Positions 1 to 64,000 of a DNA stretch of 64,000 nt are shown here, in pieces (the first letter of the stretch is position 1; each line of letters starts with the position of its first letter). The translations under genes were made by a program, and so were the position numbers. Under the pieces are notes generated by a model. That model was not told the origin of the DNA and made no database searches. It saw nothing but the letters and a program-made list of their open reading frames with translations. Source of the stretch: a virus (taxonomy: Duplodnaviria; Caudoviricetes); IMG/VR virus record IMGVR_UViG_3300044678_002325, positions 1-64,000 of that record. The stretch is one strand, 5' to 3'.

Positions 1-183
1 ACGTATGGTGCAAGGCCAATAAAACGAGCCATACAAGACAAAATTGAAGATTTCATATCGGAGGAAGTACTTAACGGAAATGTTGCTGAGAATGAAAAAT
101 ATGAACTCACAACCAATGAAGAAAACATAGTGTTTAAAGAAAAAGAAGTTAAAAAATCAAAAAAGAAAAAAGGGACTGAATAG
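1..183 (+). CDS. clpB: ClpB/ClpC-family AAA+ chaperone, C-terminal end (5' partial)
   Basis: Frame 1 translates TYGARPIKRAIQDKIEDFISEEVL...; GARP-x-x-R is the sensor-2 motif of Clp/Hsp100 NBD2; stop TAG at 181-183. Not in the ORF track. Confidence 0.8.
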   Translation, partial: TYGARPIKRAIQDKIEDFISEEVLNGNVAENEKYELTTNEENIVFKEKEVKKSKKKKGTE

Positions 184-195
184 TCCCTTTTTTTT
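166..195. terminator. Bidirectional intrinsic terminator
   Basis: AAAAAAGGGACT-GAAT-AGTCCCTTTTTT between convergent genes. Confidence 0.8.
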
Positions 196-1009
196 ATAGT
201 AAAAATTTACTTGATTTAACTTCCTCAAAATATTTCACACTACCCAAATCATTAATCATATTCTTTGCAATATCCAATGTATTAAAAACATCCTCAACAA
301 TCACATATTCATGTTTTGTGTGGTAGTTATAATATCCTACAGCAAAATTTATACAAGAAAAATCAAATTGATTTTTAAGAGCATAAACATCAGTATAAGG
401 ATGTGATTGGTATTTGTTTCGGTTATCAAATCCCTCAGTTAACACCTTGTCACATTTGTTGAAGAATTCAGACTTCTTATCAAATAATTTTGTTCCCATA
501 CAATATTCACTAACCATCCAATTACCTGGAGCGTCAAATTGAATAGCATAACCAACATTTGAGAAAAACTCTTTATCAGCATTCTTTGACCCGTGACAAC
601 CAGTTTCTTCTGAGACAAAAAATGCGGCTTTTACATTTGGTAAATTTTTTAATAATTCCAAACATACATAAACACCACATTTGTCATCCCCACCAATACC
701 CGTGGGTTCTCCTTTATCATTAAAAGCCTTTAATGCTGGTTTTAATTCTTTTTGGTCATTGGGTAACATCATTTCTTTAATGTTGATTGTATCCAATTCG
801 TGGACTGTGTCGGTATGTGCAACAACACAAGGGAAATATTTAATATCATCCGTTTGTTTGGTTGCATAAACATTACCCATCTTATCAACTTGATAAGGGA
901 TATTGTTTTCTGTTAACCATTCACATAGGAATTGAATCATTAAGTCCTCTTTGTATGTCTTGGTAGGTATGGACAAAACCTTTTTGAGTAAATCGTAATT
1001 GTGTTTCAT
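194..1009 (-). CDS. M20/M28-family zinc metallopeptidase
   Basis: AHTDTVH, GGDDKCG, SEETG, QFD and YYNYH metal-ligand motifs. Confidence 0.85.
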   Translation of the reverse strand: MKHNYDLLKKVLSIPTKTYKEDLMIQFLCEWLTENNIPYQVDKMGNVYATKQTDDIKYFPCVVAHTDTVHELDTINIKEMMLPNDQKELKPALKAFNDKGEPTGIGGDDKCGVYVCLELLKNLPNVKAAFFVSEETGCHGSKNADKEFFSNVGYAIQFDAPGNWMVSEYCMGTKLFDKKSEFFNKCDKVLTEGFDNRNKYQSHPYTDVYALKNQFDFSCINFAVGYYNYHTKHEYVIVEDVFNTLDIAKNMINDLGSVKYFEEVKSSKFLL

Positions 1010-1018
1010 AACACAATA

Positions 1019-2386
1019 TTACAACATTCTTTTTAATTTTCTAACTAAATGTTCAAATAATTCACCCATTGACATAAAATTATTAAATTCTTCAAAATTG
1101 AAACTCTTGTTTGTTTTTTCACCATTCTTTTTAATGTGTGTTACAAGAAGTTTTCCATCTTTAATTCCTGTGATAATAAATGAACCTCTTTCATCATCAA
1201 TTTTGACAGGAGTATTCAATTGATACTTTTTAAGTATTTGTATTAATTTTAAATTCTCACTAATATTCTTGGAATATTTTTCAGGATTTTCTTCAATCTT
1301 ATCAATTATATTTTCAAGTTCGTATTCAACTTCTCTATTAAAAGATTCTGTGTCAAATTCACCACGATATGGATATTCGTAAATCTCAGATCTTAAACCA
1401 CCACCAACGAACTCAGATAATTTTGTTATCAACTCTTCAATAGTACTAGTATTAGTCTTGATTAATAAATCTTTTAATATTGAGACCCAAGTACGATATT
1501 CATAAAAACATATCGGGGTTTCATTTTTTTTAACTACAAATATTTTATCGTCCTCAAATGGACTACAAAAATCACTATATAATTCTTTTCTTAGTGCATC
1601 ATATCCAGCTCTTTCATTATGTTTACTATAATCGTTTAGTATATTATTTATTTCATTATAAAATTTATCATCTAATAATTCACATAATTCACCCTTTATA
1701 TTATAATCATCCCTCCAATTAAAAAATTCAGGTTTAATGTATGAAACAATTTTATCCAAAAGCTCATTACTTCCATCATTAAAATAACGTAATAAATTAC
1801 CTTCTTTCCAATCGTAATCTGTATCTCCTTCCCATAAATTAGAACCATATGCATATCTATTTAAAACAGCCTCAATATAGTCAAGATCATTACTATCAAA
1901 ATCCATTAAACTCAAAATACCTGCACTATCCGTAAATTCTAAATAAATTTTACAATTATCTGGTATTCTTGTATATTGAACAGATTTGATATTAGAATCT
2001 ATTTGTTTTAATTGATAATCACTAAATTTTTTCCCCTGCTCAATCAAGATTAATGTTGTGATTAAATCAACATTACCGACTATGTCTGTAATTGTTTTAT
2101 CTAAATCTGGAAAATAATGGAAAGCATCCCTTAATTGAATATCATCGCCATAATTATCATAGACTTCAAAATATTCTCCAAATGCTAGAGTTATAATTCC
2201 ATATCTAGTATATTTTTCTTCTTTATTAATGAAAAAGTATACTGTTCTATTATTATAGACATCTTTACCATGTCTTGTTGTTGTTAAGAATTCTGGACCT
2301 ACTTTTAAACCCTCTTCCATATTTGGAGATTTAATGGCCAAGTATTTGTCATTTTCAAACAATATATCGTTATTAGAATAATCCAT
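1019..2386 (-). CDS. Hypothetical protein
   Basis: Long ORF, likely start MDYSNN; upstream TATTTAT motif. Confidence 0.7.
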   Translation of the reverse strand: MDYSNNDILFENDKYLAIKSPNMEEGLKVGPEFLTTTRHGKDVYNNRTVYFFINKEEKYTRYGIITLAFGEYFEVYDNYGDDIQLRDAFHYFPDLDKTITDIVGNVDLITTLILIEQGKKFSDYQLKQIDSNIKSVQYTRIPDNCKIYLEFTDSAGILSLMDFDSNDLDYIEAVLNRYAYGSNLWEGDTDYDWKEGNLLRYFNDGSNELLDKIVSYIKPEFFNWRDDYNIKGELCELLDDKFYNEINNILNDYSKHNERAGYDALRKELYSDFCSPFEDDKIFVVKKNETPICFYEYRTWVSILKDLLIKTNTSTIEELITKLSEFVGGGLRSEIYEYPYRGEFDTESFNREVEYELENIIDKIEENPEKYSKNISENLKLIQILKKYQLNTPVKIDDERGSFIITGIKDGKLLVTHIKKNGEKTNKSFNFEEFNNFMSMGELFEHLVRKLKRML

Positions 2387-2465
2387 ACATTTTTTTATTA
2401 AAATAAATATAATCAAAACTTGGAATTATCAATCATTATATTTATTATTGTAGTACTTTACAAAA

Positions 2466-2846
2466 GGGGGTAATCTGGAATTGACTGACGTTGTTAGTTA
2501 TTTGGGGCATGTCAGACCTAAACTAAGTCTGTTAAACTGGTTTGAAACGATACACGGCAACGTTATCAACAAACTTTCTGCAGTAGGTTTAATCCGTGCT
2601 GAAGAAGCAGTAGTAGCCTAGTTAATAGGGTATTACTTTCGAGTCGGGGTGCATTAACTCAGGAACAGGAGTACTATAGGGTTGTCTAATCAATTCTCAT
2701 CCCTAAAAATGAATTGACCGATTTTGTTGATTTTGGGTGTATAAAAATCAAATAGCTCGGAACACTGCGAATAATGTTGTCCTAAGCATGTAGTCCTTAA
2801 TAGTTAAGATGGGCAGGACTTGGGATCGTGACCCAATACCTCCACC
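2466..2846 (+). ncRNA. ssrA: tmRNA; tag reading frame 2556-2621 (GNVINKLSAVGLIRAEEAVVA*)
   Basis: 5' GGGGGTA pairs with 3' TACCTCC-A (G3:U70 Ala identity); CTGGAATTGAC 5' motif; GGAC plus T-arm TTGGG-ATCGTGA-CCCAA; tag ends in hydrophobic AVVA. Confidence 0.92.
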
Positions 2847-2856
2847 TTTAAAAAAG

Positions 2857-2885
2857 AAACCCCTCCGTTAAGAAGGGGTTTTTTG
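2857..2885. terminator. Intrinsic terminator after tmRNA
   Basis: AAACCCCT...AGGGGTTT hairpin with T tract. Confidence 0.75.
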
Positions 2886-2887
2886 TT

Positions 2888-3202
2888 TTACTGAATTTCT
2901 TTTTGATTTAATGCTTTGTCAATTCTTTTGTCAGTATAACGTATTGAGTCATCAAATTTGTTGTTAACTATTGCTAACAATTCGGAATAGTCCCTAGATG
3001 AATTATCTTTAAGTTCACCAATAGTTCTATAAACATCATCAAATTGACGTTGGACACTATTAACATCAAATCTTTGATTTTCTTTTATGGCAACAATCTG
3101 CCTTTCAATTCTTAGTACCTTAACCAAACCCCAAACAATAACTCCAACAAATATTAGAGCCAACATCGAGAGCATACCTAAAGCAAAATAAGTAATTCCC
3201 AT
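2888..3202 (-). CDS. Membrane-anchored coiled-coil hypothetical protein
   Basis: N-terminal hydrophobic helix followed by heptad-rich segment. Confidence 0.65.
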   Translation of the reverse strand: MGITYFALGMLSMLALIFVGVIVWGLVKVLRIERQIVAIKENQRFDVNSVQRQFDDVYRTIGELKDNSSRDYSELLAIVNNKFDDSIRYTDKRIDKALNQKEIQ

Positions 3203-3255
3203 AATAATAAATTATTTAATTTTTTATGTCCAAAGACCTAAAAAATATAATAAAC

Positions 3256-3747
3256 TTATTTTAGTAGTAAAAGGATAAATGAAGTAAATCCAAATGTTAC
3301 CCCACCAATACTTAATCCAGTTAACCATTTATTCCTATTTTTTACTTTACGAAATTCAGTATTCAAATCGGTAATAATCTTTTTTTGGGACTCTTCAATT
3401 CTCTTATATCCTTGAACAATTTGGTCTTTGGTTTCAGCCTCTCTTTTTAACATATCTGTAATGTCCATTGATTTGTCCAAGGCTACCTTATATTGGTCTT
3501 TTACTTTAACACAATCATCCAATACAATTTTATACTCAGATAGTTTGGCTGTCACAATTTTCAATGAATCATATTGAATTGCAATTTTATCTGCAAATTT
3601 TCTATTGATGATAAAAGAGGTATCACCATTAACAATTATTAAATCAATTTTGGGTTTAATTGTGTCTGTATTATTGGTTAAACCTTGTGCGTAAACCATC
3701 CAGGAGTTGGTCATTAGAACTATTAACAATAGCGTCAATCTTAACAT
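3256..3747 (-). CDS. Secreted coiled-coil protein with C-terminal TM (spanin-like?)
   Basis: Signal-peptide-like N-terminus, coiled coil, C-terminal hydrophobic helix; overlaps the upstream gene. Confidence 0.55.
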   Translation of the reverse strand: MLRLTLLLIVLMTNSWMVYAQGLTNNTDTIKPKIDLIIVNGDTSFIINRKFADKIAIQYDSLKIVTAKLSEYKIVLDDCVKVKDQYKVALDKSMDITDMLKREAETKDQIVQGYKRIEESQKKIITDLNTEFRKVKNRNKWLTGLSIGGVTFGFTSFILLLLK

Positions 3748-4024
3748 TGTTTTGAATTTTTAATTGGTTTATTTTTGATGTTAGATTACTTTCACTCATT
3801 TGAATGTTTGTGGTTAAGATATCCAACTGGGATTCCATTTTTTCTCTCTCAGATTTCATTACATCCAATTTTTTATATAGAGAATCTATGGCTTTCTTTT
3901 CTGCATCAATAATTTGTTGTTGTAATTTCTTGTTATCTTGATGATTTGTATTCATCATATAACCCAAAATAATCCCAATCAATAATATTGATACCACAAT
4001 AATTAGGGTGTGTTTCCAATTCAT
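3671..4024 (-). CDS. N-terminal TM coiled-coil protein (i-spanin-like?)
   Basis: TM helix then coiled coil; overlapping gene pair reminiscent of Rz/Rz1. Confidence 0.55.
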   Translation of the reverse strand: MNWKHTLIIVVSILLIGIILGYMMNTNHQDNKKLQQQIIDAEKKAIDSLYKKLDVMKSEREKMESQLDILTTNIQMSESNLTSKINQLKIQNNVKIDAIVNSSNDQLLDGLRTRFNQ

Positions 4025-4147
4025 ATGTTATGTTTTATTTATAAGTATATTTTTTTTTAAAAAAATGTTAAAACCATTTGACTTATCTACAATTATTATG
4101 TATTTATTGTCTATAAAAATAACAAATCAATTTTAAAAACAAAAAAA

Positions 4148-4312
4148 ATGAAAAACGTACTTTTTGGCGCAATTGTAACTTTGAGCTTGGTTTTCACATC
4201 TTGTGGATCAACTACAAAAACTGAAGAAACTAAAACAACTGAAGATTCAACTAAAGTTGAAACTACAACAGTTACAACTCCTTCTGTTGACACTGTTAAA
4301 GTTGAGAAATAA
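4148..4312 (+). CDS. Small Thr-rich lipoprotein (54 aa)
   Basis: MKNVLFGAIVTLSLVFTS-C lipobox then STTKTEETKTTEDSTKVETTTVTTPSVDTVKVEK; A-rich RBS; followed by a terminator; missed by the ORF track. Confidence 0.8.
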   Translation: MKNVLFGAIVTLSLVFTSCGSTTKTEETKTTEDSTKVETTTVTTPSVDTVKVEK

Positions 4313-4368
4313 TTTTAATTTCTAACTAAAAATTAAAATCCCCACTCTTAATTGAAATGGGGATTTTT

Positions 4369-4980
4369 TTATTTTAATAGTTGTCTAATTCTTTTGACTT
4401 CTTCATTTAATTCTTTTTCTTCTTTGTTTTCTTTTTTTCCCGGAAAATCAGTTAAAGCTTTATATGCCAAATTTATTGGGGATAAGAATAATGATGTAAA
4501 TATATCAGGTACTTTTTCTATTTTTCTGTATGGTTTATTCCAATCATTATAACTGTCATTATCATCGTTTCTACTTTTACTACTACCACTATCAGATTTT
4601 TTTAATTCTTTTGAACTTTTTCCACCTATATCTCCCGTAAAAAAAGGACCAATACTTACTTTATCTTTACTTTTATTTTTGATTTCATATTCCACGAGAT
4701 AGTTACCAGTTCTACTTAACTTGTCTTTTTGACTAACATCAACACCCCTTTGAGTTGTAATATCTTTGAGTCCACTTATTTCAGAATAATATGTCTCACC
4801 ATCAACACTATGTTTTATTCTTATAAACCCATTACGATTTTCTCTTAATCCTTCTTGTATCTCATCAATAACACCATCATATGGTGCTATAATAAAATCA
4901 TCTGACTCAGGGTTATATATGATTTTTTTATCTTTTCTTTCTTTCACTTTACCAAATTTTACAGGGTCTATAAATTTCAT
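4369..4980 (-). CDS. M23-fold protein, probably catalytically degenerate
   Basis: IIAPYDGVI...IRIKH...YYS pattern without HxH; C-terminal LNEEVKRIRQLL motif. Confidence 0.55.
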   Translation of the reverse strand: MKFIDPVKFGKVKERKDKKIIYNPESDDFIIAPYDGVIDEIQEGLRENRNGFIRIKHSVDGETYYSEISGLKDITTQRGVDVSQKDKLSRTGNYLVEYEIKNKSKDKVSIGPFFTGDIGGKSSKELKKSDSGSSKSRNDDNDSYNDWNKPYRKIEKVPDIFTSLFLSPINLAYKALTDFPGKKENKEEKELNEEVKRIRQLLK

Positions 4981-5516
4981 AATTTCATTAATTTTTTAAC
5001 TCTAAGAATTTCTTCTGAGAGGTTATCATATCCTTGATATGCGACATCTTTAGCTAATGGATTATCAAATACACCACTTTGTTTTATTTCTTGTGCCAAA
5101 GTGTCAATTGTGCTTGCTTTACTTGCACTTGGTGTTTTTGTCGTTGTTGAATCGTCAGTTTTAGTTGTTGAGACATCAGTTTTAGTTGTTCCAGCTTTTT
5201 GTGTATATGTTATTTTTTTACTAGAAATATCAACATTTAATTGACCATCAGACATTGGTGGATTAATTTTATCGTTAACATAATCTCTTAACTGATTATC
5301 ACCTGGATTACTTCCAGTTGTGGCGGTAAATTGGACTGCAAACTTATTATTATCTGGTGTGTTATTTAAAGTAATTTTATATGTTGAATTTTGTGTCCAA
5401 CCATTAATTAATGTTTCTAAACTTTTTGCAAAATTATCATCTAACAAAGTATCATTTAATGACGTTAAAGTTGCATTAGGTTTACTTGATAGATTAGTTT
5501 TTAAAGGATATGCCAT
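4977..5516 (-). CDS. Hypothetical protein with C-terminal LSEEILRVKKLM motif
   Basis: ORF track; shared C-terminal motif; upstream TATTTATA. Confidence 0.65.
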   Translation of the reverse strand: MAYPLKTNLSSKPNATLTSLNDTLLDDNFAKSLETLINGWTQNSTYKITLNNTPDNNKFAVQFTATTGSNPGDNQLRDYVNDKINPPMSDGQLNVDISSKKITYTQKAGTTKTDVSTTKTDDSTTTKTPSASKASTIDTLAQEIKQSGVFDNPLAKDVAYQGYDNLSEEILRVKKLMKL

Positions 5517-5578
5517 TTATATTTATTTTATACTAAAATATAAATATTAACAAAAATAAAAAAAGTGTGAGACTATTC

Positions 5579-5872
5579 TCACACTTCATTTTTTTCTTTC
5601 TCAAATTTCAAACCCCATCTTGCCCCAATCATTGACATTTGTCTGTCGGCATAAACATCAGTATACTTAAGTTTTTTCTTAATTTGTTTAGTTCCCCATT
5701 CTTTCCATTTGTCATATTGGTCTTCAGTAATTGTCCAATCATTATACCAAGCATCTTGTCTATCTTTGATGTCTTCAAATGTAACCTTATGACCAGCGAA
5801 TTCAAACATTTTATTCAATATTTCAATTATTAGGTTGTCTCTTTTTTCTTGATATGAAAGTCTCTTAGCCAT
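5579..5872 (-). CDS. Hypothetical protein
   Basis: ORF in operon. Confidence 0.65.
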   Translation of the reverse strand: MAKRLSYQEKRDNLIIEILNKMFEFAGHKVTFEDIKDRQDAWYNDWTITEDQYDKWKEWGTKQIKKKLKYTDVYADRQMSMIGARWGLKFEKEKNEV

Positions 5873-5880
5873 AGTTTTAT

Positions 5881-6891
5881 TTATTTTTCGTTTAACAAAA
5901 ATTTGTTTGATATAACTTTAAATGATATTTTTCTATCATACGCTCTTATAACAACACCTTCCCTATCAAAGTTCCCATTAAGTTGAGATTTATCTTCGGC
6001 AAATAACAATAATTCATCAATTGATTTTGGAAGTACAAATTCGTAATCCAATATTGGAACTGTTTTTAAACCCAAATCTTCCATTAACATTAGGAATTTA
6101 GTAAATGGGATATTTTTTTGTTCATCAATATTAAATGCGTTGAAGAATTTAACTGTTTGACCTTTTATCTTGTATGGGTTACCCTGGATTCCTTCTCCGA
6201 TGATTTCACCTTGAACACATACATTATAACCCAATTTAGATAAAGATTCCTCCAAATTCAATTCTCTTGCAACTTTCCAAAAGGAGTTACCCTCAGTCTC
6301 CAACAACTCAAGATTTCTTGAGCACACCCCAAATACACCATCCTTGTAATAGAATGTAGCACTTGATCCATCCAACTTCTCAGTGACATAAAATGCCTTA
6401 CCAGACAATCTGATATTTTCGTATTCACTTGATAAGTTTTGGATACGTTCTTCATCTGTTTTTCTTATAAAAGATGGAAACATACCTTTAACTTTACCTT
6501 GAAGTTCTGCTGGAATTGGGGGTTCGTATTTAAATATACCCAACATTTCAGTAACATCTTCTCCTTCGGTTATTTCCATATCAATTGGAAGAACACTTAT
6601 CGGTAACAATAGACCTTGACTTAATTGTCCTCTTAATCTTATTGTTTTCAATCTAAATCCTTCACTACCATCAGACATTTTTTTGTATGATGTTTTTCGT
6701 AAGAATTCAAATTCTTCTTTGATTGGTAAGAAGGAGTCAATTTCACAATAGATACAAAAGTCTCCAGCTTTGTATTCTCCTTTTTTGGACACAACATCCC
6801 AGTTGTTTATTCTAACAACTTCTATAGCGTCAGCCCCAACTATTGGTCTAACTTCTTTTACTATTTGTATGCTCGCTAATTTTCTTTCCAT
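5881..6891 (-). CDS. ATP-dependent RNA ligase (DRB0094/Rnl2-like)
   Basis: N-terminal OB-like domain (GADAIE, LRGQLSQG), motif I EKLDGSS, QGE, REGVV, FKVIS. Confidence 0.9.
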   Translation of the reverse strand: MERKLASIQIVKEVRPIVGADAIEVVRINNWDVVSKKGEYKAGDFCIYCEIDSFLPIKEEFEFLRKTSYKKMSDGSEGFRLKTIRLRGQLSQGLLLPISVLPIDMEITEGEDVTEMLGIFKYEPPIPAELQGKVKGMFPSFIRKTDEERIQNLSSEYENIRLSGKAFYVTEKLDGSSATFYYKDGVFGVCSRNLELLETEGNSFWKVARELNLEESLSKLGYNVCVQGEIIGEGIQGNPYKIKGQTVKFFNAFNIDEQKNIPFTKFLMLMEDLGLKTVPILDYEFVLPKSIDELLLFAEDKSQLNGNFDREGVVIRAYDRKISFKVISNKFLLNEK

Positions 6892-6892
6892 A

Positions 6893-7378
6893 TTAACTAA
6901 ATTCATTATTTGGTGAAACTCTTAATTCATCTATATATTCTTCTTTTACTTCAAAATCGTAGTGGTATTGTCTTGGATGTTCTTGTCTATAACGTTTTAA
7001 ATCATATCCATCAGGTTGCCCCCAATCTAATGCCATTGTGATAAACTCTTCCACATCCATCTCTTTACCATACTCATCTATAACTCTACCTATTCTTATA
7101 AAGTTCAATAATTCTTCTTTATTTGAATAAAATTTTTTGTCATTAAAATTCCATAAAAACTTCCAACCACTACTACGTTTACCTAAGTGAATGTTTGTTC
7201 CATCAGTAAACAAATCCCAAATTGAATAGTTATCCCAATCATTTTCCTTTTGGATTGTTGCAAATTTTCTTTCTATTGAAGATGGAGAAATATCCAAAGA
7301 ATTAATATTATCAATCAACTCTTGTTTTCTTTTTTCCATTTCTTCCACACTTGGAATTCTGTAGTAGTTTGTTCCCAT
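6893..7378 (-). CDS. Conserved phage hypothetical protein
   Basis: MGTNYY...HLGKRSSGWKF...IDEYG motif. Confidence 0.7.
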   Translation of the reverse strand: MGTNYYRIPSVEEMEKRKQELIDNINSLDISPSSIERKFATIQKENDWDNYSIWDLFTDGTNIHLGKRSSGWKFLWNFNDKKFYSNKEELLNFIRIGRVIDEYGKEMDVEEFITMALDWGQPDGYDLKRYRQEHPRQYHYDFEVKEEYIDELRVSPNNEFS

Positions 7379-7403
7379 TGTTTTATTCGTTTTAATTGTT
7401 TCA

Positions 7404-7434
7404 CAAAATTAAGAAATCCCCACCTAATATCAAA
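7404..7434 (-). promoter_or_regulatory. Bacteroidetes primary-sigma promoter
   Basis: Minus strand TTTG ... TAATTTTG upstream of the ORF starting at 7378. Confidence 0.6.
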
Positions 7435-7451
7435 ATTAAATGGGGATTTTT

Positions 7452-7757
7452 TTAAGAATTTAATCTAAATGACCAATCTATTTCCCAGTCTCGTTGGACT
7501 TTTCCAAATCTAGTATCAAAATAAATCCCAACCATTTTACACAGATTTTCCATATCGTGAATTTTCTTTACATCACTTTCATTTTCCAAGTTGAATGCGA
7601 TATTAATCCACTTATCAACTGGTAATCTGTTTGGTTTATCATATTTCTCAATCAATATTGGAGTTTTAATTGATTCATTCATTGTGTAATCAACCCCCTC
7701 ATTTTTCAATCTTTCAAGTTTGTTCATAACAAACTCATACGCTTCATTAATGTTCAT
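7452..7757 (-). CDS. Hypothetical protein
   Basis: ORF track. Confidence 0.6.
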   Translation of the reverse strand: MNINEAYEFVMNKLERLKNEGVDYTMNESIKTPILIEKYDKPNRLPVDKWINIAFNLENESDVKKIHDMENLCKMVGIYFDTRFGKVQRDWEIDWSFRLNS

Positions 7758-7761
7758 TTTT

Positions 7762-8001
7762 TTAATTTAAGTTTTCCAAGAATTTTACGAATTCAGTTAT
7801 ATTTTTTTCCTCAAAAATTATTGTTTTGTCTTGTGTTATTGAAACTTCTTTTTTGGGAAAAATTTTAATTGTAAATTTAGAATCTTTGGTTATTACAAAT
7901 TCGTCATCAAATGTCAAATTAACTTGATAAGATTCTTTTTTAATTATGGGTTCAATTGTTTGCCAAACCTTAGTTTGAAACTTTGTTAATTTTTCTTTCA
8001 T
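7762..8001 (-). CDS. Hypothetical protein
   Basis: ORF track. Confidence 0.55.
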   Translation of the reverse strand: MKEKLTKFQTKVWQTIEPIIKKESYQVNLTFDDEFVITKDSKFTIKIFPKKEVSITQDKTIIFEEKNITEFVKFLENLN

Positions 8002-8091
8002 GCCTTCCTCCTTTTTCTAATTATAAATAAAAATAGAAGAAATAGTATAAACCAAATTCCTGTCATTATTTTATTGAATATATTCATAGTT

Positions 8092-8352
8092 TTATTTTTT
8101 TTCAAATTCTTCCTTTAAAACGGATAATTCATCTTGTACCTTTTTTCTTTCAGTTTCTAAAACTGATTTAATTATATCATTACCATTTATATATAAAAAT
8201 CTTGATATTTTAAACTTACAATCAGACACCCCTGTAATTTTCATATCTAAATTATTATATTTCAATAGAGAATCAATAGTATGGAGTCTCATTTCCATAT
8301 TTCCAATTTTATCCATAAAGGATTTTAACTCAAAAAATTTTTCTTCTGTCAT
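8092..8352 (-). CDS. Hypothetical protein
   Basis: ORF track. Confidence 0.55.
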   Translation of the reverse strand: MTEEKFFELKSFMDKIGNMEMRLHTIDSLLKYNNLDMKITGVSDCKFKISRFLYINGNDIIKSVLETERKKVQDELSVLKEEFEKK

Positions 8353-8358
8353 AATTTT

Positions 8359-8850
8359 TTATACCAATTCTAAGTGATTTTCATCACAAAACCAATAGGG
8401 AACATCACGATTTTTCCAAGAAACAAAATCTTTTTTTGCCCCAATGTAATAGTTCCTATAAGATTGAATAACGTCTTTAACCTTATATTCGTCAGGCATT
8501 GCTTTGGGTGGTTCAGTGAAACCTTTGTCACAAATATTGACAAAATTTGTGACACACCACTCAATAACATCTTGGGATTTATGACGTTTTCCATATCTAT
8601 AAGTATACTCCTTACACAATTCCAATCCAAGTTCACATAGGTATAAATAGTTAGATAATGATTCTCTAACCCATATTGAACAAGGGTGATTTTTATGGGA
8701 TAATTTATAAGGGATATCCAATTTGGAATTAGTTACGTGGTGGGCAGAACATAACAATTGTGCCGTTTCCAAAATCATTTTAACAACGTGTTTGTCACAA
8801 TGGTATTTAGCACATTTGACAACATCATAATCCAAAAAGAAAATGTTCAT
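8359..8850 (-). CDS. Pyrimidine-dimer DNA glycosylase/DenV-like family protein
   Basis: MNIFFLD...HCDKHVVKMILETAQLL...HKNHPC...YRNYY signature. Confidence 0.7.
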   Translation of the reverse strand: MNIFFLDYDVVKCAKYHCDKHVVKMILETAQLLCSAHHVTNSKLDIPYKLSHKNHPCSIWVRESLSNYLYLCELGLELCKEYTYRYGKRHKSQDVIEWCVTNFVNICDKGFTEPPKAMPDEYKVKDVIQSYRNYYIGAKKDFVSWKNRDVPYWFCDENHLELV

Positions 8851-8885
8851 TTTTATTTATGTTGAATGGTGAAAGGTTCTACTTT
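8848..8885. repeat. 38-bp direct repeat, copy 1
   Basis: 37/38 identical to 9492-9529. Confidence 0.9.
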
Positions 8886-8903
8886 GGGTAATAAGGAATT
8901 TCA

Positions 8904-9494
8904 TCAAAATCCTTTTCCCTCAAGAGTTTTTAAAGCTTCCAAATAAACTTCTATTGCTTTCAAGTAAAGATCAAAATTTCCACCCCTCATATTCTTAAGT
9001 AACTCTTTTTTCTCTTGAAGATAAGTAACAGCGAAAGATTTATCATACTCAACAATAGATGAAAGGTTCTCAATCAAGTCAGCATATTTAACTGTTTGAC
9101 AATAAACGGGAATTCTCCCAAGCCTTTCGGCTTCCATAGTTTTTCTTTTGGTTCTATTGAGTTTAGGATAAACTTTTTTGGTGCAGGTGTTGGTTAAATG
9201 AATAATACCTGAAATAATCAACTCAGCACTTAAATAGGGATAACCAATCTCACTTAATTTTTTTCTTAAAGTGTCAATAGTACAAGGAGTATCTTCAAAT
9301 AAATCATGGCCTAACGATATTTCTATGGTAAATATTTCAGCATTACTAAAAGAATCTGATTTATATTTATTTACTAATTCCGCAACGGCTAATAGATGAG
9401 TCCAATAAGGTTCTCCCGTATATTTTCTCACTTGAGTGCCATGTTGTTCTTTGACAAACTCAAGAAATTTTTCTTGTTGTTCTGTTAATATCAT
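8904..9494 (-). CDS. HD-domain hydrolase (SpoT/Mesh1-like small alarmone hydrolase)
   Basis: H-x-x-Q-x-RK..GEPY..H, GHDLFEDT, VKYADLIEN. Confidence 0.8.
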   Translation of the reverse strand: MILTEQQEKFLEFVKEQHGTQVRKYTGEPYWTHLLAVAELVNKYKSDSFSNAEIFTIEISLGHDLFEDTPCTIDTLRKKLSEIGYPYLSAELIISGIIHLTNTCTKKVYPKLNRTKRKTMEAERLGRIPVYCQTVKYADLIENLSSIVEYDKSFAVTYLQEKKELLKNMRGGNFDLYLKAIEVYLEALKTLEGKGF

Positions 9495-9529
9495 TTTTAT
9501 TTATCTTGAATGGTGAAAGGTTCTACTTT
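9492..9529. repeat. 38-bp direct repeat, copy 2
   Basis: 37/38 identical to 8848-8885. Confidence 0.9.
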
Positions 9530-9919
9530 TAATTTTGCGGTTTGTTTTTTATCCATATATCTTAGGAAACGATTAACATAATTAACAATATTAGCAGCTC
9601 CAATAGGATTGGCTGAGTGAACATATACTTGAGGGAAAGGACTTGTAAAGTTGTCCATATATTGTCCAACCAACCATTTAACTGCGTCATATCCAGTTTT
9701 TTCTTCAATATTATCATAATCTAATATACCTTTATTCATTACATTTGTGTAATACTCTTCAACCGCAGTATCACCCAAATCGTGGTCAAATGAAATAACA
9801 TCGATATTCTCTAATCCTAACTCAGAAATCTTTTTGATGAATTGACCATAATTTCTAACAACAATCCAATCTTTGTCATTAGGAGTTCTTTTATCATCCA
9901 AATATATTTTGTATTTCAT
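9497..9919 (-). CDS. Cyclic-phosphate-processing receiver-like domain protein
   Basis: IYLDDxRTP, SFDHDLG, TGYD, VHSANPIG motifs. Confidence 0.75.
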   Translation of the reverse strand: MKYKIYLDDKRTPNDKDWIVVRNYGQFIKKISELGLENIDVISFDHDLGDTAVEEYYTNVMNKGILDYDNIEEKTGYDAVKWLVGQYMDNFTSPFPQVYVHSANPIGAANIVNYVNRFLRYMDKKQTAKLKVEPFTIQDK

Positions 9920-10070
9920 TTTTACTCTTGTTTTTACGTGAATATTGTTTTGAACTTTTGTGTACCTTAGTTACTGATACAAACCCATGTGGGTTATTCT
10001 CCAAATACACCAATCTAGCACCATTACCAATGGCATCAATTGTAACTTTAAGTTTATTCTTGGTTTTCAT
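9894..10070 (-). CDS. Small basic hypothetical protein
   Basis: Start trimmed to MKTKNK; ends VHKSSKQYSRK. Confidence 0.55.
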   Translation of the reverse strand: MKTKNKLKVTIDAIGNGARLVYLENNPHGFVSVTKVHKSSKQYSRKNKSKNEIQNIFG

Positions 10071-10132
10071 AATATTAAGTTTTAAGTTGTTTTTATTATA
10101 ACCAAATAACTCAATCAAATGTTCCCAACAAT

Positions 10133-10381
10133 TCAATTTTTATTACAATCTTTTATTCCATCTTTATAACCTTGCAAATAAATTGAATCAACATTAATTA
10201 CCTTGTTTGATTTAATCTCAATTGGTTTTGGGGGTGTTTTTGGGATAATCATAAAACCAGTAATAAATAAAATAAACCCAAGAATAAATAAATAAATGCC
10301 TCGATTGTCTATAAAAGAGAAAGAACCAAAAAAGGCAAACAATCCAACAACCATAAAAAGTGAACCAAATAATAAATCCAT
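10133..10381 (-). CDS. Two-TM membrane protein
   Basis: Start trimmed to MDLLFG (the longer ORF overlaps a tRNA). Confidence 0.6.
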   Translation of the reverse strand: MDLLFGSLFMVVGLFAFFGSFSFIDNRGIYLFILGFILFITGFMIIPKTPPKPIEIKSNKVINVDSIYLQGYKDGIKDCNKN

Positions 10382-10404
10382 AATTTCTTTTTTTAAAATG
10401 TTAG

Positions 10405-10487
10405 TACCCAAGGTGGGAGTCGAACCCACAAGTCATTATGACGATTGATCCTAAATCAATTGCGTTTGCCAATTCCGCCACTCAGGC
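10405..10487 (-). tRNA. tRNA-Leu(UAG)
   Basis: Cloverleaf; ATTGA-TTTAGGA-TCAAT; long variable arm. Confidence 0.92.
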
Positions 10488-10724
10488 ATAAATAAATCTT
10501 TTATCTGGGAACTTCCGTATGACTGTCAAAATAGTCGGAGGTAAGTAAGATTTTACTTTACAACATACATACCAGTTTTCTCTATGTATGTTTTTTTTAA
10601 AGGTTAAATCCAAATTTGATTAGATAAACCAATCCTAATACAATAAGTCCAAGCATTGCTGTTGAAAACATATACATTGCAAATTCTTTTTGTTTTTCTG
10701 TTTTACCTTGATTTTCATTTTTCA

Positions 10725-10964
10725 TTATAAAAATTTTTGATAGTCTATAAAATTTTTTTCAATCCACATTTTTCCAGTTACTTCATTATCTTCTTTTTTA
10801 CTTTTTTCATAAATTTCAGACATTACATATCTTTCATTTTGTAACTCATCCCAAAGATAAGAAATAACTATGTTTAATTTTCTTTTTTCCTCTGTCTCAT
10901 GTTTAGCTTCTCTAGCAAGTTTTTCAACTCTGTCTATAACATTTTGAAGGGGTGTGTTTTTCAT
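10725..10964 (-). CDS. Hypothetical protein
   Basis: ORF track, start MKNTPL. Confidence 0.6.
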   Translation of the reverse strand: MKNTPLQNVIDRVEKLAREAKHETEEKRKLNIVISYLWDELQNERYVMSEIYEKSKKEDNEVTGKMWIEKNFIDYQKFL

Positions 10965-10965
10965 A

Positions 10966-11151
10966 TTAATCATTTTTTTTATCATTATCAAGTTCTAACT
11001 GACTTTCACTAAATATATGTAACATACCATTATCAATTAATTCTGCAACAATTCTTGTTTCACCAGATGTGGTTTGGAATACCGCAACAACTATACCTGG
11101 GAATTTGTAACCTTTCGGTTTGTAAACTTTGTCTCCTACTTTAAATTTCAT
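10966..11151 (-). CDS. Small SH3/KOW-like protein
   Basis: MKFKVGDKV...GIVVAVF...FSESQLEL. Confidence 0.6.
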   Translation of the reverse strand: MKFKVGDKVYKPKGYKFPGIVVAVFQTTSGETRIVAELIDNGMLHIFSESQLELDNDKKND

Positions 11152-11177
11152 AATTTTTTTTTAAATAATATAATGAT

Positions 11178-11561
11178 TTATTTGTAAGATGAAAAATATT
11201 TTTCAGTGTAATGTTTTAGAATACCATCACTGTTGGTGTATTTGGTATTAATTGTATTACTGAAGAAAAAACTATTATCATCCAATATAAGCAAGTGTTC
11301 GTCTCTAATGGACTCAAAATTTGTTAATCCATCTGTGTTGAATTGATTAACACGACTTTTAAAATTCTCCAATTTTTCTTTAATACAATTTAAATCAATA
11401 TTTGGAAAAAGATATGTTAATCGTGTCAATGAATTTGGATAGATGAATTGTAGTTTTGAATCTTCTTTAAGAAAGATTAAAATACCAACATTTACTTGTT
11501 CATCCAATACCACTGAAGGTCGGAATTTTAATAAACTATATTCTGCGTTTTTGAAGGTCGT
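11178..11561 (-). CDS. DUF3037-like protein (start uncertain)
   Basis: YSLLKFRPSVVLDEQVNVGIL motif extends upstream of the GTG; no ATG, in-frame ACG at 11561. Confidence 0.55.
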   Translation of the reverse strand, partial: TTFKNAEYSLLKFRPSVVLDEQVNVGILIFLKEDSKLQFIYPNSLTRLTYLFPNIDLNCIKEKLENFKSRVNQFNTDGLTNFESIRDEHLLILDDNSFFFSNTINTKYTNSDGILKHYTEKYFSSYK

Positions 11562-11625
11562 TAGATTTTAATTTAAGTTATCAATTTACATAGAAATAGA
11601 ACTCTTGTACTTCTTTAAAATTTAG

Positions 11626-11698
11626 TACACCCAACAGGATTCGAACCTGTAACCTATTGCTTAGAAGGCAATTGCTCTTCCAGTTGAGCTATGGGTGC
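11626..11698 (-). tRNA. tRNA-Arg(UCU)
   Basis: ATTGC-CTTCTAA-GCAAT; canonical cloverleaf. Confidence 0.95.
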
Positions 11699-11710
11699 TA
11701 ATATATATTG

Positions 11711-11824
11711 TAGTCAAGATAGGATTTGAACCTATACGACCCTTCACATTTCTGTTGCATCGGTCTTTCTTATGGGACAAACGTACACCATCTTACTTAG
11801 CGTCTTCCATTCCGCCACTTGACC
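11711..11824 (-). ncRNA. tRNA-like RNA with expanded anticodon region
   Basis: GGTCAAG/CTTGACT-A acceptor, D arm and T arm intact; ~60-nt non-canonical insert. Confidence 0.75.
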
Positions 11825-11926
11825 ATATTAATTAAAACATCTTGTTCAGGGTAGGTAGGAGCCCGTTACCTTTAATCTGAACCTCTTTGCCATCATTTTC
11901 TTTACGAGTTGATGTTTTAAATGTTG

Positions 11927-11996
11927 TAGTCCTGACAGGATTCGAACCCGCACAATGATTTTTTTCTCAAGCGTTTTCCAATTTCGCCACAGGACT
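11927..11996 (-). ncRNA. tRNA-like RNA (AGTCCTG family), shrunken anticodon arm
   Basis: AGTCCTG/CAGGACT-A acceptor, D arm, TTCGAAT T loop; anticodon arm TGA-GAAAAAAA-TCA. Confidence 0.75.
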
Positions 11997-12005
11997 ATTG
12001 TCTCA

Positions 12006-12037
12006 CAAAATTACGATTTGCTTTTCTAATTTCCAAA
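12006..12037 (-). promoter_or_regulatory. Bacteroidetes primary-sigma promoter
   Basis: TTTG-N20-TAATTTTG; near-identical copies at 15967 and 21754. Confidence 0.75.
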
Positions 12038-12104
12038 TCTTTTTTAAACTTTTTTTATTTTAAGATGAAAGTAATATCCCATTTTTTAGTATCTAAGTAT
12101 TTAA

Positions 12105-12371
12105 TTAAAATTCAAGTTCTTTGATTGAATAATCTGGATATCTTGTTTGGCCAAACTCATCAATCAACATTATATTTATATGAGTACAACCTTTCTTTTT
12201 GGCTGTGGTCAAATTTTCTTCAGTCAGATTAACCAAATTAACACCCCACATTTTTATCCATCCCTCATTTGGATTAAATACCTCATTGATTAGTATATCA
12301 GTTGAGTTGGGATAAGATTTCAATACCTTGTTAATACAAGTGAAGTTTTTTTCTAAAGGATTAGTTATCAT
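12105..12371 (-). CDS. Hypothetical protein
   Basis: ORF track. Confidence 0.6.
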   Translation of the reverse strand: MITNPLEKNFTCINKVLKSYPNSTDILINEVFNPNEGWIKMWGVNLVNLTEENLTTAKKKGCTHINIMLIDEFGQTRYPDYSIKELEF

Positions 12372-12411
12372 TTTGATTTTTTTTGTGTGTTAATATTCAA
12401 CTTACATTACT

Positions 12412-12442
12412 ATAAACCTTTTTACCTATCATTTAGTTCCAA
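12412..12442 (-). promoter_or_regulatory. ECF-sigma-like promoter, copy 1
   Basis: TTGGAACTAAATG-N11-GGTTTAT, three copies with identical spacing. Confidence 0.6.
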
Positions 12443-12462
12443 AGGTTAGAATTATTTTTTAA

Positions 12463-12607
12463 TAGTCCTGACAGGATTCGAACCTGTATTTACAACAACG
12501 CCAATCTGACACATCCGTGCCAGTAGAGGAATTGAACCTCTATATTGTAACCCCCTTTGGTCTAAGTGGATTTGCACCACAGCGTCTTTACATTCCGCCA
12601 CAAGACT
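12463..12607 (-). ncRNA. tRNA-like RNA (AGTCCTG family) with nested second T arm
   Basis: AGTCTTG/CAGGACT-A acceptor; insert contains AGAGG-TTCAATT-CCTCT and CTGGCAC-GGAT-GTGTCAG. Confidence 0.7.
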
Positions 12608-12708
12608 GAGTAAAAGAATACGCTTCTGGGGCTTCACCAGCCTTCTATATTCATGTACCTCTCAGTTAAGAGTCAGTACTGAGCTTTTTTTCTTTGCGTA
12701 TTCCTTTG

Positions 12709-12780
12709 TAGTCCTGACAGGATTCGAACCCATACTCTCTCATCCATACATGAGGCCTTTACCAATTTGGCTACAGGACT
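12709..12780 (-). ncRNA. tRNA-like RNA (AGTCCTG family), 6-nt anticodon loop
   Basis: CTCAT-GTATGG-ATGAG arm; normal acceptor, D and T arms. Confidence 0.75.
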
Positions 12781-12993
12781 AAATTCCACTTTAAATTACA
12801 AACAAAATTACGTATAACAAAATTAATCCCAACAATGCTAAATCAAAATAAATAAAAGTTTTACTAAACTTTATTTCATCTCTCATATGTTCAAGTTTTT
12901 CATTGTTGAGTTTTAATTGCTCTTGTAAAATTTGAAGTTTTGTTTCTAAATCACTCATAATTAAAATTTAAGTTTGTTAAAAAATTTATTTTG

Positions 12994-13064
12994 TAGTCCT
13001 GACAGGATTCGAACCCGCATCCCCCTCTGTTAGGATTCGTGACTTACCATTTGCCTACAAGACT
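12994..13064 (-). ncRNA. tRNA-like RNA (AGTCCTG family), aberrant anticodon arm
   Basis: AGTCTTG/CAGGACT-A acceptor and T arm; no 5-bp stem with 7-nt loop. Confidence 0.7.
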
Positions 13065-13069
13065 TAATT

Positions 13070-13342
13070 TTAATCTAAACTATCTAATCCCATACAATAT
13101 CTTATGAATCTTTGTTCACCATCTTCTGTCTTATATTTGTATTCGCCTTCATAAATTGTATAATAACCTCTGTCATCAAATGGTTCAAAACCGATATACT
13201 CAACACTTTCATCAACTATAGGACCTTCAACACCCATATATTGATTCAAAAGTAATTCAGTTTTTTCAATACTACTTGCAGTTAGAATAGGCATTCTATC
13301 GTTGCTATCCAAGATTACATAAATAAGTGTCATAATATTCAA
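13070..13342 (-). CDS. Hypothetical protein (paralog of 22241-22486)
   Basis: Shares PI..A.....LL..YMG...RFI.YCM..D.L pattern. Confidence 0.65.
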   Translation of the reverse strand: MNIMTLIYVILDSNDRMPILTASSIEKTELLLNQYMGVEGPIVDESVEYIGFEPFDDRGYYTIYEGEYKYKTEDGEQRFIRYCMGLDSLD

Positions 13343-13351
13343 AGTTTTAAA

Positions 13352-13582
13352 TTAAAAATATTTTCTCAAATAATATTCATATGTATCACGACTTGGAGCT
13401 GTGTTATTTTCATCAAGATGAAGAAACATATACCCTTTATAAGCGTTAGATTCATGTAAGATTTTCTCAAGTATAGTAATTATACCATTCTTTTCTTCCA
13501 TTGTGTAATTTGGATTCACCAATTGTTTGTTAGCGAAGTCTTTGATGTACTCAACTTGGATTGTTTTTTTCTCTTTAGCCAT
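13352..13582 (-). CDS. Hypothetical protein
   Basis: ORF track; TATCTTTG promoter element upstream. Confidence 0.6.
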   Translation of the reverse strand: MAKEKKTIQVEYIKDFANKQLVNPNYTMEEKNGIITILEKILHESNAYKGYMFLHLDENNTAPSRDTYEYYLRKYF

Positions 13583-13917
13583 TGTGATTATGTGTTTCAG
13601 TGATTAATAAGACAAAGATAGTTGTTCTTCCTGAATTATTCACTTTTTACTATGTTTTTTTTTAAAAAATTTTGGGGTATCTTCCAAGTTAGCTACACTT
13701 TTTCAATACCCCCTCATCCTGTAGAAACGGACTAGTGTTTTTTGCCTTTTGTAGAAAATGCGAGTGACTATCTCGTGTAAACCGCCAACAATCTGGTCTT
13801 GGCAACCCTGGTTATAGTGACATATTAACCATAATACGTGGTTAGGTTAACATATTAACCAAATACGGCAATTGAGGCTTGCAGACCACCCAATCTATCT
13901 ACATCAATTGGGATTTT

Positions 13918-14003
13918 TGGAGCCGTTTGTCAGATTCGAACTGACGTGTCCTAACGGAACTGGGTTACAAATCCAGTGCAATCAACCACTATGCGAAAAC
14001 GGC
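13918..14003 (-). tRNA. tRNA-Thr(UGU) with long variable arm
   Basis: CTGGA-TTTGTAA-CCCAG; encoded CCA; 14-nt variable region. Confidence 0.85.
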
Positions 14004-14009
14004 AAATAA

Positions 14010-14261
14010 TTATCTTCTTTTATAAACATAGGTTATTGTATCCCCTATTTCATATACATCACTTCTTCTTGTCATTATCAATTCATCACAATCGGTTTTA
14101 TAATTATATCTTTTACCAAATTCAATTGTGGATGGAGATTCTGTAATATACATCGTATCAATTACACACTTCTTAACAATATCACCAGGTTCTATTGTGG
14201 GGTGTTTGTTACAGGATACAAAGATAGTGATTAAAGTTGAAAACCAAAATATTTTTTTCAT
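14010..14261 (-). CDS. Lipoprotein
   Basis: IFVS-C lipobox. Confidence 0.6.
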   Translation of the reverse strand: MKKIFWFSTLITIFVSCNKHPTIEPGDIVKKCVIDTMYITESPSTIEFGKRYNYKTDCDELIMTRRSDVYEIGDTITYVYKRR

Positions 14262-14863
14262 TTTTCCATATTATTTATAACCCAAGTAGAAAATTTCTTA
14301 TGTCCAGAAGGTGCAAAGTGAATCCCATCCCAAGTATCACTATAAAACATTGTAGTGTCCATAGGAATTATTTTACAATTCTTTAATCCAGTTTTTTCTT
14401 TAACCATTAGTTTTTGAAACTCAATGTATCTTCCAACACATCTCTTGGTTGTTTCTGCGTCATACACAGTCTTTGTTGTTACTTGAGCTGGATTAAAACC
14501 CACAATTACAATAGGTTCAATTCCTCTTCTATTACAACTATCAACCATCATCTGAATGTTATTCACCGCCCCTTGTAAATCTACCATAGAAAACGCATCA
14601 TTACATCCACCATAAATGAATACCTGAGAGAAAGCTGAATCTTTTTTAAAACAAGCATTCATTGTCGTTCTCATATAATCCGTTCTAACACCACCTTTTG
14701 CTAGGTTGAGACTTTGATATCCAAAATGTTTTGAAACTTGATCCTGCCACCCACCAGGAGCACAGGTTAAACTATCACCGATATATAATACCCTACGTGG
14801 GGGTGTATATGACCAAGATGTCAATAATACAAATAATACTAAAAATACTAAAAATTTTTTCAT
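14258..14863 (-). CDS. SGNH/GDSL hydrolase, secreted
   Basis: IGDSLT, GGCND, DGIH blocks; signal peptide. Confidence 0.85.
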   Translation of the reverse strand: MKKFLVFLVLFVLLTSWSYTPPRRVLYIGDSLTCAPGGWQDQVSKHFGYQSLNLAKGGVRTDYMRTTMNACFKKDSAFSQVFIYGGCNDAFSMVDLQGAVNNIQMMVDSCNRRGIEPIVIVGFNPAQVTTKTVYDAETTKRCVGRYIEFQKLMVKEKTGLKNCKIIPMDTTMFYSDTWDGIHFAPSGHKKFSTWVINNMEK

Positions 14864-14892
14864 AAATTAAATTTAAAACAACGTTTATTTTT

Positions 14893-14969
14893 TGGTGGAG
14901 GATGTCGGCTTTGCTCCGACCACCTCTTGTGTGCAAAACAAGTGCTCTTGCTGAATGAGCTAATCCCCC
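14893..14969 (-). tRNA. tRNA-Ala(UGC), atypical T loop
   Basis: GGGGGAT/ATCCTCC with G3:U70; TTTGCAC loop; T loop AGCAAAG; CCA encoded. Confidence 0.85.
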
Positions 14970-15042
14970 TTTTTGTATTATGTAATTGTGCTTAAATTTT
15001 AGACGTAAGGAAGCTATACACCAACCGACTTACTTTCTCCTA

Positions 15043-15255
15043 TTACATAATTTTTCTCCATAATCCACCAGCCAAACATTTGAAATCATCAAAACTTGTT
15101 ACTCTGATTGGGAAATCTTCATATTTCCATCTTTTACAAGTTATATGAATTTTACCAGTTATAAAGTCTTTTGTTAAGAAGGTATATAAACCATCACGAG
15201 ACTTAATATGGATTTTATCCCCAGTTCTAAGATTTCTAAATTCAGACTGATTCAT
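15043..15255 (-). CDS. Hypothetical protein
   Basis: ORF track. Confidence 0.55.
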   Translation of the reverse strand: MNQSEFRNLRTGDKIHIKSRDGLYTFLTKDFITGKIHITCKRWKYEDFPIRVTSFDDFKCLAGGLWRKIM

Positions 15256-15271
15256 AATGAATTTTTAAATT

Positions 15272-15346
15272 TGGAGCAGTAAGCGAGACTCGAACTCGCA
15301 ACATCTTGTTTGGAAGACAAGAACTCTACCATTGAGCTATTACTGC
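15272..15346 (-). tRNA. tRNA-Gly(UCC)
   Basis: CTTGT-CTTCCAA-ACAAG; U73; CCA encoded. Confidence 0.95.
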
Positions 15347-15354
15347 AATAAGAG

Positions 15355-15440
15355 TGGGTGCCGAGGGATTCGAACCCCCAAGTTTAGCACGTGGCAACTG
15401 ATTTACAGTCAGCATCCTTCACCAATTTGGATAGACACCC
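15355..15440 (-). tRNA. tRNA-Tyr(GUA)
   Basis: GCTGA-CTGTAAA-TCAGT; long variable arm. Confidence 0.92.
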
Positions 15441-15712
15441 TTTTACAACTTACAAGTTCTACTACAAATAGAACTTAACCCAAATGGTCGACATTTCAAT
15501 CGTAAAGTTTTCAACCCGTTACACAGGTGTTCACTTATTTAAGTCCACCTAACACTAATATTATGTAGTCAGATTCCCAACCTGTTAATTTAATACCCAT
15601 TTGTAGTGCAAGTATTATAAAACTACTATATTAGACGCTACTCAACTTCCATTAGATTGCTTTAGTTCGATTATTTTACTAATCAGTTACCGCCATTAGT
15701 TAAGTTGTTTAG

Positions 15713-15787
15713 TTGCAAGAGTGGGAGTCGAACCCACATGGTACGGCTTATGAGACCGAGCTGGAACCACCTCCAGTCCATCTTGCA
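15713..15787 (-). tRNA. tRNA-Met(CAU) (possibly initiator-type)
   Basis: CGGT-CTCATAA-GCCG; atypical D arm. Confidence 0.8.
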
Positions 15788-15796
15788 ATTTGTTTG

Positions 15797-15868
15797 ACGC
15801 AAGGGTGGGAATCGAACCCACAGCTTCTAGGTTATGAGCCTAGCGGACGACCGTTGCCCTTCCTTGCA
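15797..15868 (-). tRNA. tRNA-Met(CAU)
   Basis: CTAGG-CTCATAA-CCTAG. Confidence 0.85.
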
Positions 15869-15878
15869 TAATGTTTTG

Positions 15879-15951
15879 TACACCATACGGGATTTGAACC
15901 CGTGACTCCTCCGTGAAAGGGAGGTGACTTATACCCCTTGTCGAATGGTGC
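15879..15951 (-). tRNA. tRNA-Glu(UUC)
   Basis: CCTCC-CTTTCAC-GGAGG. Confidence 0.93.
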
Positions 15952-15966
15952 GTTTTTATTGTATCA

Positions 15967-15998
15967 CAAAATTACGATTTGATTTTCTTAATTCCAAA
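15967..15998 (-). promoter_or_regulatory. Bacteroidetes primary-sigma promoter
   Basis: TTTG-N20-TAATTTTG. Confidence 0.75.
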
Positions 15999-16019
15999 TC
16001 TTTTTTAAACTTTTTTTTG

Positions 16020-16103
16020 TACCCAGGGCGGGACTCGAACCCGCACAACCTTACTGGTCACAAGATTTTAAGTCTTGCGTGGCTACCATTACACCACCTA
16101 GGC
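16020..16103 (-). tRNA. tRNA-Leu(UAA)
   Basis: CAAGA-CTTAAAA-TCTTG; long variable arm. Confidence 0.95.
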
Positions 16104-16287
16104 AAAATAAAGAGAAGTTTTGAATAAGAACTCTCCACTTCTCTTTTTGATATCTTGTATTCGTTATGGTGAATATCAAGTCACCATAATATAACTTATG
16201 TTGCCTTCGTCCGCCCTAATTGACAATAAGTAAACTCCTTAGAACGTAAGTCACATCTTAATCTCGTGACATAGATATTATTTTAAT

Positions 16288-16434
16288 TTACCACCAATGA
16301 CCAATATCAGTCATATCATCCCACCATTTTGCTACCCAAGAATCTGGATATTTTTTTATGATATAGTTACCAATAAAACCCAAAAGCATTATAAAAATAG
16401 CAAGAATAATAAAGTTTATCATAAAGTTTGTCAT
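16288..16434 (-). CDS. Small membrane protein (48 aa)
   Basis: MTNFMINFIILAIFIMLLGFIG...WW*; downstream of ECF-like promoter. Confidence 0.55.
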   Translation of the reverse strand: MTNFMINFIILAIFIMLLGFIGNYIIKKYPDSWVAKWWDDMTDIGHWW

Positions 16435-16460
16435 AATCTATTTTTTTAAGTTACATTATT

Positions 16461-16491
16461 ATAAACCAACCTTCATCTCATTTAGTTCCAA
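16461..16491 (-). promoter_or_regulatory. ECF-sigma-like promoter, copy 2
   Basis: TTGGAACTAAATG-N11-GGTTTAT. Confidence 0.6.
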
Positions 16492-16508
16492 CTTTTAAAA
16501 CTTTTTTT

Positions 16509-16583
16509 TGGCGGTACCAAGGGGAATCGAACCCCTACCATAAGAGTGACAACCTTATATTCTTGCCGTTAAACTATGGTACC
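16509..16583 (-). tRNA. tRNA-Asp(GUC)
   Basis: TAAGG-TTGTCAC-TCTTA; G73; CCA encoded. Confidence 0.93.
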
Positions 16584-16615
16584 AAATATTTTTCCCTCAA
16601 TTTCAATGAACATCA

Positions 16616-16647
16616 CAAAGATACAATTACTAATTCACATTTTCAAA
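16616..16647 (-). promoter_or_regulatory. Bacteroidetes primary-sigma promoter followed by boxA-like GTTCATTGAAAT
   Basis: TTTG-N20-TATCTTTG. Confidence 0.65.
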
Positions 16648-16654
16648 CACTCTC

Positions 16655-16690
16655 AAAAAAAAATCCATCTTTTTTTAGGAAGATGGATTT
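16655..16690 (-). terminator. Attenuator terminator of tRNA block B
   Basis: AAATCCATCTT-CCTAAAAA-AAGATGGATTT plus T run. Confidence 0.8.
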
Positions 16691-16717
16691 GATTTTATTA
16701 ACAATTAAAACCTTATA

Positions 16718-16789
16718 TCATACCATCTCCATCCGAGGATTTCTACCCTCAGCTCCAGTCGTTAAGTCCATATAGAGATTGTGTTTCAT
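16718..16789 (-). CDS. Putative leader peptide B (MKHNLYMDLTTGAEGRNPRMEMV)
   Basis: 23-codon ORF just upstream of the terminator; its 3' GGAGATGG is complementary to the terminator 5' arm CCATCTTC. Confidence 0.75.
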   Translation of the reverse strand: MKHNLYMDLTTGAEGRNPRMEMV

Positions 16790-16850
16790 TTGTGAAGTTT
16801 TTACTATTTTTTTATTAAATATAACGATATAATACAAAAGGTCAAGTTGG

Positions 16851-17168
16851 TTACAAAAATTGTGAAATAATTTGTGCTACTTTATACCCTGTGAATGCTC
16901 CTAATGCCGCTGAACCAGGTAAAACAATGAATTTACCAAAATTACTTTCATATTTCGCACGATTAACAATATAAGATATTAAGATATAATATAAGAAAAA
17001 ATTAATCAATACGGCAAGATCAATTTCTTTGGCCATAAACACAACTATTGAATTACCAAAGAAACCCCAACTGAAGTTAATCAATGTTTCTCTTATTAAT
17101 TCACTAACAGATGTCTTAGCATCGGCTACCTTAATTTCTTTTGTAAATATATTTTTTTTCTTTTTCAT
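16851..17168 (-). CDS. Membrane protein
   Basis: Three hydrophobic segments. Confidence 0.65.
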   Translation of the reverse strand: MKKKKNIFTKEIKVADAKTSVSELIRETLINFSWGFFGNSIVVFMAKEIDLAVLINFFLYYILISYIVNRAKYESNFGKFIVLPGSAALGAFTGYKVAQIISQFL

Positions 17169-17170
17169 AA

Positions 17171-17686
17171 CTATTCTAAAATATCCCCAAATCCGTTCTC
17201 ATCCAACCAATCCTTATCATCATTTATGTCTTTTAATTCATATTCAAACGCGAATATATTACATACAACATCGTCAGCACTTGAAAAAGTTTCGTGAATA
17301 AAATCAAAATCATCTGGTTCTAATTGAAACTTTTCTTTCTTTAAACATTTGAATAATTCCTTTGATGTTTTGAAAACATTAGGAGTTGTATAAGTTTTTA
17401 ATCTACCCTCCATTTCCATATGTTCAAATTTCTTATAGAATTTATCATTAAACACCAAGATGTTTTCAGTTCCCCATTCATTTAGAACTTGCATTATAAA
17501 TGTTTTTAACCCTTGAAAACATGCTGTACGATAGTCATCAAATTGTTGTTGAACGGAGACATCCCCAAATTCAACTTCACTTGTTTCCTTTTCGTGTTCG
17601 GCAATTTTATCCAATGCCATTAGTTGGAGTTGTTCCCATGTCGTATCATAGGGTTTATAGAAATTCACAATTACCATTGGTGTCAT
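17171..17686 (-). CDS. Hypothetical protein
   Basis: ORF track. Confidence 0.65.
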   Translation of the reverse strand: MTPMVIVNFYKPYDTTWEQLQLMALDKIAEHEKETSEVEFGDVSVQQQFDDYRTACFQGLKTFIMQVLNEWGTENILVFNDKFYKKFEHMEMEGRLKTYTTPNVFKTSKELFKCLKKEKFQLEPDDFDFIHETFSSADDVVCNIFAFEYELKDINDDKDWLDENGFGDILE

Positions 17687-17695
17687 ATTTTTTTG

Positions 17696-18079
17696 TTAAA
17701 TAAATTCATTCTTATAAGTATGAAACTCAGTATCAAATTGACTATAATCTTCAAATAATTCTTCCCCAATTTGGATATCTTTATTTGAAATTATTATTTC
17801 CCCCACAACATCTAAATTTGGATTGTAACTATGATTAATAAAGTTAGTTAAGTCACAAGAGGAATAATAAAACCCATCATCTTCCTTCCACCCATATTTT
17901 TCAAAAAATTCTTTTTGAGCTTCGTTCAATTTATTGAATGTCGTTTCATCCATTTTAATATCCACACCTTCCACGAATTCCCAAACTATAGTTCCTTTTG
18001 GGATAAATTCTTTTGTGAATAAACCTAAGTCCATTTCAGGATTAGTTGCTATTTTAACTTCTACTTTATATAAAAACAT
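17696..18079 (-). CDS. SET-domain protein
   Basis: GLFTKEFIPKGTIVWEF, FINHSYNPN, DIQIGEELFEDY. Confidence 0.88.
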   Translation of the reverse strand: MFLYKVEVKIATNPEMDLGLFTKEFIPKGTIVWEFVEGVDIKMDETTFNKLNEAQKEFFEKYGWKEDDGFYYSSCDLTNFINHSYNPNLDVVGEIIISNKDIQIGEELFEDYSQFDTEFHTYKNEFI

Positions 18080-18082
18080 ATC

Positions 18083-18715
18083 TTAATTATTATCATAAAA
18101 CATATAATCAGAATCCTCAGTTTGCCATTTCTCGAACCCCTCACAATTATAATAATCCTTATTCACCAAATAATCTGGCTTCTCAGGGAAAGATTTTGTG
18201 ACAAAGGATGGTTCTGCCCATTTTATTCTATTATTTGGTTGTAGGGCAATCTGGCCATTATTCAGTAGTATTATGTGGTGTGATTTATGTTCCATTGGAT
18301 CCTCAGCCAAAGTAAAGTCACTATTCAAATCACTAGAACCCCAATTTATTGTGGCATAATAACTTCCATCATACCATTTCTTATCTTTCATAAAGACTGA
18401 AACTTTGGTATCATAGATATAACTTAAATGATGTACCGAGAAATTGTATGAAAAACAATTCCATATTTGAAGATAATGGAATGGTAAATCAACATCAGGT
18501 GATTTGGGTTCAGTTAATAATGCGTGAGATGGAAGTTTATCTCTCATAACACCATTATTAAATAATACTTGGAATAATGCCGCTTGTCCTGGTAAACATC
18601 TAATTGAGATTATAACACCCTCAGTAAATTCACCAAATCCCTTCTTATTTTGATATAGATATTCATTTCGAACATATACCTTTAAGGGGAAAAAATTACT
18701 TTCAATATAAGCCAT
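18083..18715 (-). CDS. Conserved phage hypothetical protein
   Basis: YVRNEYL...LQIWNCFSY...EHKSHH...ALQPNNRI pattern. Confidence 0.7.
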   Translation of the reverse strand: MAYIESNFFPLKVYVRNEYLYQNKKGFGEFTEGVIISIRCLPGQAALFQVLFNNGVMRDKLPSHALLTEPKSPDVDLPFHYLQIWNCFSYNFSVHHLSYIYDTKVSVFMKDKKWYDGSYYATINWGSSDLNSDFTLAEDPMEHKSHHIILLNNGQIALQPNNRIKWAEPSFVTKSFPEKPDYLVNKDYYNCEGFEKWQTEDSDYMFYDNN

Positions 18716-18717
18716 AA

Positions 18718-19038
18718 TTAATTTGTTGGTATGTCATTTGTTCCATACTCTCTTATCAAATAGTCGGTAAAATTTTCCACACTTTCAACATTAAATTCAA
18801 TTTTATCGTGCCAAATCTTTTTTTCAATTTTTTCATACAACCACCAACCAACTAAATCCTGTATCCATCCGTATTGTTCGTCTTTTTCTTTTCTGAGGAT
18901 GGTCGGAATGGACTTCTCAAGTTGCGAAATGGTGTTGTCAAAGTCAAGTAAATCAACTCCCATAGTATAGAGCTTGTGTACCTTCTCATCTTGTTCTTTG
19001 ATTTTTGTTAATGTTTCGATTATGTAATCCCTTACCAT
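18718..19038 (-). CDS. Hypothetical protein
   Basis: Start trimmed to MVRDY (the longer ORF overlaps tRNAs). Confidence 0.6.
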   Translation of the reverse strand: MVRDYIIETLTKIKEQDEKVHKLYTMGVDLLDFDNTISQLEKSIPTILRKEKDEQYGWIQDLVGWWLYEKIEKKIWHDKIEFNVESVENFTDYLIREYGTNDIPTN

Positions 19039-19069
19039 AATAAATAGTTTTAATTGTTGATAAAATTTG

Positions 19070-19142
19070 CATAGATGGAGGGACTCGAACCCCCAACCGG
19101 CTGGTTTGGAATCAGCAACTCTACCAATTGAGCTACATCTAC
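19070..19142 (-). tRNA. tRNA-Trp(CCA)
   Basis: GCTGA-TTCCAAA-CCAGC; G73. Confidence 0.92.
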
Positions 19143-19151
19143 ATTTGTTTG

Positions 19152-19236
19152 AGGTTGGGGAGGGATTCGAACCCACGATGAATTTTCATTCGATAGTTTT
19201 GCAGACTAGTGCCTTAACCAACTCGGCCACCCAACC
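19152..19236 (-). tRNA. tRNA-Cys(GCA) with long variable arm
   Basis: TAGT-CTGCAAA-ACTA; U73; 16-nt variable region. Confidence 0.88.
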
Positions 19237-19258
19237 CTATTGTTTCTTTTTATATTAC

Positions 19259-19717
19259 CTATAACTCAATAAAGATATCATAAGTTCCATTTTCATAGTA
19301 ATTTGTTGAACAATTTCTTAATATGATACCATCATAATTTTTTTCAATTAACATTTCTTTATATTTGTCAACCCCACCGAATTTGTATATTTCATCCATA
19401 TAAACTTGAAATGAGTCATAATCTTCATCATCTGAATTAACAACATATGGATTTTCAAATTTTATTTCTTTAGTTAAAATCTTACCCTTAGAACCTTTTA
19501 TATTTTCATATCTATCAGTATCAACAGAATAATCAATAAGTCCAGCAAACCATTTGGCCATAGTTAAATTATCTGTCCAAAATACACCCATTCCATCATC
19601 AGATACTTTACCATAGGTAGCGTTAATTCTATCTCCAATACCACGATATACTATAGTATAATTTTCAAATTCTTCTTTTAAAATTGTTTTAATACGTATT
19701 CTTAAATCTTTCATCAT
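19259..19717 (-). CDS. Putative ADP-ribosyltransferase-fold (ART-PolyVal-like) protein
   Basis: VYRG...GVFWTDN...A.WFA...NPYV...YDGII pattern; N-terminal IKTILKEE motif. Confidence 0.55.
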   Translation of the reverse strand: MMKDLRIRIKTILKEEFENYTIVYRGIGDRINATYGKVSDDGMGVFWTDNLTMAKWFAGLIDYSVDTDRYENIKGSKGKILTKEIKFENPYVVNSDDEDYDSFQVYMDEIYKFGGVDKYKEMLIEKNYDGIILRNCSTNYYENGTYDIFIEL

Positions 19718-19953
19718 TTTTTTACTATAAATATATTAAATCCCCCAACTTCACCCCACTCGTCAGTGGGGGATAGGTTGAGTTAAGCTTCCTAACTTAT
19801 ACCTTGGGCTATTCGTTTACAAGCAACAAGACCACAGTAGTGAGCAGTTCTTATGGGATGCCTCGTGGTACTATTATAACATAAAGAACAATTACCTACT
19901 AGCACCTCACACCGAAATTGTAGGCAGGCTCGGTCCCTTAATTGTTCAAATCT

Positions 19954-20202
19954 TTATTTCACGATTGTCTGTATTCCCAAATCTTTGGGGTGTTTTCCAC
20001 TTAGTTTATGAGTCACAGACCCATCACAAGTTGTAAAATACTTGTATCCTTTATCCCAAAATCGATAGACCTTACATCCATCAACTTTAAATAGAAGCTC
20101 AACGTTATAATTCGCATTATCTGTTTTTAGTTCTTCTATACCTTCTCTTTGACAACTAAGGAATAATACAGAAATTAATCCAAGGAATAATATTTTTTTC
20201 AT
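19954..20202 (-). CDS. Lipoprotein (DUF4884-like)
   Basis: LFLS-C lipobox; VELLFKVDGCKVYRFWD. Confidence 0.7.
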   Translation of the reverse strand: MKKILFLGLISVLFLSCQREGIEELKTDNANYNVELLFKVDGCKVYRFWDKGYKYFTTCDGSVTHKLSGKHPKDLGIQTIVK

Positions 20203-20231
20203 CGTTTTTGTAATTTAAAAATTATTTAATG

Positions 20232-20316
20232 TGTCCTTACCTAGATTCGAACTAGGATTATACTTCTCGTCTCCACTTTGTAAGAGTGGGATGTTTAACC
20301 ATTACACCATAAGGAC
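20232..20316 (-). tRNA. tRNA-Val(UAC) with long variable region
   Basis: CCACT-CTTACAA-AGTGG; 16-nt variable region. Confidence 0.85.
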
Positions 20317-20513
20317 TATTTATAAAAGAATGATTGGGCTATACTGATAATTGTACTCCAATAGAACCGAGACCGCGTATCTTAGTTACCTTTCCTAGTT
20401 TACAGTCAAAGTCCTGAACTTTCGTACCATCCTTAATTTTTATTTTCAGACCCATAATGTCAAAAAATATGTCTACTATTTTCTAATAACACCTTTCGTA
20501 ACTTATTGTGTTG

Positions 20514-20588
20514 TGACCCTGGGGAGATTTGAACTCCCGCTCCCAATATTAAAAGTATTGTGCTTTAAACCAGCTAAGCTACAGGGTC
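20514..20588 (-). tRNA. tRNA-Lys(UUU)
   Basis: CAATA-CTTTTAA-TATTG. Confidence 0.93.
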
Positions 20589-20801
20589 ATTTGTTATTTT
20601 TTTAAGTGAGTTACATCTACATAACACATTGAAGTAATGAATTGGTTCTATATGGTAGTTATTTTTTTCATCCAAATAAATCACCACTTCCATATCCACA
20701 ATTGCTCTAATTTCGATGTGTTTATTGTTTGGATTATCTTCACTATAATCAATAAACAACTTATCACCAACCTTAAATTCACCAATTTTTACATTAACCA
20801 T
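20574..20801 (-). CDS. Hypothetical protein
   Basis: ORF between tRNAs; 3' end overlaps tRNA-Lys. Confidence 0.5.
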   Translation of the reverse strand: MVNVKIGEFKVGDKLFIDYSEDNPNNKHIEIRAIVDMEVVIYLDEKNNYHIEPIHYFNVLCRCNSLKKITNDPVA

Positions 20802-20817
20802 AATTTATTAAAATTTG

Positions 20818-20891
20818 CGTCCCAGGTAGGATTCGAACCTACGATCACTCGATTAACAGTCGAGAGCTCTAAACCACTGAGCTACTGAGAC
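20818..20891 (-). tRNA. tRNA-Asn(GUU)
   Basis: CTCGA-CTGTTAA-TCGAG; G73. Confidence 0.95.
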
Positions 20892-20899
20892 ATTTGTTG

Positions 20900-20974
20900 T
20901 TGTCCTGGTGAGGCTCGAACTCACGACTTTTCGCGTATCAGACGAATACTCTAAACCAACTGAGTTACAGGACA
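20900..20974 (-). tRNA. tRNA-Ile(GAU)
   Basis: TTCGT-CTGATAC-GCGAA. Confidence 0.92.
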
Positions 20975-20989
20975 TTGTTAAAATTGTTG

Positions 20990-21063
20990 TGGTTCCACTA
21001 GGACTTGAACCTAGAACCTACCGATTATGAGTCGGGTGCTCTAACCAATTGAGCTATAGAACC
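20990..21063 (-). tRNA. tRNA-CAU, probably Ile2 (lysidine)
   Basis: CCGA-CTCATAA-TCGG; body resembles ileX-type tRNAs. Confidence 0.8.
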
Positions 21064-21076
21064 TTTAAAAATCTTG

Positions 21077-21148
21077 TATAGGTGACTGGGATTGAACCAG
21101 CGACCACTAGTTCCCAAAACTAGCACTCTACCTCTGAGCTACACCTAT
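21077..21148 (-). tRNA. tRNA-Pro(UGG)
   Basis: CTAGT-TTTGGGA-ACTAG. Confidence 0.92.
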
Positions 21149-21308
21149 ATTATTAAACCATATATAAATCCAAACAAAAGAACAATTAGAAATATAATTC
21201 CAACTATAAACAAGTCTGAGTTCTTTGTTTTGTAAGACAAAATTAAGAATAAGATTCCAATTATCAAAAATAAAAGACCAATAATTACTAACATTTTTTA
21301 ATTTTTTG

Positions 21309-21402
21309 TAGTCCTGACAGGATTCGAACCCGTAACGTACATCTCATATCTTTGATGCAAGCACTTGATAATAGCTGCGTCTACCAATTCCGCCACAGGA
21401 CT
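21309..21402 (-). ncRNA. tRNA-like RNA (AGTCCTG family)
   Basis: Perfect acceptor, D and T arms; irregular anticodon arm plus extra hairpin. Confidence 0.75.
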
Positions 21403-21614
21403 ATATTTAACTTATCTAAAATTTTCTCATATTTACAAAACAACAATCCAACTTTTTAGGTCTATCTATGTCATCTCTACCGTCAATTCTTGATTTTATA
21501 TAGTCAAAGATTTCTTTTTGTTCATCAGCGTTTAAACTATTGTTGATAGTTTCAATTCTAATCTCAAATCTTACCCAATAATGTGTGTCCATAATTTTAG
21601 TTTTTAATTTTTAG

Positions 21615-21744
21615 TAGTCCTGACAAGATTCGAACTTGTATTAAGCTACATATTGTTTATGTTAGACCTTTCGCTCCAATCCTAGTATTAAGGAGTGTCT
21701 GAACATTCAATCTTCACTCTACCCTTAACTTTCGCCACAGGACT
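21615..21744 (-). ncRNA. tRNA-like RNA (AGTCCTG family), 130 nt
   Basis: AGTCCTG/CAGGACT-A acceptor and ACAAG-TTCGAAT-CTTGT T arm enclosing a long irregular hairpin. Confidence 0.7.
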
Positions 21745-21753
21745 ATTGTATCA

Positions 21754-21785
21754 CAAAATTACGATTTCATTTTCTAATTTCCAAA
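21754..21785 (-). promoter_or_regulatory. Bacteroidetes primary-sigma promoter
   Basis: TTTG-N20-TAATTTTG directly upstream of a tRNA-like RNA. Confidence 0.75.
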
Positions 21786-21898
21786 CACTTTGGAATATTT
21801 TTCTTCATTTAATATGATTAGGTGGGTCGCTCATCTCCACTGTCTGCATTCCTTTGAGTTATGAACTCAACTGCTCTAATCTTATTAATATTTTTCTG

Positions 21899-21985
21899 CG
21901 GAGGACAGAGGACACGAACCCCACACCATACTTGGTGCCACTCGCTTAGCAGGCGGTGGTAACGACCCTGATTACTTTATCCTCC
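21899..21985 (-). tRNA. tRNA-Ser(GCU)
   Basis: CGC-CTGCTAA-GCG; long variable arm; G73. Confidence 0.85.
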
Positions 21986-21990
21986 AATTG

Positions 21991-22143
21991 TTAAATCCTT
22001 TTTCTTGAATTTTCTAAAATTGTTATTCCTAATAGAATTATACCAAGTACAATAAGTGTGTTAGGTGTACCTATTAATTTTGGAAGGGGCAAAAGAATAC
22101 TAAGCACAAAACCGAAAATCAAGATGAACAATAAATTTCTCAT
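21991..22143 (-). CDS. Small two-TM protein (50 aa)
   Basis: MRNLLFILIFGFVLSILLP...; downstream of ECF-like promoter. Confidence 0.55.
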   Translation of the reverse strand: MRNLLFILIFGFVLSILLPLPKLIGTPNTLIVLGIILLGITILENSRKRI

Positions 22144-22179
22144 TTTTTTAAACTTTTAATTGTTTCTAAATTCATTTAC

Positions 22180-22210
22180 ATAAACCCCTTCCCTTACCAT
22201 TTAGTTCCAA
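22180..22210 (-). promoter_or_regulatory. ECF-sigma-like promoter, copy 3
   Basis: TTGGAACTAAATG-N11-GGTTTAT. Confidence 0.6.
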
Positions 22211-22240
22211 GATTTAATTTTTTTTTGTGGTATCTAAGTT

Positions 22241-22486
22241 TTAAATTAATTCATCTGTCGGCATACAATACATAATGAATCGGTGTGAACCATACTCATT
22301 TTCGTAATAATAACTTCCTTGATTTACCTCATCATTATTGGGTTCAAACATTATGTATTTAGAAGTGGGGTCAACACCAATTCCCATATATTTGTCTAAT
22401 AATTCCAACACTCTTTGAAGGGTTGTTGCGGAACAAATAGGTATCCCCCATTTTTCGTGAACAATAAAATACATTGTATTTTTCAT
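22241..22486 (-). CDS. Hypothetical protein (paralog of 13070-13342)
   Basis: Shared motif pattern. Confidence 0.65.
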   Translation of the reverse strand: MKNTMYFIVHEKWGIPICSATTLQRVLELLDKYMGIGVDPTSKYIMFEPNNDEVNQGSYYYENEYGSHRFIMYCMPTDELI

Positions 22487-22509
22487 ATTTGTTATTTTAA
22501 ATTTTTTTG

Positions 22510-22582
22510 TAGTCCCAGCCCGATTTGAACGGGCATCTTATCATCCGTAGTGATAGATTCTAATCCATTGAACTATGGGACT
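22510..22582 (-). tRNA. tRNA-Arg(ACG)
   Basis: TATCA-CTACGGA-TGATA; acceptor AGTCCCA/TGGGACT. Confidence 0.9.
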
Positions 22583-22592
22583 AAATTTGTTG

Positions 22593-22679
22593 CGGAAAGT
22601 TGAGGTGTCGATCCCCATACAATACAATTGTACCTATCGTTTTCAAGACGTAGACCCAGGCCGCTGAGCTTAACTTTCC
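22593..22679 (-). tRNA. tRNA-Ser(UGA)
   Basis: CGT-CTTGAAA-ACG; long variable arm; G73. Confidence 0.85.
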
Positions 22680-22742
22680 AATTTATTTTTTTAATGTAAT
22701 TAGACTTTATTATTTAAATGATATTTATAGTAAAACAAATTT

Positions 22743-23006
22743 ATGAAAAAGATAGTAAGATTAACAGAATCAGATTTAATTAGACTGGTTAAAAGAGTAA
22801 TTAATGAAGACAACTTGAAAGAGTTTGGTTCACGTAAAGATTATGAACATGAAAAAAGCTGGAATACCAAATCTCCAAAAGTATACGATACTCAAAACCC
22901 AGAACAAGATGATGACACTAAAACAATTATGGATTACATTAAAAAATTATTCGGATTAGGTTTAAAACCTAAAGAAATTAGAAAAAAATTAAAAGAATTG
23001 GAATAA
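22743..23006 (+). CDS. MKKIVRLTESDL-motif protein
   Basis: N-terminal repeat-family peptide; TATTTATA upstream. Confidence 0.75.
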   Translation: MKKIVRLTESDLIRLVKRVINEDNLKEFGSRKDYEHEKSWNTKSPKVYDTQNPEQDDDTKTIMDYIKKLFGLGLKPKEIRKKLKELE

Positions 23007-23018
23007 TCTTTATTTAAG

Positions 23019-23091
23019 TAGGTATGATGAGAATCGAACTCACTAAACCAACATCCACAATGTTGTCCCTCTCCATTTGGGTTCATACCTC
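23019..23091 (-). tRNA. tRNA-His(GUG)
   Basis: CAACA-TTGTGGA-TGTTG; encoded G-1, A73. Confidence 0.88.
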
Positions 23092-23268
23092 ATATAATCC
23101 ATTTTCAGATGGTTTTTTGTCCATCTTCTCTGCGAGTTCCTTTTTGCTGATGTCGTTTTCACGCAATAGCTGATTGGTGCGAACCACCAGGTCGGCATAC
23201 CAATCTACAAAGATTTCTACATCTTTCGGTGTGCTTTTCAGCAATCTATCTACGGTTTTGCTTCTCAT
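23083..23268 (-). pseudogene. Truncated XRE-family HTH (antitoxin-like) fragment
   Basis: ...LLRENDISKKELAEKMDKKPSE breaks off before the recognition helix; GC higher than flanks. Confidence 0.55.
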
Positions 23269-23283
23269 TGTCTTATAGTTGTT

Positions 23284-23359
23284 TGGTGGTGGGAGTAGGA
23301 ATCGAACCTACATTAAATAATCTTCAGCTATTCGCCTTGACCAACTTGGCAATCCCACC
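23284..23359 (-). tRNA. tRNA-Phe(GAA)
   Basis: AATAG-CTGAAGA-TTATT; CCA encoded. Confidence 0.9.
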
Positions 23360-23364
23360 ATAAT

Positions 23365-23559
23365 TTATATTTGATTACCTTCTTTTAAAGTTGAAGACAT
23401 TTCACTACCATCCCCAAATTCTTGGTAAAAATAAACAAACATTTTTCCATTAATGTCAGTTCCTTTATGTAAAATTCTTGTGACTTTTTTTAGTTTACCA
23501 AACATATTTGGAATAACATCCCCAACTTCAAGATTTAAAATTTGATTTTTAGTAATCAT
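23365..23559 (-). CDS. Hypothetical protein
   Basis: ORF track. Confidence 0.55.
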   Translation of the reverse strand: MITKNQILNLEVGDVIPNMFGKLKKVTRILHKGTDINGKMFVYFYQEFGDGSEMSSTLKEGNQI

Positions 23560-23659
23560 AAAATAAATATTTTAAGTATGAAAAAATTTAGAGTAAGTAT
23601 CCACCACGTTTAAGGCTGGTTGTGGACAGTGCTACCTACGACCTTTCCTTACTCTCCCA

Positions 23660-23691
23660 CAAAATTACAACCCTTTATTTTTATTTCCAAA
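23660..23691 (-). promoter_or_regulatory. Bacteroidetes primary-sigma promoter
   Basis: TTTG-N20-TAATTTTG. Confidence 0.7.
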
Positions 23692-23767
23692 TGTTTTATC
23701 AAGTTTTTTTTAAAGTGGTCAAATTTAACCATTTTAAACTACACCATATTTATGATAAAATAGAATT

Positions 23768-24517
23768 ATGAAAATTATAATTAATGAATCCCAATATAAA
23801 ACAATCCTTAAAGAATTTATGGGTTCAATTGAATCAAGTAAGTTTATGAAAATTTTTAAAAAATTTTTGGAGGATAAAAATATTGTTATACTTTATGATG
23901 ATTTTAGAGAATTTACAATGCACACAAGTATAAAAATACCTAAAACAAACTTTGATGATTATCTAACCATATTTTCAGAGATTGAAAAATTTATTGAAAT
24001 TTATGGGTGGTTTATTTCAAGTTATTTAGTGATTTATAATCACCCTAATACATCAATTTATGATGAAAAGGACATTAAATTCTTAGATTATAGAAAATTA
24101 GTTGATTGGCTAAAAACGAATGAGTCAAATATCCAACTAAAACATATAATGTTAAATTTAGAAAAAAAATACACAGAACAAAATAAAGGCCATAATGTTT
24201 TTTACCACGTAACAGATAAGAAAAACACTGAAAAAATAATGACTTATGGATTAAGACCTAGAAAATCACAAAATAAATATTTCAATTATTCTGATAGAAT
24301 TTACCTAGCTGATTATGTCAAAGTAGCTTATTATATAAACGACCTTTTTAAAGATCCTAACGCCAAAACTGATTATGGTAAAGAAGGTGTTGTCGTATTT
24401 GAAATTACCTTACCTGATTCATTTAAAACTTATTTTGACCCAAAAGCACCATTGTCATCCTATACCTTAGAACCAATACCACCTAAATATATAGAAATTT
24501 ACGATTATCTAGATTAG
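23768..24517 (+). CDS. MKIIINESQ-motif protein with C-terminal ART-fold (Tpt1/KptA-like) domain
   Basis: FYHVT...I...GLRP...IYL...VVFEI...IPPKYI pattern. Confidence 0.65.
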   Translation: MKIIINESQYKTILKEFMGSIESSKFMKIFKKFLEDKNIVILYDDFREFTMHTSIKIPKTNFDDYLTIFSEIEKFIEIYGWFISSYLVIYNHPNTSIYDEKDIKFLDYRKLVDWLKTNESNIQLKHIMLNLEKKYTEQNKGHNVFYHVTDKKNTEKIMTYGLRPRKSQNKYFNYSDRIYLADYVKVAYYINDLFKDPNAKTDYGKEGVVVFEITLPDSFKTYFDPKAPLSSYTLEPIPPKYIEIYDYLD

Positions 24518-24520
24518 ATG

Positions 24521-24593
24521 TTCCCCCTGATGGAATTGAACCACCATCCTCAGAACCAAAATCTGATGTAATAAGCCTTTATACCAAGGAGGA
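24521..24593 (-). tRNA. tRNA-Gln(UUG)
   Basis: TCAGA-TTTTGGT-TCTGA; U1-A72. Confidence 0.9.
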
Positions 24594-24623
24594 TTATATT
24601 TTACCAACGATGTCAAAGAACAC

Positions 24624-24656
24624 AAAAAAACCCTGAACGTCTTTTGTCCAGGGTTT
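24624..24656 (-). terminator. Attenuator terminator of tRNA block A
   Basis: AAACCCTGGAC-loop-GTTCAGGGTTT plus T run; followed by boxA-like GTTCTTTGACAT. Confidence 0.8.
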
Positions 24657-24684
24657 GTATAAAAAATTAATATTTTTTTTACCA

Positions 24685-24780
24685 TCACGAGATTCCACCT
24701 GAACCATAAGAATCCGCTGACCAACAATTTTTAAATTGCGGTTGCACTGAATTACTAATATGGTTTATCGATGTTCTCAT
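24685..24780 (-). CDS. Putative leader peptide A (MRTSINHISNSVQPQFKNCWSADSYGSGGIS)
   Basis: 31-codon ORF after a TATTTATA motif; contains GTTCAGG, identical to the terminator 3' arm and so an alternative partner for CCTGGAC. Confidence 0.78.
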   Translation of the reverse strand: MRTSINHISNSVQPQFKNCWSADSYGSGGIS

Positions 24781-24828
24781 TTTTGTTATTTGTTTATAAA
24801 TATCACTAAATTATTAAAAAGTTTGGTT

Positions 24829-24880
24829 CGGAATGATTTTTTAAGATATGCTGTCTTTTTTAAGTTGCTGAACTCATTCG
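24829..24880 (-). ncRNA. CWGCAA-motif RNA, copy 3
   Basis: GAATGA-GTTCAGCAA...AAAAA-TCATTC. Confidence 0.65.
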
Positions 24881-24896
24881 TTATAACCTTAATTGT

Positions 24897-24955
24897 CAGG
24901 ATAGTTTTTGTTCAATTTGACTAAATTTGATATTTTAATTTGCTGAATCTATCCT
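24897..24955 (-). ncRNA. CWGCAA-motif RNA, copy 2
   Basis: GGATAG-ATTCAGCAA...AAAAA-CTATCC. Confidence 0.65.
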
Positions 24956-25010
24956 TTGTTCTATATAACGTAAATTTAATTTAAAAGTTTCATTAAGTCA
25001 AGAAAAAATA

Positions 25011-25195
25011 GGAAAAATTGGTTTCAGAATGGGTTTTTGGTTAGTAATTTATTCCCGTGCGATTAGGAAAGTGAGACTAACCCCCCTCCTTATCAGAGGG
25101 TGACAGGGTTTGAACCTGTCCTCGTATCCATTGTGATAGTAATTGATTTGTTGTGTTAACTTTGCAGTAATCATTCCTTTTAAACCAATTTTTCC
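25011..25195 (-). ncRNA. CWGCAA-motif RNA, copy 1, with tRNA-like module (Y-RNA/YrlA-like)
   Basis: 14-bp closing stem GGAAAAATTGGTTT/AAACCAATTTTTCC; T arm ACAGG-TTCAAAC-CCTGT followed by two hairpins. Confidence 0.65.
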
Positions 25196-25202
25196 ATTTT
25201 TT

Positions 25203-26609
25203 TTAAACTTCTATCATCTTGTATCTTTCGGACTCAATGGTTTCGGTCATAATTAATATTGGTGATAGTTCTTTTCCACCAAGAATTGACTTCAAGATTG
25301 ATGGACTAAAACCAGATATTAACGCTGTACCACTTTCATCAAAACGAACAGGGAAGTTATCTCCTCTCGATTGTATGTTCCAAAAGATAATACCAGGTAG
25401 TTGATATCCACTATTCTCATATTCTTCACGAATCATTTGAATTGCGGAATTATTACGACCAGTTGCTTGATTAAATTCCATATCTGATAAGATAAGGATT
25501 TTAGTCGGCATCTCACTTTGAGGTACATTGTGTTTAATTGATTGGTTTAGAATCAATTTGAACACAGACTCCAAGTTTGTACTCATACCCCAATCGGCAG
25601 CACGTAGTTGTGTGTATCTATCATATAGATTACCACTCAACTTTTGTAATTGTGGTCTCTCAGAGAATGTTATGAAAGAGTCTTTAAAAGAACCTTCATT
25701 TCTTTCTGAAATATACAATCCCAATGATACTGCAACATCCATACAAGTTAGATTATTGTTTTTTCCTGCAGAACCACTAACCATTGAACCTGATACATCA
25801 ACTACTGGTAAAATTCTTTCAGTACTTCCTTCCATAAAGTTGGGGAGAGCTTTCCATTGTTCTATTGCCAAATCTTTGACACCTTGTTCCAAAGTTTTAA
25901 CAACATCATATGGATATACAGCCCCAGCATTTACTTTGGTCTCACCTTTTTTCAATGATTCCAAGTATTCTCCAAAACCAGTTAAATTGTGTTTAGAGAA
26001 TGCTTTGGTGTATCGAGCCATAGCCAAAGATGGTACTTTTGAGTATTCAATATTTGTCCACTCGTTAGCACACATCTTTTGCTCGACCGTTTTGGAAAGA
26101 ACAACCAAAGTTTTACGTAATGATTTTGGTGTAAGACCCATAACCTTCCTGATTGAGTTAAAAATAACTCCTTTTCTTGGCATCCACTTTGCACATAGTC
26201 CATTTTTGGCTTCTAAACCTTGTACTATTGTGTCAATCGCATCGTCATTCACTTTTGTGTTGAATAGGACTGTAAGATCGTCCCAACGACCGAATTCAGG
26301 GATGAATTTAATATTCTTTGCCAATACTTTTGGGGCCACCTCTGCTAAGAGTTGGATTATATCACGGAATATTTGTCTTTCACCAGCACCACCACGAACA
26401 TCTCTTGCCCAAAATAATATACGCAATGCAGTTTTAGGACTCTCAATGAAAGCCTTTGAGAATAGACTTAACAATCTTTCTTTGTCTTGTCCTCTCATTG
26501 CTCCAATGGTGAAGAATAGATTCACACACTCGTTAAGAGTTGATGAATTTGTAACCATACCATTTTCAGTTAAGGTATCTTCTGTCTGTAATGCGTCTAA
26601 GAAGTTCAT
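25203..26609 (-). CDS. Ro60/TROVE-like protein with C-terminal vWA domain (DUF2828 family)
   Basis: TENG, ARDVRGGAGER, FGRWDDL, AKWMPR; vWA MIDAS VDVSGSM, ILSDMEF, IFWN. Confidence 0.85.
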   Translation of the reverse strand: MNFLDALQTEDTLTENGMVTNSSTLNECVNLFFTIGAMRGQDKERLLSLFSKAFIESPKTALRILFWARDVRGGAGERQIFRDIIQLLAEVAPKVLAKNIKFIPEFGRWDDLTVLFNTKVNDDAIDTIVQGLEAKNGLCAKWMPRKGVIFNSIRKVMGLTPKSLRKTLVVLSKTVEQKMCANEWTNIEYSKVPSLAMARYTKAFSKHNLTGFGEYLESLKKGETKVNAGAVYPYDVVKTLEQGVKDLAIEQWKALPNFMEGSTERILPVVDVSGSMVSGSAGKNNNLTCMDVAVSLGLYISERNEGSFKDSFITFSERPQLQKLSGNLYDRYTQLRAADWGMSTNLESVFKLILNQSIKHNVPQSEMPTKILILSDMEFNQATGRNNSAIQMIREEYENSGYQLPGIIFWNIQSRGDNFPVRFDESGTALISGFSPSILKSILGGKELSPILIMTETIESERYKMIEV

Positions 26610-26674
26610 AATATTCTGTTTTTGAATTTGTTTTGAAAGTATATGATTAATACTTTGGTTTGTCAAGTGAAATT

Positions 26675-26866
26675 TTAAATATTTGTTTTAAATTTTTCAT
26701 TCAAAATATCAAAAAGTTTATTGATATTGTCAATTTCTTTTTGATAAAAATTTTTGACCTCCTCGTGTTGTGATTTGTTCATCTCATCAATAAAATGATT
26801 TCTTAACATCATAGAATGAGACGTTAATAATACAAATTCATCTTGGTTTAACTTTAAATTTTTCAT
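26675..26866 (-). CDS. Hypothetical protein
   Basis: ORF track. Confidence 0.5.
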   Translation of the reverse strand: MKNLKLNQDEFVLLTSHSMMLRNHFIDEMNKSQHEEVKNFYQKEIDNINKLFDILNEKFKTNI

Positions 26867-27237
26867 TTTAAATCTTGTATTTGAATTAAATAATTTGTTA
26901 CTTCTTCTGGTTTTAGATATCCAAGAACATCACTAGTAATTGGGGTATCATAAGTTAATTTTCCATCATTATCAAGTATGGCCAATTCATATAAACCTAT
27001 ATGACCACCATATGAATGTGTAGTACGAATTACTGAAGCACCATACCCATTTTCAAACATAATTTTACCAGCAACACCTGCCCAATTAGGCTGGAAATCA
27101 ATATCCTCAAATGTTTTGTAATGTAAATCACAAAGTTCAATTAATTTATTGACACTAAGTCCAAATTGTTCTGATGTGTTGATTAAACCATCAGTTTCAA
27201 TGTTTGATTTTATGGCATCAAGTGTTTTCTGTTTCAT
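26863..27237 (-). CDS. Conserved phage hypothetical protein
   Basis: FENGYGASVI...SYGG..GLYELAIL...DVLGYL motif. Confidence 0.7.
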   Translation of the reverse strand: MKQKTLDAIKSNIETDGLINTSEQFGLSVNKLIELCDLHYKTFEDIDFQPNWAGVAGKIMFENGYGASVIRTTHSYGGHIGLYELAILDNDGKLTYDTPITSDVLGYLKPEEVTNYLIQIQDLK

Positions 27238-27288
27238 TGGGATTAATTTTACACAAAAATATGGTTTAAGATTTAAACAAACAAATTT

Positions 27289-27897
27289 TTAATCATAAAA
27301 ATTAAGTTGTCTTTTACAATTGTTACAAAAAGTACCTGTTTCGTATTCATCATTATTGATTGCCATAATACAACTCAAATTACTACAATGACTTAATCCT
27401 AAAGTATGACCAATTTCGTGAATTAATGTTTCTCTTAGGGTTGATTTATCGCCTTTAACAAATACAGTACCACCAGTTTTTGCAGCATATCCTTTAATGT
27501 GTATACCTTTAGCCCACATTCTCTTATCGAGAACATAAACAATTCTATCTTGAGAATAAAATTTATTTAGACAAGTTTCGGCATTAACTATATCACTACC
27601 TGAGATAAATAAATCACTAGTCAATTCAGTCTTACGACCAATGTAAGCTTTCCAACCATAAAAACTCTCAATAACATTAACAGCATCTGTCAAGTCACTA
27701 TAATCAACATCACCTAAAGGTTTTACCAAAACAGTACATTTTGGAAAATACATTTTCTCATTATGAGTACAAGTAGATTTGTGAGAACAATTATGGGTTT
27801 CCACATCAGTTTCACCTTGTGGAGTATAGTTTGGTTTACAACCAAAAATAAAAGATACAACAATAAGTACGATTGAAAGTTTGATAGAGTTTTTCAT
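27289..27897 (-). CDS. Archaemetzincin-like (M54) zinc metalloprotease, lipoprotein
   Basis: HEIGHTLGLSHC...CIM...FCNNC; lipobox FIFG-C. Confidence 0.85.
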   Translation of the reverse strand: MKNSIKLSIVLIVVSFIFGCKPNYTPQGETDVETHNCSHKSTCTHNEKMYFPKCTVLVKPLGDVDYSDLTDAVNVIESFYGWKAYIGRKTELTSDLFISGSDIVNAETCLNKFYSQDRIVYVLDKRMWAKGIHIKGYAAKTGGTVFVKGDKSTLRETLIHEIGHTLGLSHCSNLSCIMAINNDEYETGTFCNNCKRQLNFYD

Positions 27898-27966
27898 ATT
27901 TGTTTATTTTTTTGATGTTACAAATATAAGAACTACTATTGACTAAACAAAGTTCCAAAGAATGAA

Positions 27967-29649
27967 TTATTTTTTCTTAATACTCATTTTTGCCAAATTA
28001 TGTCGTTGTGAGTTCTTATTGTCATTAACAACGTTTCTTGATACTGGTTTATTTTGTGGAGTTTGTGGTTTTTGATTTGGTTGTACTTTTTGTTCTGGTT
28101 TCTTCCCTAATATTTCATTGATTTTACCATAATCAATTGTTTTGGGATGAATTAATATTGTTTGGGAAATATCTTTTTTTGGGGTTATTTCAATGGTTGT
28201 CTCAGTATTGTGTATTTTATTAGTGTAAACATCATAAAAGGTGGCGGTCACTAATTCTTGTAGTGGATTAAAATTACTTTTACGTTTACTCATTGAGTAA
28301 TATTTATTTCTTAATGGTGATGATAATCCAGTATCTTTTCTTTGGGTTAAACTATTCGAATGAACTCTCCTATAAAATACAACATCAGTTGTATAACTGA
28401 ATTTCTTATTGTTTTTATATAGTCTGACCATAAAATCTGAATCTGCGGCAATTGGCCAAGGTTCAAATCCATTCATTGATAAAAATAAATCCTTTTTGAT
28501 TGCGAAGACACCTTCACCATATGTGTTTGATTTGTTAATGTTATAATTTGGTGTATTTGTAAAATCAGAATACATTGGTTTGACAAAATCGTTTGAACTC
28601 ATTCTTCCTAATATATCTGAAATCATATTTTCTTTCATTATATCATCTGAATCAAAGAAAAGTAATATATCTGAATTGGATATTTTGGCTAATGAGTTTC
28701 TAACAATATATGGTCCATTATTTTTGTCAAAATAAAAAAATCTTATGTTTTCATTGTGTTTGTTTTTCTTAACATATTCTAATGTTTCCTCACATCCATC
28801 AATCCCTACCAAGATTTCACAATCAGAGTACCCTCTAATACTATTTAAACACTCAGATAACATTGTTGGGTTTTTGAACGTGGGGACAATGATGGATATT
28901 TTTGGTCTAACAAAATACTCTAACAAAAATGAGTCATCATTCGCATAAAGAATAAAGTCAGAGATTACTAAATCATCTAAAGGACCAAAATTATTATTAC
29001 TTTGTTTTTTATGTTTTTTATCGTGATAGTATTTTCGTATTGGCGAATTCATACCAGTATTAGGGTTTGATGTTAAGCTTTCGGTATGTTTCCTATAATA
29101 TAAACCAACACTATCCAATGTTTTAACTCTAATCTTGTTCGCAGTAACTCTCCAAAAAAATTCACCATCCGCAGCACAGTCCCAAGGTTCAAAACCATTT
29201 AATGACATAAATACCTTTTTATTGATACCAAAAGTGCCAACATGATAATGATTGGCCGGAGCATTGTTAATATAATTTACATAATTATCTCTAAATGTAA
29301 TATAACGATACCTTACATATTCATAATTGTCTAATGCGTTTACAACATTAGAAGCTAAGGTTGATGTCATAACATCATCGGAATCAAAAAATAATAACTT
29401 TTCGTAAGTGGAGTTTTTAACCAAAGTATTTCTGATTATATATGTACCTACTTTTTTGGTAAAAAATAATATTTTTACTTTATCAGATAATTGATTTTTA
29501 ATTGATATTAAGAATTTCATTGTCTCAATACAATTATCAATTCCAATCAGTATTTCATATTCCAAATCGCCACAAGAATTTATGATTGATTCTAATGTTT
29601 CTTTGATATATGATGTATTTTTGTAAGCGGTTACTATTATTGAAATCAT
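27967..29649 (-). CDS. Tandem GT2 glycosyltransferase
   Basis: Two ISIIV...RN...FFDSDD...GFEPW..AAD repeats. Confidence 0.88.
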   Translation of the reverse strand: MISIIVTAYKNTSYIKETLESIINSCGDLEYEILIGIDNCIETMKFLISIKNQLSDKVKILFFTKKVGTYIIRNTLVKNSTYEKLLFFDSDDVMTSTLASNVVNALDNYEYVRYRYITFRDNYVNYINNAPANHYHVGTFGINKKVFMSLNGFEPWDCAADGEFFWRVTANKIRVKTLDSVGLYYRKHTESLTSNPNTGMNSPIRKYYHDKKHKKQSNNNFGPLDDLVISDFILYANDDSFLLEYFVRPKISIIVPTFKNPTMLSECLNSIRGYSDCEILVGIDGCEETLEYVKKNKHNENIRFFYFDKNNGPYIVRNSLAKISNSDILLFFDSDDIMKENMISDILGRMSSNDFVKPMYSDFTNTPNYNINKSNTYGEGVFAIKKDLFLSMNGFEPWPIAADSDFMVRLYKNNKKFSYTTDVVFYRRVHSNSLTQRKDTGLSSPLRNKYYSMSKRKSNFNPLQELVTATFYDVYTNKIHNTETTIEITPKKDISQTILIHPKTIDYGKINEILGKKPEQKVQPNQKPQTPQNKPVSRNVVNDNKNSQRHNLAKMSIKKK

Positions 29650-29651
29650 AA

Positions 29652-30329
29652 TTATTGTTTAATAAGAATATCATTTGGATTTAATTTTGAGATTGTATTA
29701 TTATTATGAATACATAATTTTACGTAACCTCTAGGTATATAGATAATATTCCCACTTAGTCTTTTTAAGTGGTCGTGCATTACATCAAAAATACCATGTT
29801 TTGTTTCTTTTTGAATTAAAGTACTAAACATTGAACAAACTTTAGAATAATCTCTACTATGAGTATATTCTTTTTTTGTATTTACAACATATTTTGTTGG
29901 GTGGAAGTTTAAAATAAAATTATCATATTTATTAATATTTTCATAATATAATTTATGGATATGTTCTATGTAATTTGGCATCATAATGTCATCACAATCG
30001 TGTCTTGTTTGGATTGTTATATTGTTTTTAATGACATATTCTTTATAATCTTTAATAACATCAGTAAAAGGTAATAAATCAATTTTTGGATTTATTTCAT
30101 AATCTTTATAGATTTCGTTATTGTCAGTAAATTTAAGAACATTAATATTTTTATTAATTTCATTTTTTATTATATCAAAATGTTTTGGATTAACAATTAA
30201 TGCGATTGTGAAATCTTTGTTTGTTTGACTATTTATTGATGGGATATAAGTTTCCTTCATTATTTCAAAATATTTTTGGAAATCCTCATCTTTACCAAAC
30301 TTACATCTTGTTACTATTATATGTTTCAT
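29652..30329 (-). CDS. Putative glycosyltransferase (rhamnosyltransferase-like)
   Basis: PSINSQTNKDF, TRHDCDD. Confidence 0.65.
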   Translation of the reverse strand: MKHIIVTRCKFGKDEDFQKYFEIMKETYIPSINSQTNKDFTIALIVNPKHFDIIKNEINKNINVLKFTDNNEIYKDYEINPKIDLLPFTDVIKDYKEYVIKNNITIQTRHDCDDIMMPNYIEHIHKLYYENINKYDNFILNFHPTKYVVNTKKEYTHSRDYSKVCSMFSTLIQKETKHGIFDVMHDHLKRLSGNIIYIPRGYVKLCIHNNNTISKLNPNDILIKQ

Positions 30330-30355
30330 AATTTTTTTATCTATAAATACTATCT

Positions 30356-31009
30356 ATGAAAATTTACGGTGTTTATTTCGCGGCATTAATTAATCAATGG
30401 GATTTGATTATTCAAGAACAATTAAATAATTTTTTTAATTCTGAATTATTTAATAAAACTGATAAATTTTTTATAAGAATTTATTATACTAATGAAAATG
30501 AATTAAAAAAATTTAAATCATTATTAATAAATAACAATAAAATAATAATTACAGAAACAAATATAAATGAATATGAGTTTGGTGCTTTAAAAATTTTAGA
30601 GAATTTAAGTAAAACTGATGATTTTTATTGTTATTATTTCCACTCAAAAGGGGTAAGTAAATTATCAAACAATTTTCTTACCAAGAATATAAAATCTTGG
30701 CGAGAATATATGGAATATTTTATGATTGATAAATATGATATATGTTTAAATGAATTAAACTTGGGTTGGGACGCTGTTGGTGTAAAATTAAGAAAAACAC
30801 CAAATACAAAATTTAATCATTTTTCTGGTAATTTTTGGTGGACAAAAAGTAAATTTATTAATACATTACCAAGTATTGATAGTTTAGATTTAACAAAAAG
30901 ACATAATGCAGAATTTTGGATTGGATATACAAATGGTAAATTGAAATGCATACATAACTCCACAGAAGCTGGCTATCAAAAAATTATTACAGAAAATTAC
31001 AAAATTTAA
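30356..31009 (+). CDS. Glycosyltransferase-associated protein
   Basis: YFHSKG, WREYM, HFSGNFWW, AEFWIG. Confidence 0.6.
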   Translation: MKIYGVYFAALINQWDLIIQEQLNNFFNSELFNKTDKFFIRIYYTNENELKKFKSLLINNNKIIITETNINEYEFGALKILENLSKTDDFYCYYFHSKGVSKLSNNFLTKNIKSWREYMEYFMIDKYDICLNELNLGWDAVGVKLRKTPNTKFNHFSGNFWWTKSKFINTLPSIDSLDLTKRHNAEFWIGYTNGKLKCIHNSTEAGYQKIITENYKI

Positions 31010-31020
31010 AATAAGTTAAA

Positions 31021-31512
31021 ATGCAAAAAGTATTAGTATTAAACGCTGACTTCACCCCTATAAATATAACTAGTGTTTATAAGGGATTTACTTTGGTCAA
31101 CAAAGGAAAGGCTGAAGTAATAAAAGCAAGTGAGAATCCAATTGTCTCAGGTATGAAGGAATTTGTACGTCCATTGATAATCCGTTTATTAAATTTTGTT
31201 AAGTTCAGAATCAATAAATTAAGAATCAATAGACAAAGAATTTATAAAAGAGACAACAATGAATGTACATATTGTGGTAGTAAGAAAAATCTTACTATTG
31301 ACCACATTATACCCAAATCAAGAGGAGGACAAAACACTTGGATGAATCTAGTAACTTGTTGTTCAAGTTGCAACAGATTGAAAGGTGATAAGACTCCAGA
31401 AGAAGCTAATATGAAATTAAATACTAGACCTTACGAACCAACAATATTCTCAGAAATATTGAATTCATCAGTTGGACAAGTTTGGAATGAATTCAAAAAC
31501 GATATCTACTAA
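31021..31512 (+). CDS. HNH endonuclease
   Basis: RDNNECTYCG...TIDHIIPKSRGG..W.NLVTCCSSCN. Confidence 0.9.
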   Translation: MQKVLVLNADFTPINITSVYKGFTLVNKGKAEVIKASENPIVSGMKEFVRPLIIRLLNFVKFRINKLRINRQRIYKRDNNECTYCGSKKNLTIDHIIPKSRGGQNTWMNLVTCCSSCNRLKGDKTPEEANMKLNTRPYEPTIFSEILNSSVGQVWNEFKNDIY

Positions 31513-31618
31513 AACACAAAAGGACGTTTTCACGTCCTTTTGGTAGATGTTGGATACCTCCCTTTCTTTTAGTCGAGTTTATCCCATGTAAGCACTACCT
31601 TACAGGTATCTATAAATA

Positions 31619-32362
31619 TCAAATTTTAAATGGAAAATTTGATTCTGGTTTATTAATTTCAGGACTACTAATTTTTGGTAATTCTAGTGTCATATCATCA
31701 GTTTTTGATATAATGTCACTAGTCTTTGTAATTAAATCACTTGCCGTTGATTTTAATCCATTTGGTTTACTTTGTTGTATTAATTTCTCACCAACTTTAT
31801 CCATTTTATTTGTTAATCCACCCCATTTCGGACAAATTACACCTGATAATTTTTTCTGTAAATTTTGAACAAAGTCAGTATCTGCCATAACATCAGTTAA
31901 CGCATTTCTAATTGTTGCAGTTATTGGGTTTTCATATCCTTTTGACGCTAAAAACTTTCTAATCAAACCTTCAACCAAAGATTTTGTAAAAAATGGAACT
32001 GCATAATTACAATCAGTCAATTTAAACATATCACCTATTGGTAGATTACCTATTGAAGTTATAAATATTGAACCTAACAAACTATCTGGTTTTAATTTAA
32101 ATGACTGAAGTAACCATTTTGCTGCGTATTCTTTAAAATATCCAAATAACGCATTTACACCAGTTCCACTTAAAAATTTTTGTGCCATTTCTAATGTTTG
32201 TTCCGAAATAATATCAGAGTTAAATCCTTGATAATTTAGATACACATTTTCCAATAAAATATCATTAAAAAATGAATCTAAATCTTCTCTATTTCTGATT
32301 CGTCTATTCTCAACTAATATCTGTAAGTGTTTTTTGATGACAATGTCCTCTCTAATAATTGT
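31619..32362 (-). CDS. C-terminal extension of the 32314-33783 protein in the -1 frame
   Basis: Frame open from the A10 run at 32362-32371 with no ATG; TAG TGA stops just upstream. Confidence 0.6.
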   Translation of the reverse strand, partial: TIIREDIVIKKHLQILVENRRIRNREDLDSFFNDILLENVYLNYQGFNSDIISEQTLEMAQKFLSGTGVNALFGYFKEYAAKWLLQSFKLKPDSLLGSIFITSIGNLPIGDMFKLTDCNYAVPFFTKSLVEGLIRKFLASKGYENPITATIRNALTDVMADTDFVQNLQKKLSGVICPKWGGLTNKMDKVGEKLIQQSKPNGLKSTASDLITKTSDIISKTDDMTLELPKISSPEINKPESNFPFKI

Positions 32363-33783
32363 TTTTTTTTTAATTTCATCAAATTCTCACTAATAATATT
32401 TTTTAGTAATCTATCTCTTGATTCTTGTTGTACTCTTCCAGCATCAGCGTCACTTTTTTTACGTAATCCATATTGAGTTAAGGCAGCTCCCTTCATATAT
32501 TCATCAGAATATTTAATCTTATATGCGGCTCTTGTTGATGTTGGTGCCATCATCTGATTAATCTTATCTTTTAATTTAGGATATCTTCCCTTGAATGTAG
32601 TTAAACAAGCTTCAACTCTTCTTTTTTCCTCAAGACTTGGGGCTGTTTTTTGTTCATTACTAACCATATCCGTATAATAATCTTCAATGTATTTACGACA
32701 ATTATCTTGAGTCAATGTACCTGCCCTATCACCTGCTCTGCTTATATTTACTTTTCTTGCAATTATATAACCTTTTGGAAATAATTGAGGATATTGGTCT
32801 TTATAGGTAATAAGGTCACCACTATAATATCTAGCATCACTTAAATCAACTTTTTCTAATTCACCACCTCTTTGTTCAGCGGGTGAAAAATCATCAAGTG
32901 GTTTCCATCCACCCCCATCTGGGGTAATTAAATAATCAACAAGTTTTTTTGCGTTTGTACTAAGATTTTTTGTACCTTTAGGTCGATATATTAAAAATGG
33001 AGATGTAAAATTTGTTGCGTAACCTTCATAACCTGCCAATACACCAGTATATGATTCGGGTTTTTGTAAATCAACTCGTTCATATTGACTTAAATCTACA
33101 CCTTCTATTTCACTTGGTTCTAAATACGCATTATCTTTTGCTCTTTTTAAGACGATTTGAGCTTCCTGACCCAAATCTCTTCTACCTTGTTCCATTCCAC
33201 TTGCAGTCCCTCTAGGTTTATAAAGCCAAAAAGTTTTTAATTGAGGCTTGTTTATAATGTCAAGTAATAATTGATTATTACCAATTAATCCTAGTACATC
33301 TTTATCAGTTGCAGGATTTACTAATTGGTAGTTAAACATCTCTTTTGCTGAAACTTCACTCCACTCCTTATAACGCCTATCTTTTAGATAATCAATGATT
33401 TTTTGTTCATCAGGACTTTTTACTGTGTCTGTTGTTGATTTAATTTCATTACATAATGTTGCTTCAACAAATTCTTTTTCAACACCATTACCATCACGAT
33501 AACTTACCCTAAATGAGTTTCCATCTTGGTTAGGGACAATATACATATGTGGGTACTGACTTAAATTAGGATTAGCCGATTGTTTATAAAATGCCTCACC
33601 AAATGAATGTGGATATTCTTTTCTAATTTGTGGAATTTGGTCTTTAGTTGGAGTAAATCCCTTATAGCATCCATTATTGAGTGCTAACTGAAAAAGTTTA
33701 TTTTCATAATTACCAATACCTACAACATTAGTACCTGTTAGCGGATCTTCATATAATAGTCTCCTTAATCTTGTATTTTTCAT
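32314..33783 (-). CDS. Large hypothetical (probable virion) protein with internal repeats
   Basis: ORF track; TATTTATA upstream; ends shortly after the LKKK slippery site. Confidence 0.75.
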   Translation of the reverse strand: MKNTRLRRLLYEDPLTGTNVVGIGNYENKLFQLALNNGCYKGFTPTKDQIPQIRKEYPHSFGEAFYKQSANPNLSQYPHMYIVPNQDGNSFRVSYRDGNGVEKEFVEATLCNEIKSTTDTVKSPDEQKIIDYLKDRRYKEWSEVSAKEMFNYQLVNPATDKDVLGLIGNNQLLLDIINKPQLKTFWLYKPRGTASGMEQGRRDLGQEAQIVLKRAKDNAYLEPSEIEGVDLSQYERVDLQKPESYTGVLAGYEGYATNFTSPFLIYRPKGTKNLSTNAKKLVDYLITPDGGGWKPLDDFSPAEQRGGELEKVDLSDARYYSGDLITYKDQYPQLFPKGYIIARKVNISRAGDRAGTLTQDNCRKYIEDYYTDMVSNEQKTAPSLEEKRRVEACLTTFKGRYPKLKDKINQMMAPTSTRAAYKIKYSDEYMKGAALTQYGLRKKSDADAGRVQQESRDRLLKNIISENLMKLKKKQLLERTLSSKNTYRY

Positions 33784-33816
33784 AGTAAAATTTTTTTTAT
33801 TATAAATATATTGAAG

Positions 33817-34065
33817 TTATAAAAGAGTATTCGCTTTACCTCTAGTAACTTTAACAATATCTTTCCATTTAGTTAATCCAATTTGATTTGCTGGCCCTCT
33901 AGTTGCTCCCGACTCCCATTTTGTTACTGTAGGATAAGCAGGTTTAGACCCCCCACCACTAGTTGCGGCCGCGGCATCTTGTTCATCAAGTTCACCATCA
34001 ATATCTTTTTTGGGTGTATATCTTTTCATCAAGTATATTATTTCATCAATTTGAAAATTTTCCAT
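33817..34065 (-). CDS. Hypothetical protein
   Basis: Repeated KW...TRG.AN motif. Confidence 0.65.
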   Translation of the reverse strand: MENFQIDEIIYLMKRYTPKKDIDGELDEQDAAAATSGGGSKPAYPTVTKWESGATRGPANQIGLTKWKDIVKVTRGKANTLL

Positions 34066-34358
34066 TATAAAAATTCTGGTTTTGGTAATTTATCTGTGAA
34101 TAAAACATAATATTCATTAAGAAATGATAATATTTCATTTTCATCAATAAATAAATCATCATCAATATCCTCATAGTCATCACTTGAATTAAATTCATCT
34201 ATATCCGTATGAAAATTATATCCAAAATCATCAATGTCAATAAATGGGATTTCAGCTTCCCTACACTCTTCTTCACTATCTAAATTAGTTCTAAATGTAA
34301 CTTCTAAAACTTCTTCTAGTCTATTAATATGGAATGTTATTATTTCTATGACTTCCAT
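34065..34358 (-). CDS. Acidic hypothetical protein
   Basis: ORF track. Confidence 0.65.
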   Translation of the reverse strand: MEVIEIITFHINRLEEVLEVTFRTNLDSEEECREAEIPFIDIDDFGYNFHTDIDEFNSSDDYEDIDDDLFIDENEILSFLNEYYVLFTDKLPKPEFL

Positions 34359-34360
34359 TT

Positions 34361-34777
34361 TTAATATTTTTTAAATCGTTTAAACATATCCAAAGTTTTA
34401 TTAACTTGTTCTTGTAAAGGTTCTACCATATCCTCATCAATATCCTCATTATCCAAATAACTATCCTCTTCAAAATATTCATCCTCTTCGTCTATTTCCA
34501 TAAAAGGTTCATCCATTGTTCCATGTTCTTCAGAGAATAACCCAGTATCCATATCATCATACCTCATTTCATTTATTCTCATATTGGTGTATGATTTAAC
34601 TTCACCTTTATTATTAACAGTTATTCCACCTTTATCATTTGCATAATCTTGGACATAAAGTGGTTGTTGATTTATTTTTTGTCCATATGTTGTTACAAAT
34701 CCATCATAGACTTGTCTGTGTTGGTCAAGAATGTCATTCCTTTCCGCTTTGTTCATTTTAAAAAAATATGCGTTCAT
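34361..34777 (-). CDS. Acidic protein with C-terminal LQEQVNKTLDMFKR motif
   Basis: Start trimmed to MNAYFF. Confidence 0.7.
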   Translation of the reverse strand: MNAYFFKMNKAERNDILDQHRQVYDGFVTTYGQKINQQPLYVQDYANDKGGITVNNKGEVKSYTNMRINEMRYDDMDTGLFSEEHGTMDEPFMEIDEEDEYFEEDSYLDNEDIDEDMVEPLQEQVNKTLDMFKRFKKY

Positions 34778-34825
34778 GTTCTTTTTATTTATAAATATTA
34801 TGTATTTATTTAAATATTTATTGAT

Positions 34826-35452
34826 ATGAGAATTATAATTACAGAAAGTCAAAAAAGAATGATATTACTTGAAAACATTGGTGAAGACCTTGGAAGTATT
34901 ATCAAACAAAATGCTGAAAGAGTAAAAAAATTGATTTCAGAAGTTCAAACTCAAATTGGAATGAATCTTCAATTTCTTTTAACTTGGGGGGCAGGTATTG
35001 GTGGATTTATGGGTCCTGTTGAAGATTTTGTGAGAGGTAGATTCCCAGAATTAACCGATTTACAAGTATTTCTTATTATTCTTGGTGTCACATCAACACA
35101 TTTAATTGAAAATAAAGAACTTAACAATAAAATATTAGATAAAATAAAAGAAGGCGGAATTTTAAAACAATTTAAAGTAACCTCAAAAAAAACAAGTGAA
35201 TTAAAATCAGTTTTTTCTGATTTTGTTGAAAGTTTGGGTGTCACATTCCATAGAATAACAAATATGTTGAGTTATACCTTTATAATACCAATCATCCCAA
35301 TGATATATCAAATGGTAACTGATGGATTAGTGACAAATAGTGATTTAAAAAGTTTGGCGACAAGAGTTATTGCTTTTACTGGTTTAACTATATCAGGTAT
35401 TCTTTTCAAAGATTTAATTACAAAAATGGTTAGAAGATTTAAGGGTAAATAA
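34826..35452 (+). CDS. MRIIITESQ-motif protein with hydrophobic helices
   Basis: N-terminal family peptide; several TM-like segments. Confidence 0.7.
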   Translation: MRIIITESQKRMILLENIGEDLGSIIKQNAERVKKLISEVQTQIGMNLQFLLTWGAGIGGFMGPVEDFVRGRFPELTDLQVFLIILGVTSTHLIENKELNNKILDKIKEGGILKQFKVTSKKTSELKSVFSDFVESLGVTFHRITNMLSYTFIIPIIPMIYQMVTDGLVTNSDLKSLATRVIAFTGLTISGILFKDLITKMVRRFKGK

Positions 35453-35506
35453 TTGAATTTCTTAAATTATTAATTTATGTTTTGATTAAACAAATATAAA
35501 TTACAT

Positions 35507-36532
35507 ATGCAGAAATTTGATTTTAAAGACATCACCTTAGTTCCTGAAACAATTACAAATATTGACTCAAGAAGTGAAATTAACATTTTAACAGAAAACT
35601 TTACCCTACCCATTATAGTAAGTCCAATGGATACTGTGGTAGATAATTCAAATTATAAAAAGTTTTTAAGTAACAATTTAGAAGTTTGTTTACCAAGAGG
35701 GGAATATTCAAGTGATAATAATGTTTTTACATCAATATCATTATATGATTTTGAACTAATGGTGTTAAAACATCAGAAATTTGAGAAAGTACCAATATAT
35801 CAAAAAATTCTTGTTGATATTGCAAATGGTCATATGTCAAAATTATATGACTTGTGTAAATACTTCATTGAACATATCAAAACAGACCAAGAATTAATGA
35901 TTGGTAATATTGCCAATCCAACAACATATGATAAATTTGCTGAACTTGGTGTTGATTATATCCGTGTTGGTATTGGTGGCGGTTCAGGATGTCTAACATC
36001 AGCGAATACTGGTGTTCATTACCCTATGGCGTCCCTTATTTCAGAATGTTATCAAATTAAAAAGAAAAGAGGTTATAAAACCAATATTGTTGCTGATGGT
36101 GGATTTAGAAATTATGACGATATAATTAAAGCATTAGCCCTTGGTGCTGATTATATTATGTTAGGTGGAGTATTAAACAAATGTCTTGAATCTTGTGCTC
36201 CGGTTTATTTCAATAAATGGATTAAATTAAATGATTCAACATTAACTTATATTTGGAATAACTTACCATACCTTAGAAAATATATGTATAAAAAATTTAG
36301 AGGTATGAGTACAAAAGAAGTACAAAAAAAATGGGGTAGAGATAAACTAATAACATCCGAAGGTATATCAAAATATAATAAAGTTGAATATACTTTGGAT
36401 AAATGGCTTGAGAATCTACAAGATTATCTTAAATCTGCAATGTCATATACTAACTCAAGAAATTTAGAAGAATTTAAAGACACTGAATATATATTTATTA
36501 CGGAGAATGCCTTAAAAAGGTATTATAAATAA
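35507..36532 (+). CDS. guaC: GMP reductase / IMPDH-family oxidoreductase
   Basis: SPMDTV, DIANGH, RVGIGGGSGCLT, ADGG, KALALGAD, FRGMS, SAMSY. Confidence 0.8.
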   Translation: MQKFDFKDITLVPETITNIDSRSEINILTENFTLPIIVSPMDTVVDNSNYKKFLSNNLEVCLPRGEYSSDNNVFTSISLYDFELMVLKHQKFEKVPIYQKILVDIANGHMSKLYDLCKYFIEHIKTDQELMIGNIANPTTYDKFAELGVDYIRVGIGGGSGCLTSANTGVHYPMASLISECYQIKKKRGYKTNIVADGGFRNYDDIIKALALGADYIMLGGVLNKCLESCAPVYFNKWIKLNDSTLTYIWNNLPYLRKYMYKKFRGMSTKEVQKKWGRDKLITSEGISKYNKVEYTLDKWLENLQDYLKSAMSYTNSRNLEEFKDTEYIFITENALKRYYK

Positions 36533-36533
36533 T

Positions 36534-37358
36534 ATGAATAAGAAAACCTTAATTAAAATTGTTGAAGATGTAGACTATTTTGACAATTACGATTCCCCTC
36601 AAGAAATTTATATAAATTTAAATGACTATGTTGATCAGAATCTTTTAGATGTTATGAATGGTAAAGACGTAATGTTATTTTGTTTTTTAACTTATGAACA
36701 AAGATTTTCAGTCGATTTATCTAAATTATATGACTTTATTAGTAATAACTACTCTAGATTTACTATTGGAGAAATTTTAAGTTTTAATCCAAATAAAGAA
36801 TGTTATGAATGTTATGGTGGTGGTAATGTAGGTTGTATAAAATGTCATGGCGATGGAGAAGTAGATTGTTCTGAGTGTGGTGGTGATGGTAGAGTAGAAT
36901 GTGATGTCTGTGATGGTGATGGTGTTGATAGTGATGGGGACGATTGTTATGATTGTGAAGGTGTCGGGGAAGTAAAATGTAGTAATTGTTATGGACGAGG
37001 TAGTGAAACTTGTTCTGATTGTGGAGGTGATGGTGATTTAGAATGTGAAATATGTGATGGTAAGGGAGAGATTAAAGCTATTAATGAAACTTTGGTTAAA
37101 ATGACTAGATATCTATCTTACGATATTAATTTTACTAAAAAATTTGAAAATATGGTGCCAGATGATGTTATTTCCCCAGAATTTTATAACCGATTGATGA
37201 GTAGAAAAAAGTTTTTAGTAATTCAAGATTCTGATTATCTTTCTGAGGACTATGACCATCCAAATTATAAAGAAATGGAAGAAGGTGATGTATTTTTAGT
37301 TCAAGAAAAAAGTAAACCTGAATTAAAACATAGTTTTGGTAAAATTAGTGCATATTAA
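36534..37358 (+). CDS. Protein with DnaJ-type CxxCxGxG zinc-finger repeats
   Basis: Eight CxxCxGxG units; no J-domain HPD. Confidence 0.8.
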   Translation: MNKKTLIKIVEDVDYFDNYDSPQEIYINLNDYVDQNLLDVMNGKDVMLFCFLTYEQRFSVDLSKLYDFISNNYSRFTIGEILSFNPNKECYECYGGGNVGCIKCHGDGEVDCSECGGDGRVECDVCDGDGVDSDGDDCYDCEGVGEVKCSNCYGRGSETCSDCGGDGDLECEICDGKGEIKAINETLVKMTRYLSYDINFTKKFENMVPDDVISPEFYNRLMSRKKFLVIQDSDYLSEDYDHPNYKEMEEGDVFLVQEKSKPELKHSFGKISAY

Positions 37359-37614
37359 TTTTGACTTTCAAATTACTATTTCCTTTAATAACACGATGAT
37401 AAACACCCTCTGGGATAAAATATTTTTCCCCAACAATTAATTTGATGGGGAGTTCATTATCCATTTGTAAATACCAATTATCACTTTCTAAGATTTCAAC
37501 AAGTCTATTTTCTCTATCTCTATGCCATTTTAATTCTTCATCATCAACATTTTCATCAAATGTTCTGATTCTAATGTCATCAATTATTTCTTGTTGAAAG
37601 GGTAAATTTTTCAT
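37345..37614 (-). CDS. Cupin-like conserved phage protein
   Basis: WHRDRE...W..Q.D..LP...IP...YHRVIKG. Confidence 0.65.
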   Translation of the reverse strand: MKNLPFQQEIIDDIRIRTFDENVDDEELKWHRDRENRLVEILESDNWYLQMDNELPIKLIVGEKYFIPEGVYHRVIKGNSNLKVKINMH

Positions 37615-38240
37615 TACCAATTAGCACTAGATTTTAATCCCAATTTTTTGGCATGCCTCCCAACATTGCAACTCCAATACCCGGCCATTGTTCTGTCTTT
37701 CTTTTGGGCACAATTATGTCTTGCTCTAAATGATTTTGCAGCTTTTGGATTTCTATTTCTCACTTTAAGATTAGGATCACCAAATGTTACTTTTTTAATT
37801 GTCCCTTTTGGTGTTTTTACATAAACAGCAAATTTTTTAGGACTTCCTGGTGTTCTAAATGGGGAGTTTAATTTAACATTCTTTCCACGATGTTTTGCTT
37901 CAAATAATAACTCCTCAACTTCTTCTTCAAACATTGGAGCATCCAACCAAACCTCATCACCATTCTCTAATAATACCTTTTTACCCAAGTCAGATTCAAC
38001 CAACCAAATATCATCTTCGTTTAATCTAATACTACCTTGATAGTATAAATTTCTAACTTCATTGATTAATTTAAAATACTTGTCAGAATATATTCTAAAG
38101 ATATTTTCATTTAATGATATTCTGTTTTCCAAGTGATATTTTAAATCTTCAGATATCATACAAGGTTCTGTTAATCTCATTGGGGGGTCAAGAGATTCTC
38201 TCAAAACTTTTTTTATTAAATTGTCTAAACTATTTCTCAT
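37614..38240 (-). CDS. Conserved phage protein
   Basis: KKFAVYVK...VTFGDP...SFRARHNC...AGYWSC C-terminal domain. Confidence 0.7.
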   Translation of the reverse strand: MRNSLDNLIKKVLRESLDPPMRLTEPCMISEDLKYHLENRISLNENIFRIYSDKYFKLINEVRNLYYQGSIRLNEDDIWLVESDLGKKVLLENGDEVWLDAPMFEEEVEELLFEAKHRGKNVKLNSPFRTPGSPKKFAVYVKTPKGTIKKVTFGDPNLKVRNRNPKAAKSFRARHNCAQKKDRTMAGYWSCNVGRHAKKLGLKSSANW

Positions 38241-38312
38241 AATTTGTTTTTTTAGATAAATATTCTTACTTTTATAATCATATATTAACTATCAAACAAT
38301 TAAATAACTATT

Positions 38313-38516
38313 ATGAAATTTTATCATTTTTTTTACGCTATTATACAAATATATATTATTGTAAAAGTTTCTTATCTACTTTTTATGACTTCTTATAATC
38401 CTGAAGCATATCCATTATCAATGTTGAATTGGTGGATATATTTCCTAATTTTTGATATTTGGATGAATACCATATTAAGAAATGAAAAACCTTTAAAAAA
38501 AGATGATAACAATTAA
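38313..38516 (+). CDS. Small membrane protein
   Basis: Two hydrophobic helices. Confidence 0.55.
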   Translation: MKFYHFFYAIIQIYIIVKVSYLLFMTSYNPEAYPLSMLNWWIYFLIFDIWMNTILRNEKPLKKDDNN

Positions 38517-38557
38517 ACAACATAATATTTTTTGATATATTTATAAAGAAAAAATTT

Positions 38558-39085
38558 ATGAGAAAATATATCATTAAAGAATCTGATATCAGAAAAGTTT
38601 TAAGACAAACAATCAAAGAAGAAATGGGGATGGAACAAAAGGAAGAAAAACAAGCTCCTCGTTGTGTTCCTGAGAATGTTATTCCATTGGATGAAATCGT
38701 TGGTAGTGCCGATGAATATGTTGACTATGCAAAAGGTGTTAATAAAAGAAAACTTGGTGTAAATTCAATGGTTGATACTTTGGGTATTCTTAATAATATA
38801 AGATTATTCAAAGATGTTAAAGATGGTGGTGCTCACTTAGCTTACAATATGATGCACCATTTAAATAAATTCAGAAATAAGAATTATTACGATGAAACTT
38901 CAGGTCGATGTAATAAAGCAATGGATAAAATCATTGAGCTTTATAAAGAAAATGAACATGGGACTGAACTTGTTAAAGATATTGAAAGAGTATTAAATCT
39001 TCAAACAAAAGATGATGAATATACGCCTTCACCAAGAGCTAAAGAATATCTAAAAAGATGTTTAGCTTTGGCTAAAGGAGAATAA
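38558..39085 (+). CDS. MRKYIIKESD-motif protein
   Basis: Variant family peptide; TATTTATA upstream. Confidence 0.7.
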   Translation: MRKYIIKESDIRKVLRQTIKEEMGMEQKEEKQAPRCVPENVIPLDEIVGSADEYVDYAKGVNKRKLGVNSMVDTLGILNNIRLFKDVKDGGAHLAYNMMHHLNKFRNKNYYDETSGRCNKAMDKIIELYKENEHGTELVKDIERVLNLQTKDDEYTPSPRAKEYLKRCLALAKGE

Positions 39086-39193
39086 TCTAACCTCTTAGGA
39101 GGACTTTTAGGACCGTTTGCTGTTATGGTAACAAAGAAAGAGGACATCGCTACGTCCTCTTTTTCTCTTTATACTATTTATAGTAAAAAGAAT

Positions 39194-39490
39194 ATGAAAA
39201 AGAAATTATTTTTTGGGTGGGAGAATACTAAATGGTTTATTAGAGAAATAGGTAAAATTTATTCCTCAAAAAAATCAATATTTTCCAAAAAAAGAATTGA
39301 ATCTGGTATTGCATTCATAGTTGCACAATGGGGAATGATTTTTTTCCTACTTGAAAAACATTCAACATTAACTATGACTGATTTAATTATGTGGGCTGGA
39401 GTTGAATTCGCAATCTCAGGTTATATAATTCACCAAATTCAAAAAGAAAAGAAAACTGAAGAACAAAAAGAAGAAACCCCCAACGTTTAA
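39194..39490 (+). CDS. Small two-TM protein (holin-like?)
   Basis: FSKKRIES motif then two TM helices and a charged tail. Confidence 0.6.
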   Translation: MKKKLFFGWENTKWFIREIGKIYSSKKSIFSKKRIESGIAFIVAQWGMIFFLLEKHSTLTMTDLIMWAGVEFAISGYIIHQIQKEKKTEEQKEETPNV

Positions 39491-39503
39491 TTGGGGGCTT
39501 TTT
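39474..39503. terminator. Bidirectional terminator
   Basis: CCCCCAA...TTGGGGG flanked by A and T runs. Confidence 0.7.
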
Positions 39504-39505
39504 AT

Positions 39506-41365
39506 TTACTTTACTTCTTCAAATTCTACATCTGAACCTGTAAATCCATCAGTATTTTCGGTTTGACCTACATTACTATAAAGTTCTTGTGTAACTTTTT
39601 GCATAGTTGAGTTAACATTATCAAGAGCTTCATTAATTTTATCCATTTCACCAGTATTTTTAGCCTCTTTTAGTACTTCCAAACCTTTTTTAATCTCTTC
39701 CTTGTGTTCATCACTGATTTTTTCATCCAAATCTTTCATTGTTTTCTCAATATTAAAGATTGTACTATCAGCTTCATTGATTTTCTCAACTTTTTCTTTC
39801 GCTAATCTATCACTTTCAGCGTTTTCTTCAGCTTCTCTCTTCATTCTATCAATTTCTTCTTGTGAAAGTCCAGATGATGACTCAATTCTAATGGTTTGTT
39901 TCTTATTTGTACCCTTATCTAGAGCAGAAACATTAATAATACCATTTGAGTCAATGTCAAAGGTTACTTCAATCTGAGGAATACCCCTCATTGATGGTGG
40001 AATACCATCCAAATGGAATTTACCAATAGTTTTGTTGTCTTTTGCCATTGACCTTTCACCTTGTAATACGTGAATTTCTACAGATGGTTGATTATCTACG
40101 GCTGTAGAGAAAATTTGAGACTTTTTAGTTGGAATTGTTGTATTTGCTTCAATTAATTTGGTCATAATACCCCCCATTGTCTCAATTCCTAATGAAAGTG
40201 GGGTCACATCCAATAAAAGTACATCTTTTACGTCTCCAGCTAACACACCACCTTGAATTGCAGCACCTAGAGCAACAACTTCGTCAGGATTTACACCTTT
40301 TGATGGTTCTTTTCCAAAGAATTTCTTAACCGCCTCTTGAATTGCTGGAATTCTTGTGGATCCCCCAACCAAAATGATTTCATCAATGTCATTTACAGAT
40401 AATCCAGCGTTTTTAAGGGCTGATTTACAAGGATTTATTGTTCTTTCAACCAATTTGTCAATAATCTGTTCAAATTTAGCTCTTGTAAGTGTTTTTACAA
40501 GGTGTTTTGGCTGATTATCAATAACCATAAAGTATGGTAGGTTAATTTCAGTATTTAGAGCCGATGAAAGTTCAACTTTTGCCTTTTCTGCGGCTTCTCT
40601 AAGTCTTTGTAATGACATTGAATCATCAACCCAACCTCCATTCTCATTTTTAAACTCAGTTGTTAACCAATCCACAATTGCTTGGTCAAAATCATCACCT
40701 CCAAGGTGAGTATCACCATCAGTTGACAATACTTCGAACACACCACCACCCAATTCAAGGATAGAAACGTCATGAGTACCACCACCACAGTCAAAAACTA
40801 CGATTTTTGAGTCTTTGTTCTTCTTATCTAGACCATAAGCCAATGCTGCGGCCGTTGGTTCATTGATAATACGTCTCACATTCAACCCAGCAATCTCCCC
40901 AGCTTCCTTTGTTGCTTGTCTTTGAGCATCATTGAAGTATGCTGGTACTGTAATCACGGCTTCAGTTACTGATTGACCCAAATAATCCTCAGCAGTTTGT
41001 CTCATTTTCTGTAATACCATAGCAGAAATTTCTTGTGGGGAATATTCCTTACCATCAATTTTCACTTTAGGTGTGTTATTTTTCCCTTTTACGACATTAT
41101 ATGGTACTCTCTTAACCTCAGACTTGATTTCGTCATAATTTGAGCCCATAAATCGTTTAATTGAATAAACTGTCTTGTCTGGATTTGTTACAGATTGTCT
41201 TTTAGCGGGGTCTCCAATCTTTCTTTCCCCTCCATCAATAAATCCAACAATTGATGGGGTAGTTCTTTTACCTTCCGAATTGGTGATAATTACTGGTTCA
41301 CCATTTTCCATAATTGCAACGCACGAATTTGTCGTACCTAAGTCAATTCCTAAAATTTTGCTCAT
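39506..41365 (-). CDS. dnaK: Chaperone DnaK (Hsp70)
   Basis: [40 protein letters not shown] motifs; full length. Confidence 0.98.
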
Positions 41366-41461
41366 AATTTTTCTGTTTTTGTTTAATTATATGTTTTATT
41401 TTTTATGGAGTCAATCCAAAATTTATATTTCAATGTATAAAAACTAGACCATAATGAAAAC

Positions 41462-41480
41462 AACTGACAATTTGTCAGTT
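41462..41480. promoter_or_regulatory. Palindromic operator upstream of dnaK
   Basis: AACTGACAA-T-TTGTCAGTT plus an extra TGACA half-site. Confidence 0.55.
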
Positions 41481-41560
41481 TTTATGACAAATTAAATTTT
41501 TTTTATCAAATTATTGTTTTTTTGAAAACTTTATAGTATTTATTCCTAAAATAAAAATCA

Positions 41561-41605
41561 ATGGGTACTAATCTAATCAACATAAATCGCGTTTTATCTT
41601 ACTAA
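41561..41605 (+). CDS. Putative Asn-rich leader peptide (MGTNLININRVLSY)
   Basis: 14-codon ORF with 3 Asn codons whose stop overlaps a terminator, upstream of the AsnRS-like gene. Confidence 0.6.
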   Translation: MGTNLININRVLSY

Positions 41606-41632
41606 TCCTCCTATTATTAGGGGGATTTTTTT
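41604..41632 (+). terminator. Leader terminator
   Basis: AATCCTCCTA-TTAT-TAGGGGGATT plus T run. Confidence 0.75.
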
Positions 41633-41669
41633 ATTATATAAATTAACACATAAAAACAAATTTTAAAAA

Positions 41670-42503
41670 ATGAAAAACACAAAAATTTACAATGAATTGG
41701 TTCAAAAGATGAGAACTTTCTTCCAAGCTAAAGGTTTCTTGGAAGTTCCAGTACAATCTAGATTATCAATCTTAGCAGCATGTGAAAATCCACATAGCAT
41801 CACAACATTTGAATATTCTGGAGAAGTTTGGCCTCTACCTCAGACAGGTCAAATGTGGTTGGAATATGAATTATTACAAAATCCTGGATATCCTGGTGTA
41901 TATTGTATCTCAACATCATACAGACAAGAAAAAACACCAATACCTGGAAGACATGACTTAATTTTCCCTATGTTTGAAGTTGAAACTAAAGGTACAAAAG
42001 AAGATATGGTTAAACTTCAAGCTGAAATGTTGGAATATCTTGGTTTTGATACACCAAAAGTTGTTGATTATAACCAACTATGTGAACATTATGGTACAGA
42101 AATCCTTGAAGCGGAACACGAAACAAAAATGTGGGATGAAATCGGTGATTCAATCTCTCTTCAAAACTTCCCATTAAGAACAAACCCATTTTGGAATATG
42201 CAAAAGGGTGAAGGTGATAAGTTTCAAAAGGTTGACGTTATTCTTTTTGGTCAAGAAACTATTGGTTCGGCTGAAAGAAGTTGTGATAAAGAAAGTATGA
42301 AAGAAATGTTCTACACAATTGAAGGTGGAAACTACGCTGGAAAACTTTTTGAATTATTTGGTAAGGAAAGAGTAGAAAAAGATTTGGAAGATTTCTTATC
42401 TTTGGACTTCTTCCCAAGATTTGGTTGGGGTTGTGGTATGACCAGATTGGCAAGAGCGTATGAACTTAATCTTCAAAAAAAACTTAGTCTAGACATCGCT
42501 TAA
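41670..42503 (+). CDS. Class IIb aaRS catalytic-domain paralog (AsnRS-like; probable archaeal-type asparagine synthetase)
   Basis: Motif 1 RTFFQAKGFLEV, LPQTGQMWLE, motif 2 YRQE..GRH, ETIGSAER, motif 3 GWGCGMTRL; no anticodon-binding domain. Confidence 0.8.
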   Translation: MKNTKIYNELVQKMRTFFQAKGFLEVPVQSRLSILAACENPHSITTFEYSGEVWPLPQTGQMWLEYELLQNPGYPGVYCISTSYRQEKTPIPGRHDLIFPMFEVETKGTKEDMVKLQAEMLEYLGFDTPKVVDYNQLCEHYGTEILEAEHETKMWDEIGDSISLQNFPLRTNPFWNMQKGEGDKFQKVDVILFGQETIGSAERSCDKESMKEMFYTIEGGNYAGKLFELFGKERVEKDLEDFLSLDFFPRFGWGCGMTRLARAYELNLQKKLSLDIA

Positions 42504-42505
42504 TT

Positions 42506-42691
42506 ATGACAAAAAAACAAAATCCTGAAACCATTAATACTGGGACTACTAAATACGAGGTTGTTGTTGATGGGGATGATATCATTCAAATATGGAAATA
42601 TGACAAAAGAATCAGTAAAACACCATATGAAATAGAAAATATCTATAAAGGAGAACCAAAGTTTAGTAAATTAAAAAAGGGGTCGAAATAG
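42506..42691 (+). CDS. Hypothetical protein
   Basis: ORF track. Confidence 0.55.
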   Translation: MTKKQNPETINTGTTKYEVVVDGDDIIQIWKYDKRISKTPYEIENIYKGEPKFSKLKKGSK

Positions 42692-42704
42692 ACCCCTTTT
42701 TTTT
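42673..42704. terminator. Bidirectional terminator
   Basis: AAAAAAGGGGTC-GAAATA-GACCCCTTTTTT. Confidence 0.8.
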
Positions 42705-43200
42705 ATTCTTGTTCACCTTCTTTATATTTTTCGTCATTAAATTCTTTTAAATTATTCTTTATATTCTTACCAAAATTAACTAAATCTAAAACGTGACGTA
42801 TAAGTCCTTTCCCAAACATTACTTTCCAATTCTCATCAATTGATTTCATTTCAGCATAAATTAGACCCAAACTTATTATCTTGGTTGATAGATGTTGTAT
42901 AGGTATTACATATTTAACAAATTCATCTAGTAAAAAAACATCCAACATAAAAAACAACAATATCAGTGAGGTATACCCAATTAATTTTGGAACAAACCCT
43001 CTCACAAAAGCTCTTGAAGTCCATCTAATTTTAACCCCCTCTCTACGTTGTTTAATTATCCTACAATAAGCTGTAATGATATCAAGTAATACAAATCCCA
43101 AGACAACCAATAATATTCCAGCAGAAGGGGCAAAAAACGTCAAAATCGATAACCAAAATCCAAATAACCCCTCTTTGACAGTTTCAAATAAATGCTTCAT
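42703..43200 (-). CDS. Phage holin family protein
   Basis: LDIITA...S..F..G...K...Y...D...E.KSIDEN pattern; TM helices; next to endolysin. Confidence 0.75.
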   Translation of the reverse strand: MKHLFETVKEGLFGFWLSILTFFAPSAGILLVVLGFVLLDIITAYCRIIKQRREGVKIRWTSRAFVRGFVPKLIGYTSLILLFFMLDVFLLDEFVKYVIPIQHLSTKIISLGLIYAEMKSIDENWKVMFGKGLIRHVLDLVNFGKNIKNNLKEFNDEKYKEGEQE

Positions 43201-43303
43201 ATATATTTTTTCTTTTAAAAGTAAATAGTTTTTATTAAATTTAATAATTATAAATATCTAAATTCGAATAAAAGTTGGTATTTATATAAAAAACTATTAT
43301 ACT

Positions 43304-44104
43304 ATGTTAAAAATCGGATCAAAAGGAAACTTGGTAAAACTCCTCCAAGAAAAACTAGGAGTTACAGCTGATGGTGACTTTGGACCTAAAACCGAATCAG
43401 CACTAAAAGAATGGCAATCTAAGAATGGACTAACCGCTGATGGTGTTGCAGGTCCTATTACTTTGGGTAAAATGGGAATTGAAATTCCTGTAGTCAAAAA
43501 AGAACCATTAAAATTGGATAAACTTAAAGGTCACGTACCTCAAAATGTGATTGATGAAATTGGTTTAATCGCTGAAAAATTTAACCTCATCACAAATCTT
43601 CGTTTAGCGCATTTCTTAGCTCAATGTTCTCACGAATCGGGTAATTTTAAAATCCTTACAGAGAATTTAAATTATTCAAAAGATGGGTTAATGAGAATCT
43701 TTGGTGGTTATTTTGCTGGTAACTTGGCTGAATCTTATGCCCACCAACCTGAGAAAATTGCTTCTCGTGTTTATGGAAGTAGAATGGGTAATGGTGATGA
43801 AGCCTCAAAAGAGGGGTGGAAATATCGTGGTCGCGGTGCAATCCAATTGACTGGTAAACAAAATTATGAAATCTTCTCAAAATTCATTGGTGAGGATTGT
43901 GTCGCAAACCCTGATTTAGTTGCTACTAAATATCCATTAAGTTCTGCGGCATTCTTTTTCAATAATGTAGGGCTTTGGTCTATGTGTGATGAAGGTTCAA
44001 CAGATGATGTTGTAACAAAAGTAACAAGAAGAGTAAATGGAGGTACAAATGGTTTAGCTCATCGTTTACAAGAATTCAAAAAATTTATTAGTTTATTATC
44101 TTAA
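43304..44104 (+). CDS. Endolysin: peptidoglycan-binding domain plus GH19 domain
   Basis: ADGDFGPKT/ADGVAGPIT repeats; AHFLAQCSHES, ENLNYS, YRGRGAIQLTGK.NY, VNGGTNG. Confidence 0.92.
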   Translation: MLKIGSKGNLVKLLQEKLGVTADGDFGPKTESALKEWQSKNGLTADGVAGPITLGKMGIEIPVVKKEPLKLDKLKGHVPQNVIDEIGLIAEKFNLITNLRLAHFLAQCSHESGNFKILTENLNYSKDGLMRIFGGYFAGNLAESYAHQPEKIASRVYGSRMGNGDEASKEGWKYRGRGAIQLTGKQNYEIFSKFIGEDCVANPDLVATKYPLSSAAFFFNNVGLWSMCDEGSTDDVVTKVTRRVNGGTNGLAHRLQEFKKFISLLS

Positions 44105-44139
44105 AAAAAATAACCCCCAATAAAATGGGGGTTTTTTTA

Positions 44140-44820
44140 TTATCTTCTATATTTTCTATATTTTCTATATCTTCTTGATTCCATAATTTCATCCTTATCT
44201 AAACCAAACTCAACATCACTAAAATCAGAACTCAAATCATCATATTTACCTTTTTCTAATTTATCAAAAACACTTCCTTTATTATTTTCTTTACATTTTT
44301 CTAAAATTTTATCCATATCTTCATCATCAACCTCATATTCAGTATAACCCATCATTCCTTTAGTATATATTGTAGCCAAACTAAAATCATATTCACGTTT
44401 AATTCCTTCAGGAAAAACTTCAGTTAAATCAACAAAAAATTCTATAGAAGTATGACCCCTATTGGGGTCTTCACTCGTTGGTCTTATTTTACCAGATAAT
44501 CCATATTCGAAATCCTTACCTAGAACTCTACCATTATAAATTACTGCTATGATATGACCTTTGAATACCCATTCCATTTCATCCATATCAAAACTATCCC
44601 TTTCAGAGGCACTCCACCCTTGTCTCCAATTTAAGTTGTTTACATTGTTGATTTTAACAATATTGGTTCTATCTTGATGAGGGTTTTTATTTTTTTCTTT
44701 TAAAAAAATTATATTTTCATCATTTTTAAGGTTCTGTAATTCTGAACTTTCATTTTCTCTGATTACTCTTTTGACCAATTTCATTAAATCACTCTCGGTT
44801 AATCTTACTATTCTTTTCAT
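44140..44820 (-). CDS. MKRIVRLTESDL-motif protein
   Basis: Family peptide; C-terminal IMESRRYRKYRKYRR. Confidence 0.75.
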   Translation of the reverse strand: MKRIVRLTESDLMKLVKRVIRENESSELQNLKNDENIIFLKEKNKNPHQDRTNIVKINNVNNLNWRQGWSASERDSFDMDEMEWVFKGHIIAVIYNGRVLGKDFEYGLSGKIRPTSEDPNRGHTSIEFFVDLTEVFPEGIKREYDFSLATIYTKGMMGYTEYEVDDEDMDKILEKCKENNKGSVFDKLEKGKYDDLSSDFSDVEFGLDKDEIMESRRYRKYRKYRR

Positions 44821-44895
44821 TGTTTTTTTTTAATCTTTATTTATAAGATAAATATTAATTAAAACAAAAAAAACCCATTTAAAATGGGGGTTTTT

Positions 44896-45615
44896 TTATA
44901 TGAATTCCAATTCATTTGTTTTAGGATTCCATTCCACAATTAATGGTTTGTTTTTATACTCATATCTTTCATTCAATACACTTGCATTTATATAATGAGT
45001 ATCACCATCAAATACGTAGCCATATCCTGAGTGAATGTGACCACAAACGTGAATCTTTGGTTTAATTTCTTTGATTCTATCAGCCAATAATTCACAACCT
45101 AGATGTTCAGTTCTACCAATAACTTGGTCAACATAACCATAAGCTGGTCCATGAGTGATAAGGATGTCAGTATCAGTTGGAATATTATCCCATCTACGTT
45201 TTAGTTCCTCACCTTTTCTTGGTAGATTAAATGCCCAATCAAAGAATTCTGGTTGCCAAGGACTACCATATATCTTCACAGGTTTTTCATCCCCAATTTG
45301 GACTTCTACTGAACTATCTCTTAGGTATTCAAAGTTCTTATAGCTGTTTAATATTTCTTCGGTACGTCTAGGTATTAGAACACTCCCATGAACAAAGAAT
45401 GGTTCTCTATCTATAAACCCCCAATCGTGATTACCAGCAATGAATACTTTGAAATCGTAATCCAATCCATCAAACCATTGACAGAAATCTTGTATCTCGT
45501 AATTATAACCCATTGAAGACATATCCCCAGCATGAATTAAAAGATTACCTCCAGGTAAATCCTTCTCGATTAATTTATGTTTGCTATGTGTATCTGATAC
45601 AAATGTAATTTTCAT
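44896..45615 (-). CDS. Metallophosphoesterase (MPPED/239FB-like)
   Basis: SDTH, HAGD, AGNHD, ITHGP, CGHIH. Confidence 0.9.
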   Translation of the reverse strand: MKITFVSDTHSKHKLIEKDLPGGNLLIHAGDMSSMGYNYEIQDFCQWFDGLDYDFKVFIAGNHDWGFIDREPFFVHGSVLIPRRTEEILNSYKNFEYLRDSSVEVQIGDEKPVKIYGSPWQPEFFDWAFNLPRKGEELKRRWDNIPTDTDILITHGPAYGYVDQVIGRTEHLGCELLADRIKEIKPKIHVCGHIHSGYGYVFDGDTHYINASVLNERYEYKNKPLIVEWNPKTNELEFI

Positions 45616-45682
45616 TTTATTATGTTTTTTTTACAAAAATAAACTATTTATATGATATAATAAAATAAATTAATAAAAAATT

Positions 45683-46309
45683 ATGAAAAAAATTATAAGA
45701 TTAACAGAGTCTGATTTAATCAGATTAGTAAAAAGAGTTATAAAGGAAAACCAAACACCCTCAGTAATGGGACAAATATTTGCTGAGATGAGAGCTGATA
45801 CTGGATGTTCAGACATTATTGTTAGGTTAAGAAATGTTATTAGTATGTTAATTAGTGGTACTGATTACGCAACTTATTCTAAAACAGGAACATGGGGTGA
45901 ATATTTAAATTCATTAAACAAACTTAATGTTACACTTGAGCAAGAAATGGCAAGAGTGACTAAGACAACTAATCCAATGTTTACAAAAATACAAACTTTG
46001 TGTGTTGCACAAGGAATAATTCCTAAAGATAAATGTGTTGTAAAACTTCAAAAATTAATTCTATCTAAAGCCAAAGGACAAAATGAACTAGAAACTGAAA
46101 GTGGTAAAATAGAATGGGCTGATGGTATTGTTGGACTTGCAACTTTACAATCATTAGTTCTTGGTATGATTGATTTCTTCCAATCCATTTTAGCGAAAAA
46201 TCCTGAATTAACAGATTCACCATTGGTAACTCAAACCGCCAAAAATCAAGTGACATATAAAGGAATTAAGGGTGTTGAACAAAAAGTAGGAACTATGCAA
46301 CGTCCGTAA
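45683..46309 (+). CDS. MKKIIRLTESDL-motif protein with possible PG-binding-like segment
   Basis: Family peptide; VVKLQ...ADGIVGLAT. Confidence 0.7.
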   Translation: MKKIIRLTESDLIRLVKRVIKENQTPSVMGQIFAEMRADTGCSDIIVRLRNVISMLISGTDYATYSKTGTWGEYLNSLNKLNVTLEQEMARVTKTTNPMFTKIQTLCVAQGIIPKDKCVVKLQKLILSKAKGQNELETESGKIEWADGIVGLATLQSLVLGMIDFFQSILAKNPELTDSPLVTQTAKNQVTYKGIKGVEQKVGTMQRP

Positions 46310-46333
46310 ATAACATCATTAAAATATCAGAGA

Positions 46334-46867
46334 CTACAAATAAGATATAAAGAAAATAAAGTAATTATTTGTAGTCTCTTTAATTTTAGTTTCAGTAAAG
46401 TCATTAGGATTATATATAGTTGTGATGTTTTCATTCTCAAACTCAAATATGTCACAATAAACTCTAGTATAGGGTAAAAAATCCAAATTATAATTATTTT
46501 TGATATACTCATCAAATTTTGAATACGCCAAATTTTTATCAAATTCCCCTTCAATAGGAAAATGGTAATAAAGTAATGTTCCCATATTTAAAAAACTTCC
46601 CGTAAAACAAATCATATAATCATTTAAATCATCTGAAAGATTTAAATTATATGTACTACAATTAGTTGGTAACTCTAATTGTTTTTTTTCTATAACATAC
46701 TTTTTGAGAGTATCAATTAATGTTTTAACATTTGTTGTGTCAAAATTAATCTTAATATTTAAAGAATTTTGATTTATTAAATATTCACAAAATTCCATAT
46801 TAACATTCTTTTGTGATAATATTGGTAATGAAACAAAAAAAAGAAGATTTAAAATTAAAGTTCTCAT
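46334..46867 (-). CDS. Secreted hypothetical protein
   Basis: Start trimmed to MRTLILNLLFF; signal-peptide-like. Confidence 0.6.
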   Translation of the reverse strand: MRTLILNLLFFVSLPILSQKNVNMEFCEYLINQNSLNIKINFDTTNVKTLIDTLKKYVIEKKQLELPTNCSTYNLNLSDDLNDYMICFTGSFLNMGTLLYYHFPIEGEFDKNLAYSKFDEYIKNNYNLDFLPYTRVYCDIFEFENENITTIYNPNDFTETKIKETTNNYFIFFISYL

Positions 46868-46908
46868 AATTAATAATTTTGTTAATATTAAAAAATGTAA
46901 TTGTTTTT

Positions 46909-47466
46909 TTAATCCCACCAGCCTCTCATACCAGAGCCATCAAAAATATCATCCCAGTTTCCACCTTTAAAATAAACAGAAGAATCTTGCCCTTTCATAA
47001 TATCCCATAATTCAATCCATTCTATTTCTTCAAGCTCTCTAATTCTTGAAAAATATTTGCGTTTGAACTCTTTTTCTTCTTCAGAATCTTTGTCCACCAT
47101 TTCCAAGAAACCTGGTTTATCTTCAAGAGGTATAAAATCATAATTAAACCCACTCAAACCTCTACCCATTTCCGCTTCTACAATATCGAAATATCTATCT
47201 TCTCTAATGTTTTTAATTATCTCAGTAGCACGTCTCATTTTAGCAACTTTCTTCATTCTGCTGTGTTCAATTTCGATACCTTTATTTTCAACACCATTAG
47301 CGATGTCATTTACACCTATTTCAATGAAATCTAATGTACCACTATAATCCCACCAATGGTGATTCCACAGAGCTTTTCTGAATTTGTATATATTCCTAAA
47401 GAAATTAGGTAAATCTCGCATTAGAAACCGTTTGGTTCTACCAAACCAAGTATATGAGTAAGGCAT
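46909..47466 (-). CDS. Conserved phage hypothetical protein
   Basis: WWDYS...GWWD C-terminus. Confidence 0.7.
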   Translation of the reverse strand: MPYSYTWFGRTKRFLMRDLPNFFRNIYKFRKALWNHHWWDYSGTLDFIEIGVNDIANGVENKGIEIEHSRMKKVAKMRRATEIIKNIREDRYFDIVEAEMGRGLSGFNYDFIPLEDKPGFLEMVDKDSEEEKEFKRKYFSRIRELEEIEWIELWDIMKGQDSSVYFKGGNWDDIFDGSGMRGWWD

Positions 47467-47482
47467 TTTGAATATTTTTTAT

Positions 47483-47734
47483 TTAGAACAAAAAAATTTG
47501 AGAGAATTTTGAAAAAAACGATTTGTTTTTTCTCAATTTATATGATTTTGATTTAGTTTCTTTATCAAAGTTACTAGTTAAAGTAGTTTTACTAACTTCA
47601 CTTATATCTTTACCCCATTTTTTAAGATAAAGTTCAAAAAGTTTTTGAGTTGTTTCAACTTGACTTGGGTTTTCACAAGAATCCAAAACTGTCATAATCC
47701 AAGAGTACTGGTTGTAAGGTCCTTTTCTGTTCAT
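47483..47734 (-). CDS. Hypothetical protein
   Basis: ORF track, start trimmed. Confidence 0.55.
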   Translation of the reverse strand: MNRKGPYNQYSWIMTVLDSCENPSQVETTQKLFELYLKKWGKDISEVSKTTLTSNFDKETKSKSYKLRKNKSFFSKFSQIFLF

Positions 47735-47804
47735 AATGACTATAAGTTTAATGAGTGAGTTAATAATCATCACAAAAGTAAGAAAAGAAATTCAAAGTAA
47801 AAAA

Positions 47805-48269
47805 TTATTTGATATAAAAATCCAAAAATCTTTTCACAACTAGATTAAGAGGGTGTTTAATATCATTTCTATGAATTTCCATTTGATTTGACATTTCATT
47901 TTCATAAAATTCTCGGTCAAAATCAGTTTCAGCTGTTTGTATCAGATTAGTTAATTTTTTAAATCCACCAATTTGAAGTATCTTATATATTTTTGGGTCA
48001 TATTTTAGAAAATTAACAATATTTTCCTTTAATTCTTTTTTATTATTAAGATATCTAAAATATTCTTCAACCTCAACACCAAACATATCAGTATATTTGA
48101 CAACAAAATCAATTTTACCACCTCTACCATCAGTTAAATTGTGATATATAAGGTCATTACTGACATTAAAAATTGTTTTAAGGTATTCAAACAATTCTTG
48201 GTTAACATCACCATAATGTTTGTTAAGTATTCTTCTTTTTTCGTTCTCCGAAATTATTATTTTTTTCAT
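47805..48269 (-). CDS. MKKIIISENEK-motif protein
   Basis: Variant family peptide. Confidence 0.7.
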   Translation of the reverse strand: MKKIIISENEKRRILNKHYGDVNQELFEYLKTIFNVSNDLIYHNLTDGRGGKIDFVVKYTDMFGVEVEEYFRYLNNKKELKENIVNFLKYDPKIYKILQIGGFKKLTNLIQTAETDFDREFYENEMSNQMEIHRNDIKHPLNLVVKRFLDFYIK

Positions 48270-48311
48270 AATAAAATTGATTATCTATTTAAATATAAAT
48301 ATTATTGGTTA

Positions 48312-48590
48312 ATGAAAAGACGTTTAACACTATTAATGAATAAAGTTTTGATTGAATATCTTGAAGACCTATATGGTAAAGGAAGTAGTGTTGACATTAG
48401 TTCAATAATTGTAGGTTCAAGACACAATGAAACGATAATAAATTATAAGTTATTATACACCAATCAAGAATATTTGTTAGAAACAATGAATGTTGGATCC
48501 GATTTTTTGTTGGAGAGGAGTTGGGAGTTATTGGATTTACCAAAAACAAAATTAATTTTGGCATGTTCAATGCGAATGGTTGATTTATAA
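48312..48590 (+). CDS. Hypothetical protein
   Basis: Start trimmed to MKRRL. Confidence 0.55.
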   Translation: MKRRLTLLMNKVLIEYLEDLYGKGSSVDISSIIVGSRHNETIINYKLLYTNQEYLLETMNVGSDFLLERSWELLDLPKTKLILACSMRMVDL

Positions 48591-48625
48591 AAAAAATAAA
48601 ATTATCATTAAATAAAAATTACAAA

Positions 48626-49051
48626 ATGAAAAAAGTTCAAATTGGTGACACCGTTATAGTCAATTACACAGGAAAATTGGAAGATGGGACAATTTTTGAT
48701 TCTTCTTTAAATGAAGGTCGTGAACCTCTTAAATCAACATTAGGTCAAAATCAATTAATACCAGGTTTTGAACAAGGTTTACTTGATATGAGTATTGGTG
48801 ATAAAAAAACAATTGAAATTGAACCAAACGATGCTTATGGTGAATATAGTACTGATAGGGTAACTACAATAAGTAAAACTCAAGTTCCTCCAGATGTTAA
48901 AGTTGGTGAGACACTACAAGGAATGAGTTCACAAGGTCCAATCATAATTAAGATTTTGGAAATTGATGGTGATGTTGTTGTTATTGATGCAAACCATCCA
49001 CTAGCAGGTAAGAAACTTATCTTTGACGTTGAAGTTACAAGTATTGATTAA
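48626..49051 (+). CDS. FKBP-type peptidyl-prolyl isomerase (SlpA/SlyD-like)
   Basis: VNYTGKLEDGTIFDSS, LIPGFE, AYG, DANHPLAGK.L.F. Confidence 0.93.
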   Translation: MKKVQIGDTVIVNYTGKLEDGTIFDSSLNEGREPLKSTLGQNQLIPGFEQGLLDMSIGDKKTIEIEPNDAYGEYSTDRVTTISKTQVPPDVKVGETLQGMSSQGPIIIKILEIDGDVVVIDANHPLAGKKLIFDVEVTSID

Positions 49052-49111
49052 AAATCGGTGTTCAAACGAACACCATTTTTTTTTAAGTATATTTATAATA
49101 AAAATATTTTT

Positions 49112-49759
49112 ATGAAAATAATAATAACTGAAAATCAATATAAGTTTTTGGAAAAAAATCACACAATATTGGAACAACTTGAAAGTGAAAAAATATTTCA
49201 AAAATTTATAGATATGATGATGAAAGAATTACCTAAAACTGAAACTAAACCAAAAAGTTCAGATGATTCTAAAAATTTAGATAATTTAGATAAACCAACA
49301 AAAAAAACATCAGACAAATTATTTTCTCCACTAAAAAATGTTAAATTTCCTAAAAATAATTTTGGTGCAAATAGACCAGGATTAGATAAACCAGGAAAAA
49401 GTCATCCAGGTATTGATTTGACTGCGGCATCAGGTACTGAAGTATATTCACCACAAAATGGTGTAGTAATAGATTCCGCAATTAGAAATGATGCTTGTGG
49501 TGGAACTTTATTTATTGACCATCAAAATGGTTTTAAAAGTAGATATTGCCATTTAAAACAAATTTTTGTTCAAAAAGGGGATAAAGTTGAACTTGGAGAA
49601 AAGGTAGCATTAAGTGGGGGTGGTAAGGATGACAATGGACACGGATTTTCAACTGGACCGCATCTACATTTTGAGTTATATCGCGATGGTAAATTAGTTG
49701 ATCCCATTCAGCATGTCAAAGAAAAAACATATGATGAAGATTCTGATAGTTTAGTTTAA
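49112..49759 (+). CDS. MKIIITENQ-motif protein with M23 peptidase domain
   Basis: HPGIDL, YCHL, STGPHLHFE. Confidence 0.88.
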   Translation: MKIIITENQYKFLEKNHTILEQLESEKIFQKFIDMMMKELPKTETKPKSSDDSKNLDNLDKPTKKTSDKLFSPLKNVKFPKNNFGANRPGLDKPGKSHPGIDLTAASGTEVYSPQNGVVIDSAIRNDACGGTLFIDHQNGFKSRYCHLKQIFVQKGDKVELGEKVALSGGGKDDNGHGFSTGPHLHFELYRDGKLVDPIQHVKEKTYDEDSDSLV

Positions 49760-49767
49760 AAATATCT

Positions 49768-50157
49768 TTATTCATACATCATATATTCTTTCTCAGGATG
49801 TTTTTTTTCAAATATTTTTAGTAATTTCCCAGCAATTGAATTAGCTTCATCTTCATTAATACCACCAATATCAGGTCCAATTTTTCTACCCATAACATCT
49901 ATTTGATATTCATGTACCCATTCATGAGCCAAAGTTCTTAATGTATCTCTCATCATTCTTCCCTTGGCTAATATTCTAATTTCATTTTTTTGGTTTCTAG
50001 AACCTGTTGTCATATTACCAACTCTTTTTGATAAAAAAATAATCTCAAGATTCTTTTTTAACGGATAATTCTCAAATAAAAACTTAATAAAGTCTTGGAT
50101 ATACTTGTGTTTTCTTTTTTCTACACTATTTTCTTTATATACTATTTTAATTTCCAT
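49768..50157 (-). CDS. HExxH metallopeptidase-like protein
   Basis: LRTLAHEWVHEYQ...EDEAN. Confidence 0.7.
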   Translation of the reverse strand: MEIKIVYKENSVEKRKHKYIQDFIKFLFENYPLKKNLEIIFLSKRVGNMTTGSRNQKNEIRILAKGRMMRDTLRTLAHEWVHEYQIDVMGRKIGPDIGGINEDEANSIAGKLLKIFEKKHPEKEYMMYE

Positions 50158-50189
50158 ATTATATAAATATTTATAATAAAAATAAATTA

Positions 50190-51005
50190 ATGAAAAAATT
50201 GATAATTTCTGAAAACGAAAAGATTAGAATTAAATCTTTGTACAATATTATTGAACAAACTGAAAATGAAAAGACATTTGGTAAATTTATAAATTTAATG
50301 ATGAAAGATTTACCTAAAGATAAAACAAATTCAGATACTGGAAATGATGTTGCGGATTCAAATAATACTGAAGATACATCAACAATAGAAAGTATTAAAG
50401 ATTTGAATGATAATGAAAATATTGTACTCAAAACGTTAAAAGAAGATGGGTTTACTGACGAGGCTGCTGCGGCCGTTATGGGTGTTGTTGGTGGTGAAAG
50501 TGCATTCAAAACATTCAAAGAAGTTGGTTATGGTACAACATCAAATGATAGGATTAGAGCTATTTTTGGTGCAAGAGTGAGTAGTTATACTGACGCTCAA
50601 TTAGATGCTTTAAAAAAATCAGATGAGAATTTTTTCAATGTAGTTTATGGAGGACAACACGGAAATGCTCCAAATGAAGGGTATAAATACGTGGGTAGGG
50701 GATTCAATGGTATAACATTCAAAGGAAATTACGTAGCCGCAAAAAATTGTACAGGGATTGATTTTGTTAGTAAACCTGAATTATTGGAAGACCCAAAATA
50801 TGCGGCAAAAGCTTTGTCTTGTTATTTTAAACCAATTAAAAGTATTTCAGAGTTTGAAAAAGCGTTTCAAGAAGCTTTTCGTTATAATGCAGGTCCAGGT
50901 AATAGTTTTGCGTATTATGCTAGTAGTAATAACCCTGTTGCAGTACAAGGGATTCCACTTAAACGAGGCAAAGCTCAACAATACTACAAGAAAATAAAAG
51001 AGTAG
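50190..51005 (+). CDS. MKKLIISENEK-motif protein with lysozyme/GH19-like domain
   Basis: AAVMG...ES, FFN.VYG, GYKYVGRGFNGITFKGNY, D.VSKPELL. Confidence 0.75.
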   Translation: MKKLIISENEKIRIKSLYNIIEQTENEKTFGKFINLMMKDLPKDKTNSDTGNDVADSNNTEDTSTIESIKDLNDNENIVLKTLKEDGFTDEAAAAVMGVVGGESAFKTFKEVGYGTTSNDRIRAIFGARVSSYTDAQLDALKKSDENFFNVVYGGQHGNAPNEGYKYVGRGFNGITFKGNYVAAKNCTGIDFVSKPELLEDPKYAAKALSCYFKPIKSISEFEKAFQEAFRYNAGPGNSFAYYASSNNPVAVQGIPLKRGKAQQYYKKIKE

Positions 51006-51006
51006 A

Positions 51007-51387
51007 TTATTTTGGTTTATCCCTACATAATATCATATCTTTCTTTTCATTAAGATAATAAACATAGTCTACCCCATTTATTTTTTCTTCTTTCTTTTCA
51101 TATTTAGCCGAGTCAATTTTAAATGGTTTTTTAGAACAATGAATTGCATTTTCTATGTCTTTCTCAGTAATTTTTTTTGTTTGGTCTGATGTCGCTCCTG
51201 TTGAAGGTGGTACTCCCCCTACTGGAGGTGGTGGCGTAGTTCCACTCATAGGTGCTGGGGGTGGAGGAGGTGTTCCTCCCATAGGTGCTGGAGGTGGAGG
51301 AGGTGGCGGTGGAGCTTGTTCCAAAATATATTTACGTTCCAATAAAAGATTTCTTTCTTGAATTAGTTTTGTTTTTCTATAAGACAT
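51007..51387 (-). CDS. Proline-rich protein
   Basis: IQERNLLLE...LEQ then (PPPPPAPM) repeats. Confidence 0.7.
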   Translation of the reverse strand: MSYRKTKLIQERNLLLERKYILEQAPPPPPPPPAPMGGTPPPPPAPMSGTTPPPPVGGVPPSTGATSDQTKKITEKDIENAIHCSKKPFKIDSAKYEKKEEKINGVDYVYYLNEKKDMILCRDKPK

Positions 51388-51441
51388 ATTAACTTTTATT
51401 AATAAATATTAAAATCTACCAAAAGTGTTAAATTTTTTAAT

Positions 51442-51627
51442 TTAACTCAATAATTTACCTACTTCAACCATTATCTGTTGTTGTCTTTGTTCTAATTGTT
51501 GAATCTTTAAACGTTGTTCTCTGTTTAATTCAAGACTTTCACCTTTGATTCTATTAATTTCATTAAAACATTTTGTGTGTTCATTTAACAAGTTTCCGTA
51601 AATTTGAGCTTTTTGATCTGTTGTCAT
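51442..51627 (-). CDS. Small coiled-coil protein
   Basis: ORF track. Confidence 0.6.
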   Translation of the reverse strand: MTTDQKAQIYGNLLNEHTKCFNEINRIKGESLELNREQRLKIQQLEQRQQQIMVEVGKLLS

Positions 51628-51649
51628 AATATTTAATATTTATTTTTAT

Positions 51650-52141
51650 ATGTATCTAATTCAAAAATATGAATTTCAAATTAAATTAATGGTAATCTTA
51701 TTATCAATAATACAACCATTTATTTTAATGTCAATATGTGGTGAATTATGGTCAATATCAAATTATTGGAAAACCCCACTTCAACCTATGTTTATAATTG
51801 TAAACGCGGCCACAAGTTATTTTTTCTTCAGTACTGACCGATGGGTAATACCTTCAATTTTTTTATTACTTCTGACCGCGTTCTCTTTAGAAATGTATCC
51901 CATTATTCATAATGTTTTTGCGGGATGTTTTTTTATCTCTTGTATTTACCCATTATTAACATTAAAAAGATTTAAATTCTTTGGTCTTTTATATCTATTG
52001 TCAATTTTGGTTTTATTGTTAGTAGGTATGTTGTGGTTCGAAATTTATTGTGTTTTAATACTAGGGTCATACCATTTAACAATACTTAGTTATAAACATA
52101 ATTTGGATAAATTAAGAAAAAGTCATAATTTATACCGCTGA
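51650..52141 (+). CDS. Multi-pass membrane protein
   Basis: 5-6 hydrophobic segments; SISNYW, IHNVFA. Confidence 0.65.
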   Translation: MYLIQKYEFQIKLMVILLSIIQPFILMSICGELWSISNYWKTPLQPMFIIVNAATSYFFFSTDRWVIPSIFLLLLTAFSLEMYPIIHNVFAGCFFISCIYPLLTLKRFKFFGLLYLLSILVLLLVGMLWFEIYCVLILGSYHLTILSYKHNLDKLRKSHNLYR

Positions 52142-52725
52142 CGCTTTTGGTAATCACTTACCAAATCATCATATCTCCACAATTCAAACTTTTCTACGAC
52201 CATCCCAATATGTTTCCAATAACCTTCACCACCATAACCAGTACAATTGTTTGACCAATATTTCCAATCTTTTCCAATAGCGTGAGGATAAAATTTATTC
52301 AAGAATTCTGCATGGTCATTAAATGAATCTTCAAAGTTTTTATACTTCCTCCATCTTGAACCACTAGAAGTTTCATAATAACCACCACTATACAATTCTT
52401 TATAGTACTTCATTCCAAAAAGATTATTACTATGTCTAGCAATATCTGACCTTCCCCCGCCACTCTCAGTTATAGCTTGAGCCAACTGAATACTAACAGG
52501 TACACCACAATCTAAATGATGTTGGATTGCAACACCCCCATATTCTTCACAGAATTTGGCGTAGGGATGTTTTTGTTTAAAATTCACACTGTACATTATG
52601 TTCTTAACAATAATGTCATTGTGACTTGTTTTTTCATCTTCCGAAGAAACTGAAATGTTTTGGGTGTTTCTATACTCAAATGAGATAAATAATAACCCCA
52701 AAAGAATTACAATTACTCTTTTCAT
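52123..52725 (-). CDS. GH73 glucosaminidase (FlgJ-like)
   Basis: GVPVSIQLAQAITESGGG.S...NNLFGMK...RKY...SF.DH. Confidence 0.85.
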   Translation of the reverse strand: MKRVIVILLGLLFISFEYRNTQNISVSSEDEKTSHNDIIVKNIMYSVNFKQKHPYAKFCEEYGGVAIQHHLDCGVPVSIQLAQAITESGGGRSDIARHSNNLFGMKYYKELYSGGYYETSSGSRWRKYKNFEDSFNDHAEFLNKFYPHAIGKDWKYWSNNCTGYGGEGYWKHIGMVVEKFELWRYDDLVSDYQKRQRYKL

Positions 52726-52853
52726 AATGTTTTTGTTTTTAGGTTGAACCACAATTTGTTAAACCCTATTACATTATAAATATATTAAATGACATTGAAA
52801 ACCCTAATCAAAGAAAACCCCAACTTTTTATAGATGGGGTTTTTATATCTTAA

Positions 52854-53777
52854 TTATTTACCTAAATTCAAAATACCTTTGGTATCAGGGTCATCTATAA
52901 TGATTTTTGCAGTATCAATCATTGATGCAAATATAGCTAGATAATCAATAATTGTTTTTAAATAACCGCCAACAGTAGTATTATAACTTATTATCAAATT
53001 ATAAAATGGAGTTAATAAATTTGTGTTAATCCATGTAAAAATTGTTGATACTGCTGTACCTACAGCTTGTACAATTAAAGTCACAACAGCTTGAATCCAT
53101 TTAGGCTGACGATCAAACCTATCATTTATGTTTTTACCTTGAGATTTCAATTTAGCAATTACTGAAGAAAACCCGTATTTGTCTAAAAACGAAGTTATTT
53201 TATCAATCCAATCACTTAAACCCGGAACTTTTATATTAAAATTAGCTAATGACAAAAATTTACTAAGTCCCTCGATAAATAAAGAGACACGTTCTTTTGT
53301 CGTTTCTTTAAATAATGAAGCAAACATATATGCAACAGCTTGTATAGTCTCAACGATTTTGGCTAAAGCTTGTCCTTGTGGTCCTAACCATTTTACAAAC
53401 CAAAGTAACCAATCAATTGTTGCTTGTAAATTATCACTTGGTTTCCAAGAAGCGAATGATTTAATATCTTTTACAGCAGCACTAATCAGATTTGGTTGTT
53501 CCTTATAACTACCTGAACATTTTGTTCTTAACTTATAATCCCTTTGAGATTGAGTTAGGGTTTTATATTCAGGGTCTTTTTTGAAATCAAAAACATAAGC
53601 ATTTTTAGTACCATCCCAAGTATAACTATAAGTATATGATGCTTGTTTTTGACCTCCATTATACCACCATTGGGCGTAATCATATTCCTTGGTTACACCA
53701 CATTCATTTATGACTTTTATTTTTTGAGCTTCAACAATCAAATATTTTAACTGCGATTCAGTAATTAGTATTCTCAT
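52854..53777 (-). CDS. MRILITESQ-motif protein with amphipathic helical C-terminus
   Basis: Family peptide. Confidence 0.72.
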   Translation of the reverse strand: MRILITESQLKYLIVEAQKIKVINECGVTKEYDYAQWWYNGGQKQASYTYSYTWDGTKNAYVFDFKKDPEYKTLTQSQRDYKLRTKCSGSYKEQPNLISAAVKDIKSFASWKPSDNLQATIDWLLWFVKWLGPQGQALAKIVETIQAVAYMFASLFKETTKERVSLFIEGLSKFLSLANFNIKVPGLSDWIDKITSFLDKYGFSSVIAKLKSQGKNINDRFDRQPKWIQAVVTLIVQAVGTAVSTIFTWINTNLLTPFYNLIISYNTTVGGYLKTIIDYLAIFASMIDTAKIIIDDPDTKGILNLGK

Positions 53778-53786
53778 ATTATTATT

Positions 53787-54299
53787 TTAGTTATTTGGGT
53801 CATCCAATTGTTGAATTAAACCAATTGGGTTTTCTAAATCCCAAGAAGGTTCTCCAAACATACCTTTACCAAGATTTTTATATAATTTACCCTCAATTAA
53901 TCCACTTTTATTAAAAGTTCCAACAATAAAATCATATTGACTTATTTCCTCAGAATTTGAAAAATCAGTTTCAAAATTCAATTGTATTCCATACTGACGA
54001 TAAGCTCTTTTAAAATATAGTAATCCAACACCTGGTTTGAAATTACCATTTATCCCAGGTTTTATACCTTTTTGTTCAACACCCTTATTGTTTTTTCGAC
54101 CCTCAATATCCGTAACACCAGGATAGTATGCCACTTCATCAGAATCTATTGCCCATCTCAAACTTTCACCTGTGTGGGTTGTTACTTTTTGTTCAAATAG
54201 TAATGGTTTGGCATTCCCCAATTTTCCTACTGCCAATTGTTTAAATCTTCTTGTTTCATTAATTAATGAACTATATTTTTGTTCAAATAAATCTTTCAT
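53787..54299 (-). CDS. Hypothetical protein
   Basis: Start trimmed to MKDLFEQ; RFKQL...LGNAKPLLFEQ motif. Confidence 0.65.
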   Translation of the reverse strand: MKDLFEQKYSSLINETRRFKQLAVGKLGNAKPLLFEQKVTTHTGESLRWAIDSDEVAYYPGVTDIEGRKNNKGVEQKGIKPGINGNFKPGVGLLYFKRAYRQYGIQLNFETDFSNSEEISQYDFIVGTFNKSGLIEGKLYKNLGKGMFGEPSWDLENPIGLIQQLDDPNN

Positions 54300-54309
54300 A
54301 TTGTTTTTT

Positions 54310-54921
54310 TTATTTTCTTGTATTAAACTTATGGACATTAACCATATCCCTAAATGTATGAGATTTATGTCTTGGTTCATTTATATTATTGCCACTCACA
54401 TCTTTCTCATCACTAGCATGTGGTTTATATATTTTATCCAAAACGCCTTGATGTATTTGGTTATCCGAATTCATTTGTTTTAATATATCTTCAATATCTA
54501 CAATTTCTTCATCTTCTTTTGTATTATATGGAGATTCACCAGCAAAACCAGATTTAATAATATCATCAATCTCGGCATAAATTAATGTACCATCATTTAA
54601 TTTAACTCCAAATTTAATCCAAGTTGGTTGTTTATTATCAATAGTATCTTTAATTATGTTACTAACATCATCCATTGTTATATAAGAAACATCTTTACCA
54701 TATATTGTTTCAATATTACCATCATCATCCATATTCTTCTCTGATGTTATTTTTGCAAATAATCTCTCAAGTTCTTTTAATCCATTCTCGCTTAAATTGT
54801 TAAGCAATTTTTGATAATCATCGTCATTTAAAAACTTTTTTAATAATGGATAATTCTCACTCTCATTGATTAATCTTTTAATCAATTTTTTACATTGGGT
54901 TTCACTTAATATAATTTTCAT
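54310..54921 (-). CDS. MKIILSETQ-motif protein
   Basis: Family peptide. Confidence 0.72.
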   Translation of the reverse strand: MKIILSETQCKKLIKRLINESENYPLLKKFLNDDDYQKLLNNLSENGLKELERLFAKITSEKNMDDDGNIETIYGKDVSYITMDDVSNIIKDTIDNKQPTWIKFGVKLNDGTLIYAEIDDIIKSGFAGESPYNTKEDEEIVDIEDILKQMNSDNQIHQGVLDKIYKPHASDEKDVSGNNINEPRHKSHTFRDMVNVHKFNTRK

Positions 54922-55114
54922 AAATATAAATATCTAACAACAAATAAAAAATACCCATTCATCTTGGGGATTTCTTATCATCAATAATAGATTTAATTAT
55001 TTTCTTAAAATCAGTTTCACCTGACATATTTAGTTTATTGGTTATAATACTTTTTGTACCTTTTAATTGGTGATATAAATCCCAATCCCAAATTGATTTA
55101 TTTTCTATTCTCAT

Positions 55115-55579
55115 TTATTTTTTACAATTTTCAATAAATTTATCCTTAATTAATTTTCCATATTTTTTATTAATATAATTTGAAAGTAAATAAACAACAT
55201 TTTCAAATTCAACACTATCATCATCCAAAAAATCATCATAATAATTATTATGTAAAAATTCAAGGATGGTTTCTTCAACAACATTTAGAAATGTTTTGGG
55301 AGTTTCATATTTTTCACAATAAAAATCCTTATCCTTCTCAAAATTATAAATCTTATCCATTTTTTCGTCAATATAATATTTGATAAGTTCTTTAGCCTTC
55401 TCATCATCAAATGGTATATTGAATTTATCAATGAGTTTATTAGCCGTAATACCCATAGATTGAGCGACATCCATAATCCCATACTCTTCTATATTGTTTA
55501 TAATTTCTAGACGGTCCTTATCAAATTTAGACTCAGAAATCAAAAACTTATATTGTGACTCACTAATTATTATTCTCAT
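55115..55579 (-). CDS. MRIIISESQ-motif protein
   Basis: Family peptide. Confidence 0.72.
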   Translation of the reverse strand: MRIIISESQYKFLISESKFDKDRLEIINNIEEYGIMDVAQSMGITANKLIDKFNIPFDDEKAKELIKYYIDEKMDKIYNFEKDKDFYCEKYETPKTFLNVVEETILEFLHNNYYDDFLDDDSVEFENVVYLLSNYINKKYGKLIKDKFIENCKK

Positions 55580-55586
55580 TTCTTTT

Positions 55587-56189
55587 TTATTTTTTGTTAT
55601 ACAACTTGTCAGTTAACCCATCCAAAATATATTCATCTATAACTTCCCACATTTCAGTATAATAATCATCATCAGATATGTAATCAGGTTCAAATTCCCA
55701 TTCATCATCCCTACCAGAAGAATATTGAGATAGTCTTCCAGTTAATTCAAAAAACCTCCCATCAGCCAATGATTTCATTAATGTAACATCATACTCATCA
55801 CCATCCTTGTCATATTCAACTTTAGCGGAAAATTCTTTTTCAAATTTGAATTGAGCATTATTATATCGCCAAGGTAGTTGTTCTCTTATCTTTGAAAGAT
55901 AATCATCATAAAAATAAGTTTTTTCACCCTCCATTAAGATATAAATTGTTCCACCCTTAATCTCAACATCTTTATACGACCCATCCAATAACTCATCACA
56001 AATTTTCTTAACCTCATTTGTAAATACATCATCAAATGATGAACCCAATTTTTTGAGGACAATGTCCTCACCAATATTTTCAAATATGTGTTTCAATCCA
56101 AATGTTTGAATTAATTCTATCATCTTATCCTTAAATGACTTATCCTCCAATATCAATCTATACTGACGTTCAGTTATTATTATTTTCAT
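55587..56189 (-). CDS. MKIIITERQ-motif protein
   Basis: Family peptide. Confidence 0.72.
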   Translation of the reverse strand: MKIIITERQYRLILEDKSFKDKMIELIQTFGLKHIFENIGEDIVLKKLGSSFDDVFTNEVKKICDELLDGSYKDVEIKGGTIYILMEGEKTYFYDDYLSKIREQLPWRYNNAQFKFEKEFSAKVEYDKDGDEYDVTLMKSLADGRFFELTGRLSQYSSGRDDEWEFEPDYISDDDYYTEMWEVIDEYILDGLTDKLYNKK

Positions 56190-57364
56190 AATTTTCTAAG
56201 TATCTTTCTAATTGTTTCACTTAAACTTGATGGTTTACCAACACCACCATCACCAGAACTAGGTTTTGATGGTGTATTATTCCCACCCTTTATTGTTGGT
56301 TCATATTCAACATTCGGTTCTGTATAAATCTTAGGTCCTGAAAAATCAAAAGGAGGGTCATCGTCATCACAATCCCAATATCCTTTTCTACAACAATTAA
56401 GATATTTTCTAGCAATTCGCATAATTTCTTGCGCTTTATTATAATCAGGGTCTTTTATTACACTACTTTCATCATACTTTGGTGTAAATATCTTTTCAAT
56501 TTTTTTATCAATGAATTCTGACCTCTTCTTTTTAATTTTATCTAAACTTATCCCAGTTTCATCAGAAAACATTTTTGCAAATTCGTAAAATTTGTTAATA
56601 GATAAATAACGATATTTTTTAATAAAATCGTTTATTTTCTCCTCATCACTATCAGATGGAAGACTTCTTTCTGGCGGAGAATCTTTAGTACGCTTATATT
56701 TTATTCTTAGTTGGTCAACTTTAGCACTACCAGTACTATATAAAATTCTAAACATCCTATAATACTCTTTTGTACAAAACTTTTTATCTAAAGACACTTC
56801 TTTTAATTCAAATAAAAATTTATAAGCATCCTCAAATGTGTCATAAATTGGGGTATCTTCAAACGTAATTTGTTTTGGTTCATTGATACTTACTTTTGGT
56901 TGTTTGATTTCTTTTTTAGGTTCATTTGTTATTATCCCAGATTCCTTTTTTACCACATCCCAATCAATGTAATCTTCGTGTTTACATATTTCAGGTTTTT
57001 TACGTTCTAATTCATACTTAAATTGACAATATAAATTATGCCAAGAATCAATAGACCTTGAATCCCTATAAAAAAACGCATAAATGAAATTATCCTCAAA
57101 ATCACTATTATCAAACATATTTTCGGCCTCATATTCATTATCTCTAATAGAATCCAAAACATATTTAATCATATGTTCCAATGGGAAATTAGGATGTTTA
57201 TGTTCCTTTGTTGTTTTTTGTTTTTCAAGATTAGAAATAAAAGATGAAAAATATTCTTTGATACGACCCACCATATCTAACACATCATTAAATGTGTAAT
57301 TATGTCCTTCTTTTAATACTTTAACCATTTTGGTTAACTGAGATTCAGTTAATTTTATTTTCAT
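56186..57364 (-). CDS. MKIKLTESQ-motif protein with C-terminal LSETIRKILRKL
   Basis: Family peptides at both termini. Confidence 0.72.
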   Translation of the reverse strand: MKIKLTESQLTKMVKVLKEGHNYTFNDVLDMVGRIKEYFSSFISNLEKQKTTKEHKHPNFPLEHMIKYVLDSIRDNEYEAENMFDNSDFEDNFIYAFFYRDSRSIDSWHNLYCQFKYELERKKPEICKHEDYIDWDVVKKESGIITNEPKKEIKQPKVSINEPKQITFEDTPIYDTFEDAYKFLFELKEVSLDKKFCTKEYYRMFRILYSTGSAKVDQLRIKYKRTKDSPPERSLPSDSDEEKINDFIKKYRYLSINKFYEFAKMFSDETGISLDKIKKKRSEFIDKKIEKIFTPKYDESSVIKDPDYNKAQEIMRIARKYLNCCRKGYWDCDDDDPPFDFSGPKIYTEPNVEYEPTIKGGNNTPSKPSSGDGGVGKPSSLSETIRKILRKL

Positions 57365-57443
57365 ATTATAATTTTAATATAAATATATCAAAAAAAAATC
57401 CCCACCTTAAAGATGGGGATATATTTTATACTTTTGAATTTTC

Positions 57444-57839
57444 TTATAAAGCATATTCATTAAAATAAAATCTGTCTAAATTACTTAACCTATTTCCAAA
57501 TTCACGTCTATTTTTACCATAATTATATCTCCCATTATTATCAACCCAAACTTTAACCAAATTATGTCCCTTATTTTTAATAACTATTAAAGTCATATTC
57601 CAGTTTTCACCATATCTTTCTCCACCCTCATCTTTTTCAGTTATTGATTCAGATGATACATTATCTTCATTCAAATCAAATAACTCTATAACCTTATCTT
57701 TCAAGGAATATTCACTTATATAATCTAAATTGGACTGAATCCAATCATCTAATTCCTCAACCTCTCCGTAACTTTCTTTTATTATTCTTTTTACCATTCT
57801 AATTAAATCAGATTCCGTTAATCTTACTATTTTTTTCAT
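57444..57839 (-). CDS. MKKIVRLTESDL-motif protein
   Basis: Family peptide. Confidence 0.75.
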   Translation of the reverse strand: MKKIVRLTESDLIRMVKRIIKESYGEVEELDDWIQSNLDYISEYSLKDKVIELFDLNEDNVSSESITEKDEGGERYGENWNMTLIVIKNKGHNLVKVWVDNNGRYNYGKNRREFGNRLSNLDRFYFNEYAL

Positions 57840-57864
57840 ATTTTTTTAATTTAAAATAAATATT

Positions 57865-58359
57865 TTATACTTTTGAAAAATATACATTACCACTAGGTTT
57901 ATTGATAAATTCATTTATATTTAATTCACATCTGTATTCTATTTTTGTATCCTCATATTCTAATATATAATTTGTCGCAAAACTTTCTAGGATTTGTTGG
58001 TAATATAAGTCTAACTCATTTTTTAGTTTTTTTGTCTCTGACATATTAACTTCACTTTTAACCTTACTATACCCTAAAATAAAATACATATGTTGATTGT
58101 AATCCTCCTTCCATCTTTCTAAATAAGAATCAGGAATCTGTGTTTCAGATGTAAGTATATCTTTATTTAAATAAAACTTATTAACATCATCCAAGTCAAC
58201 AATTAAATCAATAAATATTATTGACCCATATTCATATGCTTTTTCTCCTAACTCCCACCCAGTAATAAAATCATAATCAGATGATAATGCCTTAACAGCC
58301 ATATTAATACCTTTAAGCTGTTTATTACTAAAGTCTTCGTTAATTCTATATGATTTCAT
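57865..58359 (-). CDS. Hypothetical protein
   Basis: ORF track; TATTTATA upstream. Confidence 0.65.
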   Translation of the reverse strand: MKSYRINEDFSNKQLKGINMAVKALSSDYDFITGWELGEKAYEYGSIIFIDLIVDLDDVNKFYLNKDILTSETQIPDSYLERWKEDYNQHMYFILGYSKVKSEVNMSETKKLKNELDLYYQQILESFATNYILEYEDTKIEYRCELNINEFINKPSGNVYFSKV

Positions 58360-58377
58360 TTTTTATTTATAAATACA

Positions 58378-59166
58378 TCAATCTTTTTTATACTTTATTA
58401 ATTCAGGATAATCATTTAATAAGTCTTTATCAAATTTAATAAAATTAACATCATTATAATTGTCATCAACAATTTTAACAATGTCTTTATCAGTTCCCTT
58501 ATATATCGCAAATATTCTTGACGATATCTCACCATCAATATAAAAACTATAAAAATCTGGGTCTTTAATAAGTTTTGTCCAAATTCTTTGAGACTCCGCA
58601 CTGACATTGGAGGTTGAACTACCCCATCCCAAATATTTTATGAATTCTTGATATATCAAATAACCCAATCCAGTCCCCATTAAAATTGATGGCAATCCAC
58701 CAATAAAATGTATCCTATTTCTAGGTTCACCCTCAGTTTCAATCACAACACCCCAATCATTCAATATCTCATCAACATTCTTTATTATCCCCCTATTTGT
58801 TTTTTTCATTGCGGGAATCTCCAAACCATAATGCTCATTCCCATACAAACCACCATTTTCAAAATTAACCCTAGATGGAAAATGCTTAATCCCAAAATTT
58901 GGGGGAAATTTAACATCATACGAATTTTTACCTTTAGTTATAAACTTCAATCCATACGGTTCACTACGAGTAATCGGTTCATCCTTGAAAACATTACCAT
59001 AATCCTTTGCAAAAGTGTCATCCAAATGCTTTTTCCTATAATAGTCGGTATTAGGTTTCTCCAAATATGTGCCCTCAATGTCAATCTCATCTATTTCACC
59101 CTCATTAATAACCCTCTTAATCAATTTAACCAATTCACCCTCAGTTAATCTTATAATTCTTTTCAT
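58378..59166 (-). CDS. MKRIIRLTEGEL-motif protein with GNAT-like domain
   Basis: GTGLGYLIY...SAESQRIWTKL resembles the GNAT acetyl-CoA-binding motifs. Confidence 0.6.
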   Translation of the reverse strand: MKRIIRLTEGELVKLIKRVINEGEIDEIDIEGTYLEKPNTDYYRKKHLDDTFAKDYGNVFKDEPITRSEPYGLKFITKGKNSYDVKFPPNFGIKHFPSRVNFENGGLYGNEHYGLEIPAMKKTNRGIIKNVDEILNDWGVVIETEGEPRNRIHFIGGLPSILMGTGLGYLIYQEFIKYLGWGSSTSNVSAESQRIWTKLIKDPDFYSFYIDGEISSRIFAIYKGTDKDIVKIVDDNYNDVNFIKFDKDLLNDYPELIKYKKD

Positions 59167-59171
59167 AATCT

Positions 59172-59213
59172 AATTTTAATATAAATATTATTAAAAAGGG
59201 GTTGGGGATTGAT
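59172..59213. repeat. Intergenic cassette repeat (AATTTTAATATAAATA...TTAAAAAGGGGTTGGGGATTGAT)
   Basis: Recurs at ~60667-60712 and ~61671-61717; partial copy at ~57370. Confidence 0.8.
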
Positions 59214-60661
59214 TACGACCGAAGGGAGAGATAATTTTCTTTACCCAAATTACCCAAATTTTTAATAAATCCTTTTTCAGTCTCACCAATGAAATTCAAA
59301 AATTTATAGAAATCATTTTTATTGGTTTTCAAATAGTATATTCCAAATAAATCAATTAAATCGGAGTTTTCCATAAATTCATTTTTAATATCCTTTTTAA
59401 TAAATTTTTCAACAAAAAACATTTCAGGGATTTTATTATAACCAATTTCATTTAATAATTCCAAATCATAATAAAAACGATATTGTCTTGGATTGGATTT
59501 AATCAACATCAAAATAAATCTATTAATGTCCAATTCCAATAGGTAATCAAACTTATTTTTATTTTCTCCCTTAATTAATTCGTAATCCCCACTTGAAAAT
59601 TTTGAAAAAATATCTTGATTTGGATTATTCTTACGAAGTTTAAAAAATGTTTCTAACCTTTCATCCAAAATTTTATTATACCTATTCAACAATTTACCAT
59701 CTTGTTTTATTAATTCAACTTGATTATTTGTTAATGAAACCCCAAGATTCATATACTTATTCTTCAAATCCGATGGTAAACTCTGAAATTGTTTATCCGT
59801 TAATGTATTAATTAAATTTACATAAACATCAATATAATATTCCTTATCCTTATAACTTAATTTGGAAAACTCCTCATCATTTAATCCATCCTTAAATCTT
59901 TCATATTTTCCCTTCTCATCATCACCCAATGGAACATTCTTAAAGTAATCCTTTAACCCATTTAATTCTGGGGCAATTCCCAATATTTTTTCCCAACTCA
60001 TTTTTTTATCCCCATCATTCAATGCCGATGTAACAACATATTCACCACCCTTCAAAACTTGTATAACAAAGAAATGCCACTTATCCCTAAAATCGCCTTC
60101 AAACTTTTTTCCAGATGTATTCCAATAATTAAATTCATTATCAGTCGCACCCTTCCTCTTAATAAAATAAAATGATGGTTCAGTTTTACCCATCCTATAT
60201 CTCATATACATATTTGAAGAATCACTCCTAGATACACACCAACTATATGGTCTATTCCCCTTATACTCAACACAGGATTGTCTATTTGGTGCATAATATA
60301 TCGTAACATTATTATTCTCAAATATCGGTTTCCCATCAACCTTTATATCCTCAAAATTTGCTGAACCAAAATTCCTCTGTCCAGCCATATAATCAACAAC
60401 CAACTCCAATTCCTTGAATGTCTTATATTGGTCAATGTCATATCTTTTCATCCCCTTCTCAATATTCAATCCATCCAAATCAGCATTCTCCAATTCCTTA
60501 TACTTCTTATCCTTAATCTCCCTAAAATCATTCAAGTACTTATCAACAATTCCCTCATCATTACCCTGTTGAATAAATTTATTTTTCTGTGTCTTGAAAT
60601 CTTCATTAATTACCCCATTAATTAATTTCCTCAATTGAGATTCCGTTATTATTATTTTCAT
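59213..60661 (-). CDS. MKIIITESQ-motif protein (482 aa)
   Basis: Family peptide; YSWCVS...Y..YR...FYFI domain. Confidence 0.75.
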   Translation of the reverse strand: MKIIITESQLRKLINGVINEDFKTQKNKFIQQGNDEGIVDKYLNDFREIKDKKYKELENADLDGLNIEKGMKRYDIDQYKTFKELELVVDYMAGQRNFGSANFEDIKVDGKPIFENNNVTIYYAPNRQSCVEYKGNRPYSWCVSRSDSSNMYMRYRMGKTEPSFYFIKRKGATDNEFNYWNTSGKKFEGDFRDKWHFFVIQVLKGGEYVVTSALNDGDKKMSWEKILGIAPELNGLKDYFKNVPLGDDEKGKYERFKDGLNDEEFSKLSYKDKEYYIDVYVNLINTLTDKQFQSLPSDLKNKYMNLGVSLTNNQVELIKQDGKLLNRYNKILDERLETFFKLRKNNPNQDIFSKFSSGDYELIKGENKNKFDYLLELDINRFILMLIKSNPRQYRFYYDLELLNEIGYNKIPEMFFVEKFIKKDIKNEFMENSDLIDLFGIYYLKTNKNDFYKFLNFIGETEKGFIKNLGNLGKENYLSLRS

Positions 60662-60666
60662 ATATT

Positions 60667-60760
60667 AATTTTAATATAAATATATCAACTTAAAAAGGGG
60701 TTGGGGATTGATATCGAGTATAACGAGAGAAAAAAATATCCCCACTATAAAAATGGGGAT
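60667..60760. repeat. Intergenic cassette repeat plus terminator hairpin
   Basis: Same motif as 59172 and 61671; ATCCCCA...TGGGGAT hairpin. Confidence 0.8.
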
Positions 60761-60766
60761 AATATA

Positions 60767-61666
60767 TTATTTCATTACAAACTTCCTAAACATAACCAAA
60801 AAATCAATAAAATCTTTATCAAATAATTTCTTCTCAATTCCAAAGTCATGCAACGAATAAATGTAATCATATAAATATTTTTTATCATATATCTTATCCT
60901 GTCCCAATACCTTAATCATTCGTTTCCCCATCCTATCGGATATTGGCTTATCATAATAAATGTGTTTTTTATAATCATTCTTTTCCACATAATACTTTAA
61001 CCTATCCATATTCCTATCAATAATAGTTTTATACTCCTCATATTCAGCATCCCCCAAATTCTCAAATAAGAAATCATAAAATAACTTCTCCAATGTATCA
61101 AAGGTTACATTCCACTCATATATCCCAACACTTAATTCATCATCACTTTGAAATGGGGTGTTCTTATATGGTAATATCATTTCCTTTTTAAATTCACCAC
61201 CCTCAACCCACTTAGGATATTTCTTTTTTAATTCATCAATTAATTTGGAAATCATTTCCACAATCCTACCCTCAAAAATTAGAGCCTTTTTATAACGACT
61301 ACCTTTAACATAAATATTACTTTCTTCATTGTTAATGTGTATGTAAATGTGAAATAAATGCTCCCATAAAGCTGTTAAAGGGTTGTCATCATCACCACCA
61401 ATAGAACTAGCATCAATATAAGTACTAACATAAAATAAAGAATTAATCTTTTTTCTATTCTCCTTATTATCTTCCAATTCATAAAATTCAATTATTGAAT
61501 CAATAATAACTTTGGTAACTTTATAAGTTATTTCCTTTTCTGTTGAATCACCAACCAATAATTTATTCAAAAACTCAATTAATTTATTTGAAATAAATGT
61601 CTTTGCATCGTAATTGTCCAATGACATTAATTCATTTAATTGCCTCTCCGTTATTATAATTTTCAT
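60767..61666 (-). CDS. MKIIITERQ-motif protein
   Basis: Family peptide. Confidence 0.72.
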   Translation of the reverse strand: MKIIITERQLNELMSLDNYDAKTFISNKLIEFLNKLLVGDSTEKEITYKVTKVIIDSIIEFYELEDNKENRKKINSLFYVSTYIDASSIGGDDDNPLTALWEHLFHIYIHINNEESNIYVKGSRYKKALIFEGRIVEMISKLIDELKKKYPKWVEGGEFKKEMILPYKNTPFQSDDELSVGIYEWNVTFDTLEKLFYDFLFENLGDAEYEEYKTIIDRNMDRLKYYVEKNDYKKHIYYDKPISDRMGKRMIKVLGQDKIYDKKYLYDYIYSLHDFGIEKKLFDKDFIDFLVMFRKFVMK

Positions 61667-61670
61667 ATGT

Positions 61671-61762
61671 AATTTTAATATAAATATATCAATTTAAAAA
61701 GGGGTTGGGGGATTGATAACGAGGAAAAAAAATATCCCCACTCCTAATATATGAAATGGGGT
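61671..61762. repeat. Intergenic cassette repeat plus terminator hairpin
   Basis: Same motif as 59172 and 60667. Confidence 0.8.
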
Positions 61763-61780
61763 TCAATTTTCATATTTTAT

Positions 61781-62311
61781 TTATCCACTAATTTCTTGAA
61801 TATCCTCTAAAATACTATTCAAAAAAGAATTTAGTACTTCTTTATCTAAATCGTAAGATGTACTTTCTGATTCATACTTTTCATCTGAATATCCCCAAGG
61901 GTCAGTTTCTATAAATACTCCACCACTTTTATCAATCTCAATAATATCCACTTGTCTATTATCATATCCCCTACAACCTAATGAAATTGTATCGTTATTT
62001 TCACTACAAAATATAATTAATTCTTTGTTGACATACTCAATTTGATATCCAAAATTATCATAATATTCATAATCAGTGACTTCACCAAATTCATATGATA
62101 ATTCATTTTCGAAAAAATCTTTTATTTTTTCAATAATCATTTTCATAATAGGATAAGATGAATTAGTATAATCATCATCATAAACAATTGATTCAAATTC
62201 TGTTTCTATTTCATTTACCAATTCTTCGAATTGTGGAGAATCCCCCTCTTTTATAATTTTTTTTACCAATCTGATTAAATCAAATTCCGTTAATCTTACA
62301 ATTCTTTTCAT
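61781..62311 (-). CDS. MKRIVRLTEFDL-motif protein
   Basis: Start trimmed to the family peptide. Confidence 0.75.
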   Translation of the reverse strand: MKRIVRLTEFDLIRLVKKIIKEGDSPQFEELVNEIETEFESIVYDDDYTNSSYPIMKMIIEKIKDFFENELSYEFGEVTDYEYYDNFGYQIEYVNKELIIFCSENNDTISLGCRGYDNRQVDIIEIDKSGGVFIETDPWGYSDEKYESESTSYDLDKEVLNSFLNSILEDIQEISG

Positions 62312-62370
62312 ATTTTTTTTCATAATTTTTATTATAAATATATAATACCAATTTCTCAAATTTTTTCCAA

Positions 62371-62457
62371 AATTTTTTTTTTACATTTTCACTTATATAT
62401 GGGGTGACTTACTTTTTTACCCAAAAATAAAAAACCCCTCTTCGTGATTGAGAGGGG
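62371..62457. repeat. ~87-bp intergenic direct repeat, copy 1
   Basis: Near-identical to 62986-63071; includes CCCCTCT-TCGTGATTG-AGAGGGG hairpin. Confidence 0.88.
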
Positions 62458-62487
62458 GATATTGAATTATAACTTTTTTAATCCAAC

Positions 62488-62919
62488 TTACCATAATGAT
62501 TTTGGTTGTTGTTTCTGATGACTACCACCAAAATTAGTGCTAAGACCAAGATTTGCAACTGGTTGTTTCCAACTAGGGTCACCATGACTACTATAATGGT
62601 GTGTATTATATGAACCACCAACATTTAAATTAATATTATGATGTTTACCTAATCCAGGAAATTGAATTTCAACGTGTTCACTTTTTGGGTCAATATGAAC
62701 ATGTACTTTGTGTCCAATATCTTCCCAAAAATTATGTTCAGTGTGGTGTGGCATAATATCTAAATGTTGTTTTAATTCAGGACTACTTGATATCTTATTC
62801 CACAATAATTTTTTATCATTTGGAGATATATTAGGTATTGTATTTGGACCTCCTTCTTTAATTACTCTTTTAACTAATTTAATTAAATCGGACTCAGTTA
62901 ATCTTATTATTTTTTTCAT
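62488..62919 (-). CDS. MKKIIRLTESDL-motif His-rich protein
   Basis: Family peptide; His-rich body. Confidence 0.72.
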   Translation of the reverse strand: MKKIIRLTESDLIKLVKRVIKEGGPNTIPNISPNDKKLLWNKISSSPELKQHLDIMPHHTEHNFWEDIGHKVHVHIDPKSEHVEIQFPGLGKHHNINLNVGGSYNTHHYSSHGDPSWKQPVANLGLSTNFGGSHQKQQPKSLW

Positions 62920-62985
62920 ATTTTTTTTTTGATTAATTTATTTGTATATATAAATATTTCCCAATTTTCCAAAATTTTTACCATA

Positions 62986-63071
62986 AATTTTTTTTTACAT
63001 TTTCACTTATATAAGGGGGGTACTTACTTTTTTACCTAAAATAAAAAACCCCTCTTCGTGATTGAGAGGGG
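62986..63071. repeat. ~87-bp intergenic direct repeat, copy 2
   Basis: Near-identical to 62371-62457. Confidence 0.88.
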
Positions 63072-63078
63072 CTTTTTG

Positions 63079-63456
63079 TTAAAACATATACAAATTATCT
63101 TCAAAATAATTTTTTAATCCTCTATATGCTGAAAAAGTTTTTTGTGTAGCTCTAAATAATCTATCATTAAGTTCAGATAAACCTCTATTTAATGACATTC
63201 TCTTTTTTTCTAAATCCGCATTAGGGTTCACTATTGATATGATATGTAAAATTCCTGCCATTAATTTATCCTCATCAACATCATTCCAATCATACCTTAC
63301 ATTATATGTAATTTTATTTAAATCTCTTTCTTCTAAGTTATTTATCCTATATATTAGTTCTTCATCAGTTAAAGGTTCATTCCCCATTTCTTCATTGATA
63401 ATTGATTTAATCAATTTGGTTAAATCACGTTCTGTTAATCTTACTATCTTCTTCAT
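63079..63456 (-). CDS. MKKIVRLTERDL-motif protein
   Basis: Family peptide. Confidence 0.75.
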   Translation of the reverse strand: MKKIVRLTERDLTKLIKSIINEEMGNEPLTDEELIYRINNLEERDLNKITYNVRYDWNDVDEDKLMAGILHIISIVNPNADLEKKRMSLNRGLSELNDRLFRATQKTFSAYRGLKNYFEDNLYMF

Positions 63457-63476
63457 TGTTTTTTTTTTTGATTAAT

Positions 63477-63998
63477 TTATTTGTATAGAGCATAGCCAAT
63501 AGTCGGCATGCCCATAAATGTAAATCGATTAGTCTCCTCAAAACCAAGTCTAAGCATTAACTTTTGTGCACTAATATTAAGTTCTGAAGTATAACCGTAT
63601 AATGGATATTTTATAAACCCCTCCTTTAATATAAGCTTAAATGCCTCGGTCATGATCCCCTTACCTGCATAGTTAATATCGATGCTAAAACCAACAGCAT
63701 TTGTAAATACTGGATTATTAGGAATATCACTTATTGAAAATAAGCCAACCGTCACCCCATCATACTTTATTGCCCATAGATGTGTAACATAACTGCTCTT
63801 TAAAAATTCTTTAAGCTTGTTACCTCTTTCATCAATAGTACTTCCTGGAATATTAGTTACATTAAATCGTGTGTTGTACTTCTCCTTTTGCTCATCTCCA
63901 TTTATTGCAAAAATAATCTCATTTAATATATCATCCCCTCTCCTAGATAAATACTCTACTGAGACTCCGCTCTCATCTTTAGGATCTATATTTTTTAT
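63477..63998 (-). CDS. GNAT (RimJ/RimL-like) acetyltransferase domain, 5' partial
   Basis: YAGKGIMTEA, N.SAQKLMLRLGF; frame stays open to the window edge. Confidence 0.75.
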   Translation of the reverse strand: MKNIDPKDESGVSVEYLSRRGDDILNEIIFAINGDEQKEKYNTRFNVTNIPGSTIDERGNKLKEFLKSSYVTHLWAIKYDGVTVGLFSISDIPNNPVFTNAVGFSIDINYAGKGIMTEAFKLILKEGFIKYPLYGYTSELNISAQKLMLRLGFEETNRFTFMGMPTIGYALYK

Positions 63999-64000
63999 AT

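Follow-up and report, generated by a model that had tools for sequence, protein, structure and literature searches.

Leader ORFs listing the codons of downstream tRNAs, with the anatomy of transcription attenuators, ahead of two tRNA gene blocks in a phage genome

The DNA analysed here (the window) comprises positions 1 to 64,000 of virus record IMGVR_UViG_3300044678_002325 (Duplodnaviria; Caudoviricetes), a phage whose host is presumed to belong to the Bacteroidota. The record is a 78.75-kb contig, and the label "jumbo" that had been applied to the phage is therefore not shown for this record. Two tRNA gene blocks lie on the minus strand, each headed by a short ORF, an intrinsic terminator and a conserved motif. 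The features of the unit heading block A are as follows.

24795-24803, minus strand: promoter-like motif ATATTTATA, 23 nt upstream of the leader A ATG and containing TATTTATA
24685-24780, minus strand: leader A ORF, 31 codons and TGA
24718-24771, minus strand: putative sensor run of leader A (codons 4-21), made up of block A codon boxes only and covering 13 of 14 species
24759-24765, minus strand: segment 1 (AACCATA), partner of 24708-24702 in the minimum free energy (MFE) fold of the untranslated leader
24698-24708, minus strand: segment 2, the predicted antiterminator strand
24621-24656, minus strand: intrinsic terminator A, an 11-pair stem followed by a T run (terminator scan)
24610-24621, minus strand: conserved motif GTTCTTTGACAT, between terminator A and tRNA-Gln and kept in relatives
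24520-24593, minus strand: tRNA-Gln(UUG), which opens block A
19069-24593, minus strand: tRNA block A (Gln, Phe, His, Ser(UGA), Arg(ACG), Ser(GCU), a tRNA-like element, Pro, a CAU tRNA that may be Ile2, Ile, Asn, Lys, Val, Cys, Trp)

The corresponding features of block B are the following.

16818-16845, minus strand: promoter-like site TTGACC-16-TATATT upstream of leader B, identified by consensus match only (10 of 12 positions)
16718-16789, minus strand: leader B ORF, 23 codons and TGA
16742-16777, minus strand: putative sensor run of leader B (codons 5-16), made up of block B codon boxes only and covering 10 of 10 species
16661-16690, minus strand: intrinsic terminator B
16600-16611, minus strand: second copy of the conserved motif, GTTCATTGAAAT
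10404-16583, minus strand: tRNA block B (Asp, Leu(UAA), Glu, two Met, Tyr, Gly, Ala, Thr, tRNA-like elements, Arg(UCU), Leu(UAG))

An original prediction, made from the letters of the sequence, had placed a leader-peptide attenuator of the trp/his type at the head of block A, with codons that list the tRNAs of the block. The ORF (24780-24685), the terminator (stem 24656-24628, hairpin energy -14.8 kcal/mol) and tRNA-Gln were all located on the minus strand in the order claimed. The heptamer GTTCAGG near the end of the ORF, said to be identical to the terminator 3' arm, was confirmed at 24704-24698, and the competing hairpin proposed for the same region was present as a GGATTC/GAATCT pairing in the fold of that segment. 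Exact copies of terminator A were carried by five viral contigs. The promoter-like sites of the two leader ORFs lie 23-30 nt upstream; that of leader A, ATATTTATA, also stands 20-26 nt ahead of the ATG in many long ORFs of the contig (e.g. those of 299, 482, 262, 392, 455 and 489 aa) and was kept as ATA(T/C)TTATAAAC in 7/7 aligned relatives. The leader starts share with this phage's real genes the promoter motif and an A-rich, Shine-Dalgarno-free context; of 91 long ORFs, just one has a Shine-Dalgarno core.

The content of block A, given earlier as 14 tRNAs, was largely reproduced: 12 of the 14 were called by ARAGORN at default settings, and tRNA-Ser(UGA), at 22592, appeared solely at the threshold -ps80. 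Rfam returned no match at this gene; clear homologues with anticodon UGA occur at the equivalent place in relatives. At 21308-21402, default ARAGORN also reported an atypical tRNA-like element of 95 nt, absent from the earlier list. The CAU tRNA at 20989 was called Met by ARAGORN and is probably Ile2, because sister contigs hold tRNA-Ile(UAU) at that place. Within block A the tRNAs are interspersed with protein genes on both strands, and an earlier caveat concerning plus-strand genes and internal promoters proved to be real (plus-strand genes 23768-24517 and 22743-23006; promoter-like motifs at 23570 and 19734); these features may uncouple the distal tRNAs from the attenuator. A conserved non-coding element at 19740-19940 belonged to no Rfam family (one chance-level match).

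All codons of the run 4-21 of leader A had been said to be decoded by block A tRNAs, to cover 13 of the 14 species and to omit CGN. Each of these points held, leader A having no CGN codon despite the presence of tRNA-Arg(ACG) in the block. Over the whole leader, 22 of 30 codons fall in block A boxes with a longest pure run of 18; the figures for leader B and block B are 15 of 22 and 12. When all pure runs in the six frames of the 78.75-kb contig were ranked at the codon-box level by the number of species covered, the leader A run came first of 37,485 (13 species, against 11 and 10 for the next), and in the same scan the leader B run came first of 34,751. Under strict wobble a length of 18 codons was reached by 2 of 39,049 pure runs, and the one outside the leader covers 8 species. 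More than 11 species were covered by leader A alone among 495 small ATG ORFs. In a simulation based on contig codon usage, none of 200,000 random 30-codon peptides reached 13 species; the match of leader B was reached by simulation in 1 of 200,000. The correspondence between leader codons and downstream tRNAs is real and lies far beyond chance.

Folding was calculated with and without a ribosome mask. Of eight leaders in the family of the window, seven pair the terminator 5' arm with the 3' part of the ORF in the MFE fold available before the 3' arm exists; in leader B the partner of the 5' arm is codons 21-23. With the mask on sensor codons the antiterminator had a probability of 0.56-0.89, and in 10 of 11 leaders this fell no more than about two codons away from the end of the listed run, drop positions being compared by eye with the run ends since an automatic 0.8-of-maximum rule failed for three leaders with lower-scoring first codons. 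In leader A the antiterminator is not the MFE structure of the 2:3 segment and was seen only with the mask: without a ribosome the terminator 5' arm was paired upstream with a probability of 0.03, and the mask profile has a dip at codons 17-20. In these predictions the antiterminator at the 3' end of the ORF becomes masked shortly beyond the last codon of the list. At equilibrium several leaders form the antiterminator without any ribosome (0.56-0.88). With the ribosome on the stop codon it also persists in part (0.64 in L018, 0.52 in L027). Both observations suggest that the off state would rest on kinetics. Taken as a whole, the units present a short ORF behind a putative promoter, a terminator before the genes, a predicted antiterminator overlapping the ORF end and codons tied to the genes behind, as in an attenuator, although the tie is to tRNA genes and not to a biosynthetic pathway.

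Relatives were drawn from metagenomic contigs of up to 362 kb and were searched, as had been suggested, for an upstream ORF and terminator before tRNA arrays and for codons that co-vary with the tRNAs; both were found. Leader A was kept in place and in frame in 15/15 relatives that have tRNA-Gln after a Ro-like gene, and leader B was kept in L002, L003, L017, L092, L099, L116, L117, L181 and L218. The ORF, its frame and the distance from stop codon to terminator persist while the identity of the neighbouring protein falls from 96% to 59%. Across clades the frame is kept (A-type leaders of 31, 31 and 35 codons, B-type leaders of 22-24), synonymous changes occur, and substituted codons remain within the set of the block. 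All nine distinct terminators lying at most 250 nt before a tRNA (85 loci and the contig) are preceded by exactly one ATG ORF of 23-36 codons that ends 18-28 nt before the stem; for comparison, an ORF stands at that distance from 3 of 18 other minus-strand terminators of the contig. A scan with 15-mers returned mostly unrelated contigs and showed the combination of terminator and ORF at 16 places only. At the array heads of more distant relatives, no such unit was found within 360 nt in 8 of 11 cases.

The co-variation is seen most readily in G003, which has three units. Block 1 carries tRNA-Tyr and its leader has a Tyr codon; block 2 carries Lys, Val, Asp, Thr, Met and Gly tRNAs, all of which are listed by leader 2; and block 3 carries Leu(UAA), Glu and Arg(UCU), leader 3 having a run of seven codons for these three only. 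Similarly, L198 has both a tRNA-Arg(UCU) gene and an AGR codon in the sensor, and its close relative L172 has neither. In 17 leader-array pairs the number of tRNA boxes unlisted by the leader was 0 or 1 per block, examples being tRNA-Leu(UAA) in L014 and Ala in leader 2 of G003. When arrays were shuffled among the 11 distinct leaders, the observed match was reached in 0 of 100,000 trials. Shuffles confined to one type reached it in 8 of 24 cases for A-type leaders (not significant) and 3 of 120 for B-type leaders, a test of limited force, since the other arrays are subsets of those in the window.

Units of the same kind, at least seven of them, were found in LR745206.1, an unrelated published huge-phage genome of 635 kb; the lineage of the window has relatives among the huge phages described by Al-Shayeb et al. 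2020. The leaders of LR745206.1 are unrelated in sequence to those of the window and include tandem codon runs, one leader having seven Gln codons before three tRNA-Gln genes. For seven leader-array pairs the true pairing was the single best of 5,040 permutations, with one tRNA box in one block unlisted, and the masked-fold drop was seen in 8/8 leaders. These units seem to have gone unnoticed: in the main text of Al-Shayeb et al. 2020, which reported LR745206.1, there are 0 occurrences of "attenuat", "leader" and "terminator".

The second unit, the conservation, the co-variation, LR745206.1 and the masked antiterminator all support the proposal of a trp/his-type leader attenuator that lists the tRNAs of its own block. 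Most probably, each of the two tRNA blocks of this phage is gated by a leader-peptide attenuator of transcription, in which the ribosome serves to sense the supply of tRNA. We infer that the leaders are translated, that this is coupled to transcription, which way the switch turns and what sets it off in nature; host anticodon nucleases and starvation were the original prediction's guesses at the trigger. In the proposed mechanism, a phage promoter a few bases upstream would start transcription into the short ORF, and a ribosome would translate the leader while RNA polymerase advances to the terminator, which lies 18-28 nt beyond the stop. Almost every tRNA species of the block is represented in mid-ORF by one to three codons. 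Where decoding is fast at each of these, the ribosome would enter the last 8-10 codons and cover the near copy of the terminator 3' arm, so that the terminator folds and the tRNA genes stay silent. If any listed tRNA is scarce, the ribosome would wait at its codon, leaving the copy free to pair with the terminator 5' arm, and polymerase would read through into the block. Each unit would then act as an OR gate whose inputs are the tRNA species of the block it heads, and the phage tRNAs made by read-through would close it again in a feedback loop.

A broader reading, to which we incline with less assurance, is that huge phages of Bacteroidota carry a modular homeostat in which each tRNA sub-cluster stands under its own "test-strip" leader, which lists the anticodons of that sub-cluster alone; shortage of any listed species would open this sub-cluster only, and the tRNAs then made would close it. 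Such shortage could arise from host codon-usage mismatch, from phage-driven loss of host tRNA or from host anticodon nucleases, and leaders would swap codons as tRNA genes move among clusters.

The best-surviving alternative is that the units are ribosome-dependent attenuators responding to the overall capacity for translation or to amino-acid charging, as under starvation or a shortage of ribosomes, and not to the supply of the particular tRNAs encoded downstream. The same anatomy would be expected, codons of other blocks occur at both ends of the leaders, and some leaders list many codons that have no tRNA behind them (own-block codons make up 7 of 30 in G001_A and 8 of 32 in L027, where arrays may have decayed or contigs may be partial). 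Such a sensor would nevertheless give no reason for the middle codons to be limited to the unit's own block or to change as tRNAs move, and extra tRNA would presumably bring no relief from amino-acid starvation; we consider it improbable.

A second alternative holds that the terminators simply close the transcription units before them, the short ORFs arising as by-products in AT-rich spacer without being translated. The Ro-like gene does stand about 550 nt ahead of terminator A, and five successive protein ORFs precede terminator B; the region shows no excess of terminator-like hairpins (7, against a shuffle mean of 8.0). Against this stand the frame, length and distance of the ORFs, kept in divergent relatives and in an unrelated genome, a codon content that is the most extreme in the contig and tracks the tRNAs, and a promoter-like site belonging to each ORF, and the idea was rejected as very unlikely.

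Equally slight odds were given to a T-box-like leader RNA that would bind tRNAs by codon-anticodon pairing with no ribosome, for which the matching of codons to anticodons and the presence of a terminator/antiterminator pair might speak. A scan of positions 9000-27000 with Rfam at E up to 1 gave tRNA and antisense-of-tRNA matches only, with no T-box, other cis-regulatory or known leader family (His, Leu, Thr, Trp) at the leaders. The codons moreover stand in one ATG-opened frame whose stop keeps a constant distance, features that a sensor made of RNA alone could do without, and no precedent is known for as many as 13 distinct specifiers within 54 nt; this reading too was rejected. Small functional peptides whose composition reflects their function were dismissed as scarcely credible: an eight-residue core is kept among A-type leaders, but B-type leaders keep length and tail while the order and identity of middle residues are shuffled within the block's set, the nucleotides of the antiterminator segment are kept while residues change (segment 2 reads GGTTCGGG, GGTTTGGG or GGTTGGGG in relatives, the encoded residue varying S/S/L/W), and the unrelated leaders of LR745206 show the same match.

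Attenuation by the ribosome, the preferred reading, was compared with known systems. The phage units resemble the enterobacterial amino-acid attenuators (trp, his, leu, pheA; thr, ilvGMEDA) in having a promoter-proximal ORF, regulatory codons in mid-ORF, a terminator and an antiterminator at the ORF end that a ribosome can mask, and leader A also has the 1:2 pairing. Several kinds of codon are read in one leader in ilv and thr as well. The amino-acid attenuators, however, control biosynthetic enzymes and use tandem runs of one to three codon kinds, whereas the phage units precede, and would control, tRNA genes, list up to 13 kinds mostly once or twice, and have a codon set that equals the downstream tRNA set and changes with it. 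The pheST attenuator of E. coli (pheM leader) likewise ties part of the translation apparatus to the speed at which its cognate codons are translated; it controls a synthetase for one amino acid, and the phage units would control tRNA genes for many. T-box riboswitches likewise sense tRNA through a terminator/antiterminator switch, but they are ribosome-free, carry a single specifier codon together with the conserved T-box sequence, sense charging, and regulate synthetases and transporters. The large phage-borne array itself has counterparts in the tRNA clusters of T4, T5, KVP40-like and huge phages. No match to the leader regions was found among GenBank phages by megablast or blastn, and the literature searched contained no description of leader peptides or attenuators before tRNA genes or arrays. 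A possible precedent, an attenuator before E. coli pheU/pheV, was dropped, as it found no support in passages of two papers.

The control of tRNA gene expression in phages is hardly understood, and the reason for the near-complete tRNA sets of large phages is still debated. If the proposed mechanism is true, it would offer a direct and testable account in which decoding capacity is measured codon by codon and topped up cluster by cluster. It would extend classical attenuation from amino-acid supply to tRNA supply, as the first class of attenuator to sense and regulate the tRNA pool itself, and such units may also stand ahead of bacterial tRNA operons. The units would be natural sensors of the depletion of single tRNAs, useful for studying tRNA-targeting defence systems. 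The sequence rule that leader codons equal downstream anticodons would then serve to find such units in any genome and would help to define co-transcribed tRNAs.

The conserved post-terminator motif, GTTCTTTGACAT between terminator A and tRNA-Gln, resembles rrn boxA and is a putative boxA-like site; boxA, bound by NusB/NusE downstream of a promoter, takes part in antitermination in rRNA operons and phage lambda. Within the window, GTTCWTTGAMAT is matched exactly at 24610-24621 and 16600-16611 only, a count at chance level. A TTGACA within the boxA-like site was considered as the -35 element of a tRNA promoter and rejected on reading, as the sole -10-like hexamer lies 11 nt off and overlaps the first base of the tRNA. 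In relatives the conserved motif stays with the first tRNA and not with the promoter.

The window forms the first 64 kb of a source contig of 78,750 bases (29.6% G+C). All of its tRNA genes were located by ARAGORN on the minus strand, from 24593 to 10404, and calls by ARAGORN (default settings) and Rfam were concordant for most of them. Just two minus-strand terminator-like sites were detected inside the tRNA region by the terminator scan, and since the second lies before tRNA-Asp, the first gene past a 2.5-kb stretch of protein ORFs, the sequence itself splits the array into blocks A and B. Rescanning confirmed the order of ORF, terminator and tRNA-Gln and the codon match described in the original prediction.

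Features of the two leader-terminator units and tRNA blocks (all minus strand)
24803-24795: promoter-like motif ATATTTATA, its first base 23 nt from the ATG of leader A
24780-24685: leader A, ORF of 31 codons with ATG start and TGA stop, peptide MRTSINHISNSVQPQFKNCWSADSYGSGGIS
28 nt: AT-rich spacer between the leader A stop and the hairpin
24656-24621: terminator A, 11-pair hairpin then T run (terminator scan)
24621-24610: motif GTTCTTTGACAT after terminator A (read from the sequence)
24593-24520: tRNA-Gln, first gene of block A (ARAGORN)
24593-19069: tRNA block A, Gln to Trp, headed by terminator A
16789-16718: leader B, ORF of 23 codons ahead of terminator B, peptide MKHNLYMDLTTGAEGRNPRMEMV
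16690-16661: terminator B, 78 nt ahead of tRNA-Asp
16583-10404: tRNA block B, Asp to Leu-UAG, headed by terminator B

Block A serves 14 codon boxes and block B 10; with the two blocks combined, none of the 24 boxes or 61 sense codons is left unserved. Any codon can thus be classed as either "A" or "B", and the match can be tested cleanly. Two assignments in block A were less direct: tRNA-Ser(UGA), between His and Arg, was called by ARAGORN only at a lenient threshold (22592) and is a clear gene at that place in relatives, but was not recovered by Rfam, and the CAU tRNA (20989) is reasonably taken to decode ATA (Ile2), as sister contigs carry tRNA-Ile(UAU) there. On recount, leader A codons 4-21 were all A codons, as originally listed, and covered 13 of the 14 block A species, CGN alone being absent. 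A six-frame scan of the contig gave 37,485 pure-A runs, of which this one covered the most species (13; next 11 and 10); under strict wobble, 2 of 39,049 runs were as long, leader A's included, and the other covers 8 species. No other ATG ORF of 15-45 codons in the contig (495 in all) exceeded 11 species, and none of 200,000 random 30-codon peptides drawn from contig codon usage reached 13. Leader B codons 5-16 are B codons only and cover 10/10 block B species, the most of any of the 34,751 pure-B runs (runners-up 9 and 8) and a count equalled by 1 of 200,000 random peptides. When whole ORFs were counted with no run selected, the ratio of A to B codons was 22:8 in leader A and 7:15 in leader B. 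The contig's two most extreme runs thus directly precede the terminators of the matching blocks. By this test of leader composition against downstream tRNAs, proposed with the original prediction, the match of leader A with block A is confirmed not to be chance.

The leader ORFs look like genes of this phage in start context and promoter motif. ATATTTATA occurs 20-26 nt ahead of the start codon in many genes contig-wide, often directly after a terminator hairpin (e.g., 61687, 60683, 59188, 57386, 33809 and 2410 in a motif scan), and is probably the main promoter element of the phage, with very short 5' leaders; ATATTTAT(A) was likewise found 20-26 nt upstream of the ATG in many long ORFs and in leader A. 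Leader B is preceded by a promoter-like site (TTGACC, 16 nt, TATATT). A Shine-Dalgarno core was present in 1 of 91 long ORFs, and start regions, that of leader A included, are rich in A; translation starts without Shine-Dalgarno sequences are normal in Bacteroidota. The host was taken to be a Bacteroidota member because the nearest relatives of a 619-aa contig protein belong to metagenomic huge phages, 484-735 kb in size, and to Prevotella phages, and because leaders in more distant relatives are preceded by TAnnTTTG-type promoter boxes, which we take to mark Bacteroidota.

For comparison, 80 related loci (96% to 59% identity) were collected through the gene for the Ro-like protein, which lies upstream of leader A. 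Lack of conservation would have counted against the original prediction; an ORF at the place and in the frame of leader A was present in 15/15 loci with tRNA-Gln behind the Ro-like gene. Besides the window's own peptide, A-type leaders comprise a MKRSNKHNVISIQPQFSNCWIGTIYGSGIVS clade, in which a CGC codon in the leader accompanies tRNA-Arg-ACG, and a MKNFFKHINISVQPQFSNCWSKPSVCNGWGNSIEL clade, whose pure-A run is 26 codons long. Synonymous changes were seen, replaced first-half codons remain in the block's set, and the repeat of the terminator arm keeps GGTT, two variable bases and GG, the encoded residue varying (S, S, L, W). Leader B recurs in three loci (L002, L003, L017) and six further contigs, and in L009 and L011 it has a counterpart of equal length with a reshuffled middle, MKNYLYTGETLRAEDLNLRNGRV. 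In a survey of 85 loci plus the contig, 9/9 distinct terminators located up to 250 nt ahead of a tRNA had exactly one ATG ORF with its stop 18-28 nt before the stem, compared with 3/18 other minus-strand terminators of the contig with an ORF at that distance. Among array heads of more distant relatives, 8/11 were without a leader-terminator unit within 360 nt.

Some array heads differ in other ways. In L002 (about 18460-19040), L003 and L017 (17245-17828) an inserted gene of 91 aa separates terminator B from tRNA-Asp, and the GTTCATTGA motif there adjoins the tRNA, not the terminator. In L031, L032 and L074 the 100-200 nt ahead of the first tRNA hold no leader ORF but the 3' portion of an element resembling a tRNA or tmRNA, a hairpin with a T run, and the same GTTCTTTGAC motif.

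Co-variation of leader codons with tRNA content was followed in contig G003 (locus L021 and its continuation L086), which has three leader units, in two B-type variants found by a scan for the leader B tail, and in LR745206.1, a published but unannotated huge-phage genome of 634,780 bp with 61 tRNA matches in several clusters. Five stretches of the latter held eight terminators with a short ORF 17-33 nt before, the tRNAs behind being known for seven.

Leaders and the tRNA genes behind them
G003 leader 1, MITNNIHISNRNQWYQPCFINNGKGMLCVNGSEEII: Ile, Asn, Tyr, Trp, Phe, Pro, Gln, His, Ser-GCU, Ile-UAU, Arg-ACG, Cys (12/12 listed in the leader)
G003 leader 2, MKTTMTYKQGTVKTVDGKVDSLFYGHGLSYWSC: Ser-UGA, Asp, Val, Thr, Lys, Met, Ala, Gly, Leu-UAG, Trp (9/10 listed)
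G003 leader 3, MKNTNIISLLERLERFSLMEMV: block begins with just Leu-UAA, Glu, Arg-UCU; tail as in the window's leader B
B-type variant MKNLHIILLGGLAIAEDRSYMEMV: CAU, Ile-UAU, Gly, Ala, Glu, Asp, Leu
B-type variant MKNLHIISLRGLAGAEDTFCMEMV: Ile-UAU, Gly, Ala, Glu, Asp, Leu-UAA, Arg-UCU
LR745206.1, MTTTQQIQQQQINQTD: three Gln
LR745206.1, MNTITNIASYESYYEEGNLVRRNNYVVM: four Glu, two Tyr
LR745206.1, MKTINNTSKSSSRSSSMSEIRLYS: Arg-ACG, Ser-UGA
LR745206.1, MTTNSTHKNFSKSHKWFSNQSFGTESVLSLN: His, Phe, His, Phe, Trp, four Lys
LR745206.1, MKNLNNISIAVIGNGAGAIREWLSYGI: Ile-UAU, Gly, CAU, Gly, Ala, Gly, Ala
LR745206.1, MKTINVNIAPVNPQPQDQDPMRKANYVFMIS: Pro, four Asp, Pro, Pro
LR745206.1, MTTMNLNMTMNLTLNVVNITLCNIRPTEGSDLFREIVM: twenty tRNAs, for Asn, Arg-AGR, Leu, Val, Ile, Thr, Met

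Tyr, which belongs to block B and leader B in the window, is listed in G003 leader 1; the Lys and Val tRNAs of G003 block 2 have moved along with their codons, and the seven middle codons of leader 3 are only Leu-UUR, Glu and Arg-AGR. Of the two B-type variants, only that backed by tRNA-Arg-UCU has an AGR codon. Across 17 leader-array pairs, 0 or 1 tRNA boxes per block were unlisted by their own leader, and when arrays were shuffled among the 11 distinct leaders the observed number of matched codons was reached in 0 of 100,000 trials, the co-variation looked for in relatives thus being found. The observed match was reached in 3/120 shuffles of B-type leaders alone; for A-type leaders alone the figure was 8/24, short of significance, since the other A arrays are subsets of the window's block A. 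Counter-examples, besides the array heads without a unit, were contig G001, with leader A almost unchanged, only five tRNA boxes found behind it and 7/30 codons matched, and locus L027, with two boxes and 8/32. In LR745206.1, whose leaders gave no blastn match to the window's leaders and are not alignable with them, no other among the 5,040 permutations equalled the true leader-array pairing, in which a single tRNA box of one block was unlisted.

The end of each leader ORF contains a near copy of the terminator 3' arm. When RNAs were folded up to the terminator loop, with the 3' arm not yet made, the 5' arm paired with this copy in 7/8 leaders of the window's family. In leader A, codons 6-8 instead sequester the copy through 7 bp (24765-24759 with 24708-24702), a 1:2 pairing of the trp type, and at equilibrium with no ribosome the 5' arm is free (upstream pairing 0.03). 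A ribosome was then represented by masking 28 nt around each possible A-site codon, and the probability of the 5' arm being paired upstream was computed. With the mask on listed codons this was 0.56-0.89, and it dropped as the mask entered the last 8-10 codons. The drop, whose position played no part in defining the sensor runs, began no more than about two codons away from the last listed one in 10/11 leaders and was present in 8/8 leaders of LR745206.1. These folds support a model in which a ribosome stalled on listed codons would allow an antiterminator to form, giving read-through into the tRNA block, and smooth translation would mask the copy of the 3' arm, giving termination. The 18-28 nt gap between stop and stem would fit a ribosome on the stop codon abutting, not covering, the 5' arm. 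The mask-dependent drop agrees with the attenuator reading, but in the equilibrium model most leaders also formed the antiterminator with no ribosome present, and some formed it again with a ribosome on the stop codon, so the off state would have to be kinetic.

The attenuator reading of the original prediction has thus gained comparative and structural support (conservation, co-variation and ribosome-mask folds), and on sequence and modeling we consider it quite probable that the units are functional ribosome-mediated attenuators of tRNA blocks. They most likely belong to the mechanism class of classical leader-peptide attenuation. As far as found, tRNA genes as the target, the many-codon list and its co-evolution with tRNA content are undescribed: full-text searches returned no description of leader peptides before tRNA genes (older print accounts are possible) or of a multi-codon tRNA-pool sensor, as originally stated, and no use of "leader peptide" in the jumbo-phage and huge-phage papers that they listed; "attenuat", "leader" and "terminator" are absent from the accessible part of the main text of the paper reporting LR745206.1. 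Candidate natural triggers are host anticodon nucleases, loss of host tRNA and codon-usage mismatch. The tRNA region is flanked by genes for an RNA ligase (5881-6906, minus strand; phrog_968, E 4.9e-85) and the Ro-like RNA-binding protein (25203-26666, minus strand; phrog_850, DUF2828 and DUF7788), which fit a tRNA-damage theme and prove nothing.

Plus-strand genes and internal promoters had been anticipated inside block A, and two plus-strand ORFs converging on the tRNA genes were found (23768-24517, 249 aa; 22743-23006, 87 aa), each with its own ATATTTAT motif 22 nt ahead of the ATG and neither with a match in Pfam or PHROG. They are insertions, given a Gln-Phe gap of 159 nt in L003 versus 1.16 kb in the window. 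In LR745206.1, three leaders (L220, about 570-680; L222, about 590-700; L223, about 600-700) are preceded by ~90 nt of near-identical sequence, apparently a promoter cassette repeated at tRNA clusters, in which a TATATTTG box and a short hairpin stand upstream of the ATG.

At least five tRNA-like elements of the window (21308-21402, 11926-11996, 12708-12780, 12993-13064 and 12463-12607, minus strand) have an acceptor stem and T arm in common (AGTCCTG at the start, CAGGACTACA at the end). Their anticodon regions differ and are partly unreadable, some are 95-160 nt long, and the D arm presumably resembles that of tRNA-Leu; ARAGORN reported them as Asp(atc), "???" or intron-bearing, Rfam scored them at 30-44 bits, and none is mirrored in leader codons. 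Two tRNA-Ile-like genes with UAU and GAU anticodon loops, detected at lenient ARAGORN thresholds only, lie between Pro and Asn in L002 (13715-13899), L003 (14739-14920) and L006 (15007-15189); their layout is unusual in that the 5' part is short and the variable region contains a stretch resembling a D loop. About 150-200 nt of non-coding sequence is conserved (window 19740-19940, minus strand; L017 13908-14058); this element, for which no Rfam family was found, ends in a G-rich hairpin directly followed by a promoter-like motif. In block B of contig G002 (L087, reverse strand, 2570; L181), ARAGORN called a tRNA whose anticodon, UUA, might read the stop codon TAA.
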